DNA from: Klebsormidium nitens
Taxonomy: Eukaryota; Plantae; Klebsormidiophyceae
NCBI GenBank assembly: GCA_000708835.1
Contig: DF237433.1
Location: 6,322 to 70,321, forward strand
Length of the DNA stretch: 64,000 nucleotides
Direction of reading: 5' to 3'
The position numbers and the translations under genes were made by a program. Positions 1 through 64,000 of the stretch are shown one piece after another (the first letter of the stretch is position 1; the number at the start of each line of letters is the position of its first letter). The notes under the pieces are model-generated. The model was not told where the DNA came from and made no database searches. It saw only the letters and a list, made by a program, of their open reading frames with translations.

Positions 1-286
1 CATCGGGTTTGTCTCGATTATCAACGTCGAGTACGAAAATATCCGAGATGGCCCCGGTCTTGATGGCAACGAAGTTATACTGTTTATCTTCGATAAATTC
101 CTTGATTCGACTTTGCGCGGCTCTCCAATCGGATGGCGACCTAATGGCCCAATCGCCTTGGGAATGCGGCATCGTCCCCTTGATGCTCTTTGATCCGTCA
201 TCCGTTACTCCGACTTTTGCGGGTATCGCATACAGCCCTTGCTGTGCATATGCCTCAAAGACGTCAGCCATCGAGCTCGTCGCCAT
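1..286 (-). CDS. Bifunctional DNA primase/polymerase (Prim-Pol) N-terminus, running off the left edge
   Basis: Manual translation from ATG at 286 gives MATSSMADVFEAYAQQGLYAIPAKV...YNFVAIKTGAISDIFVLDVDNRDKPD with no stop before base 1. This matches the Prim-Pol N-x-A-I-x-T-G-x3-I-x-V-L-D-V-D motif. It is missing from the ORF track because no stop lies in the window. Confidence 0.75.
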   Translation of the reverse strand, partial: MATSSMADVFEAYAQQGLYAIPAKVGVTDDGSKSIKGTMPHSQGDWAIRSPSDWRAAQSRIKEFIEDKQYNFVAIKTGAISDIFVLDVDNRDKPD

Positions 287-429
287 GCTTCTATCTGGTC
301 CAAGGACCGGGAAGGTCCGACGCCCTCCTATGTTTTCTACCCCAGAAAATTTTGCTCGACCTCGAACGCGACACACGTTGGGGCGTAATGCATTTACATC
401 CAACATCCACCGTTATATGTCTTTGGAAT

Positions 430-753
430 CTAGTACGATTGGATCCACGAGTTCCCAATCTGTGCTTCGTGCAGCCGATCCATCGTACGTTTGCTTAGTT
501 TGCTTCCTTTTGCAATTCGTTCGAGAGCTTTTTTCAATAGGATTTCGTCCTTGTGTACCTGATAATAACTTTTGGAGTACACTCGTTTCTTCGCCTGATG
601 TTCATCCTTGAAAATCGATGCCTCCAAGCATGCAGCACACGCACTTGACCCGTGATTATGGTTTGTCGACTCCATAGCTCGGATGCAATGATGCCTCCTG
701 ATAGTCATTGAGTAGAAAATTTCTCTCCTATAGAACGCACACAATGTGTGCAA
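430..753 (-). CDS. Small basic hypothetical protein, virus-like
   Basis: 107-aa ORF between Prim-Pol and recombinase genes on the same strand. It has a CAAC motif and a YYQVHKDEILLKKALERI segment. True start uncertain. Confidence 0.4.
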   Translation of the reverse strand: MHTLCAFYRREIFYSMTIRRHHCIRAMESTNHNHGSSACAACLEASIFKDEHQAKKRVYSKSYYQVHKDEILLKKALERIAKGSKLSKRTMDRLHEAQIGNSWIQSY

Positions 754-772
754 GGTAAGAATCCGGCCCAGC

Positions 773-1825
773 TCATTCGTATCGTCTGTTGTAGAGTTCG
801 TCTGCCGTCCTCATTGAATGACCCATGTATTGTGCCTTTGCTCTTACTTCACCGCGGGACATCAGCTTTGGACTGTGCTCGGTATGGGAGATATGTCGAA
901 GAAGAGTACAACTGAGGTTTTTGCCAAAGTGCCTCTGGCCGAGGTCGTTTAGAACTACTGTGAAATTCGATATTGGCTCATCAAGCCAAACCAGGTAATG
1001 CCTTTTGAGGATCAAGTGTTTTCTCGGGATCAGATTGAAAGAGCGGAGAATGACCATCACGAGGTCCTTCGGAATTTCAAGCCGTCTTACGCCATCCTTC
1101 TAAAGAGTCTTGTGTCTACCGATATGGAAAAAGCACCGCCTAGGATCGTCATTCAGCTCGACGACGTTAACATCACCAGGTTTTACCTCAACACGATCGT
1201 TCTTGGATTCCTTTATAAAGAAGACGCATTCGGCGTATTCATTTCTCAACGGTCCCAGCGGCATAGTGTATAGCGCCAAGATGAGATGATCCATCACGAG
1301 CTGCTTATCGTGGCGAGACAACCTTTCCTTTCGACAGAATTTTGGCACCACGCAATGAATAATCTGATCATCGAGTTCGGATCTCTTTTCCAGCAGCTCA
1401 CTCCAGGGTATCCAGTTCTCCACCTCCTTTGGCGTTTTCCTCTGCATGGATCGATCGAGCTCTTCCTCGGTTGGCTTCATTTTCTGCATATACTTCGAGT
1501 ATGCTGCTTGCGCCTCTCCGGAAGCAAGAATAGTGAACGGAGCTGCGTAATTGCTCTTTGTGAGGGACTTGAGTAGTTTGCCATCACGCGATGTAAGACT
1601 CTCTATGGTCGCTATCACCTGCTCGTGGTCATCGATCCAATCGAGATCTTGCATGATGTCGGGTCCGAAATCTCCTGCTGCGTAAACGGTCTTGAGCTGT
1701 CTAATGTACACAGACACCGTAGAATCCGACCGGTTGTGGGGAGCTCCACGCAAAACCTTTTCGGGACCTTGGGCCTTTAGCTTTCTCCACACCTTAGCCT
1801 CGAAATTGGCATCCATCATCCGCAA
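773..1825 (-). pseudogene. Tyrosine recombinase/integrase (virophage/Polinton-like-virus type) with one in-frame TAG
   Basis: ORFs 1100..1825 and 773..1060 share a frame, separated by TAG at 1100-1102 (HKTL*KDGVRRLEIPKDLV). Motifs: LILALYTMPLGPLRNEY (Arg box), HKT (Lys), CTLLRHI (HxxR box), AQYMGHS...ELY (His, Tyr). Confidence 0.8.
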
Positions 1826-1887
1826 TGAAGCGGCTTATTAATACTCATCCTCATAGATATCTTTTGTAAGATACACACCATCCCGGG

Positions 1888-2766
1888 TCACAACCTGTTG
1901 GGATTGAAGTATTTTCCGTTGTAGTGAATCTTGCTCATAAAATTCGACCAATTACTTGGAGACATCACCGTTTGCGGCTGACTGATCGAGGTTAACAAGT
2001 GATCTCGCGGTATCAATTGGAGTGTTCGATGGATATATTTGCTGAGCATCTTTGACAAAGGGATTCGATCTCCGTCTTCGAAGACGAGTTCGTATGCTCC
2101 TTTCCGTCGTGAAGTTTGTAGCAGGTAGCTGGCACCCTTGAGACCCCGTTCCCCTTTAAGCACGATTGGAAGGTCGTGCATTTTTATCCGGCGACGATGC
2201 TCGGGGTCCAGAAGCATGAACCATTCAAGGATCAGATGCCACATGACGACCTTCACTTCTTTTGAAGTCAGATCGCGTCCCAAATCTTCCAGGCTCAACT
2301 CTCTCACTTTGCGGGATAGCTTCTTTCCAAAGGCTTCGGTCTCTTTAACGGTCATCTCGGAGTCCTCGTTGCTTGTTGCCTCTTCCAATCTGCGTTGTGT
2401 AAACTCCTTGAGAGCCTTGTTCTCCTTCTTGAATGGTGCATAGTATGTTTGATAAGCATCTCCATACCCAAGCTTACGACAGATCGTGAGGAATGGGGCT
2501 AGGCGAGTTCGTCGGCTACCAGGATTGTCGTAGCGCTCTAGTACACTTGCAACGATCTTCTGGGCCCTGCTCCTTATCCACGAGGGATCCTCGGGCATCT
2601 TGTCTTCGAAACACATGTTATAGAGGAGCTGAATCCCCTTCAAATACTGCTCTGTGGAGCTCTCCGTTCGAATCCCATCAACCAAGATCCTCCTCAGACT
2701 ATCCATACTTATCCGTACCTGACTCATTGTAAGAAAATAAACTTCGAATGTCTTCACGTCTTGCAA
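1888..2766 (-). CDS. Second, divergent tyrosine-recombinase-like protein, C-terminal catalytic region truncated
   Basis: 292 aa with a layout parallel to the neighbour: STEQYLKGIQLLY, PSWI, WHLILEWFMLLDPEHRRR, IPLSKMLSKYIHRTLQLIPRDHLL, SNWSNFM. It stops at NPNRL* where the HxLR box is expected. Confidence 0.55.
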   Translation of the reverse strand: MQDVKTFEVYFLTMSQVRISMDSLRRILVDGIRTESSTEQYLKGIQLLYNMCFEDKMPEDPSWIRSRAQKIVASVLERYDNPGSRRTRLAPFLTICRKLGYGDAYQTYYAPFKKENKALKEFTQRRLEEATSNEDSEMTVKETEAFGKKLSRKVRELSLEDLGRDLTSKEVKVVMWHLILEWFMLLDPEHRRRIKMHDLPIVLKGERGLKGASYLLQTSRRKGAYELVFEDGDRIPLSKMLSKYIHRTLQLIPRDHLLTSISQPQTVMSPSNWSNFMSKIHYNGKYFNPNRL

Positions 2767-3034
2767 GAGCTTATTTCAACAAGCTCTGTCAGAATAAAGT
2801 GTCATCAAAAACTCTCTCAATCATTTATACTCTGAAAACTGCTAGCGGGGGGTCAAAAAATGTTGAGAAATCTCGAGTTTTGTCAAGACAATAACTACTT
2901 ATTTCAATGGCACATGACACTTTTTTGAGGCCTATCCGCTTGCGCTTCATCCATGCTCCAAAAAAAAATGCATCAGGGGGCAGGTTTTCTTTTTTTCTAT
3001 TCCTATCGTCATAAGTGCACTAGGCGGCCACGAT

Positions 3035-3544
3035 ATGGAATCCACAAAAAGAAGCTTTCGAGTCGTTGCTGCCTTCGATTCAAAAGGCAACGACGCGCTC
3101 GCTCTGTTGAAAGATACAAGGCTTGAGATCGATGCTACGAAGGGCCGCGTGTCTCAAGCGGGGGCGCGTGCGGGGTCCCAGCTGTTTCGAACTCAAAAAT
3201 GCCTGCAAGATAAAAAGGCTTCGCTACCACAGAGGGTGGTAGTAATGATCCAGGAGACCACAAGAGCTTCAGCAAAGAAGAAGTACGGTTACTCCGTCGA
3301 GATTGGCCCGGTCAAGAAAAGCAACCGTCCAACAGACATGCCATTCGAGGGTACCTTTCAAAGCACTCCCACGAAGATGGCAATCGAAGAAATCGAACGT
3401 ACGAAGCCTTCTACAAAAAGTTCGAAGACGAAAGCCACTCAGACTCGCAAGCCGGGAAAGAAAAACGTAACGAAGACGCCCGCTGCAAAGAAAAAAGCCG
3501 AGTCGATCGATTCCAACTCTGATTCAGGTTCAGAATCGGATTGA
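3035..3544 (+). CDS. MC1-like DNA-bending/packaging protein with Lys-rich and acidic tail
   Basis: RSFRV...DSKGN, SQAGARAG, VMIQETTRASAKKKYGY and NRPTDMPF resemble archaeal and giant-virus MC1 motifs (RNF...D..GN, RQAALKAA, IRLRE.GTKKVH.F, NRP.WMP). Recognised from memory, no search run. Confidence 0.7.
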   Translation: MESTKRSFRVVAAFDSKGNDALALLKDTRLEIDATKGRVSQAGARAGSQLFRTQKCLQDKKASLPQRVVVMIQETTRASAKKKYGYSVEIGPVKKSNRPTDMPFEGTFQSTPTKMAIEEIERTKPSTKSSKTKATQTRKPGKKNVTKTPAAKKKAESIDSNSDSGSESD

Positions 3545-5490
3545 CTGCAAAGAGCATGAAGATCATCTATCGTCCATTGAAACTACACATCCGCAACAAC
3601 TTTTCTAGTCCAGAAAGATCTGCGATGGCCCCTGACAGTTTCATGTGGTCACCAATCGACAACATGTAGTCAGTGACTGATATGTCAGGTAAAATGAGTT
3701 TGGTTAGAGGGGGGAACAACCACGTCCAAGATGCTTGATAACGGCGTCGAACGAGATTATACAGAAGTTATTTAAACTTAACAACTCCTTCTTCAATGAG
3801 AAGCTTTATCTGTTAAATCTAAAAACAATTCCATGTGGTCACCGACAGCTTCATGTGGTCACCGATCACCAACGTTATCATGCAAGCCGTAGCCCTCGTT
3901 TGGTTCAGACTCGGATTGATTGCAAAGTGCATGAAGATCATCGATTGTCCGTCGAATCTATCACATCCGAAACAATATTCGTTCAAAAACAATTTGCAAT
4001 GTCCCCTGACAATTTCATGTGGTCACCAATCTACAACATGTGGACAGTGACTGACAAGTCAGGCTAAAAAGACACTGGTCGGAGTGGAGAACAACCACGT
4101 CCAAGGTGCTCGATAACGGCGTTGAACGAGGGTTATACGAATTTTTTCAAACATAATAACTCGTTCTCCAATGAGAAGCTATATGTTTAAGATTTTGGAA
4201 CAATCTCATGTGGTCACCGATCACCGACGTCACCAAACCAGCCGTAGCCTTCATTCAGGTTCAGAGTCGGATTGATTGCGAAGCGCATGAAGATTATCGA
4301 TCGTCCGTTGAATCCACACATCCGCAACAATATTCTAGTCTAGAAACATTTTGCAATGTCCCCTGACAATTTCATGTGGTCACCAATCTACAACATGTGG
4401 TCCGACCACACTCACGGTCAGTGACTGCAATGACATGTTGAGCTAAAATTCTGGTCAGCGCGGCGAACAACCACGTCCAAGGCGCTTGATAACGGCGTCG
4501 AACGAGGATATACGGAAGTTTTTTAAACGTAAGAACTTGTTCTAAAAGCTATATGTGTTAGGTTCCGGAACAATTTCATGTGGTTACCGACAGCTTCATG
4601 TGGTCACCACATTGCCGATGTCATCAGGCAGACCAGCCGTAGCCCTCATTCAGGTTCAGACCCGTGATTGATTGCAAAGCGCATGAAGATCATTGATCGC
4701 CCGTTGAATCCACACATCCGCAACAATTTTTCTAGTCCAGAAACATTCTGTAATGGCCCCTGGCAGTTGCATGTAGTCACCCATGAACAACATGTGGTCA
4801 CCAATCAACAACAAGTGGTCATTGACATGTCCGACTGGAATTCTGGTCAGAGCAAAATTCGACCAACGTCCAAGGATCTAGAACAACTTGTGTTGTCACC
4901 GAAATCCAACGTTCATGTGGTCGAAAGCAACGTGGTTTGGCAAATCAACGTGGTTTCTCACCCTATTGTAGCATGTGTCAGGTTTCACACTTGGATTGAT
5001 TGCTAAGCACATGAAATGGATACTGACCTTGTAACAGGTCGCCTATCAGTCCTCCACAATTATGATACTTTTCTACCCCAGGACAATATAGATCATGCAA
5101 CAAAAACGATCGCCCGCTGTTCGATTTGTATACACAGATAGACGTCACAATATGCGTCATTTGTTGGATGAGGTCAAGTGTTATGACTTGGATTCAGAGC
5201 GTGTCGAAATGTGGATCGAACGAGGATTGTACATTCGATCGATTAAAAGTGCGGATCTAAGAAGGGGGGTGTTGCTGATTCTAGCACGTGCTATGGAACC
5301 GGTGTCAAAGACAACCACTCTAGGTTCTCTGACGACTTTTCTTGACGCTGCGATAAGATCTCCATATAAAGAAGTCAGATACTCGGCGCAAGACGTCAAT
5401 CTGATCTTATACACAGCGGAGCAAGTGCTTGATAACGGCGTTGAACGAGGCTATACAGAAGTTATTGAAACGTGACTCGTACTCCAATGA
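3520..5490 (+). repeat. Degenerate ~355-395 bp tandem array with many CATGTGGTCACC sub-repeats
   Basis: GCATGAAGAT at 3554, 3929, 4285, 4681. ATAACGGCGTYGAACGAG at 3738, 4113, 4489, 5432. CATGTGGTCACC-like motif occurs 10 or more times. Confidence 0.9.
5095..5475 (+). CDS. Hypothetical protein in the virus-like block
   Basis: Intronless 126-aa ORF. Its 3' end (VLDNGVERGYTEVIET) is the sequence copied in the upstream array. Confidence 0.5.
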   Translation: MQQKRSPAVRFVYTDRRHNMRHLLDEVKCYDLDSERVEMWIERGLYIRSIKSADLRRGVLLILARAMEPVSKTTTLGSLTTFLDAAIRSPYKEVRYSAQDVNLILYTAEQVLDNGVERGYTEVIET

Positions 5491-5505
5491 GAGACTATAC
5501 ATATG

Positions 5506-8500
5506 CTATCTCTCTACGATACTCTCTTTTGTTGGCGTATTGAGCTGGAATCCCCGATAACCCCGGACTGTGTGCCCCGGGTTGGCGAATCTTAGCTTGG
5601 ATGGCTTGTCCGGGCCCTCCAGCCCCTTCTTCTTGCAAGGATCCGCGAACTTCCGATCATTGTGGATCTGTGGCACGTCGCTGTCGCCGAATCTCACGCC
5701 GTCGACCAACCTGTCCGGGTTGTTATATGCGTCCATGAGACTGCGTGTGGACTCGAAAGCCTTGATGTTCATTTTGCCTTCCTCCTGAAGGAAAGCCGCG
5801 AACGGATCGTTTTCCTGCTCCCAGGAGTGCATGTACGCCTTGCTGCTCTCCGGCATGTCAAGAAGCTTCTTCCCACTTGCGTACCAGTCCTTGGCACCTT
5901 GCACCAGAAATACCAATAGCTTCTCGGGCTCTGCCTTCAAGATGTCTTCCAATGCGAGGTCCCGGATTCCATGAAATGGGTTGTCCGGGTTGTAGCCCGG
6001 TTCGTCCGGATAGAAAAAGCGCATTGGAAATACAAGCGTCAAGAGGCGTCGCTTGAGCGCTATCGTCCAGGTCTTCACTCGAGGAGGGTAGTTGGAGCAG
6101 AGAATGTGCTGCAGATGGAACATATCGTGCATAAGCTCGTGAACGCGTTCTTGACACTCATGAAGAAGGCAGTTTTATAAGGTGGTGAGTAGGTGTCAAC
6201 GTCCATGGACGGCACAGACGGCTAGGACAGCATAATTCGAAAGCCCTCGAAATCTGGTCTCGGCCCGAATATCTCCATCGAGGCCCATGGACAGCTGTGC
6301 TGTCCATCAAGACGAGGCTCCATCTACAAAATGCGCTTCATGGACGACACAGACGGCTAGGACAGCATAATTAAAAAGCCCTCGAAATCTAGTCCTGGCT
6401 CGAAGATCTGCATCGAGGCTCCTGGACAGCTGTGCTGTCCACCAAGATGAGTCTCCATCTACAAGATGCTCTTCACGGACGGCACAGACGGCTAGGACAG
6501 CATAGTTGGGAAAAGCCTCCATATCTGGTCTCGGCCCCGAAGATCTGCATTGAGCTCCCTAGAGGACAGCTGTGCTGTCCATCAAGACGAGTCTCCATCT
6601 ACCAATTGCTCTTCAAGGACGGCACAGACGGCGAGGACAGCATGGGCGGACCTTGCCGAGAATGCGAAGAGCCTTCAACAACAGAGTTGTTCTTTGAAAG
6701 TTCTCATATATTAAAGAAAGCTTTCCGAGCACGATTACATCAGCTTTCCGCAGAAAGAAGATACGGCTCCGCCAGCATCAGATACCGGTGACTTACCAGC
6801 TGAGTTGTGGCAAATGTGACGTAATCCGAGTAGAGCGCTCTACTCGTGATAAAGGCCTCTCCGATCAACCGCTTCACGTTGGCCTCTGAAAACTCATCCG
6901 TATCTTCCGTCTCCGAGCATACAGCGAAACGAATGTTTCGTAAACCTGGAAAACAAACGTGTTCAAGACCTTCCGGATATCGCACACACCAATAAGACAT
7001 TCTTAGGCACGATTCGCTGGTAATCGATCAAACATTTATCTTGAGATGAGCTTCGTACAAAAACTAGCTCTATCACTGAGCGCTTGAAACAGAACGGCAA
7101 CGAGTTGATATACAGTTGGGCATAATCTTTTTCAAGCGCAATAGCAATCGTCGTTACCGAAGCTTCGTATCCTAGCACACATATTTCTGACCGTGAGTTG
7201 CTCACCTGCTTCCGCTGGATTTGCAGCACCTTTACCGAGCGGCCGTTGCCCCTTGGACGTCACAAGCATGTCCTTCGAGACGTCCTTGTAGAACGGGCCG
7301 ATCACTCGCTTCAGCATAGCCAACAAAAGGCTCTTTCCCGCTCCGCCCTCGCCGATCATCGTCAACATGACCTGGTTGGACGTGTGCCCCGTGATGCCGT
7401 ATCCAAGAATGCGCTGGAGATAAGCAAGCGCCTCCGAAGTGTGCGTGATTTGACGAAGAAACTCTCCCGTTCTGCCCAACGGCGTAGCAAGCCCAGTCGA
7501 CGGCCACCAGACGGGGAGCTTGAAAGACCACAAAAACTGCAAGACAATACAGAAAAGAACAATAACCAAACGCAATGCAGGACTTTGCAATTCTCTCAAG
7601 CATTTGCATCAACTATGCAATCCAGATGGGTCCGTTGGTAACGTAATTATGGTCATCATACAAAAAAACGCCACATGCTATTCGAACTTGTGGCGGGGAC
7701 ATGAAAAGGAGCACATTTCAGAACGTTGGCAGTGTGCATGATTGCTGACAAAAAAGACACTATGAAATGCTTTGCTCAAGAAGAAGCGGCCCCCAAGTCA
7801 ATAAAGTCCGGCCAATTCGAGTGGAGTTTCAAACAAAGTTAACAGCAGCCTCAAATACCCACCTTCGGATGGTGTGGCACCAGGATACCGCTCTTAAGCA
7901 GTATGACTCCGTTTTGAAGAGGAAGCGCATCTCTGTTGGTATTCAACGACTCTTCAAATGCCGTCTCCAAGCAATACCCTTTCAGAGTTGTCATGATCTG
8001 GCTCATCTTGGCGTTGAAGTTGAAGTTCACGAGCTTCTCCTTCGTAGACTTTTTCTCCTCCTCCGCTTGCGAACTCTTGCCGTCGGCATCCGACGCAGCC
8101 TCCTTTTTCTTCTCCTTTTCTTTCTCCGTCTCCTTTTTATACGCCTTGCTAATCTTGTTGAGCTCTCCGCGGCAAATTTGGCTCGCAAGTCGTCCATTCA
8201 CGTCCACCCCCCAAACCGATCCGTCATAATAAAACCACTTTTCGTTGCAGAAAACGAGCTTGAAACCCGTGTACGTTTGCAAGCGGTCGATGATCAATGC
8301 CCCTCCTTCATCACCTGGAAGAAATGTCTTCGACTTGTCATTGGCAAGCAATAGATTGGCGAGTGGCAGCCTCACGTCTGTATTCACGCGCGGCGAGACA
8401 CTTTTCCTAGGAGGCGATTCGAGCACGACTAATTGCAAGTCATGCATTCGAGATTTTCGTTTCAAAAACAGTCCTTGATCTCGAAGCTCTTCAATTCTTT

Positions 8501-10784
8501 CTTGAAAGGTTAACACAAGAGACGCATATTGGCTCAGGTCTGCATTATCGCGAAAGTTCTGCTTTCAAGAGGTTGACGTTGTAAGCAAACCTCGTGCACT
8601 TGTGACTGGGGGGCACCGAGGGGCGCACTGGCGGGGTCCCTCGAATTTGACTTCGTCCGCCAAATGGCCGAAGTCATGTTTTTCCAATTGGAAGTCCGTC
8701 CAACTTGGACAAACCTCTAGATCTTTTGACTTGATAGCAACTAGTCATAATGTTGTTTGAAGCACGGCTTACCCGCCGAAACCGAGAGGTTCTGTCGCAA
8801 AAACCAGAGGGGGAGCAGTTCTCGACTCTCGTACAATCGATCGCGATCGCTGTTCAGCGGAGAAGCGTCGGAATAAGCTGCGGCCACCGGGAAGCGAAGA
8901 CGCCCGAGTTTTTTGTTTCGCTTGCTGTCGCCAGTCTTGCACCGTTGGCTGTGGCATACGTAGGTGATCTCTGTTCCTCTTCTGAGCAGACCAAAATTGT
9001 TGCTGCTGTGCGGCTGCGCCCCCTCCTCTGCATACGGACACACCCGCCCTCCCACATCATTTCGCCAGTGGTACATCACGGCCCCAAAACCGGCAGCCGT
9101 GCTCGGCTCCGCCTTCGAGAAGACAGAGGAGTTGTCGCCGAAACTGCTGAGCATGCCTCGCATTGCCTTGACCACGTCTTGCTGCAGCTCAAGATCCATT
9201 AGGTCCGGCGCCTCAAATTCCGCATTGGCTCTCGCGCTAGGCACGGGCGCACTGGAAAGCTCGGGTGGCCCTTTCGAGCGTTGCCCAGAACGCCTCGACA
9301 CCCGCTCGTTGAGAATCTCGATCAACCAATTCGGGAGAGGGGGCAAATCTTTTGCTGGGGGGAGCTCGCCTCCTCCAACGACTAAATATCGTGCCGTCTC
9401 ACCGAGTCGCTCATATGACGACGGGGGGCATGCGATCATGCCGTTTGAGCTAACACCCCTCATGTCGACTCCCACCTTCTTCAAAACCGCCTTTCTAGAT
9501 TCCGGATCTCCGACTCTCAGCTCTAGCTTTGCAAAGTGGGTCGGTGTCTCCGCGCCCAGCCCCGACTCGAGACTTCTCTGATGAGAGAAGTAGATGTGCA
9601 CTCCCCCGCTGCCCGTGCGCACCCGGGGAGCATCAAACGCGCCGTGCTCGGTTTCCCAGAATGCTAGCTGCTCCATGCCCCTGTCACCGACGTCAAAGTC
9701 GAGCACGACAATTCCGGACGCTGCCGTGTTGATCAGCAGCGTGTTGTCAGAGGGGTGGAAGTAGCGGTTGATCAGGCAATTTGCTAAGGTAGATGCCGGC
9801 CAATCTCGTGGAGGAACCATGCATTTTTTTCCCTTCTTGGAGTTCCACTTGGTGTTTGCCGTGAATACCACATAGCCTTTTGCAACCAAGTCGCGAGCCG
9901 CAATCTCCTGCACAACAAACACAGGATTGTAACCTTGTTGAAAGCCTACCGCACAAGTTCATCTGACTATGTGACCACGACCGACGACTGCTAAGCCGAA
10001 CCAAACGTACGGGTAAATCTCAAAGTGTTGTCCCAACCGTGGTCGGCGAAATCGAAATCGCGAGCTACTTTCTCAAACTGCTGTCCCAGCCGTCCAAGCC
10101 GTCCATGAAGACGAGTTCGTAGATGAGACTTCCTCTACATGGACAGCACTCCCGTCCTTGGTCGGCAAAACCGAAAAGCAAGCTGCTTTTTTAAAGTGCT
10201 GTCCCAGCCGTCCAAGCTGTCCAAGAAGACAGCTTTGTAACTGCGACTCCCTGTAGATGGACAACACTCCTGTCCGCGGACGGCCTAGTCAACATCGTCA
10301 GCTATTCCGAAGTGCTGTCCATAAAGGGGAATTGAGTGAAGAGGGACGCTCCTTCAGCTGCACTCGAGTAAGTTCAACTCACCATTGCACTTGCTCCCAT
10401 CACTCTTTCTTGGTCCGCGAGACGATGGTTCTGAGCGGAATCAACCGGCAGTGGACAATCGTCCAGCATCTCCTTGTCCGATGCCGTCTCCTCGTCGTCC
10501 GTTTCAGAAGATTCGTCGTCCGCACCTTCGCAATTATCACCGCACTCTGATGAAGCCGAGTCGGAACTGCCCGGCCCCTGCATCCAAATGGTAATATTGC
10601 TGAGGCAGCCTGTCACAAAAGGCCCAATGCTTTCCGGAGCCGAACAGGTAAACTGCAACAGGTTTTCGAGAAGGCATGCCATTACAGCAAGGTGGGTGTC
10701 GCATAAAATTTTCGCCGCGGCTGACGAATTTCCTTCCTTAAACGGGTTTAATGTGACATATGGAAGCACGGCCCTTGGGAGCAA
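5506..10784 (-). CDS. Spliced Prim-Pol + Zn-binding + D5-like SF3 helicase (viral-type primase-helicase)
   Basis: Exons ...10383, 9907-8773, 8539-7863, 7536-7206, 6945-6797, 6108-5506. GT-AG introns 9908-10382, 8540-8772, 7537-7862, 6946-7205 and 6109-6796 are all phase-compatible. Junctions rebuild motifs: SAM|EIAARDL, PHHPK|FLWSF, PAEAG|LRNIRFAVCSET, FATTQL|HILCSNYPP. Also VVLDFD, TGSGGVHIYF, GVDMRG, WFYYDGSVW, Walker A GEGGAGKS, ALKRRL. The 5' end beyond ~10650 is unresolved. Confidence 0.85.
6200..6660. repeat. ~136 bp minisatellite (3+ units) inside helicase intron 6109-6796
   Basis: GGACGGCACAGACGGCTAGGACAGCAT recurs near 6206, 6342, 6477, 6618. Each unit has the mini-palindrome GGACAGC-TGT-GCTGTCC. 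Confidence 0.9.
10030..10330. repeat. Same minisatellite family, inverted, inside intron 9908-10382
   Basis: TGCTGTCCCAGCCGTCCAAGCCGTCCATGAAGACGAG...ATGGACAGCAC is the reverse complement of the 6200-6660 unit. Confidence 0.8.
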
Positions 10785-11259
10785 CTTGACTGGAGATGGG
10801 CAGATTGTGTTTGTTTACGACAGGCCTATCCAATCGGTGGAGGTTATCAAATTGGAGGGTCCAGACCAGCGCACCTGGGCCAAGGACGATGAAGACTTCC
10901 AAGATTCTAAAGGCTTGTCGCGTGCAGAACACAGCTACCCCTGAAGCCGCTCATTAGAAGATATCTTACACATCCTCCTTAGCTTCCAAAATTGTCTGAG
11001 ACGGCGACGAATAGACACACGCAACGATGCATCCTTACGCTAGCATCCTCTGCCCCCATCACTTTGATATTGGCAGTCGAGTGTGCTCCTTCAACCCGAC
11101 TTGCCGTCTGCTCGCTCGTCGCCCCTCCCTCATTCTCTGATTCGCCACTATGCTTGCGTTTTCGGCCCCGCGCCTGGCCCGCAACTTCCTGCATCAATCG
11201 CACACATCGTCACAAATCAGATCACACCGGATGATTAGCTTTTTCAAGGCCAATGACGG

Positions 11260-11650
11260 TGGCAAAGCCGAATCGAAATTGTGAGCTATTTCCGAAGTGC
11301 TGTCCGAACCGTCCAAGCTGTCCATGAAGACAAATTCGTAGTTGAGAGTTCCTCTAGATGGACAGCAGTCCCGTCCGCAGGCCGGCGAGGCCGGAATCGA
11401 TATTGTGAGCTCCTTCCAAAGTGCTGTCCGAACCGTCCATGGAGACGAAACTGTAGTAGATGGCGTCTCTCCATGGACAGCACTGCGGTCAGCGCTTGGT
11501 GGGTCTCTTTGGCGGCATGACTGTCGACAAGAAGAACTACAAGATTGGAAGATTCTGAAAGCGCTGTCCATGCTGTCCATGCCGTCCATGGACACGAAAA
11601 CTGTAGAAGATGACGCCTCTCCATGGACAACACTGCTGTCAGCGCTTGGC
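11260..11650. repeat. Same minisatellite family, inverted, about 3 units
   Basis: GTGCTGTCCGAACCGTCCA...GTAGATG...ATGGACAGCAC repeated near 11297, 11420, 11560. Shorter copies at ~12270-12350 and ~13135-13220. Confidence 0.8.
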
Positions 11651-13676
11651 AACATGGATGCATTGATTTCAAACCAATCTGACCTGAGGCGCAGATCCCC
11701 CCACTCTAATTGAAAAAGTAAAGCTCATCTCAAAGCAAACGTTAAGAAGATTACCCACCATCTGATCTGCTCGAAGCTCTCTTCTCTGGTCCGCACGACG
11801 ATGAGCATGGGCAGTTTCAACTGATGGGAGGCGGTTGTCACTGTTTCTAGCAGAAGACGCTGCTCGTTGCGACGAGGCTTTGGAGTCCTGCATGAAGGAA
11901 GTGCATGAAAGGTTGCCGCTTTTTGATTCCCAAAAGCTGGCACCAAAAAGTTGCAGGAATTGCCGGCCTGGATTACACAGCAGACCGCAAGAGCACGCTG
12001 CACCTTCTCGAGACTTCAAGCTATTCGTCGTAACTCGGGTATAGCTTTAAAATTCTGAACGTTGTGGCCAGTATCGTGTTGAAAGCGACTTTTTGCAGTG
12101 AACCCCACAAGGCTCACAAGGCAGACAACACCATCGTCCATCAAGACGGCCATTCTATTCAAAGAAACAGCCTCGGTGGACTGCACGGACAGCCAAGACA
12201 ACACTCTCGAAATCTCAAAGGATTTCAAACACTGTCAACGATCGTAGATTCTTAAGTCAGGACCGCGGAGCCGGACAGCACTGCCGTCCATGGAGACAAA
12301 AGTTATTTTAGAAAGTGTCTCCATGGACACCGCGGACAGCGTGGACAAGACTTTGCAAATTTCACAGAAAGCCACAATCCACTGAGTGGAACGAGATTTT
12401 AGTAAAAGTAGCTCGCTGGAACTTGAATCACCCAGAAGTAGGGATGCTTGAGGCGCCGGGGCTTCAAACAATTTGTAGCCAGTATTCGAGGCAGGAAAAA
12501 CTTTAAAGCAGTGCAATCACCTACAAAGAAGGGACCTGGCTGGGTGGCAAAGGGAGCTGTATTCTGCTTCACTGGGCCCCACATCGTGGACCAAGAAGCA
12601 AGCAGCACTTGGGGGACTGACCTTATCTACTGAACTCAAGACTCCATGACTGGCAGCGGTCTTCTCTAAAGTAGGCCCCCAGAAGATGAGTGTAGCAAAA
12701 CACGTACCTGCGCAACGGTTGCATGAGAAGAATGCACCATAACCTGCCCAGGGTCTTTTTCACCACCTGTTCCCTGAAACTTCTCCTTCGACATGACACA
12801 ATTTGGGAGCGCCGCAGCCTCTGATGCAGGGTGGTCGCCATTTACTAAGGCTCCATCTCCACCATTCATGAGTCCACTCAAGCACAGGGTTCTTCTCAAT
12901 GCTTTATCCGTTCCTCTAACAATGTTACAAATCAGACCCTTGAGGAATATCGCTCATGACGGAACTCTTCAATGCCTTCTCGCTTCTCATGCGAATGCAG
13001 ACCAAAGATTGAAAACTTTGCCGCCCTAGACAGCTGGAAGACAAGGTCACAAGATTATCACTACGGCGACTAGGCCCTTGGTGGCTAGCCCAACTAAAGC
13101 AAGATATTCAACCACTTTTTTGGAGAGTTGCGGGAAGTGCTGTCCGAGCCGTCCAAGCCGTCTACCTTAGCGGAACTTGTAGATGGACTCGACACTCGAT
13201 GGACACAGTGCTGTCTATGAAGACCTTGATCTGCGGGCTTGATATTCGGAATATTGAAGTTTTCAAGAACTCTGGGACTGTCGAGGCGCTCCTGTGGTTT
13301 TTGGATCTTAAGAAGTTGGAAATGAGGAAAGTTGGGAATGAGGATTTTGATTTGAAATTCTGGATTTTATAGGCTCGCAGACGGGCAGCTCCTGCGGTCC
13401 GGTCCGGTCTCCAGGCCACTCATGCGCGCACGTACGAGCCCCGAAAGGCCAGAATTTTCCCTCGGTCCGGTCCCGAGGCCACGTACAAGCCCCGAAAGGC
13501 AGGATTTGTATCGGACCGAAGGAGACACTGGGAAGGTGGCAAGAATGCTGAGTCGGGCCGAAATACGTACGCAGCTGCCACGTACGGCACGGCGTCTGCT
13601 ATTCGTCGGACCGTCCACCCCCAAGTTAGCGGGTCGGTTTGCCCATCCGGACCGTTTTTGGGGACCGAGGCGCGGT

Positions 13677-13768
13677 GCGGCACCGGGTCTCGCCGAAAAG
13701 GGGTGACACGTGTATGGTTGTCCATTTTATGCCGTTAACAGATTGTTATTTGCCCACGTGTCCCCCCT
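13677..13768. promoter_or_regulatory. Dispersed upstream module with two G-boxes (CACGTG) forming an inverted repeat
   Basis: AGGGGTGACACGTG (13699-13712) and CACGTGTCCCCCCT (13755-13768) pair with one mismatch. Homologous to 18772-18851. Confidence 0.45.
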
Positions 13769-14723
13769 CTTCCATTTCTGCCGGTGGCCTTGAGATTCCG
13801 CTATGGGTTCCGTCCGACCGGGTCTGTTCCCGAGTGGGACATTCTTGAGGGCCGAAATATGCGCCTCGCACATTTTACCACGTATGCTGCGTAGGGCCCG
13901 ATACGTATACGCGATTTTTGGCCATATGTGGACGCATTATTGACCTCCTCGCCCAAACTTGGCCTCGAATGCAGCGGACAAGTCCAAGTTGCGGTTTTCT
14001 AAGCTTGGACCCACAGCTTTACAGAAAATTTTAAAATGAGATCAACGTCCTCCTTTGCTCGACCCTACTGACCTTTCATCGGTTTGCATGGTGCATAATT
14101 TTTTAGGAAATTGCGGCTGCCGCACCGTCAACTGCATCAAGAATATGTGGAATGCTAAGCTCGCCATGCTCATGCACATCTAACATGCGGCATTGACTCG
14201 CACGTAGCTTGTCTAATGTGTTGCATGCATTGACGGAACTTCCGGTGATCAAAGGAGCTGCTTTGGCATGTCGATCAAAGATTTCTAAAGGCATACATCG
14301 AAGTATAAGTATGTGTCGCTCCTTCGTTCTAAAACGCGTCTTATTGCACTTGATACCCATACAAGCTCACCATTCTCCTGCCCGCTAAATGCAAGATGCT
14401 CCCATATGCATGCGGACTACTCTCCGGAACGATCAAAGCCCACCCCTCAGAGACATGTTAGAATTGACATACTCGTACGTGCGCTTATCAAACCGCCTCT
14501 ACCGTTCGCAAATAAAGATGTGAGGTATGTGAGGCATTCAGGCTGCTCACAGCCGGAATAGTGCACACGGAGGATCCACAAACGTTGTAAATAAGTCTGT
14601 ATCAAAGACAGGAGCTGAGTCAAGATGTCCACATTGATTTGTTCCATCTGACGTTGCCCTTGTGCAGCAACCAGATGTCCCGAGCACCACCCTCGAGGCG
14701 AAAGAATGGCGCGTCACGGCTCC

Positions 14724-17700
14724 TCAAAAGCTGACTTCAAGTGCAAACTGCTTAACCGCGTTCCTCACTGCCGCAATCCCAGTACACTGCTTGATTTCAG
14801 ATCCCTGGAACTTCATGAAGGAGTCGGAGGGCAGGGTAAAGCAAAGCTCAACAGCCCCGGGCCCGTTCTGCTGGAGGAACTCGATGGCCTTCTTCAACCC
14901 AGCGCCTTTCAGGTCGTGCCTCTTGCTAACCGTTATCTGGAACAAGACGTTCGGCTGCACTGCAGAATCCACAGACTCGTTTGTCCTGCTCCGGGGTCTC
15001 AAATACTGCCCGTTTTGCTTGCCCTGAATATCTTGCCAACTGTCAAAGATGAAGGGGGCTGCACCAGGAGGAGGGTTAAGAATCTTGATCGAGGTGGTCA
15101 ACAACGGGTCGGACAGCTCCCTTATCCTAAATCGCCCGCCCTGGATTAGTCTGGCGTGGCAGAACCCCTCCCACAGGTTGCCCCTCAGAGCTCCGACGGA
15201 GCCCTCCCCTTCTGATGAGCTCAGGAACATTCTCAGGTTTTCCTTCTCATTCTTCCAAAGTTGATACGCAACCCTATGGGTCACGTAGACCGAAGCCATC
15301 TCCATCACGGTCGTCTCGAAGTCTTCCCGGACGCGAAGATGGAGCAATTTATGGCTCGCTTCATTGGGAGCCGCTTCTGACCCGACTGACTCGACGAGAA
15401 CCTTCAGAGACGTGCGGCAGATGGCCTGCTCGAGGAGAGCCTGAGCATCCGAGTCCACCTTCTCTAGAACAAACCGCGGTATGCCACCCCATCTGCAGGA
15501 TCAGGAGGATCTTGCAAAGCATCAGCGACTTTTGGATAGCATTCAAAGGACCTGTCCATTATAGATCGCAAGAAATAAGAATAGCATTCGAAGGACCTGT
15601 GTATCATCGACCCCATGAGAGCATGCGATTCCTAGGAGTAAAAAGCAAAAGCTTTCCTGACATATTCTGATGTGAATGTTCCTCGATGGAGATATAAGCA
15701 ACCTGCAAGTCCGTACCTGTCGTACCGGACCTTTGACTCGTCAGGATCGAGATCTGGGAAGACGCCTGCTTGACAACTCTCCAGTTCCTCCCACGTCCAC
15801 ACGTCCATGTAGCGCATCCGATAACCCCCCGTTTTCCAGGGCTCCTGCCAACAACAAGAAGGGCATATAAGCTTCCAAGACAAACCACCAAGCAGATCGT
15901 CAGATCAAGCCTTGACGAGTCCAAGAACTTAAACGTACAAATCTTGAGAGGTTGCTGCTTAGGTGTCCACAAAATTCCAGCATGCCTCACCTTGTAAATT
16001 CGTGGATCCGGGGATGTAACCAGGACCATCTGTGCCCCGTCTGGCATGTCGCCAACGTCCATCGGGTTGAGACCGTCTACCAGATACCTGCAATCAGCAG
16101 AAGCTTTTTAGATCGATTTTGTCCCAGTTGTGAAACCCCAGAAGCAACATTCTACCGGGCTCATACAGCAATTGCAGAGCAACAGATACAAACAAATTAT
16201 GCTTCAACATGCGACCACATCGTCCAGAATCACACATACCTCACTTCGGGCCGGCTCAGCTGATCTGCAAGGGACTTCTCGTCCAGCAGAAAGCATCCGT
16301 CTTTCGTAAGCAGCGTCGGCCTTGAACAGAATCCCCGCTTGACAACCACGACAGGCGGTGGCGGGTCTTCAGTTGCCCACTGGTACAGGAGCAGGTATCC
16401 AAATATAGATTTCCCTATTCCTGCAAGGAAACATACTCGGCTACACTTTGTGCAGTCTGGATGCGGCCTCAGAATCTCCAAAAGAGGCGAAAGTAAAGAG
16501 CTCACGGAACATAGCCCAAACCCCTTCTCAGAGACAAAAACATGTGCCTTTTTCTCACCTGGGTTGCCGATGATCGCCACTGCCCCGTTCTTTTTCTTCC
16601 CCTTGCTATCTTCTTGCGCAAACAGCCTTGACACTTCCCTCTGTAAAGATGGATAGCAGGCTCGAAGGTACAACTGGCTGCCGAGCTTCGCTTTCCCTAG
16701 AAAGTTGGTCCCCTTAGCAAGTGTCAAGACCTTTCCATCATCGGACCAAGCGGCATGCGGCAGAGCCGCCCAGAAGTCCGACAATGCTTGCGGAGGCACT
16801 GAAACTGCACAGGAAAAAAGAAAAGTTCCTTCCAGTAAGCACGATTGTGCAGTCGAAGGGTCTTCAGACTTGCACCGTAAGGTGATCTCAAGCAACCTTA
16901 CCAAGACCAGCAGACGCCTCTAGGCAAGGATTGCACAAGCAGGCTGACCCTCCCATTTTGTGTAGCAGCCCAGCTCAACTTGAGGCGGCTGGATGACGGC
17001 CAACCTATGCGCAAACAGACGCTCTAGCCCAGCCAAGAATCCAATATCTGCAGGTACTCACTGTCTGCAGAGGTACTTGGCCCAGCGGTTGCTGCACAAG
17101 ATCAACAGCATTTGTCAAGTACCATAGAAGAGGCTTCCGCAGATGCCAATCCAAGCGTTCCGCTTCCATCCAGCCGCAGCGGCCAAGCTGACAGTATCTT
17201 CCTGCCCTGTCCTTGCAATCAACGCTGTTGCACGATTCTGCACAACTTGCGGGCTCGTCAGCATCTGAGCATGCGCCTGACCCAAGCACAGATAGTCATT
17301 ATGAGCCTGACTTCCTGCTAGAAGCAGCAAGCTGATTGGTGCACTCGCACACGCCGGGCAATGTCTTGCAGCAAGCAGAGGTTGTAGTGCATGCTTCTGC
17401 CAGGCATCTTATGTGGCGGATGCTCAGATCAGGGAGAACGTACAATCATCCCAAAGAAAGAATGAAATACCTGGCCTGGCAGGTGAAATGCACTTGCACA
17501 GGTTTTATGTCAAGAAAATGTTGTTGTTGACAGATGAAAGCCTTCTGACTGGGTGTCTTTTGGGAGGACCATGCTCCCATAAAAACCAACGAACCGGAGG
17601 GGTGGTGTACATCACTGCGTCTACCATGACCCAGAGAGCTCAGGCACTCTGCCCTATTGTAGGCATGCGCAACTTCAATTGCACAGGTCTACCGTCAGAT

Positions 17701-18325
17701 GAATGTTGTCATGAGGAAAAAGAATCTCGGACTGCGGTGGTGCGAACCACAGTGTCTACCTTGAACCAGAAGCTCCAGCACTCTGCTCGACTGCAGGCAA
17801 CACTTGAATGCTATTGCACATGTCTGACTTTGAGAGAACATCACTAGATGCTGCTCCAAGGCTTGTAGCAGTCTTCCACTATCTTCAACACCCAAACACC
17901 AAAGCAAGAGACATATCCCAAATCTGCTGGCTGGAGCCGCTCCTCCCCTGTCCCGGATTGGGTGGAGCAACAGGTAATGGTTGAAGAAAGGCGCTCTGAG
18001 CCAATGCAATCACCTGCCTGCTGCCTGCATTGCACAATCTCAAAGGCCACTAAACACAAGAGTCAACATGCTTGGCAAAACGATACGTACCTGCAGACAG
18101 CAGCCGGGCCTTTTCGTCCCGCAGCTGCTCTTTTTCCTTGCGCAGCTGCTTCTCCTTATCCCGCAACTGATCCTTTTCCTTCTCCCAACGCTGCACCTCA
18201 CTCTCATTGCCAGCCGCTTCCGCACGACCAATCTTCTCTTTTGCTTCCTTAATCTCTGTTGAAAGAGCATCAATCTCTTCGTTCACCTTTGCGACTTGCA
18301 ACTCAACAGCCTGGATAGCATCCAT
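14724..18325 (-). CDS. Crinkler (CRN/CR)-type protein: coiled-coil header + P-loop NTPase + restriction-endonuclease-fold domain, multi-exon
   Basis: Exon 1 at 18325-18091 (EKEKDQLRDKEKQLRKEKEQLR, donor GTACGT). SDFWAAL...FLG...LYLRACY. Walker A GNPG|IGKS is rebuilt across intron 16421-16558. YMDVWTWEELESC, LRGNLWEGFCH, YLRP...ESVDS...LFQITVSKRH. Middle exons not fully resolved. Confidence 0.8.
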
Positions 18326-18771
18326 TTCGATTCTCTCTACCTTCAGTCTCTAGGACAGACCAGGCAGCATCTGGAAGCAAAATGCAAAGAGGAGAGAAGT
18401 GCTGATCTCCCGCCCCCTTCCCAGCCGAGATGATTGATGTCTAGAAAAATACTCGCAGGGATGGAGATTGCATGCGCCTGAGATGGTCCTTGAATGACGA
18501 GGACTCGTAGACAGGACAGGTACCAAGGCTTTCTGACCCGTACTAGCAGGATCACAGGAAAGAAAGGACGATCAGTGGTAAATCGTGTTTGATCGATGCT
18601 CTCGAAAGCGCTCCATGGCAGATGCGTTTTTCGAAGCTTTTTCTTTGCAACCGCCTTAACGCGCGCTGCTCGCGCTGTCTCTGCAATTAGGTTTCGGACG
18701 GGAGATTAACCGTGACTCCCAAAGTCTCGCTTCGCGGCCGGTTCGTTGTCCTACAGGCGACCTTCGTGCGG

Positions 18772-18851
18772 GCGGCATCGGGTCTCTCCGAAAGAGGGGG
18801 ACACGTGGCACAATGTGGTTGGCCCTTTTTATGCCGTTAAACAGATGGTTA
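18772..18851. promoter_or_regulatory. Second copy of the G-box module, upstream of the CRN gene
   Basis: GCGGCATCGGGTCTCTCCGAAAGAGGGGGACACGTGGC...TTTTATGCCGTTAAACAGATGGTTA aligns with 13677-13748. Contains GACACGTGGC, an ABRE/G-box consensus. Confidence 0.45.
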
Positions 18852-19376
18852 GTTGTATCCTAGGCAAGCGATTCTCTACCGGGTACTCTGGGTACTCTAC
18901 GGGGCGCCAGTCCCCGTCCGACGGTTACCCGGAATGTGGGCGTAGGCGTCACGCCGGCGGCATCGCCGAAGCGCGACGGCGGCACAATTTGGGCAATTGC
19001 CGTCGATCTCAAATGCACTCCCGAGTGCAGGCGCCCACTTGGGCCTAAAGGCACCCTGAATCAGTGCTCGACGACTAAAAAAGTGCAGCCCGGCCAAGAT
19101 AGGTGCCCGGTTTGGCCTCTCACGTGGCAGTCAAAGCCATTTTTCAGCGTAACCCAACGCGGGTGGCATGCAAACCGCAATTCAGAAGTCACTTTCCATA
19201 ACTCTCGATTTCGTGCATGAAGGGTAGGTAAGCGCCATGAACGGTGACGGAAACACTTAACTAATAACCTAAACCATAGTTTGCAAGCTCCGCACCCATA
19301 CCCACCCTAACCCCCTAATTAACCCCACCCGTCCCAGTTACCCTTCATGGCGCTAATACCCTTTTTAGCACAGATT

Positions 19377-19780
19377 NNNNNNNNNNNNNNNNNNNNNNNN
19401 NNNNNNNNNNNNNNNNNNNNNNNNNNNNNNNNNNNNNNNNNNNNNNNNNNNNNNNNNNNNNNNNNNNNNNNNNNNNNNNNNNNNNNNNNNNNNNNNNNNN
19501 NNNNNNNNNNNNNNNNNNNNNNNNNNNNNNNNNNNNNNNNNNNNNNNNNNNNNNNNNNNNNNNNNNNNNNNNNNNNNNNNNNNNNNNNNNNNNNNNNNNN
19601 NNNNNNNNNNNNNNNNNNNNNNNNNNNNNNNNNNNNNNNNNNNNNNNNNNNNNNNNNNNNNNNNNNNNNNNNNNNNNNNNNNNNNNNNNNNNNNNNNNNN
19701 NNNNNNNNNNNNNNNNNNNNNNNNNNNNNNNNNNNNNNNNNNNNNNNNNNNNNNNNNNNNNNNNNNNNNNNNNNNNNNNN
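19377..19780. other. Assembly gap (404 N)
   Basis: Run of N. ORFs spanning it are artefacts. Confidence 1.
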
Positions 19781-20653
19781 AGAGCGGTGCATGGATTTGT
19801 TTGTTGGCCAGTCCGCATTTAGTCTGCGTCATTTTATAGGTCAGGAGAACCAACAGAGGGTTGCTAGCTTTGTTAGAGAGGCGTTTAGGACTCGAGACTA
19901 CATTCAGACCTTGTCTCATGAGCCACCCATGGCTCCTACGGGACTAAAAAATAAATTGATTGATTGATTGACCCTTAATAGGCTTGATTCATGTACCGTA
20001 GTTAATATCAGATCGAATTTCACTGTGCGGTCTCGGTTTACGACTCATACGAGAGGGAGTTCTTTTCAAGGGCGCTTGCATGCTGCAGCCTGCAGGCTGC
20101 AGTGCTTGATGGGCAAAGCCGGGGGGCCAAAGGGGCAGCGTCCGGTGTCCGCTACCAATTCTTGCTGCTGGTCATTTGGGTAGCCCTTGCACCAGCATCT
20201 GTAGGTGAGTATGGTAGATTTGTTGCAGGGCAAAAGCTGCGCTGAATATTCCTGGACTGGGTTGTTTCCGGATTGCTCCCTGTGAGAACCAAAGAGCGCT
20301 TGATGATGATAATTTTCAGGGCTTTAATAAATCCTGAGCTGTGAATGACTAATGCACTCATGTACCTTGTTTTTTGCTCGTTTGTTGGCCTAGTATGTTC
20401 TGTACAGTACAGCAAATGATGGATGTCGTAGATTAAACACATGTACCCATGATATTTGCGAGGAGGCCATTTCAAGAAGCAAGGTGCAACGAAAGAATGA
20501 GACACAGTGTTAGTTATAGATCTGCATATCTTTGTACAAAGTATTCTTTATCAAAAGGCACTCTTTCCTCTCCCTCCCAAAAAGATATTGCTTTAAATGC
20601 CATCTCTCATCCATCAATCATTGGCCTTGCAGGTAGCCTTTGTGAAATCTACC

Positions 20654-23403
20654 ATGGCTGGATTTGCAACTTGTCTGGATACAAGGATGCTACTTCTGGT
20701 AATCTTGTGGGGGTTTAGTCTCACGTGCAAAGTGCAGCCTGCCACCATGGAGGATGTTGGCAATCTGGTCCATGGTCCCCTCTGGAATCAGACAGAGATT
20801 GATCTTTCCAACAGCAACCTTGTCGGCCCCATCCCCACAGCGCTTAGCAGACTGGTGAACCTGACCTACCTCAACCTTTCCAGCAACGCCTTCTCAGGCC
20901 AGATTCCTCCTAGTCTTAGTAACCTGACCAACCTCGCTTACCTGGACCTCTCCTTCAACAAATTGTCTGGCTCTATTCCCCTTGAGCTTGGCAACCTAGC
21001 CCATCTTAAGTGCTTAAATCTCTCTGTTAATGGCCTCTCTGGCCCCATTCCTATGCAGCTTGATAATCTCACCAACCTCATGTTTCTCTCCCTATTCCAG
21101 AACCAGTTGTCAGGCCCAATTCCTACAGCTTTAGGTAGTCCTGTCATTACGCACATCGATCTTTCCAACAATAGCCTTTTGGTCCCATCCCCTTGCAATT
21201 GGGCAACCTCACAAGTCTGACTTACCTTGACCTGTCTTTTAACAGGCTCTCGGGCCCCATCCCAAATGAGTTGGGTAAACTGTCTAGTCTTACTGACCTC
21301 TTTCTCAATAACAATTATCTTTCGGGCTCCATCCCCCTTGAGGTCGGCAATCTTGCCAAGCTTTCCATTCTCTCCCTCTCCTCGAACAGATTTGCTGGCC
21401 CCATTCCCCCAGAGCTTGGCAGCCTAACTAAGCTCACCATTCTCTCCCTTTACAATAACAACCTTTTCGGTCCACTCCCTCCAGAGCTCGGTAGCCTGAC
21501 CAAACTTACGGGGCTCGACCTGAGCAACAACAATTTTTCCGGTCCCATACCCCCAGAGCTTGGCTCTCTGACCAAATTGGCCGTGCTCATCCTGCACAAC
21601 AACGACCTCTCTGGCCCCATTCCCCAAGAGCTCGGCAACCTGACCGAGTTTATCTGGCTAGAGCTGAACAACAACAATGACCTCTCGGGCCCCATCCCTT
21701 TGGAGCTTGGCACTTTAAGCAAGCTTGAGGCCGTCGACCTCTCATCGACAAACACAACTTTCGATACCTTCAGCTTCTCGCACTGGAAGAACCTTTCGGT
21801 GCTGAGTCTTCCTGGCCCGCCCCCTCCCTCAATCCATGACACCAATACACTGTATTTGACTTTTGAGATCAACAATCAGACAACAAAAGGTCTAGACTTG
21901 TCACTAGTGCCGGACTCGTGCAAGTTTGTAAGCGTGAGGGGCCCGCTCACCTACCTTGAAAGCATTCGTTTTTGGGGAGGTTGCGAGAAGGGATGCATCG
22001 TTAACTTGGCAAGCACAAGGGCGAGATTATCTGGCAGCACGCGGCGGAAAGTGTGCTTAAGCAAGATTTCGGTTTTCCTCAATGGGGACATTCCTGACGG
22101 CGTCGTCGAATATGTTACCGATGGGGTGCCTCGAAATAGAAACCTTCTTAAGAACGAACAGGGGTTGATCTTCAACTTGACGGACCCGAATTTCGTGGAC
22201 GAGATCGACCTGGGGCCCAATGGAAGAGCGTACACGGGGGTCGGGTTCTCGCGGGTCCAGGCGGGCAATCTGTGCGGCTACCCCGAGGCGAAGATGGTCG
22301 CTGCTTCCGTGTTCGGCTCGGCTGCCGTGCTTCTCGTTCTGGCGACCTTCGCCATCATCGTGGTGGCTCGGTGGCGCCGTCGGATCCGCGGAAACTCCTT
22401 GAGCGAGAGCCGCTATCACATGTGAGTCAATGCTCGTCCGTCATCCATGATGTGTGGTGCACGAGGGGCTCGTTTGATACACCACTACGTTATATTTGGA
22501 TGCTTGTTGGTCACGGGGGTATTGATGTTGCACGAAGGGCTCCTGTGTTCTAGTGTATCCTAGTGTTGCGAGCAGAAAGTAGTTAGTCTGAGACGTTGAC
22601 AATTAAGCAGTCACAAAAGAGTGCACTGTCTCTCTTGCAGTTTGAGGCAAGGTGGCGTCTATTTGTGGGGAGCCGCTCGGGCAGTCCTGCCGGTGGTGGA
22701 CCTTGCCACAGACTTCCTGGTGTTGAGCGAGGTGTGGGGTGCGTGGCCGATGTGGGTGTTGTTGGCGTCCGTCGGCGCACCCTTCGCGTTCGGGGCTTAC
22801 GTGCTGGCCAAGGCTTGGGCGTCGGCCAGGACACCCTTACTTAAGTGGAAGGGCATGCGGGTGCGTTGGTTGTGGCCGCTTCCGGAATTGGGCGAGGAGC
22901 GGCTCAAGTCCGAAGGCACGAATGCGCGGTACTCCTGGCTGCTCGCGATCGTCCTTCTGCCCTTGGGGCTGGTTGGCATCCTCGTCCAAGACCTGCTGTC
23001 CGTGGCGGAGCGGTTCGGGGTCCATCTGGCGTGGGGGGACGAGATCGTCGTTTTCGAGCGCTACCACGAGTCCCGGGTGATGGTCGAGCTGCTCCTGGAG
23101 TCCTTGCCACAAGCTGTATTTCAGACCGGACTCTACATCATAGGGAGCTCGAGGGCGACGCGCATCTACATCGACGAACGCATATTCGTGCAGTCTATCG
23201 TAGTCTCTCTGTGTAGCATGCCCATTCACTACTGCACTATGTTATGGGAGGCGGTCTACGAGGGAAAGACATTGATGAGGGTGTTTCTGGACCGTTTCGA
23301 GAGTGCGGGGCAGCCGATCATTGTGACGGTCACGCCGACCAAGGATGAAGAGGAGATGGGGAGACTGAGCTTGAATAGCCAATTGAAGGCACAACATACC
23401 TAG
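20654..23403 (+). CDS. Signal peptide + plant-type extracellular LRRs + TM, spliced to an XK-related multipass domain, with one -1 frameshift
   Basis: ATG at 20654 (MAGFATCLDTRMLLLVILWGFSL). LxxLxLSxNxLSGPIPxxLGxL repeats. Frameshift in TTTT 21177-21180 (one more T restores NSLFGPIPLQLGNL). TM VAASVFGSAAVLLVLATFAIIVVA. Intron 22422-22640 (AT|GTGAGT...TTGCAG|T) is in phase. Then VDLATDFLVL and VELLLESLPQAVFQTGLY. Confidence 0.7.
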
Positions 23404-24918
23404 CCTGTAACATCTGGCTTGTACAAATAATCTAAATAGTGTGAGGGAAAATTGCTATCATGCATGGTTGGTCATCCTTTTAAACGATCGAGATGCACCT
23501 TGTAACTCTAGCATGTGTCTCTCCCTCTAGCGTGGCTTCTTCCGGTTAGCAATCTGCCGGTTCAAGTTGACACTGCGTGCATCATATTGCATATTTCAGG
23601 ACATTTAGTCGAACAGACGAGTCAGTTTGAAGGCTGCAGCTAGATGGCCTAAATGTGTGCGGTCGACGGATTCAGCAAAATCCCGATCGCCCGAATGCAG
23701 GCCAGCCCAAGTCAGAGTTGGCGAGCAACGACAAGCTTCAGCTAGATTAATACGGAGACTAATGCATGCGTGACTGATCGAAAGAAGCTCCAGGCCCCTG
23801 CTGGCAATGACCACGGGAATCATTGCAACGTCAGAAGCTGCGAGATGAGAGTGAGATGTGGACGCAACAGATGAGCCCGGTATATAAGGGTTCCAGGAAG
23901 AGAAGGGAATTGAACGGAGGAAGATCATGGAAATAGCTCGGTCATACATTCAGAGGTTCTCGATGCATTTTAATCCGCTAGTCGTAATCTTGATAGTATA
24001 GATGTGTGCAGTGGGTGTGACAAAGTTTTGTGTATCATACTATACATCCTATACACAAATTGCCCCGACGCCGGATCTGGATTGCCAGTGTGTCGAGGAG
24101 AAACTTTTGCTCGCCTTCTGCTCAGACCGTACCGAATTAACATGATAAGTGCACACGTTTGTGACTCGTGCATCCGACTTCTTTATGCGCGTGATCTGAA
24201 AATGTTTGCGGCACACATTTGCTAGCGTATCAAGCATGGGCCTCGATCACGGTTCGACTGGACTTTCAGCTTCTTTGGGAGCAATTTGCGATTGGGAATT
24301 TCAGTGCTAAGCCGGGAAGCTGCTTTTTGGGTCATCACGCAGGCCCCGTTTCAAATTGCATAGGCCCCGTTTCAAGGGTCTGTCAACTGCAATGAGGGTT
24401 TTGAGCTCAAAACCCTAACTAGTACGTTGGGGGTGCCCTAACCGGGGAGGTCGCGGGCCATGCAAGATTCCTGAGCCTCTGACTACAACATCATTAGCTT
24501 TTCCAATTGCACACATGGTAGTATACATCCGGCTAGCTCACTGCCAGGCTTTTTGGGGTAGCTAGAAAGATCATGCATGTGAGTTTGGAGTCTTCTGAAT
24601 CATGATCATTGATACGTTAACATACTGTATGCAGTGATTTACACTCCGTCAACATCATGCGCGGCATGCATTTGCATGCACTCAGCCGCCTGAGTCCTCT
24701 GTTGATAGAAGCTGGTACCTAGACAAAACTCATCTAAAGCCTGTCTGGTTCGGGCCAGCGAATCGACACCCTCTCTTATTTCGCCTTGAATTTTGCGTGG
24801 CCTAAATTCATGTTAGATGGCCACTATGCTGCGTGTTGCTATACTAAGGCTGGAACCACTGCCTGAGAGCTTTCGGAACTTGGCTGCAATCCTTGCATAC
24901 AGAATGTACACACATGTC

Positions 24919-25005
24919 GTTGGAGAATTTCTGTGGGAGTCTGTGTAGACAAGAATCGTGTATACACACTCTTGTCTACACAGACTCCCACAGAAATTCT
25001 CCAAC
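24919..25005. repeat. Perfect 36-bp inverted repeat (87-nt hairpin)
   Basis: 24919-24954 GTTGGAGAATTTCTGTGGGAGTCTGTGTAGACAAGA is the exact reverse complement of 24970-25005. The 15-nt loop contains GTGTATACAC. Confidence 0.95.
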
Positions 25006-25349
25006 TTAGCAGCGTCCTTAACTTCAGACTTAACTTGAGATTATAGACCCTGGTGGCCTGGCTAGCCGTTTTAAGCTTGGTTCAACCACTCTCTGATTGA
25101 TTTATTGCCAACCGTGCGTGGATGGACTTAGCCACTAGCTTCAATGTCTTGAGGGTGTCTCAGCCAACACTTTGCTTGCCCACTTGTACGCAGGTTCTAG
25201 CACAATCGTACGCTCTCGAAAACGAGGGAGGCTTTTGTGCCTTACTCGTTACTAAGTTATTGCAGCGTCTATTGATTAACAACTCGGATTGTCGGTCCAA
25301 ACGCTAATTCTGTACAACACCAATGCAGCCTCCTCATAAAGCATATCGG

Positions 25350-27200
25350 CTACGCCACTTTCTTTGCTGTGGGGTCAACACCCGCCGTGTTGTCTGCATT
25401 TGCAAAAACTGCTTGTTTCGTCCTGAACTCCTTTTCCCGCAGTTTCTTGAGCTCCTGCCGGTTGCTATCCAGAACCCTGTCCACGTCCTTCTGCAGCAAT
25501 TTGGAGCTTTCGCTCAGAAACGGCAAGAAAAACAGATTGTTCAAATCATCGCTTTTGTCGTGAACGATCAACGCTCAAGGCGAGACTTAAGCAAGACTCA
25601 AAGCGAGACTCAAAAGATCTAGTATTTTCTGCGGATCAAGTTTGCTTGTCTGCGATTGTTGTTTAGAGCAACAAGTAGCTCGCATGATACAACGGGTCAG
25701 AAAAATTTGCGCAGAGAGTAACTAAAGCCCTGAGTTCTTGCTGCACGAACCAGAACTGTCACCACAGATCAACAACCTGGGGCGGAGAAGTTCAAAGGTA
25801 TTTATGAAACGACATCAGTGCCCCACTTAATGAAAGTTGACTCGGAAGTAAGAAAAGGGACATGCGTTTGAACAATGTAAGAACGAAACTATGCACCGAG
25901 AGACGCAGAGACGAGAGAATTACCTTGTGAAGCCGATAGATTTCCGCAAGGGGCTGAGTCGTGCCAGCTGCCGTCATGACCGGTTTAATGAACACTTTGG
26001 GCAGTAGCCAATGACAGATGCCCTGCATTAAATGCCCGGCAGACGATCAGACGGTCTGTAAACCATTCGTCAGAAGCCGACATTCTGCAGCTAAGAGCTA
26101 ACGGTCGGAGTTGGCAGTCAGGACCTCCAACGATGGAGAGCAGCTTGTTCATCGGACACTTTTGCTAAAGTTCAAATTGCCAGGACAAAGCTTTTGGTCC
26201 GAGGCAGAAAGGTAAGTGGTCGCAAGGCTATCTGGGCATCGATGTCAAAACCCAAGCGCACCTCTCTGAACACGCGGATCGCGTGTCCGAGCGCCAAAGA
26301 CACCTCATGGGCGCTTGACTCTCGGACAGATCAATAGTGAATGCTCGTCGTGGCTAAGCCTCATTTCAAACCTACATAGTTTCTTGCTTACTTCCCCCTC
26401 AGCGTTCAAAAACACACATTTCTGAACATGCGGTTCGCGTTTCGGGGCGCCGAAGACACCTTCACAGTGCCGGAGCCTCGGACAACTCCGGTCGATGCGT
26501 GCCCTTCGAATTCCAACCGTCATTATTCGACACAAGCCAATGCTAAGAGTGAGGCTCTCAGCGAAGCGTACGACACAAAAGAACAAACGAAACGAGCGTA
26601 CCTGTCTGAAAATGCGGATCGGTTTTGCGAGCGCCAAAGACACCTTCATCGGCGCCTGACTCTCATAAAGATTCATCGACAGCGCACTTCGCTGCTACTC
26701 CCCTCCCCTAATCTTTCCATATGTTTTCCACCCTTTTCTCAGCTTTGAAACGCACCTGTCTGAACATGCGGATCGTATTCCCAAGCGCCAGAGACACTTT
26801 CATGGGCGCTTGACTCTCGGATAAGTGCAGTCAATGGATCCCTTCAAAAATCCAGCCGTCATCATTCATCAGATTCTAAACTCAACGGTCGGAGGCTGGC
26901 AGCGAAGCGTACAACACACAGAACAAACGAAACGAGCATACCTGTCTAAACATCCGGATCGCGTTTCCGAGGGCCAGAGACACCTTCATGGGCGCCTGAC
27001 TCTCGGACAGGTCCACCAGCGCGTGGCCCTCAGGAACACGTAGCGCCGAGTACCGCTCCAGGACGCCCGGCAGCTCCGAGGCGTCGCTCTGCACGGAACG
27101 GAAGCGGAATCGTAAACGGAACGGTCAGCGATAAAGGTGACAATATGCTTGACTCTCGGACAGGTCCACAAGAGCGTGACCCTCAGGAACGCGTAGCGCT
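25350..27200 (-). pseudogene. Decayed gene with ~5 tandem-duplicated exons (VPEGHALVDLSESQAPMKVSLALGNAIRMFRQ)
   Basis: Copies near 27148-27200 (truncated), 26940-27050, 26755-26830, 26602-26680 and 26262-26335 (1-nt deletion). Three end in CAG|GTRYGY donors. Downstream exon-like segments at 25920-26090 (in-frame TGA) and 25350-25571. Confidence 0.5.
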
Positions 27201-27734
27201 GAGTAATGTCCCAACATGGTGTCAATATCGGACAGTGTACGAAAGCGTGTCCTTCCAACGCGCAGGACACTTTCAGTGGCGCTCCAAGACGCCCGGCAGC
27301 TCCGCTCTGTGCGGAACGGAAACGAAAACGAAGCATCGTGAAGCTGATTGTGTTCTGAACTGGCATCTTGACACCGTTTTCATACTTTACCGAGGGAATC
27401 TGGAATTTTGGAGGGCCAGTCGGCATCAAGCGAAGATCAGAGCTGTGCCTTTATGCTCGAATGCTCCTTTAAGGCGGACCAGCGCTCAAGGAAGTAGATT
27501 TTCTTCAGCCAACGGGGGTGAGAGCAGCAAGAAGGACGCGCAGCCCTCGACTTTTTCTTCAACCTAAAAACTATCAAACGTCCCAGAACTGTCGAATCAA
27601 TGGGCGCTTACCATGCCTAAAAGGAGCGACGCGAGCGCGGCCGCGTCGGCGAGGGAGGTGTTGCAGCCCTGCCCGATGGAGGGGCTCGTGGAGTGTGCGG
27701 CGTCGCCCATCAGAACAGCGCGGCCGTCCGCATC

Positions 27735-28090
27735 GTGATATTGGCTGCACTTAAGCTGCAAAAAAGCGTCCGAAGATCTCAGTCAGGTCCAAGAAAACGT
27801 CCGAATGCCGAGTGGGTGTCGGAATGTGCTTGAAGGGACCTCTTCTTCTTGTTGTAAATGCGCACACAGAAAATCCGACTTCTGTGAAGCGAAGCGTCGT
27901 CCATTAGGACAGCGCGACCGTCCGCACCGTGGTACTGGCTGCACTTAAGCTGCAACAAAGCGTTCGAATATCGCTGTGGCTGTCCAGACAAGCGTCCGAG
28001 ACTTTTGACTTCTGTGGAACCTCGCCAGTTTCGAATCGTGCGACCGTTTGCGTTGCGTACTGGCCGCACTTGAGCTGCAAACGAGCGTCC
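27735..28090. repeat. Three degenerate copies of a TGGCTGCACTTAAGCTGCAA...GCGTCCGA unit
   Basis: Motif near 27742, 27936 and 28061. Confidence 0.7.
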
Positions 28091-28139
28091 CTTTCTGCGG
28101 TTTGATTATCCACTCTATCGAATCCTGTTCTCATAATCT

Positions 28140-31100
28140 AAAATCGAAGGAGGAATTCGCTTGCGTAAGTTGGCGCCCATCGAAACCATGGGATCGCCCG
28201 CATCATGGTACTGAATGCACGTGAGCAAGCGTCAGGAGATAGGGGATGTGGCTGCAGATGACATTCTTGTGAGATTGGCTGCCCAGATTTTGAAAGTGGG
28301 TATTGACTTGTGTGTGAAACGGCGCCCATCAGAACCATGCGGTCGTCTATGTGTGATACTTACTGGCACTTCGATCCTAAGAGCGTCCTAAAATCGACGT
28401 AACGAGTTTCAATTTGTCACAGCTGTGAATAGTTCAGTGCGTTTGGCTGCTCGGACTCTAATGAAAAGTCGCATCTTTGCACGGATTTGCAAGGATTTTA
28501 GGGTTGGGCGATTTAATTGCTGTCTCCTTCAGCTGCAGCTGGTGAGCAGCTCGTACCTATTCTCGAAGATCAAAATTATCGAGCCTCGTAACCAGAAGCC
28601 CCATTAGTGGTGATTCACATTCGGGTGTGATTCCCTGCATCTCAAATAGACGCCCCTAGCTCTCGGACTAATTGCTTCCGCCTTACCTGCATGCTCCGCG
28701 ACGGCCGCTGCGTGACCAGCGATTCCGCCGCCTCCAGCGGAACCTGCAGCCACGGAAGGTGCCGCTCCAAAAACTCCTTCGCTTCTTGCCCTGTCTTGAG
28801 GGCCAGCCACGGTTCAGGGGGTTCCGCGATTTGCCAGCCCAAAACCAGGCACATCGTCGGGTCGCCTTCAAGCCTGGCAAGGGGTGAACGACGGTCCATT
28901 GCTGTTAACAGATAAGGACAGATACGGACAATCGGATACGGCTTTCGCGTTGAGGGGCTCATAGAACCCGCATGAGGCACGCGGTTTAATAACTCCCCTT
29001 CCGCCTAAAAAACACTCACGGCCGACCAGGTTAGCAGTATACGTGAGGAGAGTTAAGTCACCATGGTTGCATGTAGCTGACGCGATTTACATGGGGGAGT
29101 GATGCTGAGTGGCCCGCCCAGTGACGCCTTTGAAGCCTGGAAACTTCTAGAATTATAAAGGAAGTAATTGACTTTTAAGCCAAACAATAAATCTCCAAGC
29201 GAGCCTCGAGCAATACCGACAAGCTTCGACAATTTCCTTCAGGGCCTTGGGACCAAACGACGAAATCCGAGAGTTTTTTGCATGAGCAGCCCGCTTAGGC
29301 CGCCCAGGTAATCCCCTGGGCCGAAAATCTCAAGCCGCGCGACTTACGAGAGAGTGCTGGGCAAGAGCAGCCCGCCTAGGCCGCCCGGTTTGCTTCCCAG
29401 GATGATCATCCAGTTGTGCTCGGTGGCCGGAGGCACCGGGATGTTAGCCACCAGCCACTGGGAGCCCAGGTCGCGCTGCTCGTAGTCGAAACTGCAAAGC
29501 GAGGAGAAGAGGCTGAGTATTTCGACGAAAGTTACATAAAGAGACGCAACGCATTCGATTGTGCTCGGTGGCCGTAAGCACCGGGATGCTAGTCACTGGG
29601 AGCCCAGGTCTCGCTGCTTGTAGTCGAAACTGCGAAGCAAATAGAGGAATCGCTTTCTTTTCGAAGGAGACCATCCGCAGGCTGAGTACGTTCGAGGCTG
29701 AGTACGTTCGAGGAAGACTCTTTCAGATGACAAGTCTCAAGAGGCGTGGCAAAGATGTCAATCTCGTTCGGACCACTTGAAAGATTCACGAAAGGGGGAG
29801 GGCAGATAATGAGTTCATTGCTCTTGTTCCGCCCTGAAGAAAAGCAAACACGAAAGATATAGTCCTCAAGGTCTTCAACATAGTTGACGCCTCGTTAACT
29901 CGGCAGTGATAAGATGGGCTTCAACAATGCGCAAGAACACCGGCATTGGCACCAGTTTGCCATTAAGCTCAAGATAACCAAACTTGAAGTTACTATAACC
30001 GGGGCGCAAAACCCACCTCCTGAGATGCTGCATCATGCTGCCTCGCACCACCGACCGAACCCCATCTGCGCCGACCAGCAAGTCATACTCCTTGGTGTAA
30101 ACAACCTCCCCGTGCCCATTCACACCGGCAGTCACGAAGCCCTTCACACCAGCCGTCTCAATCCCGGTAGCCGCGTTTATGCGGTCGATAGGGAGCAGCC
30201 CGCCGGTTTGGACGTCCGAAAAAGTGACAGTGCGGGCGTCCATATCGACTTGAGTGCAGCTCTGGTTGAAGCGGACTTCCAGCAGCTTGGTGTCGCCATA
30301 CCTGGAGAAACGAAATTTTACTCCTAGGCCTGAAACCTATGTCAACAATACGTACGGATGGACCAGAATCCTTGCCGCTACTCTCTGCATCAAAGCTCAT
30401 GTTCTTATCATGAATATGGCCACCTTAATTGCGTTATGCCGAGTTAAGGTGCCGGGTCAGCTGAACAACCAGCTCCGACTTTTGGTCAGGTGTCAAACAG
30501 GATTGGTTTCAAAACTGAGCTCAAACTGACAATATCTTCCTGGGTTCTTAGAGGTAAACTTTTGTGGGTTAGGGGAGACTGGACGACACGGATTATGATC
30601 AGCATAACCGAGTACGATACATACATGTCGTGTAATTTCCTGCCGTCGGACTGGGAAGCTGGAAGGTATCAAACTTTCAAATCATTAATCAAGGGTGGGA
30701 GCGCTCACAATTAGGTGAGTTTGTGGTTAACGAGGTCAATGGTTGAGGGGTTTGACCAATCACAGGACGAATAAACTGTGTCATCACGGGGCGCACTCGA
30801 CATGATATCAATGGTGTCAAATCGTCTCGGATTTGGTATTACTCGTCCTTCTTTTGTCAGTTGGTACAACAACTGGCCAGAAAACCCGAGCAGACGGCAA
30901 GTCTGGAAAACCCACACGCAAGCCATGAACCTTACTTGGCCATGAGATGCTCTAGCATGGCCGCGCACAGCGCAGTGCGGTCGGTGATCACATTGCCGTC
31001 GTCTTTGGTCGGGTCGGCCCGCCCCGGTAGTTCGATCAGCCGCCCGAACAGCCAAATTTTGCCGAGCTTTGTTGGCACGCCGGCAGCCTGCAAAAACGAA

Positions 31101-32347
31101 GCACAACTATCAATGAAGCATTCAAGGTCTTACGGAGCTTCCCTGCGTCTCATCTATCCAAATGCAATGTTGAGAGGATAGCACAAGCCACCAACCGAAA
31201 AGCTTAGGCCTTCCTGAATCTTGCAAGAACAAGGAACGAGAGAAGACCATTTCTTGTGTTCTTGACAGAAAGTCAGAAGTGAAAAATGGACCTCACCTTC
31301 ACTGCTGCCCACAACCCATCCACTTTGTCCAAGGCCGCCTTGCCGCGCTGGCTCAGACCAAGTGAGTATCTGCATGGAGAGCAAATGAATCGAAATCAGA
31401 AGGGGCATCAGGCAGAGACTAAGTCTCTTGACCTGACGCTTACACACTTTGATTCATCAACCACTGTGTCTCATGTCACACAATCCATTGGGGCTTTTTC
31501 TGCTCCTGAAATAGTATCTCCAGGAAACTTTTAGCAGAGGCTCGACTTACAAGGCCATGTCTGTTAAGCAAACCTGGCGGGTTTCCAAAAAATGAGGTCA
31601 AGCATTGACCGCGTGGTTTGACCGACCCCAACCTGTAGCCCAAACCCTCGAGAGACCGGCCGTATTTGCGATTGCCAATGAGGGATTCAACGGATGAATT
31701 GAAATAGAAACAGAGAAACGCTGACAGCGACCGGCGTCAGATCTCATCTTTGGAGCTGGATTGGGCAGCCGGAAAATCAAGCAAGGACCAGAAAGCCAAC
31801 TCACAACATGCGACGGCATATGGAAGTCCGTGTCAACCGCACACCCAATGCTTGTCACAGGCTTATCTATGTTGGTGCCACCTCTCGCCCCTTGCGCATA
31901 GGGGGGCCTCAAGAAGCAAGAACTGCATTCTACACACAAGGAAGCCATTTGCAATGTCGTCCACGAATTATACCGCCTCTTTCGGAACAGATTCCCCACT
32001 CTGAGATGCCGACAGATCCATAGATTCCTCTCACCGCATTCTACATAGTCCGCAGCCTTTTGCAAAATTGCCCACAACTCACACCGCCTGTTTCAGCATT
32101 GAATTCCCCCGACATGAGATGCCGACGAACTCTCGCATTCCTCTCACCTTCTCGGAGTGGGGGGCCGCTTCATGGTCACCCGAGGGTCTTCTCGTGCCTC
32201 ATGTATGGAAACCCTAAATCTTCCATTCCCCTTTTCTAGGAGGTAGTGCGCCAAGAGGAGCCCAGAGGGGCCCGCCCCGACTATGACCACTTTCATGGGC
32301 TCAGGCGGTGCGCCCCCGGCCTGGTCATCGGGAACTAGCGGCGGCAT
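28140..32347 (-). CDS. FAD-dependent monooxygenase (kynurenine 3-monooxygenase-like), multi-exon
   Basis: MKVVIVGAGPSGLLLAHYL...IHEAREDPR (Rossmann motif), LLEVRFNQSCTQVD, YDLLVGADGVRSVVR, FDYEQRDLGSQWLVANIP, AKEFLERHLPW. A degenerate DDRMVLMGAVSH occurs near 28330. The 3' end is uncertain and the gene may be decaying. Confidence 0.65.
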
Positions 32348-33871
32348 ACTTTCTGCCCCTTCAGAAATGGTTGAGATCTAGAGCTGCAGGCAAAGGAGGA
32401 GAAACATGAGAAGTGAAGATTCAGACGAAACCCCCAGCTTCTTAGGACTTCTTACTGGCATGGGTTTGAGAGATAAATGTCGCACACGAGATGTTTCAGT
32501 TTTATGTTTTCGAGCGCCCCTTGTCTCGCAGAGTCATACCACTCTATGGACTCTGAATTTGTCTCCCGTCTTGAATGATACAGGTGAGCGAGAACAAAAA
32601 CGACTTGTGTGCTGCGCAGCCAAGAGTGACCCAGGGATCAGACAATCAAAATTGCTCTTCAACCACCAAATGGTGCCATATCAACTCCTTCTATTGCTTG
32701 ATGGACCCCTGCCTACAGCGCAGTAGGGAGTCTGCATTTTCACGAGCTTACCCGCCTCCTCTGAAAGGATTGCAACAGCTTCCCTGACCTTACTACGAAG
32801 AGAAACGACTCACCTCAAGCTGATGCCTCGTCAAAGCAAGTGTACGTTTCAGCAGCAGGAAACCCTACTGTGCTGGAGGTCGTTTAACTTTACGCCCTAA
32901 TACCAATAGGCTCTGAATCTGAATGGGGAGTGCAGGCGCAATTCTTGCGAGCACAAAGATGCCAGCATGCAACATCTGGCATTGGCAATGTGTCTGCTGG
33001 AATTCTGAATGCATTATGCAGTCACGACAGTATGATGATCGTATAGACGTGGATCATCGATGGCCGTCGCTTCCGACCCCTAGTCGAGGCGGACGGTCTT
33101 GAAAGCACCAGATGACGCACGTGACTCATCCAAAGGTACCCCGGGCGGCCGGCCGGCGCCGGCCCGACCTCTAAACCTAGGCTCCGTACGGTCGCGCCTG
33201 CCAAACCCGGGGCCACCGCCAAACCGCGCGGTCCGGGGCGCCCGCGGCCGCGGGGCCGGCCACATGAAAGTGTCAGACATCATAAGTTTCCTGTACTGGA
33301 CCCAAGTTTCTGTTGACAGATAAGCGTTGCTGAGGCGGACCTCGTAACCTAAAATTTTCCGAGAGGATTTTGTGAGCAGGTAAGTCGATGTCTGGCCGCC
33401 TTTTGAAGTTTCTCCGACACTTCTGATCTGACGTTCAGGTAGAATTTTAGGACTTCTTTTCCAACACCATGTTGACGAGTTCCTTCACGTTAGTGCTGCT
33501 GATTGGTAGAACCACAAAATCTGTCTGGAGACGATAGCCCGCTTAAACGCTTACACTGCCTTTGTACAGTACGTTGGCTTTGTTTGTTCAAGATGGAGAC
33601 TTGAGTATGAGTAGGACAAGAGTCAGTGTTCCTGATCAGCTGATACGAAAGCACTTCTGAGGATCCTCCGAGCACCCACTCCAGACTGCAAACCATATTC
33701 AATGTGTTTGTTCGAAGTGCTGCAAAAAGAAGTGCAAAACTCGCTCATGGGATAACGTTTTAACATGCCGGAACTAGGTGCTGCAAAATTGGCTTGGGAC
33801 GAAACATTGGACAGCCAGTATTCTGTACGATCGAAAGTGGCACTGAATTATCTGCTTGCAATTCCTTGCAG

Positions 33872-35302
33872 ATGGCACCTCCCAGTAGAACCTGGTTTGG
33901 TTTGAGACGGAAAAGTCCATCAATACCAGACTCTGGTTTGCCCCTGTCTACGACCGCCCTACCTGGACCTGGCAGCTCGAAGTATGGAAAAACATGAGGA
34001 CTTTCAAGAGTCGAAGAGCAAAGAGCAGAAGTTTGCCGGTCTCTGGTGGCTGTTTCGAACGTGCCAGACTCGACTTTGACGGTTCTTGAAGACGGTCGAC
34101 CGCAAAAGCAGGCTGAGACCCGCTCAGATCAGGTCGCCAAACTTTGGGCAGAGATTGCCGAGCTGGGTCGGAAGCTGACGGACGAGAAGCAAGGGAAAGA
34201 GCGAATCTTTGAGGAGCTGACGCGCGCTGGCGCCGAACTGGACGACGCGCAGGATGAAGGCGCCAGTCTGCGCGCTCAACTAGCTGCTGAGATGCGGCGG
34301 GATGGGGAGAGGACGGAAAAGGAACTGGCGAGCGCGTGCGCGAGCTTGAACGAGGTGCAAGCAAAGAGTGGCGGTCTTCGAGCGCAGCTCGAGACGCTCG
34401 AGTCGAAGCTCGCCGCCAAGGAGAAGGAAAAGCTCGAGGCGGCTTCGAAAGTAGCGGAACTCGAGAGCGCGCTCGAGAGCTCGCGCGGCGCGGCCGCGGC
34501 GCTGGAGGCCGCAGCAGAGGCGGGCGCGCGGCGCGCGCGCGAGGGCGACAGGCTCCACTACGTGCTCGCGTGCAATGGCCAGACGGGCTCCATCGCACGG
34601 AGCGTCATGGCCTCCGATCCCGAGTCGCGTCTCTACAAGACGTTCAGCGGGGAGTGGAATTACGCGCGCGACGAATCGGGGCGCGCGGTTATCACGTGCC
34701 ATCCGGACCGTTGGTCCGCTGTTCTGGAGCATCTGACGACGGGGGCGGTTCCGACGGACCGCGATACGCAGTTGCTAGAGCAGGCACGGTTCTGGAAGTT
34801 GCAAAGGCTGACGGCAGCGCTCGAAGCGCTGACGCCAGGAGCGGTGGTCTCAAACGCAGACTCTCAGGGGTTTACGGTGCGGGGTACGTTTGTGTCCGTC
34901 ATGAGCGCCTATGAGCCGCGTCTCCCTTTCGTGACGCCCCGAGGTTGCGTAATGTATCTTCTAGTAATTGATTCTGGAATTTGGATGTACTGCCATCCAG
35001 ACTCTGATGCAGGATCTGCAGACGTCCAGCTGTCATACAGGTGTCGCGTGCTTTTGCGTGACCACAGCATCGAAAAGGACTGGTCGACGGCCCCATGTAT
35101 TGTCGGCAGGGATAAAATCAGGTCTTGGCATGAGGATGAGAGTCGTTGGGTTACGTATACGTTTGCGAGGTCCAAAAGCTGGGGCCATACCTGGAAAAAG
35201 TTGGGTTATACCCTGCATCAGATGGTCAGCGAGCCTTTGGCCTTAGCACACGACAGCCTCGTGGTCGAGTTTGAAGTTCGGTACATGGACGAGAAAAAGT
35301 GA
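33872..35302 (+). CDS. Coiled-coil + KCTD-type BTB/POZ + MATH-like protein, copy 1, in-frame TGA at 33995-33997
   Basis: TTGCAG|ATG at 33872 is shared with the paralogue. MAPPSRTWFGLR...KT*GLSR continues in frame into ORF 34046..35302. BTB: LACNGQTGSIARSV...PESRLYKTFSGEW...WSAVLEHLTTG. C-terminal WGHTW...LAHDSLVVEFEVRY. Confidence 0.75.
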
Positions 35303-36613
35303 GACCGTGGACTCTTTCTCTGCGGAAATTATGTGATACGATGATAAAAGGATTACGATTTGTTTCGTGCGCTTGACCAGAGGTTGGCTCGAGAAGGTGC
35401 GGCTCTAGATTTTCATTCTGACCACTTCGAGGTAACGGCAAGGAGCTGCACTTCTTGCTTTGCAGAAAGCTAGCTGTATAGTATCGGTTTCTGAAAGCTA
35501 CATTGCATCTCTTGCTTTATTATTCAGCGTAAGAATTCAACAAGTCCTGGAGTCCTTGACCGCATTTTCATTATGGATCCTTGCAGCATCTGAATGTAGG
35601 GCTTCTATGTCTACAGCAAGCCCACGTGGAACCTGGTTCGATACAAATAATCGAGCGAAATGTTACCTCTATAAGCAGTCGACGAAGAAAACTGGTGCCC
35701 ACCTTTCAAACGCACATAAAATTTGATTGTTAGTGCTCTTATACGTCTCGGATGATTATACAATTCAAGTTCGCTAGAACCCAATGGAGAAAAATGGTGC
35801 CCTTTCGAGCTTCACAGGCTTATATCTCGCATAATCAAATGCTTGCACTTTTTGTACACGTGTCATTAACACGGCATCCGTCTTAAAGAGCTCCGAAGAA
35901 TTAGTGCATGATGAATGTATCTTCCAAAAGCTCACGGAAGCAGTCTAGCTATCCTATAACCACACGGATGTGCAGCGACGTCTTAGGCCCCGCCTTTATT
36001 GACGCGCTGCCTTTATGAAAAGAAGGAAAAGCTACGTGCACTAAGGACGCTTTTTCCGGGACGACTGTGCTTGCACAGACCGTGTCAGACCAGCGTCTGT
36101 CCGTCTTCTGCTAAACCCCTTAGTTGGATTCACGGTAATGATTGACCACTCAACGCATCAAGAAAAAGACGTTCTTTCGACACTCCTTACAGAACATGCC
36201 ATTCGCTTATGTGATCAGACGCTGGAAGGAAGCAGATTGAGGGCGATTGCAGACTTTCGTTCTCGTTGAATTCTAAACGTGGTATTGCAGAAGACATTGT
36301 ACCCGCCGTTAACGTGCCAAAATCTTTCTGCAGAATTGTTGTAAAAGTTTCTTAACTTAGGTTTTATGGCCAAACAAATCCTACACAGGCCGCACCTAGA
36401 TCACTGATCACAGAGCGTCACGGACCTCTTTTTGTGTTGTCCAGTAATTGTCCAGTAATTGTAGAAACATAGCCGCAGGGGATAAGAGCAGACTCAGACT
36501 TTCGATTCTAAAGTGTATGTTTTAAATCGACCCCAAATTTCTCCCTGCATCTTTGCAGTACTTTTAGAACTACCACCTATCCCTACGGAAATGATTCGCT
36601 TCCAAAATCATTT

Positions 36614-37984
36614 CTACTCGTCCAGATACCGAACCTCAAATTCCACGACGAGGCTGTCGTGTGCTAAGGCCAAAGGCTCGCTAGCCATCTGATGAAGGGT
36701 ATGACCCCAGTCTCTCCACGTATGGCCCCAGCCTTTCTCGCTCCCTTCCGCAGGCGGACGTTCCCAGCTCTCATATTTCTTAAACTTCTCGCACGTGGCC
36801 GTCGACCAGTCTTTTACGATGCTGTTGTCACGCACGAGCACACGACACCTGTACGACAGCTGCGCATCCGCGGGTATATCATCCGAATCTGGTTGGAAGT
36901 ACACCCAAATACCGGACTCGTTGATGTGCAGCTTCATCACGTGACTCTGGGGCGTCACGAAGGGAAGGTTCTGCTTCGAGAAATTCATGACGGACACAAA
37001 GGTGCCCCGGACCGTGAACCCTTGCGAGTCTGCGTTTGAGACCACCACCCCTGGCGTGAGTGCCTCGAGCGCTGACGTCAGCCTTTGCAGATTCCAGAAC
37101 CGCGCCTGCTCCAGCAACTGCGAGTCGCGCTGCTTCGGAACAGCTCCCGTCGTCAGATGCTCCAGAACAGCGGCCCAACGGTCAGGATGGCACGTGACAA
37201 TTGCGCGCCCCGAGTCGTCGCGCGCGTAGTCCCATTCCCCGCAGAACGTCTTGTACAGAAGCGACTCGGGTTCGGAGGCCAGGATGCTCCGCGCGATGGA
37301 CCCTGTCTGGCCGTTGCACGCGAGCACGTAGTGCAGCCTGTCGCCTTCGCGCGCGCGCCGCGCGCTTGCCTCTGCCGCGCCCTTGAGCGCCGCGGTCGCG
37401 TCGCGCGCGATCTCCAGCGCGCTCTCAAGTTCTGCTACTTTGGAAGCCGCCTCGAGCTTCTCCTTCTCCTCGGCGGCGAGCTTCGACTCGAGCGTCTCAA
37501 CCTGCGCTCGAAGGCCGCCTCTCTCCGCTTTTAGCTCGGTCAAGCGCGCGCGCGCGCGCGCCAGCTCTTTCTCCGTCCTCTCCCCGTTCCGCCTCGCAGC
37601 AGCGAGCTCCGTCCGCAGACTGGTGGCCTCCGATTGCACCTCGCCCAGCTGCGCGCGCGCGCGCGCCAGCTCCTCAATGCTCCGCTCTATCTCCTGCATC
37701 TCGTCGTTCAGCTTCCGGCCCAGGGTTCCGATTTCAGCCCAAAGTTTGGTGACCCGATCTGAGCGGGTCTCCACCTGCTTGTGAAGCCGACCATCTCGAA
37801 CTAACGGAGTAGCATCCACCTTCGAGACAGTCGTTAGGAATCGGTCGACATGTGCACTTTCCTCGCCTGCTGGTCCGGATAGGCCACTTGTTGAAGACTT
37901 GGCCGTAGGCGGGACCAGAGCAGAGGTTGACTTTGAAGGGTTGCCTTTCCTCAACCCAAACCAAGTTTTGCTGTGAGGTGCCAT
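36614..37984 (-). CDS. Coiled-coil + BTB/POZ + MATH-like protein, copy 2, intact (456 aa from ATG 37984)
   Basis: Collinear paralogue of copy 1 in convergent orientation, with an open frame throughout. Confidence 0.85.
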   Translation of the reverse strand: MAPHSKTWFGLRKGNPSKSTSALVPPTAKSSTSGLSGPAGEESAHVDRFLTTVSKVDATPLVRDGRLHKQVETRSDRVTKLWAEIGTLGRKLNDEMQEIERSIEELARARAQLGEVQSEATSLRTELAAARRNGERTEKELARARARLTELKAERGGLRAQVETLESKLAAEEKEKLEAASKVAELESALEIARDATAALKGAAEASARRAREGDRLHYVLACNGQTGSIARSILASEPESLLYKTFCGEWDYARDDSGRAIVTCHPDRWAAVLEHLTTGAVPKQRDSQLLEQARFWNLQRLTSALEALTPGVVVSNADSQGFTVRGTFVSVMNFSKQNLPFVTPQSHVMKLHINESGIWVYFQPDSDDIPADAQLSYRCRVLVRDNSIVKDWSTATCEKFKKYESWERPPAEGSEKGWGHTWRDWGHTLHQMASEPLALAHDSLVVEFEVRYLDE

Positions 37985-40096
37985 CTGCAAGGGGATGTAA
38001 ACGAGTGCCCTGGTTAATGTCAGTTTATTCCATGTACATGGTCTTCTCACGTTGAAGGTGAACGCAATATTGCCACTATAAAACTCTGAAAAAGGTTTCT
38101 CGATAACCAGAAGTTTGCAGCCCATCAAGCGGCAGAGCTTTGAACAAAACCATTAAATTGGGTGTCCAGAACTATGATGGGAGCAGCAAAACTTTCTTGG
38201 ATGCTTCTGAATGAACGGGAACGCGGAACTTTTCTCCATCCGATGGAGATCTATTTCATGAACCATTCTAATCAAAGCGTGCTCTTTTTCCAAAAGCAGC
38301 GTGCGTAAGCTCACTGCGTAAGCTAGAGAAGGCTCTCGTGATCAAGCCGATTCTGAAGGTTTTTGACATTGCCACATCTCTAGTCGGTTGATTCTTCAAA
38401 AAGGTGCCGCCAACCCTGCGTCTTTTCAATCAAAATATCAACTCCAGGCTCAAAAGGAGATTTCAAGCACAGTGTTCTGACATACCTTGCATTCCACGCG
38501 GTCAGGAGATTCGCTTCCGCTGAACGGGTCAAAAGCAGCGCTTGTTTACTTTCAAAGCCATTCGTCACACGTGAAACGAGAGCTGCGCGGTATCCCTCTA
38601 GGTTGGTGACTCAAAGGAGCCCGACAAAAGTAGAAATTCCCGATGAGGAGCAGGCTTTTGCCGGCCTCGCGAACCCCTGCCGCGGCCGGGGGCCAAAAGA
38701 GCCGTGCATGCGCCTCGGCGGCGCCGTGGAAAGCGAAAAGGCTGAGAGAGCATACGGCCAAATCCCGACCGTCGATGCCACATGGCTTGGAGTCGGTAAA
38801 GACGGACAAGATTGTTCCACATCGGCGCTGCTAGGGGTCAATCATTGTCACTGACGTCTAGCATCACATCAGGACAATGGAAGCGCGTGAGAGCCGGCCG
38901 CGCCGTCCGCAGAGCGCGGCCGCCTGTACGTCGGCCTGGGGCTTGTCCCCATGGCTACCACGGCGCTAATGACCACTGGAATTCCGTCGCCAGTAACGCC
39001 ACCCTAGTGCGGGTGAAGCGCAGAGGTGCAATTGAGCTCCGGCTGTCTTCGAACCCGGCAAGGAGCACACCCATTGCATCCGATGGTTACAACAAGCCCA
39101 ATTCAGAGCGGTCACCCAAGACCGTGCTTGAAGGACAATTTGTAGCCCTGAATAGTAGCGTAGATATGATTCCGCGCGCATCAGAGCAACAGACAAACCC
39201 CTGTAAAAGGCAGGCTCAGACAGCCATCGCGAACTGCCTTTTCGCGCCTTCCCGGTGGCGGTGAGGCGACCGGTGTTAAGAGCAAAAGTCTTTTACATAT
39301 TGTGCAGGCGCCCATAAACCGCAGATACAGTCACCAACTGAGCCAAACAAATCATGTATCGCGCGCTACCTTATCCGCGTCCGTCAAAGAACAGGCACAG
39401 AAGCGCGCATGCAAAGAGGAACTTATGAGACAGATGAGAGGCCGTGCAAAACGCTGTTTGCAGTATGCCATGTAAGAAGCGGGTAGGCCGGATTAGACAC
39501 GCTTCCTACGTCTCATTATTCAACTGCGACTGCTGCAGAAAAGCATGCAAGACTAATTTTATCCGATACCAAAAATCGCAGCGGTCATAAGAGGCAGCTT
39601 CGGCTGTGTGCACGAGTCAAACAAACTGGAAGATGCAAGCGCGTAGGCGACAGAAACCGTTGCAGCTCCAAATGTAGCTCCATCAAACGAGAACTTACGT
39701 TTTACTTTGATCCTCGTATGACTATTTATCTGATGCAGGAATGTTATGAAATGTATGAGCGGAGTAAAACATCTTAAAGAGCACATACGTCCGATCTGAC
39801 AAAGAAGCCTCTCCTAAGGCACATGCCAATGCAGATTCCTCAATAATGAGTCAGATTCACAGAGGATGCGCGTCGAGCTCAAGTAAACAGACGCGGGCAT
39901 AAGCTGAAGGAACCTTCCCTTTGATTTGTGTCGCGAAGTATGTCGCACAAACGGGGCACTTCTAAGTTCTTTCTCATCACAAAATCCTGCGCATCCTGAG
40001 AAACTGATATCACCGATCTTTTGTAATCTCTTGGACGTGGTTCCCCTTTCATACAAGTAACCAAATCCCCACTGCCTCAGGATCTCTTCTGAACTA

Positions 40097-41245
40097 TTAT
40101 CTCTGAGCTGTACTCCTGAAACCGGGCTCCCAAGGAGCGTGTGAACTCAAGGCTTTTGCATGTACATCCCCAAAAACTATGCTAAGACCCACGACCAGTA
40201 CTCCGGTCAATATCATACTGAGAACGGTGTACAACTTAAAGAACGTTGGGTCCGAAGCTTTGCTAGATGCGTCTGATTCTTCCAACGAGATACGTTGGCC
40301 CCTATACGGGTCCGGAAGCCAGGTACAGCCGCCTTGAACGCCCACGTAAAAGCTGAAGCTCATGTAATATTCGCACAATTCCAGTTGTTCGCTCCCGTTT
40401 GTTGTTTCCATAAGGTATTGGTTCAACCCTTGAGAAGGGTCCGGAAGACTCACCGGTCCCAGGTTCTTCAGTTTGGGCCCTGTGGTCAGAAACTGATTGT
40501 CGCACTGTACGCGAAGAAACATTCTGGAACAGTCATGAGAATGAGAAAGTACGGTATCACCGTCTGGGACATTACGCTTATGCGATGCCAGAACGGTACT
40601 AGACTAAGGCTTTCGCTTGTAACCTGATCTTCCAGGTTTCCCGTAGAAACCTCTGCTCCCGGCCAAGTTTCTGAACCCGGAACGGCGAACCCAGATTTTA
40701 TGGTTACCAAGTCGTTTGCAAAAGCTTTCAACGGCAACAGAGTCTTTGGCCAGCTGAGGTTGTTCCACGTAGTCTGAAGGAATCTCACGATTTCGATGCA
40801 CGCGGCGATTGGGACTAGGACCGTCCAGCTCAAGATCCCTATAGCCAGCAAGGAGCCTCCTATGAGAAGACTGATGTAAGCCCAAGTGAACAAAGCCCAA
40901 AACGCTACCGCTGAGCCAATACGAGATGGACGCACGGCTGCTATTACGGGCGGCGGAGGGTAGTCCGAAGCGCAGTTGGTCTTGGGCGCTTCCACTTGGT
41001 AGAAATCCAGAAAGGGTGCCCGCTTCAGGGTGCCGGCACTTCACGACTTGGAGGAGGCGGGTATTTTTTGCTCCAAACACGGGGTTCGTTAGAGAGGACT
41101 TGTTGCGAAGGAATTCGTTTACCAAGTTAGGCTCTGGAAGCGACAGGCGCAGAAAAGTCTCGTCATTCGTTGCTTGAACAACTCGGCTGACCGAGAGGAG
41201 GCATGTTACAACAAAGCCAAGTGCCAGAATCCCCCTTCCTGCCAT
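40097..41245 (-). pseudogene. Unknown multipass membrane protein, copy A, two frameshifts
   Basis: Homology to copy C passes through ORFs 40604..41284, 40486..40995 and 40097..40522. Shifts near 41025 and 40495. Confidence 0.8.
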
Positions 41246-42263
41246 TTTTCCTGAGTCTCTGCCCTTCGCAGTCTTGCCGTGCACAAAGCGCGCCGGTTAT
41301 TGACCACTTGCAGTTCTGAACAAAAGAGCCTCCTCTCACAGCAAAGCGCACAAGCCTTGAGTCTGAGGCGGTCTCCTTTCACTTGATCTGGAGCCGCTGA
41401 AGGCAGCCGCGTGGCGCGACGCCATTTGTAAGCGCGCCCCGGCTTTGGTCGCGGCCGCGCGCCGAGAACGCTGAGCTGAGCGGCTCCGAATCTAGGCGGG
41501 CGCAGCGCGCGCATCGCAGGCCGACGACTACTGAAGCAGTGCGCGCGCCCGAGCACGCAAAAACGTGGCAATTGGTTTGTTTTCAGTGTAGCAATTCAAA
41601 GGTTTCGGATCCAAGTCGACAGAGGGCTGTTCAACGGTTGTGCGATTTCGCCACCACACAATCTGTTTGAAAGCATCGTATAACGGAGATTAAAAGATCA
41701 AGAGAGGGTTCGGTAAACCTGTTACAATCCATAAGTTTCTTGAACCCTAGACGAGCGGGGTGGATATACTCGAGCCCATGAGCGCCGACAAAGTAAAAAC
41801 AGCTTGTCAGCAAGGGAAGAAGCTCGTTTCCATTTAAGCAGCGTAGAGGACTTGCATTTAAGCAGCGTAGAGGACGAACATGTCTAAACAAGATAAAGAC
41901 CTATGATTCTATTTGCATACCGCACAAAAGTACTATTCGAGAGCAAGTACCACGGAAGTGATACAGCCTCTTGAAGGCAAGCGTCAAAGAAGAAACTGAT
42001 ACATAAGGACGTTCTTCAGAGCATTGGAATTTATAAGTCTGCATCAATTCACTTTCGGAGACAGTGTTTGGGACGAAGCGGTCGATCTGGAGACGATGTC
42101 GAGGTACCTTTCTCGCTGTCTAAAAAGACCGTTCCATCCTATCTCTGACTTAACGGAGCGTTATTACATCATCATGAAAAAAAGATTACAAAGTACCGTA
42201 AGGCCTAGCTACATACCCACTTCCTGAGATCCTGAATTGTTTTGAGAGAGGTCACGTCGCTAT

Positions 42264-43382
42264 CTACACAGCTACTGATAGATCAGCTTCCGAACCGCTC
42301 AGTTTGCCTGCGCAAGCCAGCAAAACAAGCATCACGAGCATTAGCCCGGTCATTGCCATGCTAGCCAAAGTGTAGCCCACGCTATTTGACTCCGTCGGAT
42401 CTTTAGTAGACACCTGTAGCTCCTTCAAAGCGACCCGTTGCCAGCTGTACGGATCCGGACGCCAAGCACAGCCGCCAGGAACACCCACGTAAAAGTTATA
42501 GCTCATCCTTTCGCAGAGCTCCAGTTGGATGCCTGCGGTCTTTTCTTCCAGGTATTGATTCAGCCCGTGAGAGGGGTCGGGAAGAGGCACCGGTCCCAAG
42601 TCTTCGACTTTGGTCGCTTTGGTCAGAAGGTCTTTCGCCGCACGGTAAGCTACGAAAGGTGCCAGGAAGAGAATAACGAGGAACAAGTATGGCGCCACCG
42701 GATAGAGGATCTTTTGTACGCGTTCGGCCAACCATACTCGAAAATCTACTCCGTTTATGGTCACGCTCTGATCGTGTTCTTCTCGAGACCCAGTAGCGGA
42801 TTTTGCGGACCCAGTCTCTATATTTGTCAGTTTTTGGGTGCTTGATTCCACGGGCACCCTAGCTTTTGGCCAGAGCTTGAATTTAATCCACTCAAGAAGA
42901 AGTTGGAGAATACAATAGATGAACAACCCCGCGATAAGAGAGACGTACACCGTCAAAACAAGGAAGTATCCAACCAAGGCAGAGCCTCCTATGACGAGAC
43001 TTATGTAAGCTAAGGTGAACAAAGCCCAAAAGACTATCCCCGAGGCGGCCATACGAGATGGGTGCGCGACTGTTATCACGGGAGGGGGGTACTCCGAGTC
43101 GCAGCTGCTGTTGGGTGCTTGCACTTGGTAGAACTCAAAAAAGGGCTCCCACTTTCGTTGGCACTTTACGACCTGGACAGGCCGGCTGTCGTTACCGCCA
43201 AACAGGGGGTTTCACTGAGAAGAGCTTTCCCGGAGGAAGGCGTTTACCAAGTCCGGTTCTGGAAGCGACAGGCACAGACAAGCTCTCCCAGTGCAAGAAG
43301 CCGATGCTTGAACAAAGCGGTCCGCCGACAGCAGAAGGCATGCCAGGACCAAGGCAAACGCTGAACTCCATTTTGCCGCCAT
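42264..43382 (-). pseudogene. Unknown multipass membrane protein, copy B, in-frame TGA at 43212-43214
   Basis: From ATG 43382: MAAKWSSAFALVLACLLL...LSLPEPDLVNAFLRESSSQ*NPLFGGND...QVVKCQRKWEPFFEFYQVQAP, continuous with ORF 42264..43124. Confidence 0.8.
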
Positions 43383-44596
43383 CTTTTAGCCTTCACTCTC
43401 AGCAATCCGGCAATAGGTTGTGCTCCCAGTTGCTAGTCCCGAAAATGTTCACTGAATGCGCCACTCGTTTTACAGCAAAAGCGCGCAAACCTTGACGTTG
43501 AGAAGTAGAAGCGAAGCCCGAGGGGTCACGTTTGTTCAGGGGTAGCCGTGCGGCCCGGCCGCGGCGCGCAAGCCGCACGGGAAGATTGCCGGCGGCCGCA
43601 CGCCGCGAATGTTCAGAGCGATCGTGACCGATGCGAATGCTCAGCGCTGAACGCGCGCGGCGCGCCGCAGCCAACGCATATCAGGCGGCCGCGCGCTCGG
43701 GCACTCGGAATCACGCGGGGATCAACCGAGATGCGTGCAACTCGTGCAAGGTGGGCGCCGCGCACGGCCACTCTTCGTGCGGCCACTGAGAGCACTCCCG
43801 GCACCAACCGACCGCGCGCGCACACGACCTGCGCCGCTGCCGAGCCGCGCCCCGCCGCAATAGCGGTCCAGTTTGACCGCCCGACCAACGACTCTCCCGC
43901 AGTCCGGAACGTGCTTTCAGATCGCGCCATTTCCACTTCGAGACACCGCTTGGCTTGAGAGGTTTGATGAACTTGAGCGTGACTTCTATAAGTCGGTACC
44001 CCTTCTCATCATCGCCAAACTTAAGCTTTCAGTAAGGCAGCGCGCACGCAGAGCCCACGTCCCAGTCGCCAAGCGACTGCGCTGGTGGGCCCCGGCGCCG
44101 CTATGTCGCCCATGCATGGCAAATTCGGCCCAGTCCGACCGCCCGAACAAAAGCGTTCCACAGCCTGAATGGCACCTCAGGTGCAGTTTAGAATACAAGT
44201 GGTACACGGCTTGGCTTCAGAAGGTCTTGAAGGTACCCAGCAATGAAGGTTTCTAGTCAGCACCACTACTAATTGATCTTTGCCACTGCCCTAACATAAC
44301 CAAGCTGCTTCGTCTCGGAAAGGCCGTTACATGGTACGCCTTGCCACTCGGGAGACTTGGGAGAAAGCTGCTGCTCGACAGTCAGAATGTTCATCTGACC
44401 GTAGGACGCCTCGAGCGCTGTTACGGCAGTGCTTCTGAGTTTAGCGTCAGTTCCGACTACGCTGACGAATCTGCAGAAACGTTTCGAAAGATGATGCCTA
44501 TGATTTTGGTGGTCGCTTTGGCCAGACCTGCCCATCCCAAAGTTCTAAACAGGCGACAAATTCGCATATTGCTTCTAAAACAAGATCTCAAACGCT

Positions 44597-44783
44597 GATC
44601 ACCATAAATGATAGCCCGGTTTAAGATCTTTGTGAGGCCACTTCGATCCTCAACCTATCCAGCTTTTCAGGCCATTTTGGTCTTAACGTTGTGCCAGACC
44701 ATTTTGATCTTAAAAGCTGAATTTCTGAGATCAAAACGGCCTCAGCAAACGATCTTAATCCGGGTATGATTTATAGTGCGATC
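44597..44783. mobile_element. Foldback, MITE-like imperfect palindrome (~187 bp)
   Basis: CATAAATGATAGCCCGGTTTAAGATCTTTGTGAGGCC pairs with GGCCTCAGCAAACGATCTTAATCCGGGTATGATTTATA. Inner arms also pair around TTAACGTT. No clear TSD. Confidence 0.55.
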
Positions 44784-45650
44784 CACGAGTCCAGGAGAGG
44801 AGTTGGCCCAACCAGATATATAAAGCACGGCAACGTGCAGGAGAACTAGTCGCAATATAATGATCTAAGCTGCGCTCACGTGAGCTGCTCGCACTGCCAA
44901 GCAACCATTAGCTTTGATACGACCGCGGCCACGAACGAGTCCACGGTGTTAGAGACTTCTCACAAACGGGTCGACCTTCCTTAGCTTCGCGCGTTAAAGC
45001 TTCGACCGCGGAAAACAGTACGCAGCAGATTTCCTTGCTGCTACATGAAACCTGCACAGTCGCGGCCTCCTTATGAGTAGCAAAGTTGAGTCGTGTTGTG
45101 TCTTTCATACGAGGCGGAGCATGTTTCAAGGGCGTTTCGGAGGTTATACATCACAAAGTATGGTTGCATGTACTTCAAACACTTTAGCGTCTGAAATTTC
45201 GACTGATACTCTTCATGCGATTGACACGCTTCATCCGGTTCATACACATATTATGACTACGACGAAGGTCATTGAGAAGACCCCGAGTCGCTGTCTTTGA
45301 TATTAGTAAGACCGGCAGCCTTCTTGATTACATTCGTGTGTGGCCTATCTCGCAAGCGACAAGCATGCTAAACATGCAAATACATGGGCGATATATGCAA
45401 TAGCATCTTGAGATTTTGCGACATCAAAGCAGGCAGATGAGCAACTTTCAAATTTGATGCAAAAACCCTGTGAGCGCAAGGAACACAAAGCAAGACAACG
45501 GACTTCCGAAACGATTTTCAGTGACTCACTTTCTTGAAGGGTTCTCCATGCTGAATTATGATCGAGTTCTACAAAACTTTGCAACAAGCTCATTATCGAA
45601 GAGGTTTGCGACCAAAGCGGTCAGGCCGGCCTATGTCAAGCGTACCTTTC

Positions 45651-46904
45651 TCACGGGACTCTGTTATCTGTTTCTGGAAGACCGGGACACTTCTCTCTTT
45701 CTCTGGTTCCTACAGTAATCCGCATAAGACAACAACCAGATCCTGGTATCCGGGTTGTCTTATTGTGAGCTCTACTTGTCGCCTTGAGGCTGGCTGGCCG
45801 TTCACTCTGATATACCAGGCGTCTCCGTAACCAACAAGCCGCTATGGCAAAGAACACAACCATGAATCCTGTCAGTACCATGCTGAGAACGGTGGAAACC
45901 ATAGCGAGTGACTCAAAGTGTCTGTTAGCCACGTACAGCTCAAGTTCCTCCAAGGGAACACGTCGGCCTCCGTAAGGATCCGGCAGCCAGGCACAGCCAC
46001 CAGAGACGCCCACGTAAAAGTTGAAGTCCACTGATTGGCACAGCTCCAACCGGGCAGTCGCGTTTGCAGCTTCCAGGTACTGATTCAGCCCGTGAGCGGG
46101 GTTGGGAAGGGTTACCGGTCCCGAGTTTTCAACCTTGGGCCAGACCGTTAGCAGTTCTTTGGTTGCACTGTAAGCTATGAACGGTGCCAGGAAAACCATA
46201 AGGAGGAACACGGATACTATGACCAGCTCCCAGATCGCTTTCACACGATCCGAAAACTTTAAATCTCTGCTGACCCTTACACCGTTTGCCTGTTCCTCCA
46301 GAGCCCCTAAAGAAAAAGCTGACCTCAAATTGGCAAAGACAGGTGTCTCAGGATCCAAGGAAGCCATATCGTCTGTACTTGGATTCTTGCGCACCCTACT
46401 CTTTGCGCCAAATCTGCTCCATTCACTTCTGAGGTATGAAACGAAGTGAAGGCACGCGGCAAGAGGGACAATCACCGTCAGAGTGAGTATTTGCGTGACC
46501 AAGATGGAGCCTCCTGTTACGAGACTAAAGTAAGACCAAGTGAACAAAGCCCAAAACCCTATGCTCGAACCCGCCAGATGAGTTGAGCCCACAAGCGTCA
46601 GTAGGGGAGGGGGAGGGTACTCCAAATCGCAGCTGCTGTTGGGCGCTTGTACTTGGTAGAACTCCAGAAAGAGTTCCCACTTTCGCTGGCACTTCACGAC
46701 CTGGAGGGGGTGGGTGTTGTTACTTCCAAACAGGGGGTTTGTAAGAGAGGAGTTGCTGCGCAGGAAGGCGTTCACCAAGTCTGGCTCCGGAAGTGACAGG
46801 CACTGGCGCAGACAAGCTCCTCCAGGGGGGCAAGCCAACGCTTGAACAAAGCAGACGACGCAGGCTAGGACCAGCCAGAAGGTTAGCACCCTGTTTCCAG
46901 CCAT
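45651..46904 (-). CDS. Unknown signal-peptide multipass membrane protein, copy C, intact (417 aa)
   Basis: Signal peptide, Cys-containing domain (CLSLPEPDLVNAFL...VVKCQRKWELFLEFYQV...SCDLEYPPPP), 3 hydrophobic segments, second Cys loop (LELC...FYVGVSGGCAWLPDPY), final TM. Confidence 0.8.
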   Translation of the reverse strand: MAGNRVLTFWLVLACVVCFVQALACPPGGACLRQCLSLPEPDLVNAFLRSNSSLTNPLFGSNNTHPLQVVKCQRKWELFLEFYQVQAPNSSCDLEYPPPPLLTLVGSTHLAGSSIGFWALFTWSYFSLVTGGSILVTQILTLTVIVPLAACLHFVSYLRSEWSRFGAKSRVRKNPSTDDMASLDPETPVFANLRSAFSLGALEEQANGVRVSRDLKFSDRVKAIWELVIVSVFLLMVFLAPFIAYSATKELLTVWPKVENSGPVTLPNPAHGLNQYLEAANATARLELCQSVDFNFYVGVSGGCAWLPDPYGGRRVPLEELELYVANRHFESLAMVSTVLSMVLTGFMVVFFAIAACWLRRRLVYQSERPASLKATSRAHNKTTRIPGSGCCLMRITVGTREREKCPGLPETDNRVP

Positions 46905-47192
46905 CTTTCACGCCTCCACTTTTTGCAATCTAGAGAGGAGAGGAGGGCAGCAGCCGAACACTCGCTTGCTGCTCACAGAGCCTGACAAAAGCTCCACCTC
47001 TTACAAGTGAAAGGACAAGCGCGCAAGCCTTGACGTTGACTCAACGGTTGAGTGCCACTTTGTTTTGTTCATTTGATCGAGGCGCCGTCGCTAGGGGCGG
47101 CCGCGCCGGGCGGGGCCTCGACGGGCTCCGGGTTTGGACGGTCACTGCCGTGCGCGACGCGTTTGAAGCGCGCGCGTGCATTGAATGTTACC

Positions 47193-47229
47193 CAGTTGGC
47201 GCGACCTTGCATTCCCACCCAACCCAGCC
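47193..47229 (+). promoter_or_regulatory. 37-bp element identical to 55408-55444, upstream of polyprotein gene copy 1
   Basis: CAGTTGGCGCGACCTTGCATTCCCACCCAACCCAGCC is an exact match, followed by shared GCATAGGCTATG and CCGTTACC blocks. Confidence 0.6.
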
Positions 47230-47592
47230 GGGCACGTCTACCGGGCGCCCCGAAACCAACACCGTCTAGCATAGGCTATGAGCCAAAAGGGGCCCGGCGG
47301 GCTCACGCCATTCCGTTACCAAGCACTCAACAGACCATTCCCATCAGAAGGTTAACTTTGACATGATCCCCAGCATATGGAAGCTCTTCAAGAACGGGCA
47401 CAACTGAGCGGCTCTGGCTAAAGAAAAAGGGGACGCCTGTTTAGAGGAGTGCTTGCTAAGTTCTTCATGAGTGCGCACTGATAGGAGTGCATATCCAGCG
47501 AAGGTGCAAAGGTATCAGAAGTTGTGCATGCGGATGTTCTCAGATGACGGACTAGTCTTGGGTACAAAAGCTGGTCATCCAATCGTGTCGTG

Positions 47593-50500
47593 ATGGCAAG
47601 AGGCCGGCCTCATGGCCGGTCCAAGTCCGATCACAGAGTCTGCCAGGAGGCTCGTCATGCACGCGCTGCTGAGTACAGGGAGAGGATCGCCATCAGTGCT
47701 GAGCAGCAGGAGGCACGCATCGCTGCTGTGAATGCTAAGTGCAACGTGGAGGATGCCCCTCGTAGGCAGCGGGGGCAGAAGTCGAGGGAGTCAAAGACCA
47801 AGGCAGGGGCGGCTCGGATGTCCACAGGGGGCCGTGCTTGCAAAGCGTCTGGCAGTGGAAAGAAGAGAGCAAAGAAGGGCCTCGAACATGTGCTTGGCAG
47901 AGCTGCAGAAAGAGGTGAGTTCTTGTGCATGGCTGCTGGTTTGATTGGTTTGCCTTCTGAGGCCGAGGCCAAGCAGAAGCTAGGACGCTTTGCGCGAAAG
48001 GTGAATGGTGGGCTGGCTCTGTGATGTATACCAAGAAGAGCGTTTGTTTTTTAGTAGACTGATGGGCATTTTTTGGTACAATGCAGTCAGTCGTAACCTT
48101 GTTCCGACAGTCACATGGATGGCTGGCCTTGCATTGTTGTACCAAGAACAGTGCGCTTCTGTGTAGACATTGAAGGGAATGAACTGATACACATAAGTAT
48201 TGGTAGTACCGCTAGAAATGAAGGGTGCGGTTGGCTCTGCAGCTCTGTACCAAAAAAAGCGTGGTCTTAGTTTGGGAAGATTGCCCCGAGGCCTCCATTG
48301 TACCAGGAACAGTTTGCCTCCATTCACGAGCATAGTGACTGCTGGCTCTGCAAGAACGTACCAAGCTTTGCCCTTTTCTCATCAGAATATAAGATGCTGA
48401 TCTTGGTACATGCTGTCAAATCACAAAGTCCTAAACAATCATAGCGGGCATGGTTTCCCTGGAGTGTACCACAAACAGCCTCTTCCTCTTAGAGAAAGAA
48501 AGGCAGATTCTTGGTACATACTGGCAATGACAAACCTTCAACCCCACTGCCAGAAGAAAGAGACTTGACTGCAAAAGGCAGCGGTGACGCGGCACGCACC
48601 AAGTTTTGCATGCATCTCTAATCTTAGACTCCAGGTTCATTACCCAACCCTCGGCGCTTCTTCATTGCAGACTTGCACAGTCTCTACTGCCACGCGTGCG
48701 GCGCCCTTGCAGAGTTTGGGCTGAGGGGAGGCAAGGAGGGGGGCAGCGTCAAGTACACGTGCAGAGCGCACGCCACGCCGAATGGGTGCTTTCGGATCGA
48801 CCGAGTTCGTGCAGGTGAGAGCATCTGGGGAGCCTGCTGTTGACATGGTCTGAGATTCATGCAATGTTCGTAGCTGCTCCCCTCGGGTCAGCAACGTTTC
48901 TTTGAAGTAGAATGTTGATATTGACGTGCTCTAGACTCTCCTGCAGATTGGGCAGAGGGCCAAGAGTTGCGCCGCTTGAGAGCAGAGGAGAGAAGATTGG
49001 AACAGGAGCTGCGAAAGCTGGGAGGGAGCTCGTCCAATGCAAAACCAACATCTGGTGAGCGTGCGGTGCTGGTTTAGACATCTGACTGGTTTGGTTCTGC
49101 TCTTGTACACAATCTCAGAGCAGCAGGTTCCCTGTCATGCCTCCGATGCGTTGTTGCTCCTTCTGTGTGCATTCCACACGTGACTCAACAGTGACGGCAA
49201 CTCAACGCTTCACTTTTCGTTTCTGCAGCTGCAGTCGGGGATGAGTTTCAAAGTTCGGGGGTTTGGGCTTCGATGCCCATGAGCCGGTCGCTGATAGGTA
49301 AGGCATCTTCAATGCAGCTAAGGCAATGTAGTTGCTTCTAGAGCATCTCAGACCTGTCCTCTACGACGATCCTCTTGTTTTGCCCAGGGATCCTCCAATC
49401 CTTTCTTGTTGAGTCAAGCTGCATCCAGTATCTGGCTTGACAATGGGTTTCTCCTCACCTGCAGCCACGCTCTTGATGATCGGTGGCATCGAGCGTAATC
49501 CTGGACCTGCCGCAGACAAGGGGAGCCCGTACAAGGGAGATCTTGCACTTCCAGGCAGGACCAGCACAGGCTGCAACGAAGCGCCAGGAACTGTTGTTGA
49601 ATCTGATTGGCCCCTTAACCTGCTGCCCTCTCTCGACGTGAGCGTGAGTCTAGAAGTCTTTTTCTTCATGCAGTTCAGTTCTATGTCGCACCCAAGCCCT
49701 GGACTGAATCGTAGATTGTGTAAGCACGGAATATCTGCTGGCCGAGATGCCTGTGAACACTCGATGGTCTTAGTTTCATCGGGCTAAGGCGCGCAGGTAG
49801 CGAGAGCCGCTGGCGAGCATCACAGCTTAACAATCAGCAACCCTTACATCATGCTGCGCAGGAGGCTCATGGCAGTGGGCATTTCACCATCTCTCGTTTT
49901 GAAGGCTATCAATGGTTTCCTTGCAGGCGCTCAACCCAAGACACATGACTTCCGAGAACGGAAGAGTAACTCATGCAGGCAGGGGGCTGGACCTGTTGGC
50001 AGGGATTCCGGAACGAGGGGATAGCGAAGGCCAGACTCGTCAGCTACACCTGCGGCTACGAGGAGGAGCAGACGACGAGCCTATGCCCGAGGTACTTTGC
50101 CTCTCTCACAGACACTGCAGAGACAGGGGAGAAGAGCACTTGCAAGTTCAACGGTGTCCATCTGTTGTGACCACCTTGTACTTGCTGGAATGTAGTGTGT
50201 ACTTAAGAAAACACAGGTCAGACTGTGACCCTCTGCATCAAGGGTTTCTTAGGAGACACTTTCTTATTGTCCATTGCAGCACCTTGTGCCTCACACGCCC
50301 CTTGTAACCTTGCTCACAGCAACAGCTCTCCTCTGCAGGCCCACAGCGACAAGCCTGCCCTCATTCGAATCCAGCTGAGAGGTACCAACGAAAGATGCTC
50401 TTTTGAACCACCTCGCCCTCGAGAAGCAGTTCTGGAGCACCTAAGAGATGAGGAACGCTGGGGAGAAGGAAAGATCACAAAGGTGGTGGATGGGGAGGAG

Positions 50501-53500
50501 ACTGCTTGTATGAAGGGGGATGTGCTTCAAGCCGGCGAATATATCTTCACAGCATTCGAAGGTGAGCCACCACCAGTCTTGATTCCCAGGGGCGGAAAGA
50601 AGGAGAAATACATCCCTTACTAAGTCAGTGACGTCTCATTTGTGGTGCCCACTTTTGGCGCCTTGTAAGCACAACCTCTGCTTAGCATCTTCTAATTGCC
50701 AATCAACAGCAAGTCAGCTGGCGCTTATAAGAGCACTAACAAGGGGGAAGACCTGCTGCGGCACTAGGACTTCGTTCACTTTGGGGTTTCCTTTTGGGCA
50801 TAGTAAAGCTGTGACCTCGCGCAGAGACTTGCTGCAAAATCAAGGAACTGCTCACGCACCCTTATGCAGTCTTTAATTTACTAGGGTCTCCTTAGTTGAT
50901 AGATAAGCCCTATCGAGTGTGATTCAGAAGTATGTTTGACTTAGGCAAACCTGAGCAGCCAGAATGCAGGTTCAAAGAAGAGGCATGTCAATGTTTCACG
51001 TGTTTCACGACTTCTGCAGTCCAAGGAGCATCCAGTGCTGGACCTTCAGCCGCACAGGCGTCGAGGCTGGAGCCAACAGAAGGGGCCAAAGGTACTAGCC
51101 ACTCGGATATTGTCTGCCGAAATCGTTGTGGACCATAATTGCTTATCTGCTGAGAGGGGCTGTGATTGGGCATCGTAGGATTTTCCAACTGTTAACGTCT
51201 GCGAGCTTGACATCAAGGCAATTACTTAGTGGGCTGAAAAAGCTGAAGCTTTTTTGGAGGAGTGTCACTTGGTTGGGATACGAATGGGCTGACATAGGGG
51301 ACGCCTTTGTTTGAAAGCGCGCTTCTGCAGAAGTCACGATTTGCCTATCCTGCTAGGGTCTTCTTCACAACCCCTTGCTCGCGTCAGCATCGAAGGCCCC
51401 TTCATTCCAGAGCAGAGCTGGTTAGGGTGGCTCATTCGTATCCGCTTTAATGACCATACCTTATCTTTTTCTGGTTCAGGGGATCTCGGCCCTTCACCAA
51501 TCAAAAACTGGAAGGAGCGGGAGAAAGTGGTGGGAGACAAGATAGTAGAAGCCCACGAAGCGCTGGCGCATTGCATGGTTAACGAACCCGATTCCTTCAG
51601 AAGTCCGGTGACAAACGAGCACACAGAGCGCATTGGAGGCCTTAACATTGTGGCTGCCCCGCCGGACACCCCCCTGCTCCTTCTCACAAACCTGCCCTCA
51701 GGAAACCAAGGAGGAGTCGCCACAGATGATGAGGTGCTAAAGTGGTTTCACAAAGCCGACAATGAGCCGATTATTCCTCCCCCTACGGCTGTCCTGCTTG
51801 GGCCCCCAGGAATTGGCAAGACCCGGAAGTGCATGCAGCTGGGGTCAACTGAGCCTGGCGTCATTTACCTGACCTGTGAACGGAGTGGGGAGTTGAGGGC
51901 CCCTGACATGGAAGCTGTTCGCGCGAAGCTGGAGCAATGCGAGGCAGACCCGCAGTCTTGGAAGGCCAACTTTGTGCGTGCCAAGCGACACCTATTGGCG
52001 TGCCTGTATGCCCGGGTTTCCCTTCTCAAGTATTTCCTGGACAATCAGGCACAGCAGGCTTGGGACTTAAGGCACTGGATGCTCTTCCAGTCGGGAGTAG
52101 CGTTTGGCGCCTCAATGGTGAGCACAACAACCCAGCTTATAAGTGCTTCTCGGAAGATTGGCTGCGGAGGGCATCAGTTTTCAAGGCAACTGATAGGATT
52201 GTCAAACTGGTCCGTCCCAAGTGTGGACGCATCTACCTCCAAAGTCTGGCTGTACCTGCGTCTGTCGCTGTTCTGTCCAGAGAGGCAAGGAAAGTTGCTG
52301 CCAAGCCTCTCATCTCGTGTGTGGATGTCCACTCCAATTTGAGTGCCTTTGTTAGATTGCGCAGCAAAAAGCAAGCACGCTGCACATGTCTTCATGGCTG
52401 TGGAGCAGGAAGCAACTGCTCACATGCCCTTTGTTTCCGTGCCAGGCGCCCATGTTGGAACTCTACCGCTCTGCTAGCCTGGTGCATGTGGATGAGCTAG
52501 AGGAGCAGCTGGCAGCCTTGCTGGGAGAGTGCACCAAACTTCTTGGGGGCAATCGGCGGGTGTGCATTGCCTTGGACGAGGCGCAGTCCTGGTCGTCTGC
52601 ACTAAACCATTGCTTCTCCAATGGTAACGAGCCCCCTCAGGGTCGGCCGCTCCTGACTGCTGCCATGCGCATCCTGTCAGACCCGCCACTTTCCCAGCAC
52701 CTGAAGATCCTACTTGCGGGCACAGGCTTCTCGCTCCTGAGCACAAACATCATTGATTCCGCACTCGCGAAGCATGGCACGTTCAAAGCCCGGCAGTTGT
52801 CGCTTTTCAAAACCCTTTCAGAAGATGAGGTGCGACAATACGCGGCGCACTTTGCGGGCAAAGAAGAGGCAGATGGTGCGGTAGAACAGATCAGAAAGCT
52901 GGTAGGGCGAGCGCGCTTCGTTGTGGGGGCTGTTCAGCGTTGGGTGGGGGAGGGGGGGGAACGATCATTGAGGGATGTGCTTGAAGAAGAGTATGACCTG
53001 CACACGGACCCAGACGCGTGGCACCGCTCTACCCTGGTGCGAGCCCGGTACGAGAAGCTGTACCTCTACGGTACCTTGTGGGCGCAGGCTCAGCACCCTC
53101 AGTCGGCCAAGCTGTTTCAGCAGTTGAAGAAATTGACATTTGCGCATTGGGTGATTGGCCAGCCGGCATGCTTCCGGAACAAGGAGGAAGTAGACATTGT
53201 GAACCTTGGCTGCGCCCTTCTTGAAGGGGAACGGGATACTCAGATGGCGGCCATCAGGGAGCCCGTCGTTCAGACTGCAGTCCAAAATTTCCTAAAGCAC
53301 GAGATGCAGTGGGATCCACAGACGCACGCCGAAGAGATGTTCTGTGAGAGCGGCTTCCAGCCCCAAGTGCTCGGGAACTGGTGGGAGCTGGTTGTGGCGC
53401 AGTTCATCCGTCACATGTTCGAGACGGAGGAGGCGCTTGCCGACAAGCCGCTCTTTAGCAACCTAGGCCGTGACACGTTACCCCCTGCATTCAGGGAGAT

Positions 53501-54191
53501 GGGAGCCAGTCTGGTGGCGGTTTGGCGTGATGAAACCTCTGGGCAGTTCCGCTGGGAGGAAATCAAAAAGGAAGAGCGGTTTTTGAGAATGAAGGTTGGA
53601 ACCACCGCTTACAGGCTGGTTGACTTCCTGAAGGACCCTCAAGGATTTGTCCTCTTCTTCCCTGAAGACAAGGCGGGCCCCGATCTCGTCTTTTTCATGG
53701 TCGTGGGCGGCAAGCTCTTCCTCGTGTTCGTACAGCTCAAACTTGCGGTAGCGGTGAAAGAGCCCTTGAAGGTGATGCGTACCGTGGACCCCAGCACTGC
53801 TTACAGCAATCACCCCTTAGAACGTGAGTTTCGGGAGGAGATCAAGGAGGCGCTTGGGCCTGACAGTGGGCTTGCTGGCGTGATTGCGTGCATCATAGGC
53901 TACCCGCTTAAGTTGCCACAGTCTATCTTCGAGGAGGTCCGTGATTGCAAGCCGCCAAGGAGGGCCTCGAAGCGCCTGCAGTTGGAGGTGGTTGCGGACT
54001 ACGACATCTCGCCAGCCGTACGAGTCGTCGTCGATGGTAGCCAAAAGTCGGATGAGTTGGCGCGGACAGATCTGAAGCCCCTTATTGATGCACTGAAGAA
54101 GGCTGGGGCTGTCGAGACCGGTACCTCTCCGACTGAGGTGAGGCAATGTGCGCAAGTGCCGGCATGTCAAAGTAGCATGTGGGTGCGGTGA
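47593..54191 (+). CDS. Multi-exon Crinkler-type NTPase-REase protein with Cys/His finger, coiled coil, 2A-like and ubiquitin-tail-like motifs
   Basis: Exons 47593-47914, 48671-48814, 48947-49054, 49229-49297, 49465-49637, 49927-50091, 50339-50561, (51020-51091), 51357-52117, 52446-54191. All joins are GT-AG and phase-compatible (~1,240-1,260 aa). Walker A GPPGIGKT, Walker B IALDEAQ, GRPLL, LLAGTG, GRARF. REase-like LGNWWE and FFPEDKAGPDLVFF...FVQLK. Confidence 0.75.
47990..48560. repeat. Degenerate GTACCAAGAA / TTCTTGGTAC repeats in intron 1 of copy 1
   Basis: About 8 motif copies, same family as 56570-62740. Confidence 0.6.
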
Positions 54192-55407
54192 AAAGGGGAA
54201 TGAAGGTGCGTCCTTAGGAGTGCCGCTGTGGGGTTGGCGGCTTCTGGATAGCCTCCAAGAGTGTCAACGATTCTATGTCACGCGCTTTCAAGCTGAGATT
54301 GCATTAGCATTCCGGTGCTTGCATTACCATGTGGTAGAAACTCTTTTTATGAACATCAGCATCATCCGTCCATTCCTTTCTATACAGGGATTGAGCAGCT
54401 CTACCCCCATGGACGTGAGCTGATTGCCGCAAGTGAGGAGTCCGGGCAGAGACCAAGCGCCTAGATAACTTAGGCAACATGAATCGAGACATTCTCTGAA
54501 ATGCGCGTTCCATGGACCAAGAGATGCTAAAACCGATTCTCAATGATGGCCCCAGTCCTTGCAATCAGGACAAGACGTATGTACATCTGGTCATGCCAAC
54601 GAGCCTTCATCTTGCATCCCTATGGAGCCCCGCATAGGTTTGGATTGGGGTGCATGAGTCTCATGAACCAATTTTGGCCTCTTTACTCTGGACAGAGGCC
54701 ATGCATCTAGACAACATGCATGTGCTTGTAGCTGACTTTTGCAATCAATGATAACAAAGAATAGTGAGTAGGAAACATCTGACAGCAGTATGTGACTGGG
54801 TAAGGCACTAGGTACATCAGCAAGGAGCATCATGATTAAAGGGTATTTCGAGTAGGCTTAGCTACAACCGCTACTTCAAGTTGCAAACATTGCCTGTGTT
54901 GGAGCACATGGCACCGTTTTGCTCAACTCAACGGGGCTTATGCAACCCGAGCCTAATAGCGTGAAAAGGTTACCGCTTCGCTTTGCGCGTCATGATGGCC
55001 TTGCAAAATCGTCGCTGAACCATGCAGTAGTTGACGAGCTGTGATGCATGTATAGAACAGCCCAACAACGTGTAGTACTAAGCATCATTGCACGCTCATC
55101 AGATATATAAGTTGAGCTTTGCATGGTTCAGGACGCCAGTAAGCGCGCTTGCGAGAGTTACCGGAATGCTTAGCATCTTCACGATCGATACTGGTCTGAA
55201 TCTGAGCCTTCACCGGTCACCGGAGCGCCTGCCCGGATATCGCCCTTTCGGCAAAGCATATGCGCCATGAGAGCCAGCACAGTCACCATACTCATCCGAG
55301 CCATTCCCGCTCACTCTGAGTCGGGCAGCTAGTTGCCAGCGATTCTGAGGTCAGTGGCGTATACTGCAATATCCTCAGCATTTTACATGGTATGGCCGGT
55401 AACAGGT

Positions 55408-55444
55408 CAGTTGGCGCGACCTTGCATTCCCACCCAACCCAGCC
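55408..55444 (+). promoter_or_regulatory. Second copy of the 37-bp upstream element
   Basis: Exact match to 47193-47229, about 620 bp before ATG 56064. Confidence 0.6.
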
Positions 55445-56063
55445 CGGTCAGTCTACCGGGCACCCAGGGGTCGGACCCTCGCGCATAGGCTATGTGCCAT
55501 AAGGGCCGGGACCAGTCGTAAAGGCCCCGTTACCATCCAGACCGTGACCGTTCCCGCCGGGGTCCGACTGCACAGTCTGCATGGCCGAAGGTGCCACCTC
55601 TAGTCTCCAGCTCCCAGCATTCTGCAACTTGCCTTCAGAAAGCTGAGTAGGACAGCGACAGGTTGACCTTGCAAGTTGCATGGGCGGAGCTGCGAGCAGT
55701 GAACAAGCGCCGACCTAAGTTTTTTCAGGCATCGAGTGAGTGATTGTGCTGGCAGCTGTCCCCGGGCAAGGAGCTCATGCATTTCATACCGAGGAATTTC
55801 TTCAATTGTTTGTTATGTTAAATACTGTCCACTGCTGGCATTGCAAGAGGAAAGCATGAGTGGTGTGCAGGATAGGTGTTTGTTCAGCACACCTGTGGGA
55901 CTGCAAGCTTTGAGACCAGGCATTCTGCTCCGCTTCTGCTTCAAGTTTGTAGGTTGTCCTAAAGCTGTGGGTCTGCTCTCAGCTGAAGCTGAGCTTCTGT
56001 TGCTGTGAATTGAGAGCGTGTTTGTAGCTGTGATTACTGGGCAGAGCTGGCGCTTGATAGATC

Positions 56064-59000
56064 ATGGCGCGAAGCCGGCCTTGCGGTCGGTCTAAGTCTG
56101 ATCACAGGGTCTGCCAGGCTGCTCGCTTTGCACGAGCTGCGGAGTATAGGAAGCGCGTCGAAATCAGTGCAGAAAGGCAAGCGTTTCTGATCGCTGCTGT
56201 CAATGCGCAGAGCGATGACATACCTGCCCCTGGCCGCCGGCGGTGCCAAAGGTCAGAGCGATTGAAGAATGAGGGGCAGCCTGCTCGTAAGGGTTTACTT
56301 GGCCGGCGCTTCACCGCTGCTGGCCAGAAAGCAAAGCGGCAGGATCCGCGAGTACTCAAAGATGTTTTAGATTGCGTCGCGGAACACGGTGAGCAGAAGG
56401 CAATTTGTTTGATTCTTCAAATGCCAACTCTTAAGGTCAGGGGATATTTGATTGCTGGCCCTGCAAGCAGGTGTATCAAGGCTTGTTCTAACTTCTTCGA
56501 GTAACAGTAGGACATCTAGAGATCTTTTGGTTTCAGGAAAGGTGTGTTGTTTAGAACTTCGGATTCACAGTGGGTCAGAGATTCCGCAATCAACGCCAAC
56601 CAGAGAAACTTTGGTGGCATGGCTGGGCGTGTGTAGAGAAGTGTACCAAGTTCTGGCCAATTCTTTCTAAAGATAACAATAGGCCATTTCTTGGTACAGC
56701 GCCAGAAGTTGGTGGCATGGCTGGGTGTGCGTTGAACATGGTACTAGGTTTGAACCACTTATTCTAGAAGAGAACAATGGCGCCAAAAGCTTGAGGCAGG
56801 ACTGGGCATGTGTAGGCAGCAGTATCAAGAGTTGACCAGTTAACAATGGATCATTTCTTGGTACCGCGCCAAGACTTGATGGCATGGCTGGGCGTGACTT
56901 GGGAATGTACCAGGTTTTGACCACTTATTTCCAAACATAACAGTGACACCAAGAGTTGATAGCATGCCAAGGCGTGCACACGGAAGTGAACCAAGTTCTG
57001 ACCCGTTCTTTCTCGAGATGATTATGGGTCACTTCTTGCTACAGCTCCCAAAACTGATGGCATGGCTGGGAAGTGTACCAAGTTCCGGCCAATTCTTTCT
57101 TTAGATAACAATGGGCCGATTCTTGGTACAGCGCAAAAACTTGATGGCGTGCCCGGTTCTGCAGGCAGGTGTATGCGGTAGGAATAATAGCCCTGATTTT
57201 CTTTGCCTTCATCTCTTTTCCAGACCCACATGGCATCCATTGCTGCGAGTGCAATACGGCCGCAGAGTTTGGGCTTCGTGGGAGCAAGAACGGAGGGAAC
57301 GTCAGATACTGTTGCGAGCGCCACGGCCCAACGGAGGGTTGTTTCCATATCGACAGGGATCGCACAGGTAAGAGGAGAGACACACACCTTGCTTGTGCGC
57401 AGAAAACCCGCCAAGTCAACCTTGATCGTGCAGGTCTTTGCATAGCTGCAGCCCGTGGCAGCCTCCCATTGAGCGTGCCATTTCATCATTGCAGCATGGG
57501 TTCAGGGCCGCGAGAAGACGCGACGGAAGGCAAACGCTGCCTGTCTGGAACGCGAGCAGCATCGGAAGGGATCTGGGTCACTTGCTGCTCTTTGGTCACG
57601 GCCAGCAACGGCAGGTGAGCGCCCAGAATTGTCAAAGGGACTGGATTCAAGATTGTGCAAGGCCGAAGGTCGCATTCTCGCTTGCGTGCCCAAGCTGCCG
57701 ATTGAAGGTGATTGTCTTGGGTCACGCGACCAGATGAGTTCTGAGACTCTCTTGTTTGTGAGGTTGGGCAACTCATCTTGCGGGTTCGGCTGGCTTTAGA
57801 GCTCAGCAAGCACGTGTACCAAGAAACAACCTCTTACTTCCTAACAATTCTACTGGGCGTTTCCTGATTCATCTTGCTGTTCATGGCCGGGCCAGTGCAT
57901 GCCCTTGATCTGCCGCACAGTTTCAACGACTTCTGCAGGGTGTTTGGCAGTCGATCGTGACATCTACTGGCGCATAACGTAGTGCTAACCCACTGTGCGC
58001 CTCCTCTTCAGGCTCATCATGTGCTGACCGTGACGCCCTTAGAACTCGCCATGCCGCCACAGCCAGCCGCGGGACGACCAGAGAAAACTCCGAGTTGGAG
58101 TGCAGTCTTGGCTCAAGCCGCCATCAGTACGCCGCCAGCTTGGTCACAAATGGGGCGCAGCGCGGGGAGCCTTCCGTCCGCTGCGCAGTACGGGAGGGAC
58201 AGTGCGCGCTGTTGAGCAGGAGCGCCAGGTTTGAGGTGCAGTCGTCGGGGGAGCCCATCGCCACAAGCAGCTATCGTCCAGTGCTGCAAGGTACCAAAAA
58301 GTAAAGTCTTTCATTTCGAAAAACTTCAAGGGCGGTTTCTGGTACATCCTCAGGGGTATGGCAGGGCCCATCGAAGTGCACCCCATCAGCCTGTACCAGA
58401 AAGTAACGTCTTTCTTCTTAAGAATCTTAAGGGGGTTCTTTTGGACATTCTTGTGGGTTATGGCCGGGCTTGCTGGGCCCTTCAAGCACAGTCTCTTTGA
58501 GATTCAGGAATATACCAGAAAGTGGCGTCGTCTTCCTTAAGAATTCAAAGGGCGTTTCTTGGTACATCCTGCGGGGTATGGTCGGGGCGTATTGCAGGAT
58601 ATGGTCGGGCCTATCAAGTGCAGTGTCTCTTGAAGGGAGTGTACCAGAATTTGGCATCTTTCGCTTTGAGAATCTCATGGGCTTGATGTGTTACGTTCCG
58701 CCTGAGGCCTTCAATCAGGGATTCATGCAGCACGAGCAACCTTTCTAACGCACTGTGCACATTTCTTTCAGAGACTTCCTCGTGCGCCGGCCGCAACGCC
58801 CACGACACCCACGCCGGCAGGCCCTCCCCCACTGCCACAAACCCCCTTCGTGCAAACGTCAGCGACTCCTCAGAGCGGGAGCCCGACGCAGGCGGCCATG
58901 AATGCGCCGCCAGCTGCGTGAGCGACGGCAGCGCTCGCAGCCTCCTGTGCACCACCCGTACTGGGAGGGCCTTCTTTCGATGTCAGATGGGAGCGCTAGG

Positions 59001-62000
59001 CCTGGGATTTTGCAGAGGCTGCCCACTGCCACAGACAGCCCTCACCCTGTGCTGGTCACCAGGACGATCAGGAGCCGATTGCAAGGTGAGAGACAAGTCT
59101 CGTACAGTTGCTGCAGTGTCTTCTCTCGGCACACCAACAGCACTAAGCATCAACCTTTACGGCTTTGGTAGTCACGATTCTTGGCACAACCCAGACAATT
59201 CGTGGGCAGGATGTGGCGTCTTTCTTCTTGACAACCCTTCGGGTGGTTCCTACTAACGTTCTTTAAGGTATGGCAGGGCCCATCAGCGTGTACCAGAAAG
59301 TAATGTCTTTCTTTCTAAGAACCTTAATGGGCGTTTTTTGGTGCATCTTGGGTGGTATGGCCGGGCTTGCACCATCAGCCTGTACCACGAAACGATGTGT
59401 TACTTCTGAAGAATTCTCCTGGGCGTCTCCTGGTACACAAATCTTTCCGGGTATGGCCGGGCAAAGTGCATGCCCTTGATCAGTCACACAAATCCGAGGA
59501 CTATCGGAAGGTATCGAGTGTGACATCCCGAGTGCAGCACTTCTGACCCATTGAGCGCCTTCATTTCAGAGTCCTCGCGCGCTGACCGCGACGCCTACAA
59601 CAGCCCCCGCACAATCGGCCCCAGTGCCATCGCCGGCGGCCCCAAGTCGGACTGCGGTCTTGGCCCAGCCCGCCATCAGCACGCCGGCAGCAACGAGGCG
59701 CAGCCCGGGCAGCCTTCCGTCCACCGCGCAGAGGGACCATCATGCGGGGGCGCCAGGTTTGGGGTTCAGCGCACTGCCACGAAGAGCGTCCTGATGAGGA
59801 GCGCAGTCCAAGGTGAGCGACAACTTCTCCTTTCACCACCGTATCCATGCCTGTCATTCCATGATAGAGTCAAGCGGTGCTGGGAAGTGGCACGTCTTTC
59901 CTCTTGGTCATCAAAAGCCGGGACAGATGCTTGGCGTTTTCTGTTAAATCTTGGCAAGTACGGACGGGGCCCCTCAAAAACGGTGTGAGGCTTTGCAGAT
60001 TGCGGGGGTGTGTACCAAGAAAGGCTGTATTACTTCTTAAGAATCAATTGGGCGTTTTCCGGTACATCCTGCGGGGTATGGTTGGGGCCCCTCAAAGATC
60101 ATGCGGGGTATGGTCGGCCCCTAAAACGGTGTGAGGGTTTGCAACGTGAAGGGGCCGTGTACCAGGAAACATTGTATTACTTTCTTAAGAATCTAATGAC
60201 CGTTTTCTGGTACATCCTGCAGGGTATGGCCGGCCTTGCCCATCAAGCGCACGATCCGACCATCCAGCACACAATCATCGTGTACCAGAAAACGCTGTAT
60301 TACTTTCTTAAGAACCTAACGGGCGGTTTCTGGTACATCCTGCAGGGTATGGCCGGGCACCCCCGAAAATGGTGTGAGGTTTTGCAGCGTATGGAGGCGT
60401 GTACCAAGAAACGCTGTGTTACTTCCTTAAGAATCTAATGGGCGAATCCTGGTACATTCTGGGGGGTGTGGCCGGGCTCGCAGCACCATGAGCAATGTTG
60501 CACAAAGTGGCGTCTTTGCCGGGCATGAGCCGGACAGCTTGCATGCTCTTGATCTTTGGGGCGGATTTTGAGATTCACGAGCCGCCGTGCTGATCCATTG
60601 CGCAGGATCACAAGGCACTGGCGTCCACGACGCGCGCCATGCAGACAAGCCTTCCGCCGCTGCCGCGACTCGCCCCACTTTCGACCCCTCAGAGCACGAG
60701 CGCGTTGCCGCCAGCTTGAGCAACGACGAGGCGCGGTGTGCGCAGCGCCCCGCACGTGAGGGCCGTTGCGCGCCGTCAGACAACCTCCGACCGGGGCGGT
60801 TTCCTGCCACGAGCAGCCGTCGTACGGCGCTCAGCAAATCGCAAGGTGAGCGTGTAGCAATCCCTTGCGCTGCACTAAGTTGCTCAGGCATCGGTTCACT
60901 GATGGCACGAAGCATGGGACTCAACCTCTGTCACTTGCTGGCATGCATCGGGTGCGTTGTCAGTATGCACCAGGAGGTGGCGTATTTCTCTTTGAAGATT
61001 TAAATGAGGCTCTTTCCTGGTACATCCTTGGAAGTGTGGGCGGAATAGCGCGCCGGGAGGTGGCGTGTTTCTCTTTGAAGAATCTAATTGCCCTTTCCTG
61101 GTACATCCTCAAGTGTACGGCCGGGCTGCCGGCGGTGTCCCGAGCCACTTGGGCACACTCATGCGCTCCAGAATTGAAGGCAATTGTTCCGAGTCACGCA
61201 ATATCAGGAGGGGTTCCAAGCGGCGCCCCAAAAGTAGTATACAAAGGAAAGCGTTCTGTGGTGCGTCAGTTCTGCTTCTCATCAGGAACGTGTACCAAGA
61301 AAGAACCTAATACTTCTTTACAAATGGGCGTTTTCTTGGTACACCTTGCTGGGTATGGTCGGGGCAAAGTTCATGCCCTTGATCCGCACGAATCCGAGGA
61401 CTTCCGCACGGATTTAACTGTCAATCGTGACGTTCACAAGTGCAGCAGTGCTGACCGACTGTGCGCCTCCTTTTTTCAGGATCAACGTGCACTGACCGCG
61501 ACGCCCACAACATGCGCCACGCCGCCGGCAGCCCCTCCACAACCGCCACAGCCAGCCCCCGTGCGTCCGGTGACAACTCCGAGTCGGAGTGCTGTCTTCG
61601 CGCGGGCCGCCATCAGAGTGCCGCCAGCTTGGTCACCGACGGGGCGCAGCGCTGGCAGCGCGCTGAACGGGAGGGACAGTGCGTGCTGTCGAGCCGGAGC
61701 GCCAGGGTTGGGGCTCAGTCGTCGAGGCAGCCCACTGCCACAAGCAGCCATCATCCGTTGTTGGTGAGGAGCGGACTGCAAGGTGAGCCTTCTCCACGAT
61801 CCCCGGCCGTCTGGTTGCGGCAAAGTCCTCTTCTCGATCAGTTGAGAGTTCTTGGCTCAACCTAGGGGAGTATCATGGGAAGTGGGATCGTTCTTCTCAA
61901 CAACGTGGCGCTCGTGAAGAACCTTACGGGCGTTTCTCCTGTACATACTACAATTTTCCTGGTCTGGCGGGGCTGCCCATCAAGCACACAGTCTGGTGGT

Positions 62001-64000
62001 ACTTGGTGGTACTTAGAAAGGCCGTATTCCTTTAAAAATCTAATGGGTGTTTCTTGGTACACGAACCTTGCGGGGTATGGCCGGCCCCTTGAACGGTGTG
62101 TGGCTGTTTCAGCACACAGAGAGAGAAGTTTCATGTACCAAGAAACGCTGTGTTATTGTTTAAGAATCTATTGGGCGTTTCCTGGTACATCCTGAGGGGT
62201 ATGGCCGGGTTCATTTCGGGGGGTATGGCCGGGTGCATTTCGGGGGGCATGGCCGGGCTGGCCCGTCAAGCGCAGGGTACGACCATCCGGCGCACAATGA
62301 GAGTGTACCAAGAAATGCTGTATTACTTTCTTTAGAATCTAATGGGCCTTTTCTGGTACATCCTGCAGGGCATGGCCGGCCTTGCCCATCAAGCGCATGA
62401 CCCGACCATCCGGCGCACAGTTGACGCGTACCAAGAAACACTGTGTTACTTTCTTAAGAATCTAAGGGGCCTTTCTTGGTACATCCTGCAGGGTGTGGCC
62501 GGACATCCCAGCACAGTCAGAGTGTACCAAGAAGAGGCGTATGACTTTCTTAAGAATCTAAGGGGCCTTTCTTGGTGCATCCTGCAGGGTATGGCCGGCC
62601 TTGCCCATCAAGCGCATGACCCGACCATCCGGCGCACAGTCGGCGCGTACCAAGAAACACTGTGTTACTTTCTTAAGAATCTAAGGGGCCTTTCTTGGTA
62701 CATCCTGCAGGGTATGGCCGGACCCTTCAAAACGGTGTGAGCCTTTGCCGCGCTGCGAGCGTTTCTTTGTAAGATCCCGCATGTCTGCAGGACCGTTGAA
62801 ATTGTGGCAGGTCTCTCAACTCTTACCTGCCAACCTTCTGCTCGCGCAGGATTTCCAGCCTACGGATGCGGGTCGGACAAGGTCTTCTACTCTTCGGCAC
62901 CAAAGAGCAGGGCACTGATAGGTATGGTGGCAGATCTCTGGCATTCTTTGGCAAGAAGAGGCTTCAATTGGCTTTGCCGACAGGACAGCGAATGCATGGG
63001 TCTGACTTGAAGGCTTGCCATTCTGAGCACGATTAGACTTTGAATGCGTGAGTCTGGCTTGAAGGGCATGCCATTTTTGAGCACGATTGGTTAACGGATT
63101 CGTTTGGTGCGATGCAGCGACGCAACTGATGATCGGGGGCGTGGAGAGCAACCCGGGGTGGCCCACACACGATCCCGACGCCCCGAGCAGCTCATGCGGG
63201 CGGCCCCTTATTCACCTCCCGACCACGGAGGTAAGTTATTTGCCAGGCAAAGATACTTTCTGCCTCATGCCTCCATCCAAGGATCACACGAAGTACCGCA
63301 AGGCTACAACTTGTGCCACTTGCCATAATCACCATGCCCCTTCTCACCGGCATCCACAGAGCGTCGATATAGACCGGGTGATTCATGTATGACGTATTCA
63401 TGTCATGCAGGAGGTTCAGAAGAGCGTCAGGTCAAAGCCAGTCAGCACCGAGCCGTTCGATGCGTGGCGAGCAAGCGTGAGTTTCAGTTGCTGTCGCGGT
63501 CCGACGTGTGTGAGATGCTGTCATTGAGCACGCTCATTCGTTTGCAGCCATGCATTTTCAGAGCTGGCATATGGGAAGAGTCAATGCACTGGGTGTTGAC
63601 TCGTGCATTCCTTGCTCATTCAGCAATTGAACCCAAACTGGGTGGCAGAGGTGATGGCCCGATCCCCAGTTCAACCTGCTCAACCCCAGTTGAAGGACCC
63701 GCCGACAGCGCCAAGCGTCAGTAGAGAGGTCAGTGCCCAGATCAACAATCCTCAACTGCGGCACGGCAGATGCGCTTGGAAAGCTTGCATTTGAACTCCT
63801 CAAATCTGCCCACTTTACTGCTCATAAACTCGTCGAAGAATTCAATAACATCGTCGCTCGACCAGGCCTCGAACCCCCCCGCTTGCATGAACCATCGAAA
63901 CAGCCACGGCCAGGATAGATCCCTTGGGTCGTTGCATGTGCCCCTCTTGTAGAGGCGTGTGATTGCACATGCGGCTGCATCCTGGAAGCTCGCTGCTGCC
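56064..64000 (+). CDS. Paralogue (copy 2) of the 47593 gene with amplified exons, continuing past the right edge
   Basis: Exons 56064-56388, 57224-57367 (144 nt, as in copy 1), 57495-57614, repeat exons 58012-58290, 58772-59085 (frameshifted), 59570-59812, 60606-60845, 61480-61782, then 62850-62921 (SRALI) and 63118-63230 (ATQLMIGGVESNPGW). Confidence 0.65.
56570..62740. repeat. Intron-resident palindromic minisatellite: TGTACCA(A)GAAA...CTTAAGAATCTAATGGGCG..TTTCT(T)GGTACATCCTGCAGGGTATGGCCGG
   Basis: More than 20 copies in clusters at 56570-57130, 57800-57900, 58290-58700, 59270-59470, 59980-60480, 60960-61380 and 62000-62740. Each unit has ~11-bp inverted arms around a ~30-bp spacer. Confidence 0.9.

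Follow-up and report, generated by a model that had tools for sequence, protein, structure and literature searches.

We describe a ten-exon gene of the streptophyte alga Klebsormidium nitens in which a conserved zinc-finger/coiled-coil leader ends in a 2A-like peptide and is followed, in the same reading frame, by a remnant of ubiquitin and by a predicted NTPase-nuclease module. We consider it reasonably probable that this is a leader-2A-nuclease gene in which StopGo separates the leader from the nuclease protein, the LRLRGG motif being a relic.

The gene is intact and is transcribed as one spliced unit. It lies in a 64,000-nucleotide stretch of genomic DNA (the window), on the + strand at 47593-54191. 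Joined in phase, its ten GT-AG exons give 3,666 nt coding for 1,221 aa with zero internal stops, close to the nine or ten exons and ~1,240 aa proposed in an earlier sequence-only reading of this DNA. Acceptors end in cag and donors begin with gtgag, gtaag or gtact. The exons and their products are as follows.

47593..47914, + strand: exon 1 (aa 1-107), basic leader rich in Lys/Arg, with the start codon; junction 47914/48671 in an RNA contig, run X2
48671..48814, + strand: exon 2, zinc-ribbon-like finger C-x2-C...C-x2-H (HSLYCHACG...KYTCRAH...GCFRID); Cys/His columns invariant in paralogue alignments
48947..49054, + strand: exon 3, heptad-like, Arg/Leu/Glu-rich putative coiled coil ELRRLRAEERRLEQELRKLGG; block kept in all paralogues
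49229..49297, + strand: exon 4, ...WASMPMSRSLI, N-terminal portion of the 2A-like peptide; flanking junctions in four RNA runs, W.SMP.S[RK]SLI conserved
49465..49520, + strand: first part of exon 5 (whole exon 49465-49643), ancestral 2A mini-exon (A)TLLMIGGIERNPGPAADK; core motif match, shared acceptor position
49521..49643, + strand: remainder of exon 5, a former intron now exonised, GSPYKGDLALPGRTSTGCNEAP...LDVS; DNA alignment, junction 49643/49927 in RNA
49927..50091, + strand: exon 6, C-terminal half of ubiquitin ending LRLRGG (50050-50067), then ADDEPMPE; PDB ubiquitin matches, paralogue homology
50339..50561, + strand: exon 7, small header, possibly beta-grasp (ubiquitin-like); low-confidence AF2 model
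51020..51091, + strand: exon 8, Ala/Ser/Gly low-complexity linker; both junctions in RNA
51480..52117, + strand: exon 9, P-loop NTPase, N-terminal portion, with Walker A (GPPGIGKT, 51800-51823); weak Pfam AAA_22, homologues
52446..54191, + strand: exon 10, Walker B, GRxRF, winged helix, PD-(D/E)xK nuclease and stop codon; AF2 model, fold matches, conserved residues

Transcription was assessed on Logan RNA contigs from four runs, and the spliced protein was built for alignment to the paralogues. In agreement with the sequence-only reading, GT..AG joints were found at 8 of the 9 introns, the exon 3-4 junction (49054/49229) in all four runs. The sole junction with no contig in the four runs searched, that between exons 2 and 3 (48814/48947), is placed by phase, splice consensus and ungapped homology. 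Individual 1.9-kb contigs extend, with 0 mismatches, from exon 3/4 across exons 5-9 into exon 10, and each includes the 2A site as well as LRLRGG and the P-loop; NTPase exons and 5' exons therefore share one mRNA. In this mRNA the 2A-like site is flanked on either side by coding sequence of the same uninterrupted frame. The full-length product was absent from protein collections, where only a 265-aa, 96%-identical Logan fragment was present.

We give a negligible probability to a wrong join of two genes, one with the 5' exons and one with the NTPase-REase exons. The RNA depth of exons 1-3, which is 10-30x that of exons 4-10, would fit such an error, as would the exon 2-3 joint not seen in RNA contigs. 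However, apart from the contigs that bridge exon 3/4 through exon 10, the depth of the locus-specific joints is even (84 for exon 1-2 and ~110-150 from exon 3-4 onward, runs X1/X2), and the high-depth contigs differ by C>T at two positions, 47643 and 47656, and depart from the locus at 48777, which points to a paralogue as their source. The change at 47656 gives H22Y, as in the K. nitens paralogue KFL_008300050. Exon 1 of this paralogue is 97.5% identical to that of the gene in the first 40 nt only and 60-88% thereafter, and on this comparison KFL_008300050 as the sole origin of the high-depth exon 1-3 RNA is uncertain.

The 2A-like peptide TLLMIGGIERNPGP is encoded at 49467-49508, and StopGo is predicted to occur between G228 (49503-49505) and P229 (49506-49508). 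Its octapeptide GIERNPGP (49485-49508) satisfies the accepted core (D/G/C/N)(V/I)ExNPGP (PMC12846837), and GGIERNPGP occupies the codons at which the sequence-only reading had placed it (49482-49508). The Leu-rich hydrophobic segment expected upstream (LLxxxG; ~10-12 residues) is present as SRSLIATLLMIG, which was compared with E2A, F2A and P2A as tabulated in bioRxiv 10.64898/2026.06.17.732966, and is kept as S[RK]SLIATLL in paralogues. The DNA pattern GG[VIM]ExNPG occurs twice in the 64-kb window (49482 and 63135) vs 0 times in 100 shuffles. Among RNA viruses G at p12 is as frequent as D, and p19=W variants are rare and ~90% active; Arg at variable position 15, the residue found in this gene, is outside those listed as favoured in viruses (PMC12846837). 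A peptide of K. nitens GAQ93188.1, SQLLIATLLNIGGVEPNPGP, which is identical to that of our gene at 15/20 positions, was classed as 'skipping' in a human-cell reporter (bioRxiv 10.64898/2026.06.17.732966, Table S7), and a similar peptide of source not recorded, KRSLIAMLLTIGGVESNPGP, was classed as 'falloff only' in the published human-cell screen. The core match, the conservation in paralogues and the 'skipping' class of the paralogue 20-mer argue that the 2A-like site noticed in the earlier reading is genuine, conserved and probably active. That reading also took the arrangement to be undescribed; the preprint indeed does not contain the architecture, but it lists and assays the K. nitens paralogue peptide.

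From sequence comparison, the gene is a member of a lineage-specific Klebsormidium family with a ~230-aa conserved leader and a variable second part. The conserved leader, consisting of the zinc ribbon, the coiled coil and SRSLIATLL..GG[VI]ExNPGP, was found in at least seven paralogues. It is common to K. nitens KFL_008300050, KFL_006010010, KFL_002470030, KFL_000380150 and KFL_010330010 and to a second gene of the window, gene B.

56064..63230, continuing past the window, + strand: gene B, tandem paralogue with the same leader; blastn, tblastn, motif scan, codons
56064-56384, + strand: gene B, exon-1-like
57223-57366, + strand: gene B, zinc-finger exon
63117-63230, + strand: gene B, 2A exon (ATQLMIGGVESNPGWPTHD...)

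Pattern and tblastn searches of metagenome and viral contigs gave no relatives of the leader outside Klebsormidium, and it had no Pfam match. Pfam hits below threshold, Imm31 for exon 2 (E 0.095) and VapB for a paralogue leader (E 0.023), were set aside; exon 2 had no match above threshold, and its Atlas features incline to GRF-type zinc ribbons at a score of 0.65, which is a lead. The exon 1 product has 69% aa identity with the N-terminus of KFL_008300050, and the leader as a whole is likewise 69% identical to that paralogue, vs 31% for the NTPase-REase module. Conservation of the leader in paralogue alignments peaks at, and then ends with, NPGP(+4); at the DNA level the KFL_008300050 locus is homologous in exons and introns alike as far as 49573, ~65 nt past NPGP. 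The 2A sequence is on its own mini-exon in three paralogues, and its acceptor position is identical in six copies.

Ten 2A-like sites of the family were compared, nine read here and one taken from the preprint. The intact G[VI]ExNPGP is present in six of them, L at p13 in one (GLESNPGP of KFL_008300050) and W at p19 in one (gene B), and two are decayed. Both decayed sites, CVECNPGL and GIEFSSGPGP, belong to KFL_000380150, so the 2A signal is dispensable in some family members. The conserved G, E, N, P and G are encoded by differing synonymous codons (third base). The co-occurrence of a 2A-like site and a ubiquitin tail, put forward for this gene by the sequence-only reading, recurs in KFL_008300050, and both motifs have counterparts in homologues, the 2A core in 6/10 family sites and LRLRGG in that paralogue.

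QLHLRLRGG is encoded at 50041-50067, also where it had been reported, and comprises LRLRGG/A at 50050-50070, with a non-proline residue after GG. By sequence relationship we regard LRLRGG as truly ubiquitin-derived, because KFL_008300050 carries, besides its 2A-like site, a complete ubiquitin ending LRLRGG (Pfam ubiquitin E 3.6e-5, 23.9 bits vs a cut-off of 25.4). Exon 6 corresponds by homology to the exon for the second ubiquitin half in this paralogue (tblastn E 0.007), and its PDB sequence matches are ubiquitins only, ungapped to Ub residues ~41-76 and weak (E 0.28-5). In the present gene the C-terminal half remains (about Ub 33-76) and the complete fold before GG is absent; the first-half ubiquitin exon is missing, with no relic in intron 5. 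The ~40 residues ahead of the half-ubiquitin are an exonised intron, coding since the loss of a donor (GT to GG at 49521-49522): three K. nitens paralogues have the donor GAG/GTGAGC four codons past NPGP, and 49521-49643 aligns to their intron at the DNA level. That exon 5 might code for the N-terminal half of ubiquitin was rejected, as the DNA shows the exonised intron there; the weak alignment of exon 5 with ubiquitin had a score of 70, ~4 SD above the shuffle mean, and 1 of 300 shuffles reached 89. A whole ubiquitin-like domain between the 2A site and LRLRGG was rejected likewise, only half being present.

The half-ubiquitin and the exonised intron make deubiquitinase cleavage appear doubtful in this gene. 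The ubiquitin-tail site claimed earlier thus holds as to its origin, with a paralogue that has the complete domain, but is doubtful as a second cut by a host protease. For the same reasons a two-step scheme is unlikely, in which StopGo at G228/P229 would be followed by a deubiquitinase cut at G321/A322, giving a 900-aa header-NTPase-REase protein with an Ala N-terminus. LRLRGG and the acidic DD are identical to those of KFL_008300050 against an identity of only ~28% elsewhere in the exon, GG is followed by Ala or Gly and not by Pro, and the complete ubiquitin of that paralogue (near-threshold in Pfam) lies 3' of its 2A-like site, all of which would fit two steps. Against them stand, besides the lost first-half exon and the intron in its place, the equivalents of Ile44, Phe45 and Val70, which are Thr, His and His in the ungapped alignment, and the presence of the tail in just two family members. 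Moreover, an LRGG peptide by itself is a poor substrate for most deubiquitinases, which require the ubiquitin body in its folded state.

According to structure models and fold matches, the C-terminus combines a STAND-like NTPase with a winged helix and a nuclease of the PD-(D/E)xK type and closely resembles Crinkler-type modules. Pfam, run on each exon piece, gave a weak AAA_22 match on exon 9 alone. Walker B DEAQ (hhhhDEAQ) is at 52575-52586, and the AF2 model of exon 10 has a pLDDT of 77. With Foldseek and VIA-align the NTPase fold matched STAND/ORC-type structures (2fna with Z 8.4, 2qen, NLRs, CED-4). A wHTH at model residues 183-288, with many wHTH matches (Z 5-7), lies between the NTPase and the nuclease, and the REase fold at residues 290-550 gave modest matches (Z 4.9-5.3) to Card1, MspJI, AF1548, HamA, McrC and BspD6I. 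The catalytic E314 (53385-53387), GPD413 (53676-53684) and Q430-x-K432 (QLK 53733-53741) are kept in 24-27 of 28 sequences. Homologues of the NTPase are K. nitens, chytrid and Rhizophagus proteins, and the nearest Atlas clusters to the module bear the name Crinkler family. The C-terminal repeat sensor (LRR, TPR, WD40) of STAND/NLR receptors is absent, and the nuclease stands there instead. Some relatives of the module have N-terminal TPR, SAM or CCCH heads.

For the header encoded by exon 7, a single-sequence AF2 model of low confidence (pLDDT 63) has the beta-grasp-like order b-b-a-b-b-(a)-b, and Atlas features incline to Rad60-SLD/ubiquitin/TmoB, all with scores <0.9; Foldseek with this low-confidence model, Pfam and PDB sequence searches gave nothing. 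The Crinkler header family PF20147 had no Pfam match. Inspected by eye, neither predicted product has a hydrophobic signal-like N-terminal stretch. The earlier assignment to Crinklers holds for the NTPase and REase, which are as in Crinkler C-termini, but nothing points to a secreted effector, in view of the basic N-terminus, the lack of PF20147 and the host, Klebsormidium, being a free-living alga. Most likely the module is an intracellular conflict/defence NTPase-nuclease.

In the model that we favour, the ribosome would skip the G228-P229 bond and free the leader (aa 1-228), and would then either resume, giving a 993-aa nuclease protein starting at Pro229, or fall off. One mRNA would give two proteins, with the leader in an amount equal to or above that of the nuclease. 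LRLRGG would be the relic of a complete ubiquitin kept by a paralogue, a cut after G321 being possible and unexpected, and the 2A/StopGo peptide would originally have been on its own mini-exon, with the variable second part joined behind the leader. StopGo in vivo, the stoichiometry of the products and the roles of leader and nuclease are what we infer in this model.

A somewhat unlikely reading is that the 2A serves mainly as a translational brake, most ribosomes falling off so that the leader is the main product and the nuclease is made in traces. Many eukaryotic 2A-like peptides yield falloff or reduced protein and not clean skipping, the family-like 'falloff only' peptide being a case in point, and strong attenuation would be useful for a potentially toxic downstream nuclease. 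However, the only peptide assigned to the leader family scored 'skipping', the class labels of the screen come from human cells, and the conserved catalytic residues of NTPase and REase indicate that the downstream protein is under selection. It is distinctly unlikely that processing is lacking altogether and that the two motifs persist inertly in one 1,221-aa fusion, as relics of a captured viral/retroelement exon and of a decayed ubiquitin. Decayed 2A copies do exist in the family, ubiquitin is visibly decaying in this gene and StopGo is uncommon among cellular genes (PMC12846837), but the full G[VI]ExNPGP core persists in six sites despite saturated synonymous change, conservation of the leader block is maximal at the motif and ends there, and a paralogue peptide was active in an assay.

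Beyond the separation of leader and nuclease by StopGo, the leader-2A unit might act as a portable 'safety catch', a suggestion to which we give a low probability: the zinc-finger/coiled-coil partner would be made and freed before the dangerous enzyme and would restrain, localise or activate it. If true, the unit would be comparable to a toxin-antitoxin or effector-immunity pair, but within a single eukaryotic ORF, and would have spread by intron-mediated shuffling of the 2A mini-exon, with another NTPase module standing behind the leader in paralogues.

With its predicted activity, the site is a rare case of a virus-type 2A recoding signal in ordinary spliced cellular genes, here a transcribed, intron-rich nuclear gene family of a streptophyte alga. 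A separate mini-exon holds the 2A, precisely where the conserved leader gives way to interchangeable NTPase-nuclease modules, suggesting exon shuffling as a route for spreading a recoding signal. Natural variation at p12 (G), p13 (L) and p19 (W), together with the decayed copies, offers a ready comparative series, and KFL_008300050 with its complete ubiquitin allows two processing devices to be compared within one family. The system appears tractable for asking why one ORF is split in two, e.g. for stoichiometry control or attenuation of a toxic nuclease, and it extends the Crinkler-type NTPase-REase proteins by a branch that belongs to the plant lineage and is probably intracellular.

N-terminal 2A-like sequences are known in the NOD-like receptor (NACHT NTPase) proteins of sea urchins (Roulston et al. 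2016, PMC4981915), and 2A-like peptides occur in death-domain, RapGEF and ankyrin genes (bioRxiv 10.64898/2026.06.17.732966). As in the sea-urchin NLRs, a StopGo-type peptide is found in a cellular, non-retroelement multigene family, 5' of a conflict/immunity-linked STAND-class NTPase. In sea urchins, however, it stands right at the N-terminus, where it also serves as a signal sequence, whereas in Klebsormidium it follows a conserved ~210-aa zinc-finger/coiled-coil protein, has its own mini-exon and occurs in genes with different downstream modules in a plant lineage. Non-LTR retrotransposons also have 2A-like peptides (Odon et al. 2013, PMC3708506), in ORF1p and ORF2p, some of them green-algal and some beside deubiquitinase domains (bioRxiv 10.64898/2026.06.17.732966). 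They share with the present family the LLxxxG[DG][VI]ExNPGP class, nucleic-acid-binding coiled-coil proteins, nucleases and multicopy elements, and the algal ones also the proximity of ubiquitin-system domains. Unlike them, the Klebsormidium gene has nine spliceosomal introns and is without reverse transcriptase or APE endonuclease, and its 2A comes after and not before the coiled coil, followed by a STAND-like NTPase and a REase.

One C-terminal type of Crinkler (CR/CRN) proteins is NTPase + HTH + REase (Zhang et al. 2016 as summarised in PMC5289972). Our gene resembles it in having a small variable header, then a P-loop NTPase, a winged helix and a PD-(D/E)xK nuclease, with relatives in Rhizophagus, chytrids and a fern. 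We found no description of a 2A-terminated leader or a ubiquitin remnant in CR proteins, whose architecture we took from the review PMC5289972. Unlike Crinklers, the Klebsormidium gene has both upstream of the module, it has no PF20147, no LxLFLAK-type motif and no hydrophobic stretch (by eye), and its host is free-living.

In cytopathic pestivirus polyproteins cellular ubiquitin is inserted upstream of NS3, and ubiquitin-ribosomal-protein fusions occur naturally. Like these fusions, KFL_008300050 has a ubiquitin ending RGG, in frame before another protein, that would be cleavable by ubiquitin hydrolases; in the ten-exon gene, by contrast, the ubiquitin is cut down to its C-terminal half and cleavage is doubtful. 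Unlike in the known fusions, the ubiquitin of KFL_008300050 would remain on the C-terminus of the upstream CCHC-knuckle segment.

The forward-strand gene at 47593-54191, rebuilt from the sequence, comprises 10 exons with consensus splice sites, which sum in phase to 3,666 nt and encode 1,221 aa with 0 internal stops. Transcription was checked with RNA-derived contigs from four public runs over positions 47500-53499. GT..AG joints were present at 8 of the 9 introns, and single contigs of 1.9 kb link exon 3/4 to exon 10 with 0 mismatches, crossing the exons that carry the 2A site, LRLRGG (exon 6), the small header (exon 7) and Walker A. The runs contain 0.5-0.6 of the sampled words, which equals the exon fraction of the stretch. 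The joint between exons 2 and 3 was not seen in these contigs; its placement is based on phase, splice consensus and ungapped paralogue homology. The single multi-exon frame proposed by the sequence-only reading was confirmed, and its motifs lie at the positions which that reading gave. At the 3' end, two RNA contigs stop at 54138 (by arithmetic on contig positions), next to a possible donor, GAG|GTGAGG, after codon 564 of exon 10 (54137|54138). An acceptor at 54387 would yield an in-frame ...SPTE-GLSSSTPMDVS* (short exon 54388-54423), and the gene may have an additional intron and an exon 11.

RNA depth on exons 1-3 was 10-30 times that found elsewhere in the gene. The corresponding contigs (47600-47700 and 48700-49100) match these exons at >=95% but carry paralogue-specific bases, with C>T at 47643 and 47656 and divergence after 48777, indicating that they derive from a paralogous transcript and that a far more strongly expressed leader-bearing paralogue exists. 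The change at 47656 results in H22Y, as in the K. nitens protein KFL_008300050.

A search with the ~230-aa leader returned the K. nitens proteins KFL_000380150, KFL_002470030, KFL_006010010, KFL_008300050 and KFL_010330010. The leader is also present in a tandem paralogue within the window:

56064-64000, + strand, gene B: same leader, additional exons and long introns full of repeats

All leader paralogues have in common a finger (HSLxCxxCG...KYxC..H...GCFR.D), a heptad-like stretch (ELRRLRA..RRLE.EL) and the motif W.SMP.S[RK]SLIATLL..GG[VI]ExNPGP, and the alignments lose conservation four residues past NPGP. Identity to KFL_008300050 is 69% in the leader versus 31% in the NTPase-REase module, and the downstream module of KFL_002470030 differs from that of this gene. 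KFL_010330010 bears two tandem units, each with a coiled coil, a 2A (GVESNPGP) and a ~70-aa helical header, and KFL_000380150 bears two decayed ones (CVECNPGL and GIEFSSGPGP), indicating that entire 2A-header units duplicate in tandem.

The 2A-like site of this gene, GIERNPGP, matches the core (D/G/C/N)(V/I)ExNPGP, and in RNA viruses G is as frequent as D at position 12 (PMC12846837). ATLLMIG, which lies upstream of the core, is similar to the LLxxxG found in classical 2A peptides. At the DNA level the pattern GG[VIM]ExNPG occurs 2 times in the window versus 0 in 100 shuffles; a motif scan of positions 1-13369 found no ExNPG site. Among the family sites compared (nine read in this analysis and one from a 2026 preprint, bioRxiv 10.64898/2026.06.17.732966), 6 keep G[VI]ExNPGP, position 13 is L in KFL_008300050, both copies in KFL_000380150 are decayed and gene B reads GVESNPGW. 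In its exon (GGVESNPGW) the site is either split or carries W at position 19, a variant that is infrequent in viruses and retains about 90% activity (PMC12846837); the downstream module of gene B falls past the window end. Where G, E, N, P and G are invariant, the copies use different synonymous third bases, so selection acts on the peptide. The same leader occurs in K. nitens GAQ93188.1, an entry in supplementary Table S7 of the preprint whose sole annotation there is AAA+ ATPase domain protein; the peptide of this protein, SQLLIATLLNIGGVEPNPGP, identical to that of this gene at 15/20 residues, was classed as 'skipping' in a human-cell reporter (bioRxiv 10.64898/2026.06.17.732966). Another peptide like it, whose origin is not recorded, fell in the 'falloff only' class. 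The core match, the six intact sites, the codon differences and the 'skipping' paralogue peptide all support the proposed 2A-like site. No main text pairing Klebsormidium with 2A-like peptides was found in the literature searched. In the same table, the K. nitens tyrosine-recombinase protein GAQ92643.1 also carries a 2A-like peptide, SRAIIEILLLRSGIEKNPGP, scored 'skipping'.

In 6/6 DNA copies the acceptor lies at an identical split Ala codon ahead of TLL, and in three paralogues the donor GAG|GTGAGC lies four codons 3' of NPGP, making the 2A a mini-exon of ~60 nt. In this gene the donor GT is replaced by GG (49521-49522), and exon 5 extends across what was intron as far as a new donor (49643), a junction confirmed by RNA. 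DNA homology with the KFL_008300050 locus, introns included, extends from 23 nt 5' of the ATG and ceases about 65 nt past NPGP, as expected after recombination within introns, or exon shuffling.

The proposed ubiquitin-tail site was only partly borne out. Exon 6 matched only ubiquitins in the PDB, weakly (E 0.28-5) but ungapped to residues ~41-76 and with the GG ends in register. KFL_008300050 has, in order, a 2A-like site, a CCHC knuckle and a complete ubiquitin-like domain (MQVFVRT...LLLRLRGG|GDD; Pfam ubiquitin E 3.6e-5, slightly below the curated cut-off), which an intron splits near residue 32; of the two ubiquitin exons, only that for the second half is homologous to exon 6. Together these matches indicate a true ubiquitin origin for LRLRGG, and the family does contain the two signals together. 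No trace of the first ubiquitin half was found in this gene, where an exonised intron stands in its place, so that the predicted ubiquitin fold is incomplete. The tail and the following DD are conserved much better than the remainder of exon 6, leaving some room for function. In the KFL_008300050 protein, cutting by deubiquitinases would be expected.

Klebsormidium is a free-living streptophyte alga. Exon 10 has few homologues: a search of 1.84 billion representatives gave 45, which belong to K. nitens, Rhizophagus, the chytrid Rhizophlyctis, a fern and two basidiomycetes and differ in their N-terminal heads (TPR, SAM, CCCH). Exon 10 was modelled with AF2 using 27 homologues (pLDDT 77). The model matched archaeal AAA+ and STAND NTPases (2fna, Z 8.4; NLRs, CED-4 and Apaf-1), followed by a winged helix (residues 183-288) and a region (290-550) matching the PD-(D/E)xK nucleases Card1, MspJI, AF1548, HamA, McrC and BspD6I (Z about 5). 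Between 24 and 27 of 28 sequences keep Walker B DEAQ, GRxRF, E314, GPD413 and Q430-x-K432, and this conservation, with the fold matches, upholds the suggested NTPase-REase module. In the Atlas its neighbouring clusters bear the name Crinkler family protein (0.93-0.98), and the module agrees with the NTPase + HTH + REase order reported for the C-termini of Crinklers (PMC5289972). The exon 7 header showed a beta-grasp-like element order in a low-confidence model and no fold match. This gene gave no match to PF20147 and no hydrophobic signal-like stretch by eye; the protein probably has its role within the algal cell.

The self-processing polyprotein first suggested is partly supported, namely in its 2A site, its NTPase-REase module and its ubiquitin-derived LRLRGG. 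The arrangement is a variation on two known themes, 2A-like peptides that precede STAND NTPases in cellular genes and Crinkler-type NTPase-REase modules. The best reading is StopGo at G228|P229, which would separate a 993-aa NTPase-nuclease from the conserved leader with its zinc finger and coiled coil, falloff at the 2A possibly keeping the nuclease scarce. The ubiquitin tail is a relic, at which cutting may or may not persist.

The introns of both leader genes (48000-48560 and 60900-62750) are packed with tandem units of ~96-123 nt built on a hairpin core, GTACCAAGAAA...TTTCTTGGTAC. A 99-nt block at 47193-47291 is 82% identical to 55408-55505, ~300-650 nt 5' of the two start codons, and may represent a common promoter or 5'-UTR element.
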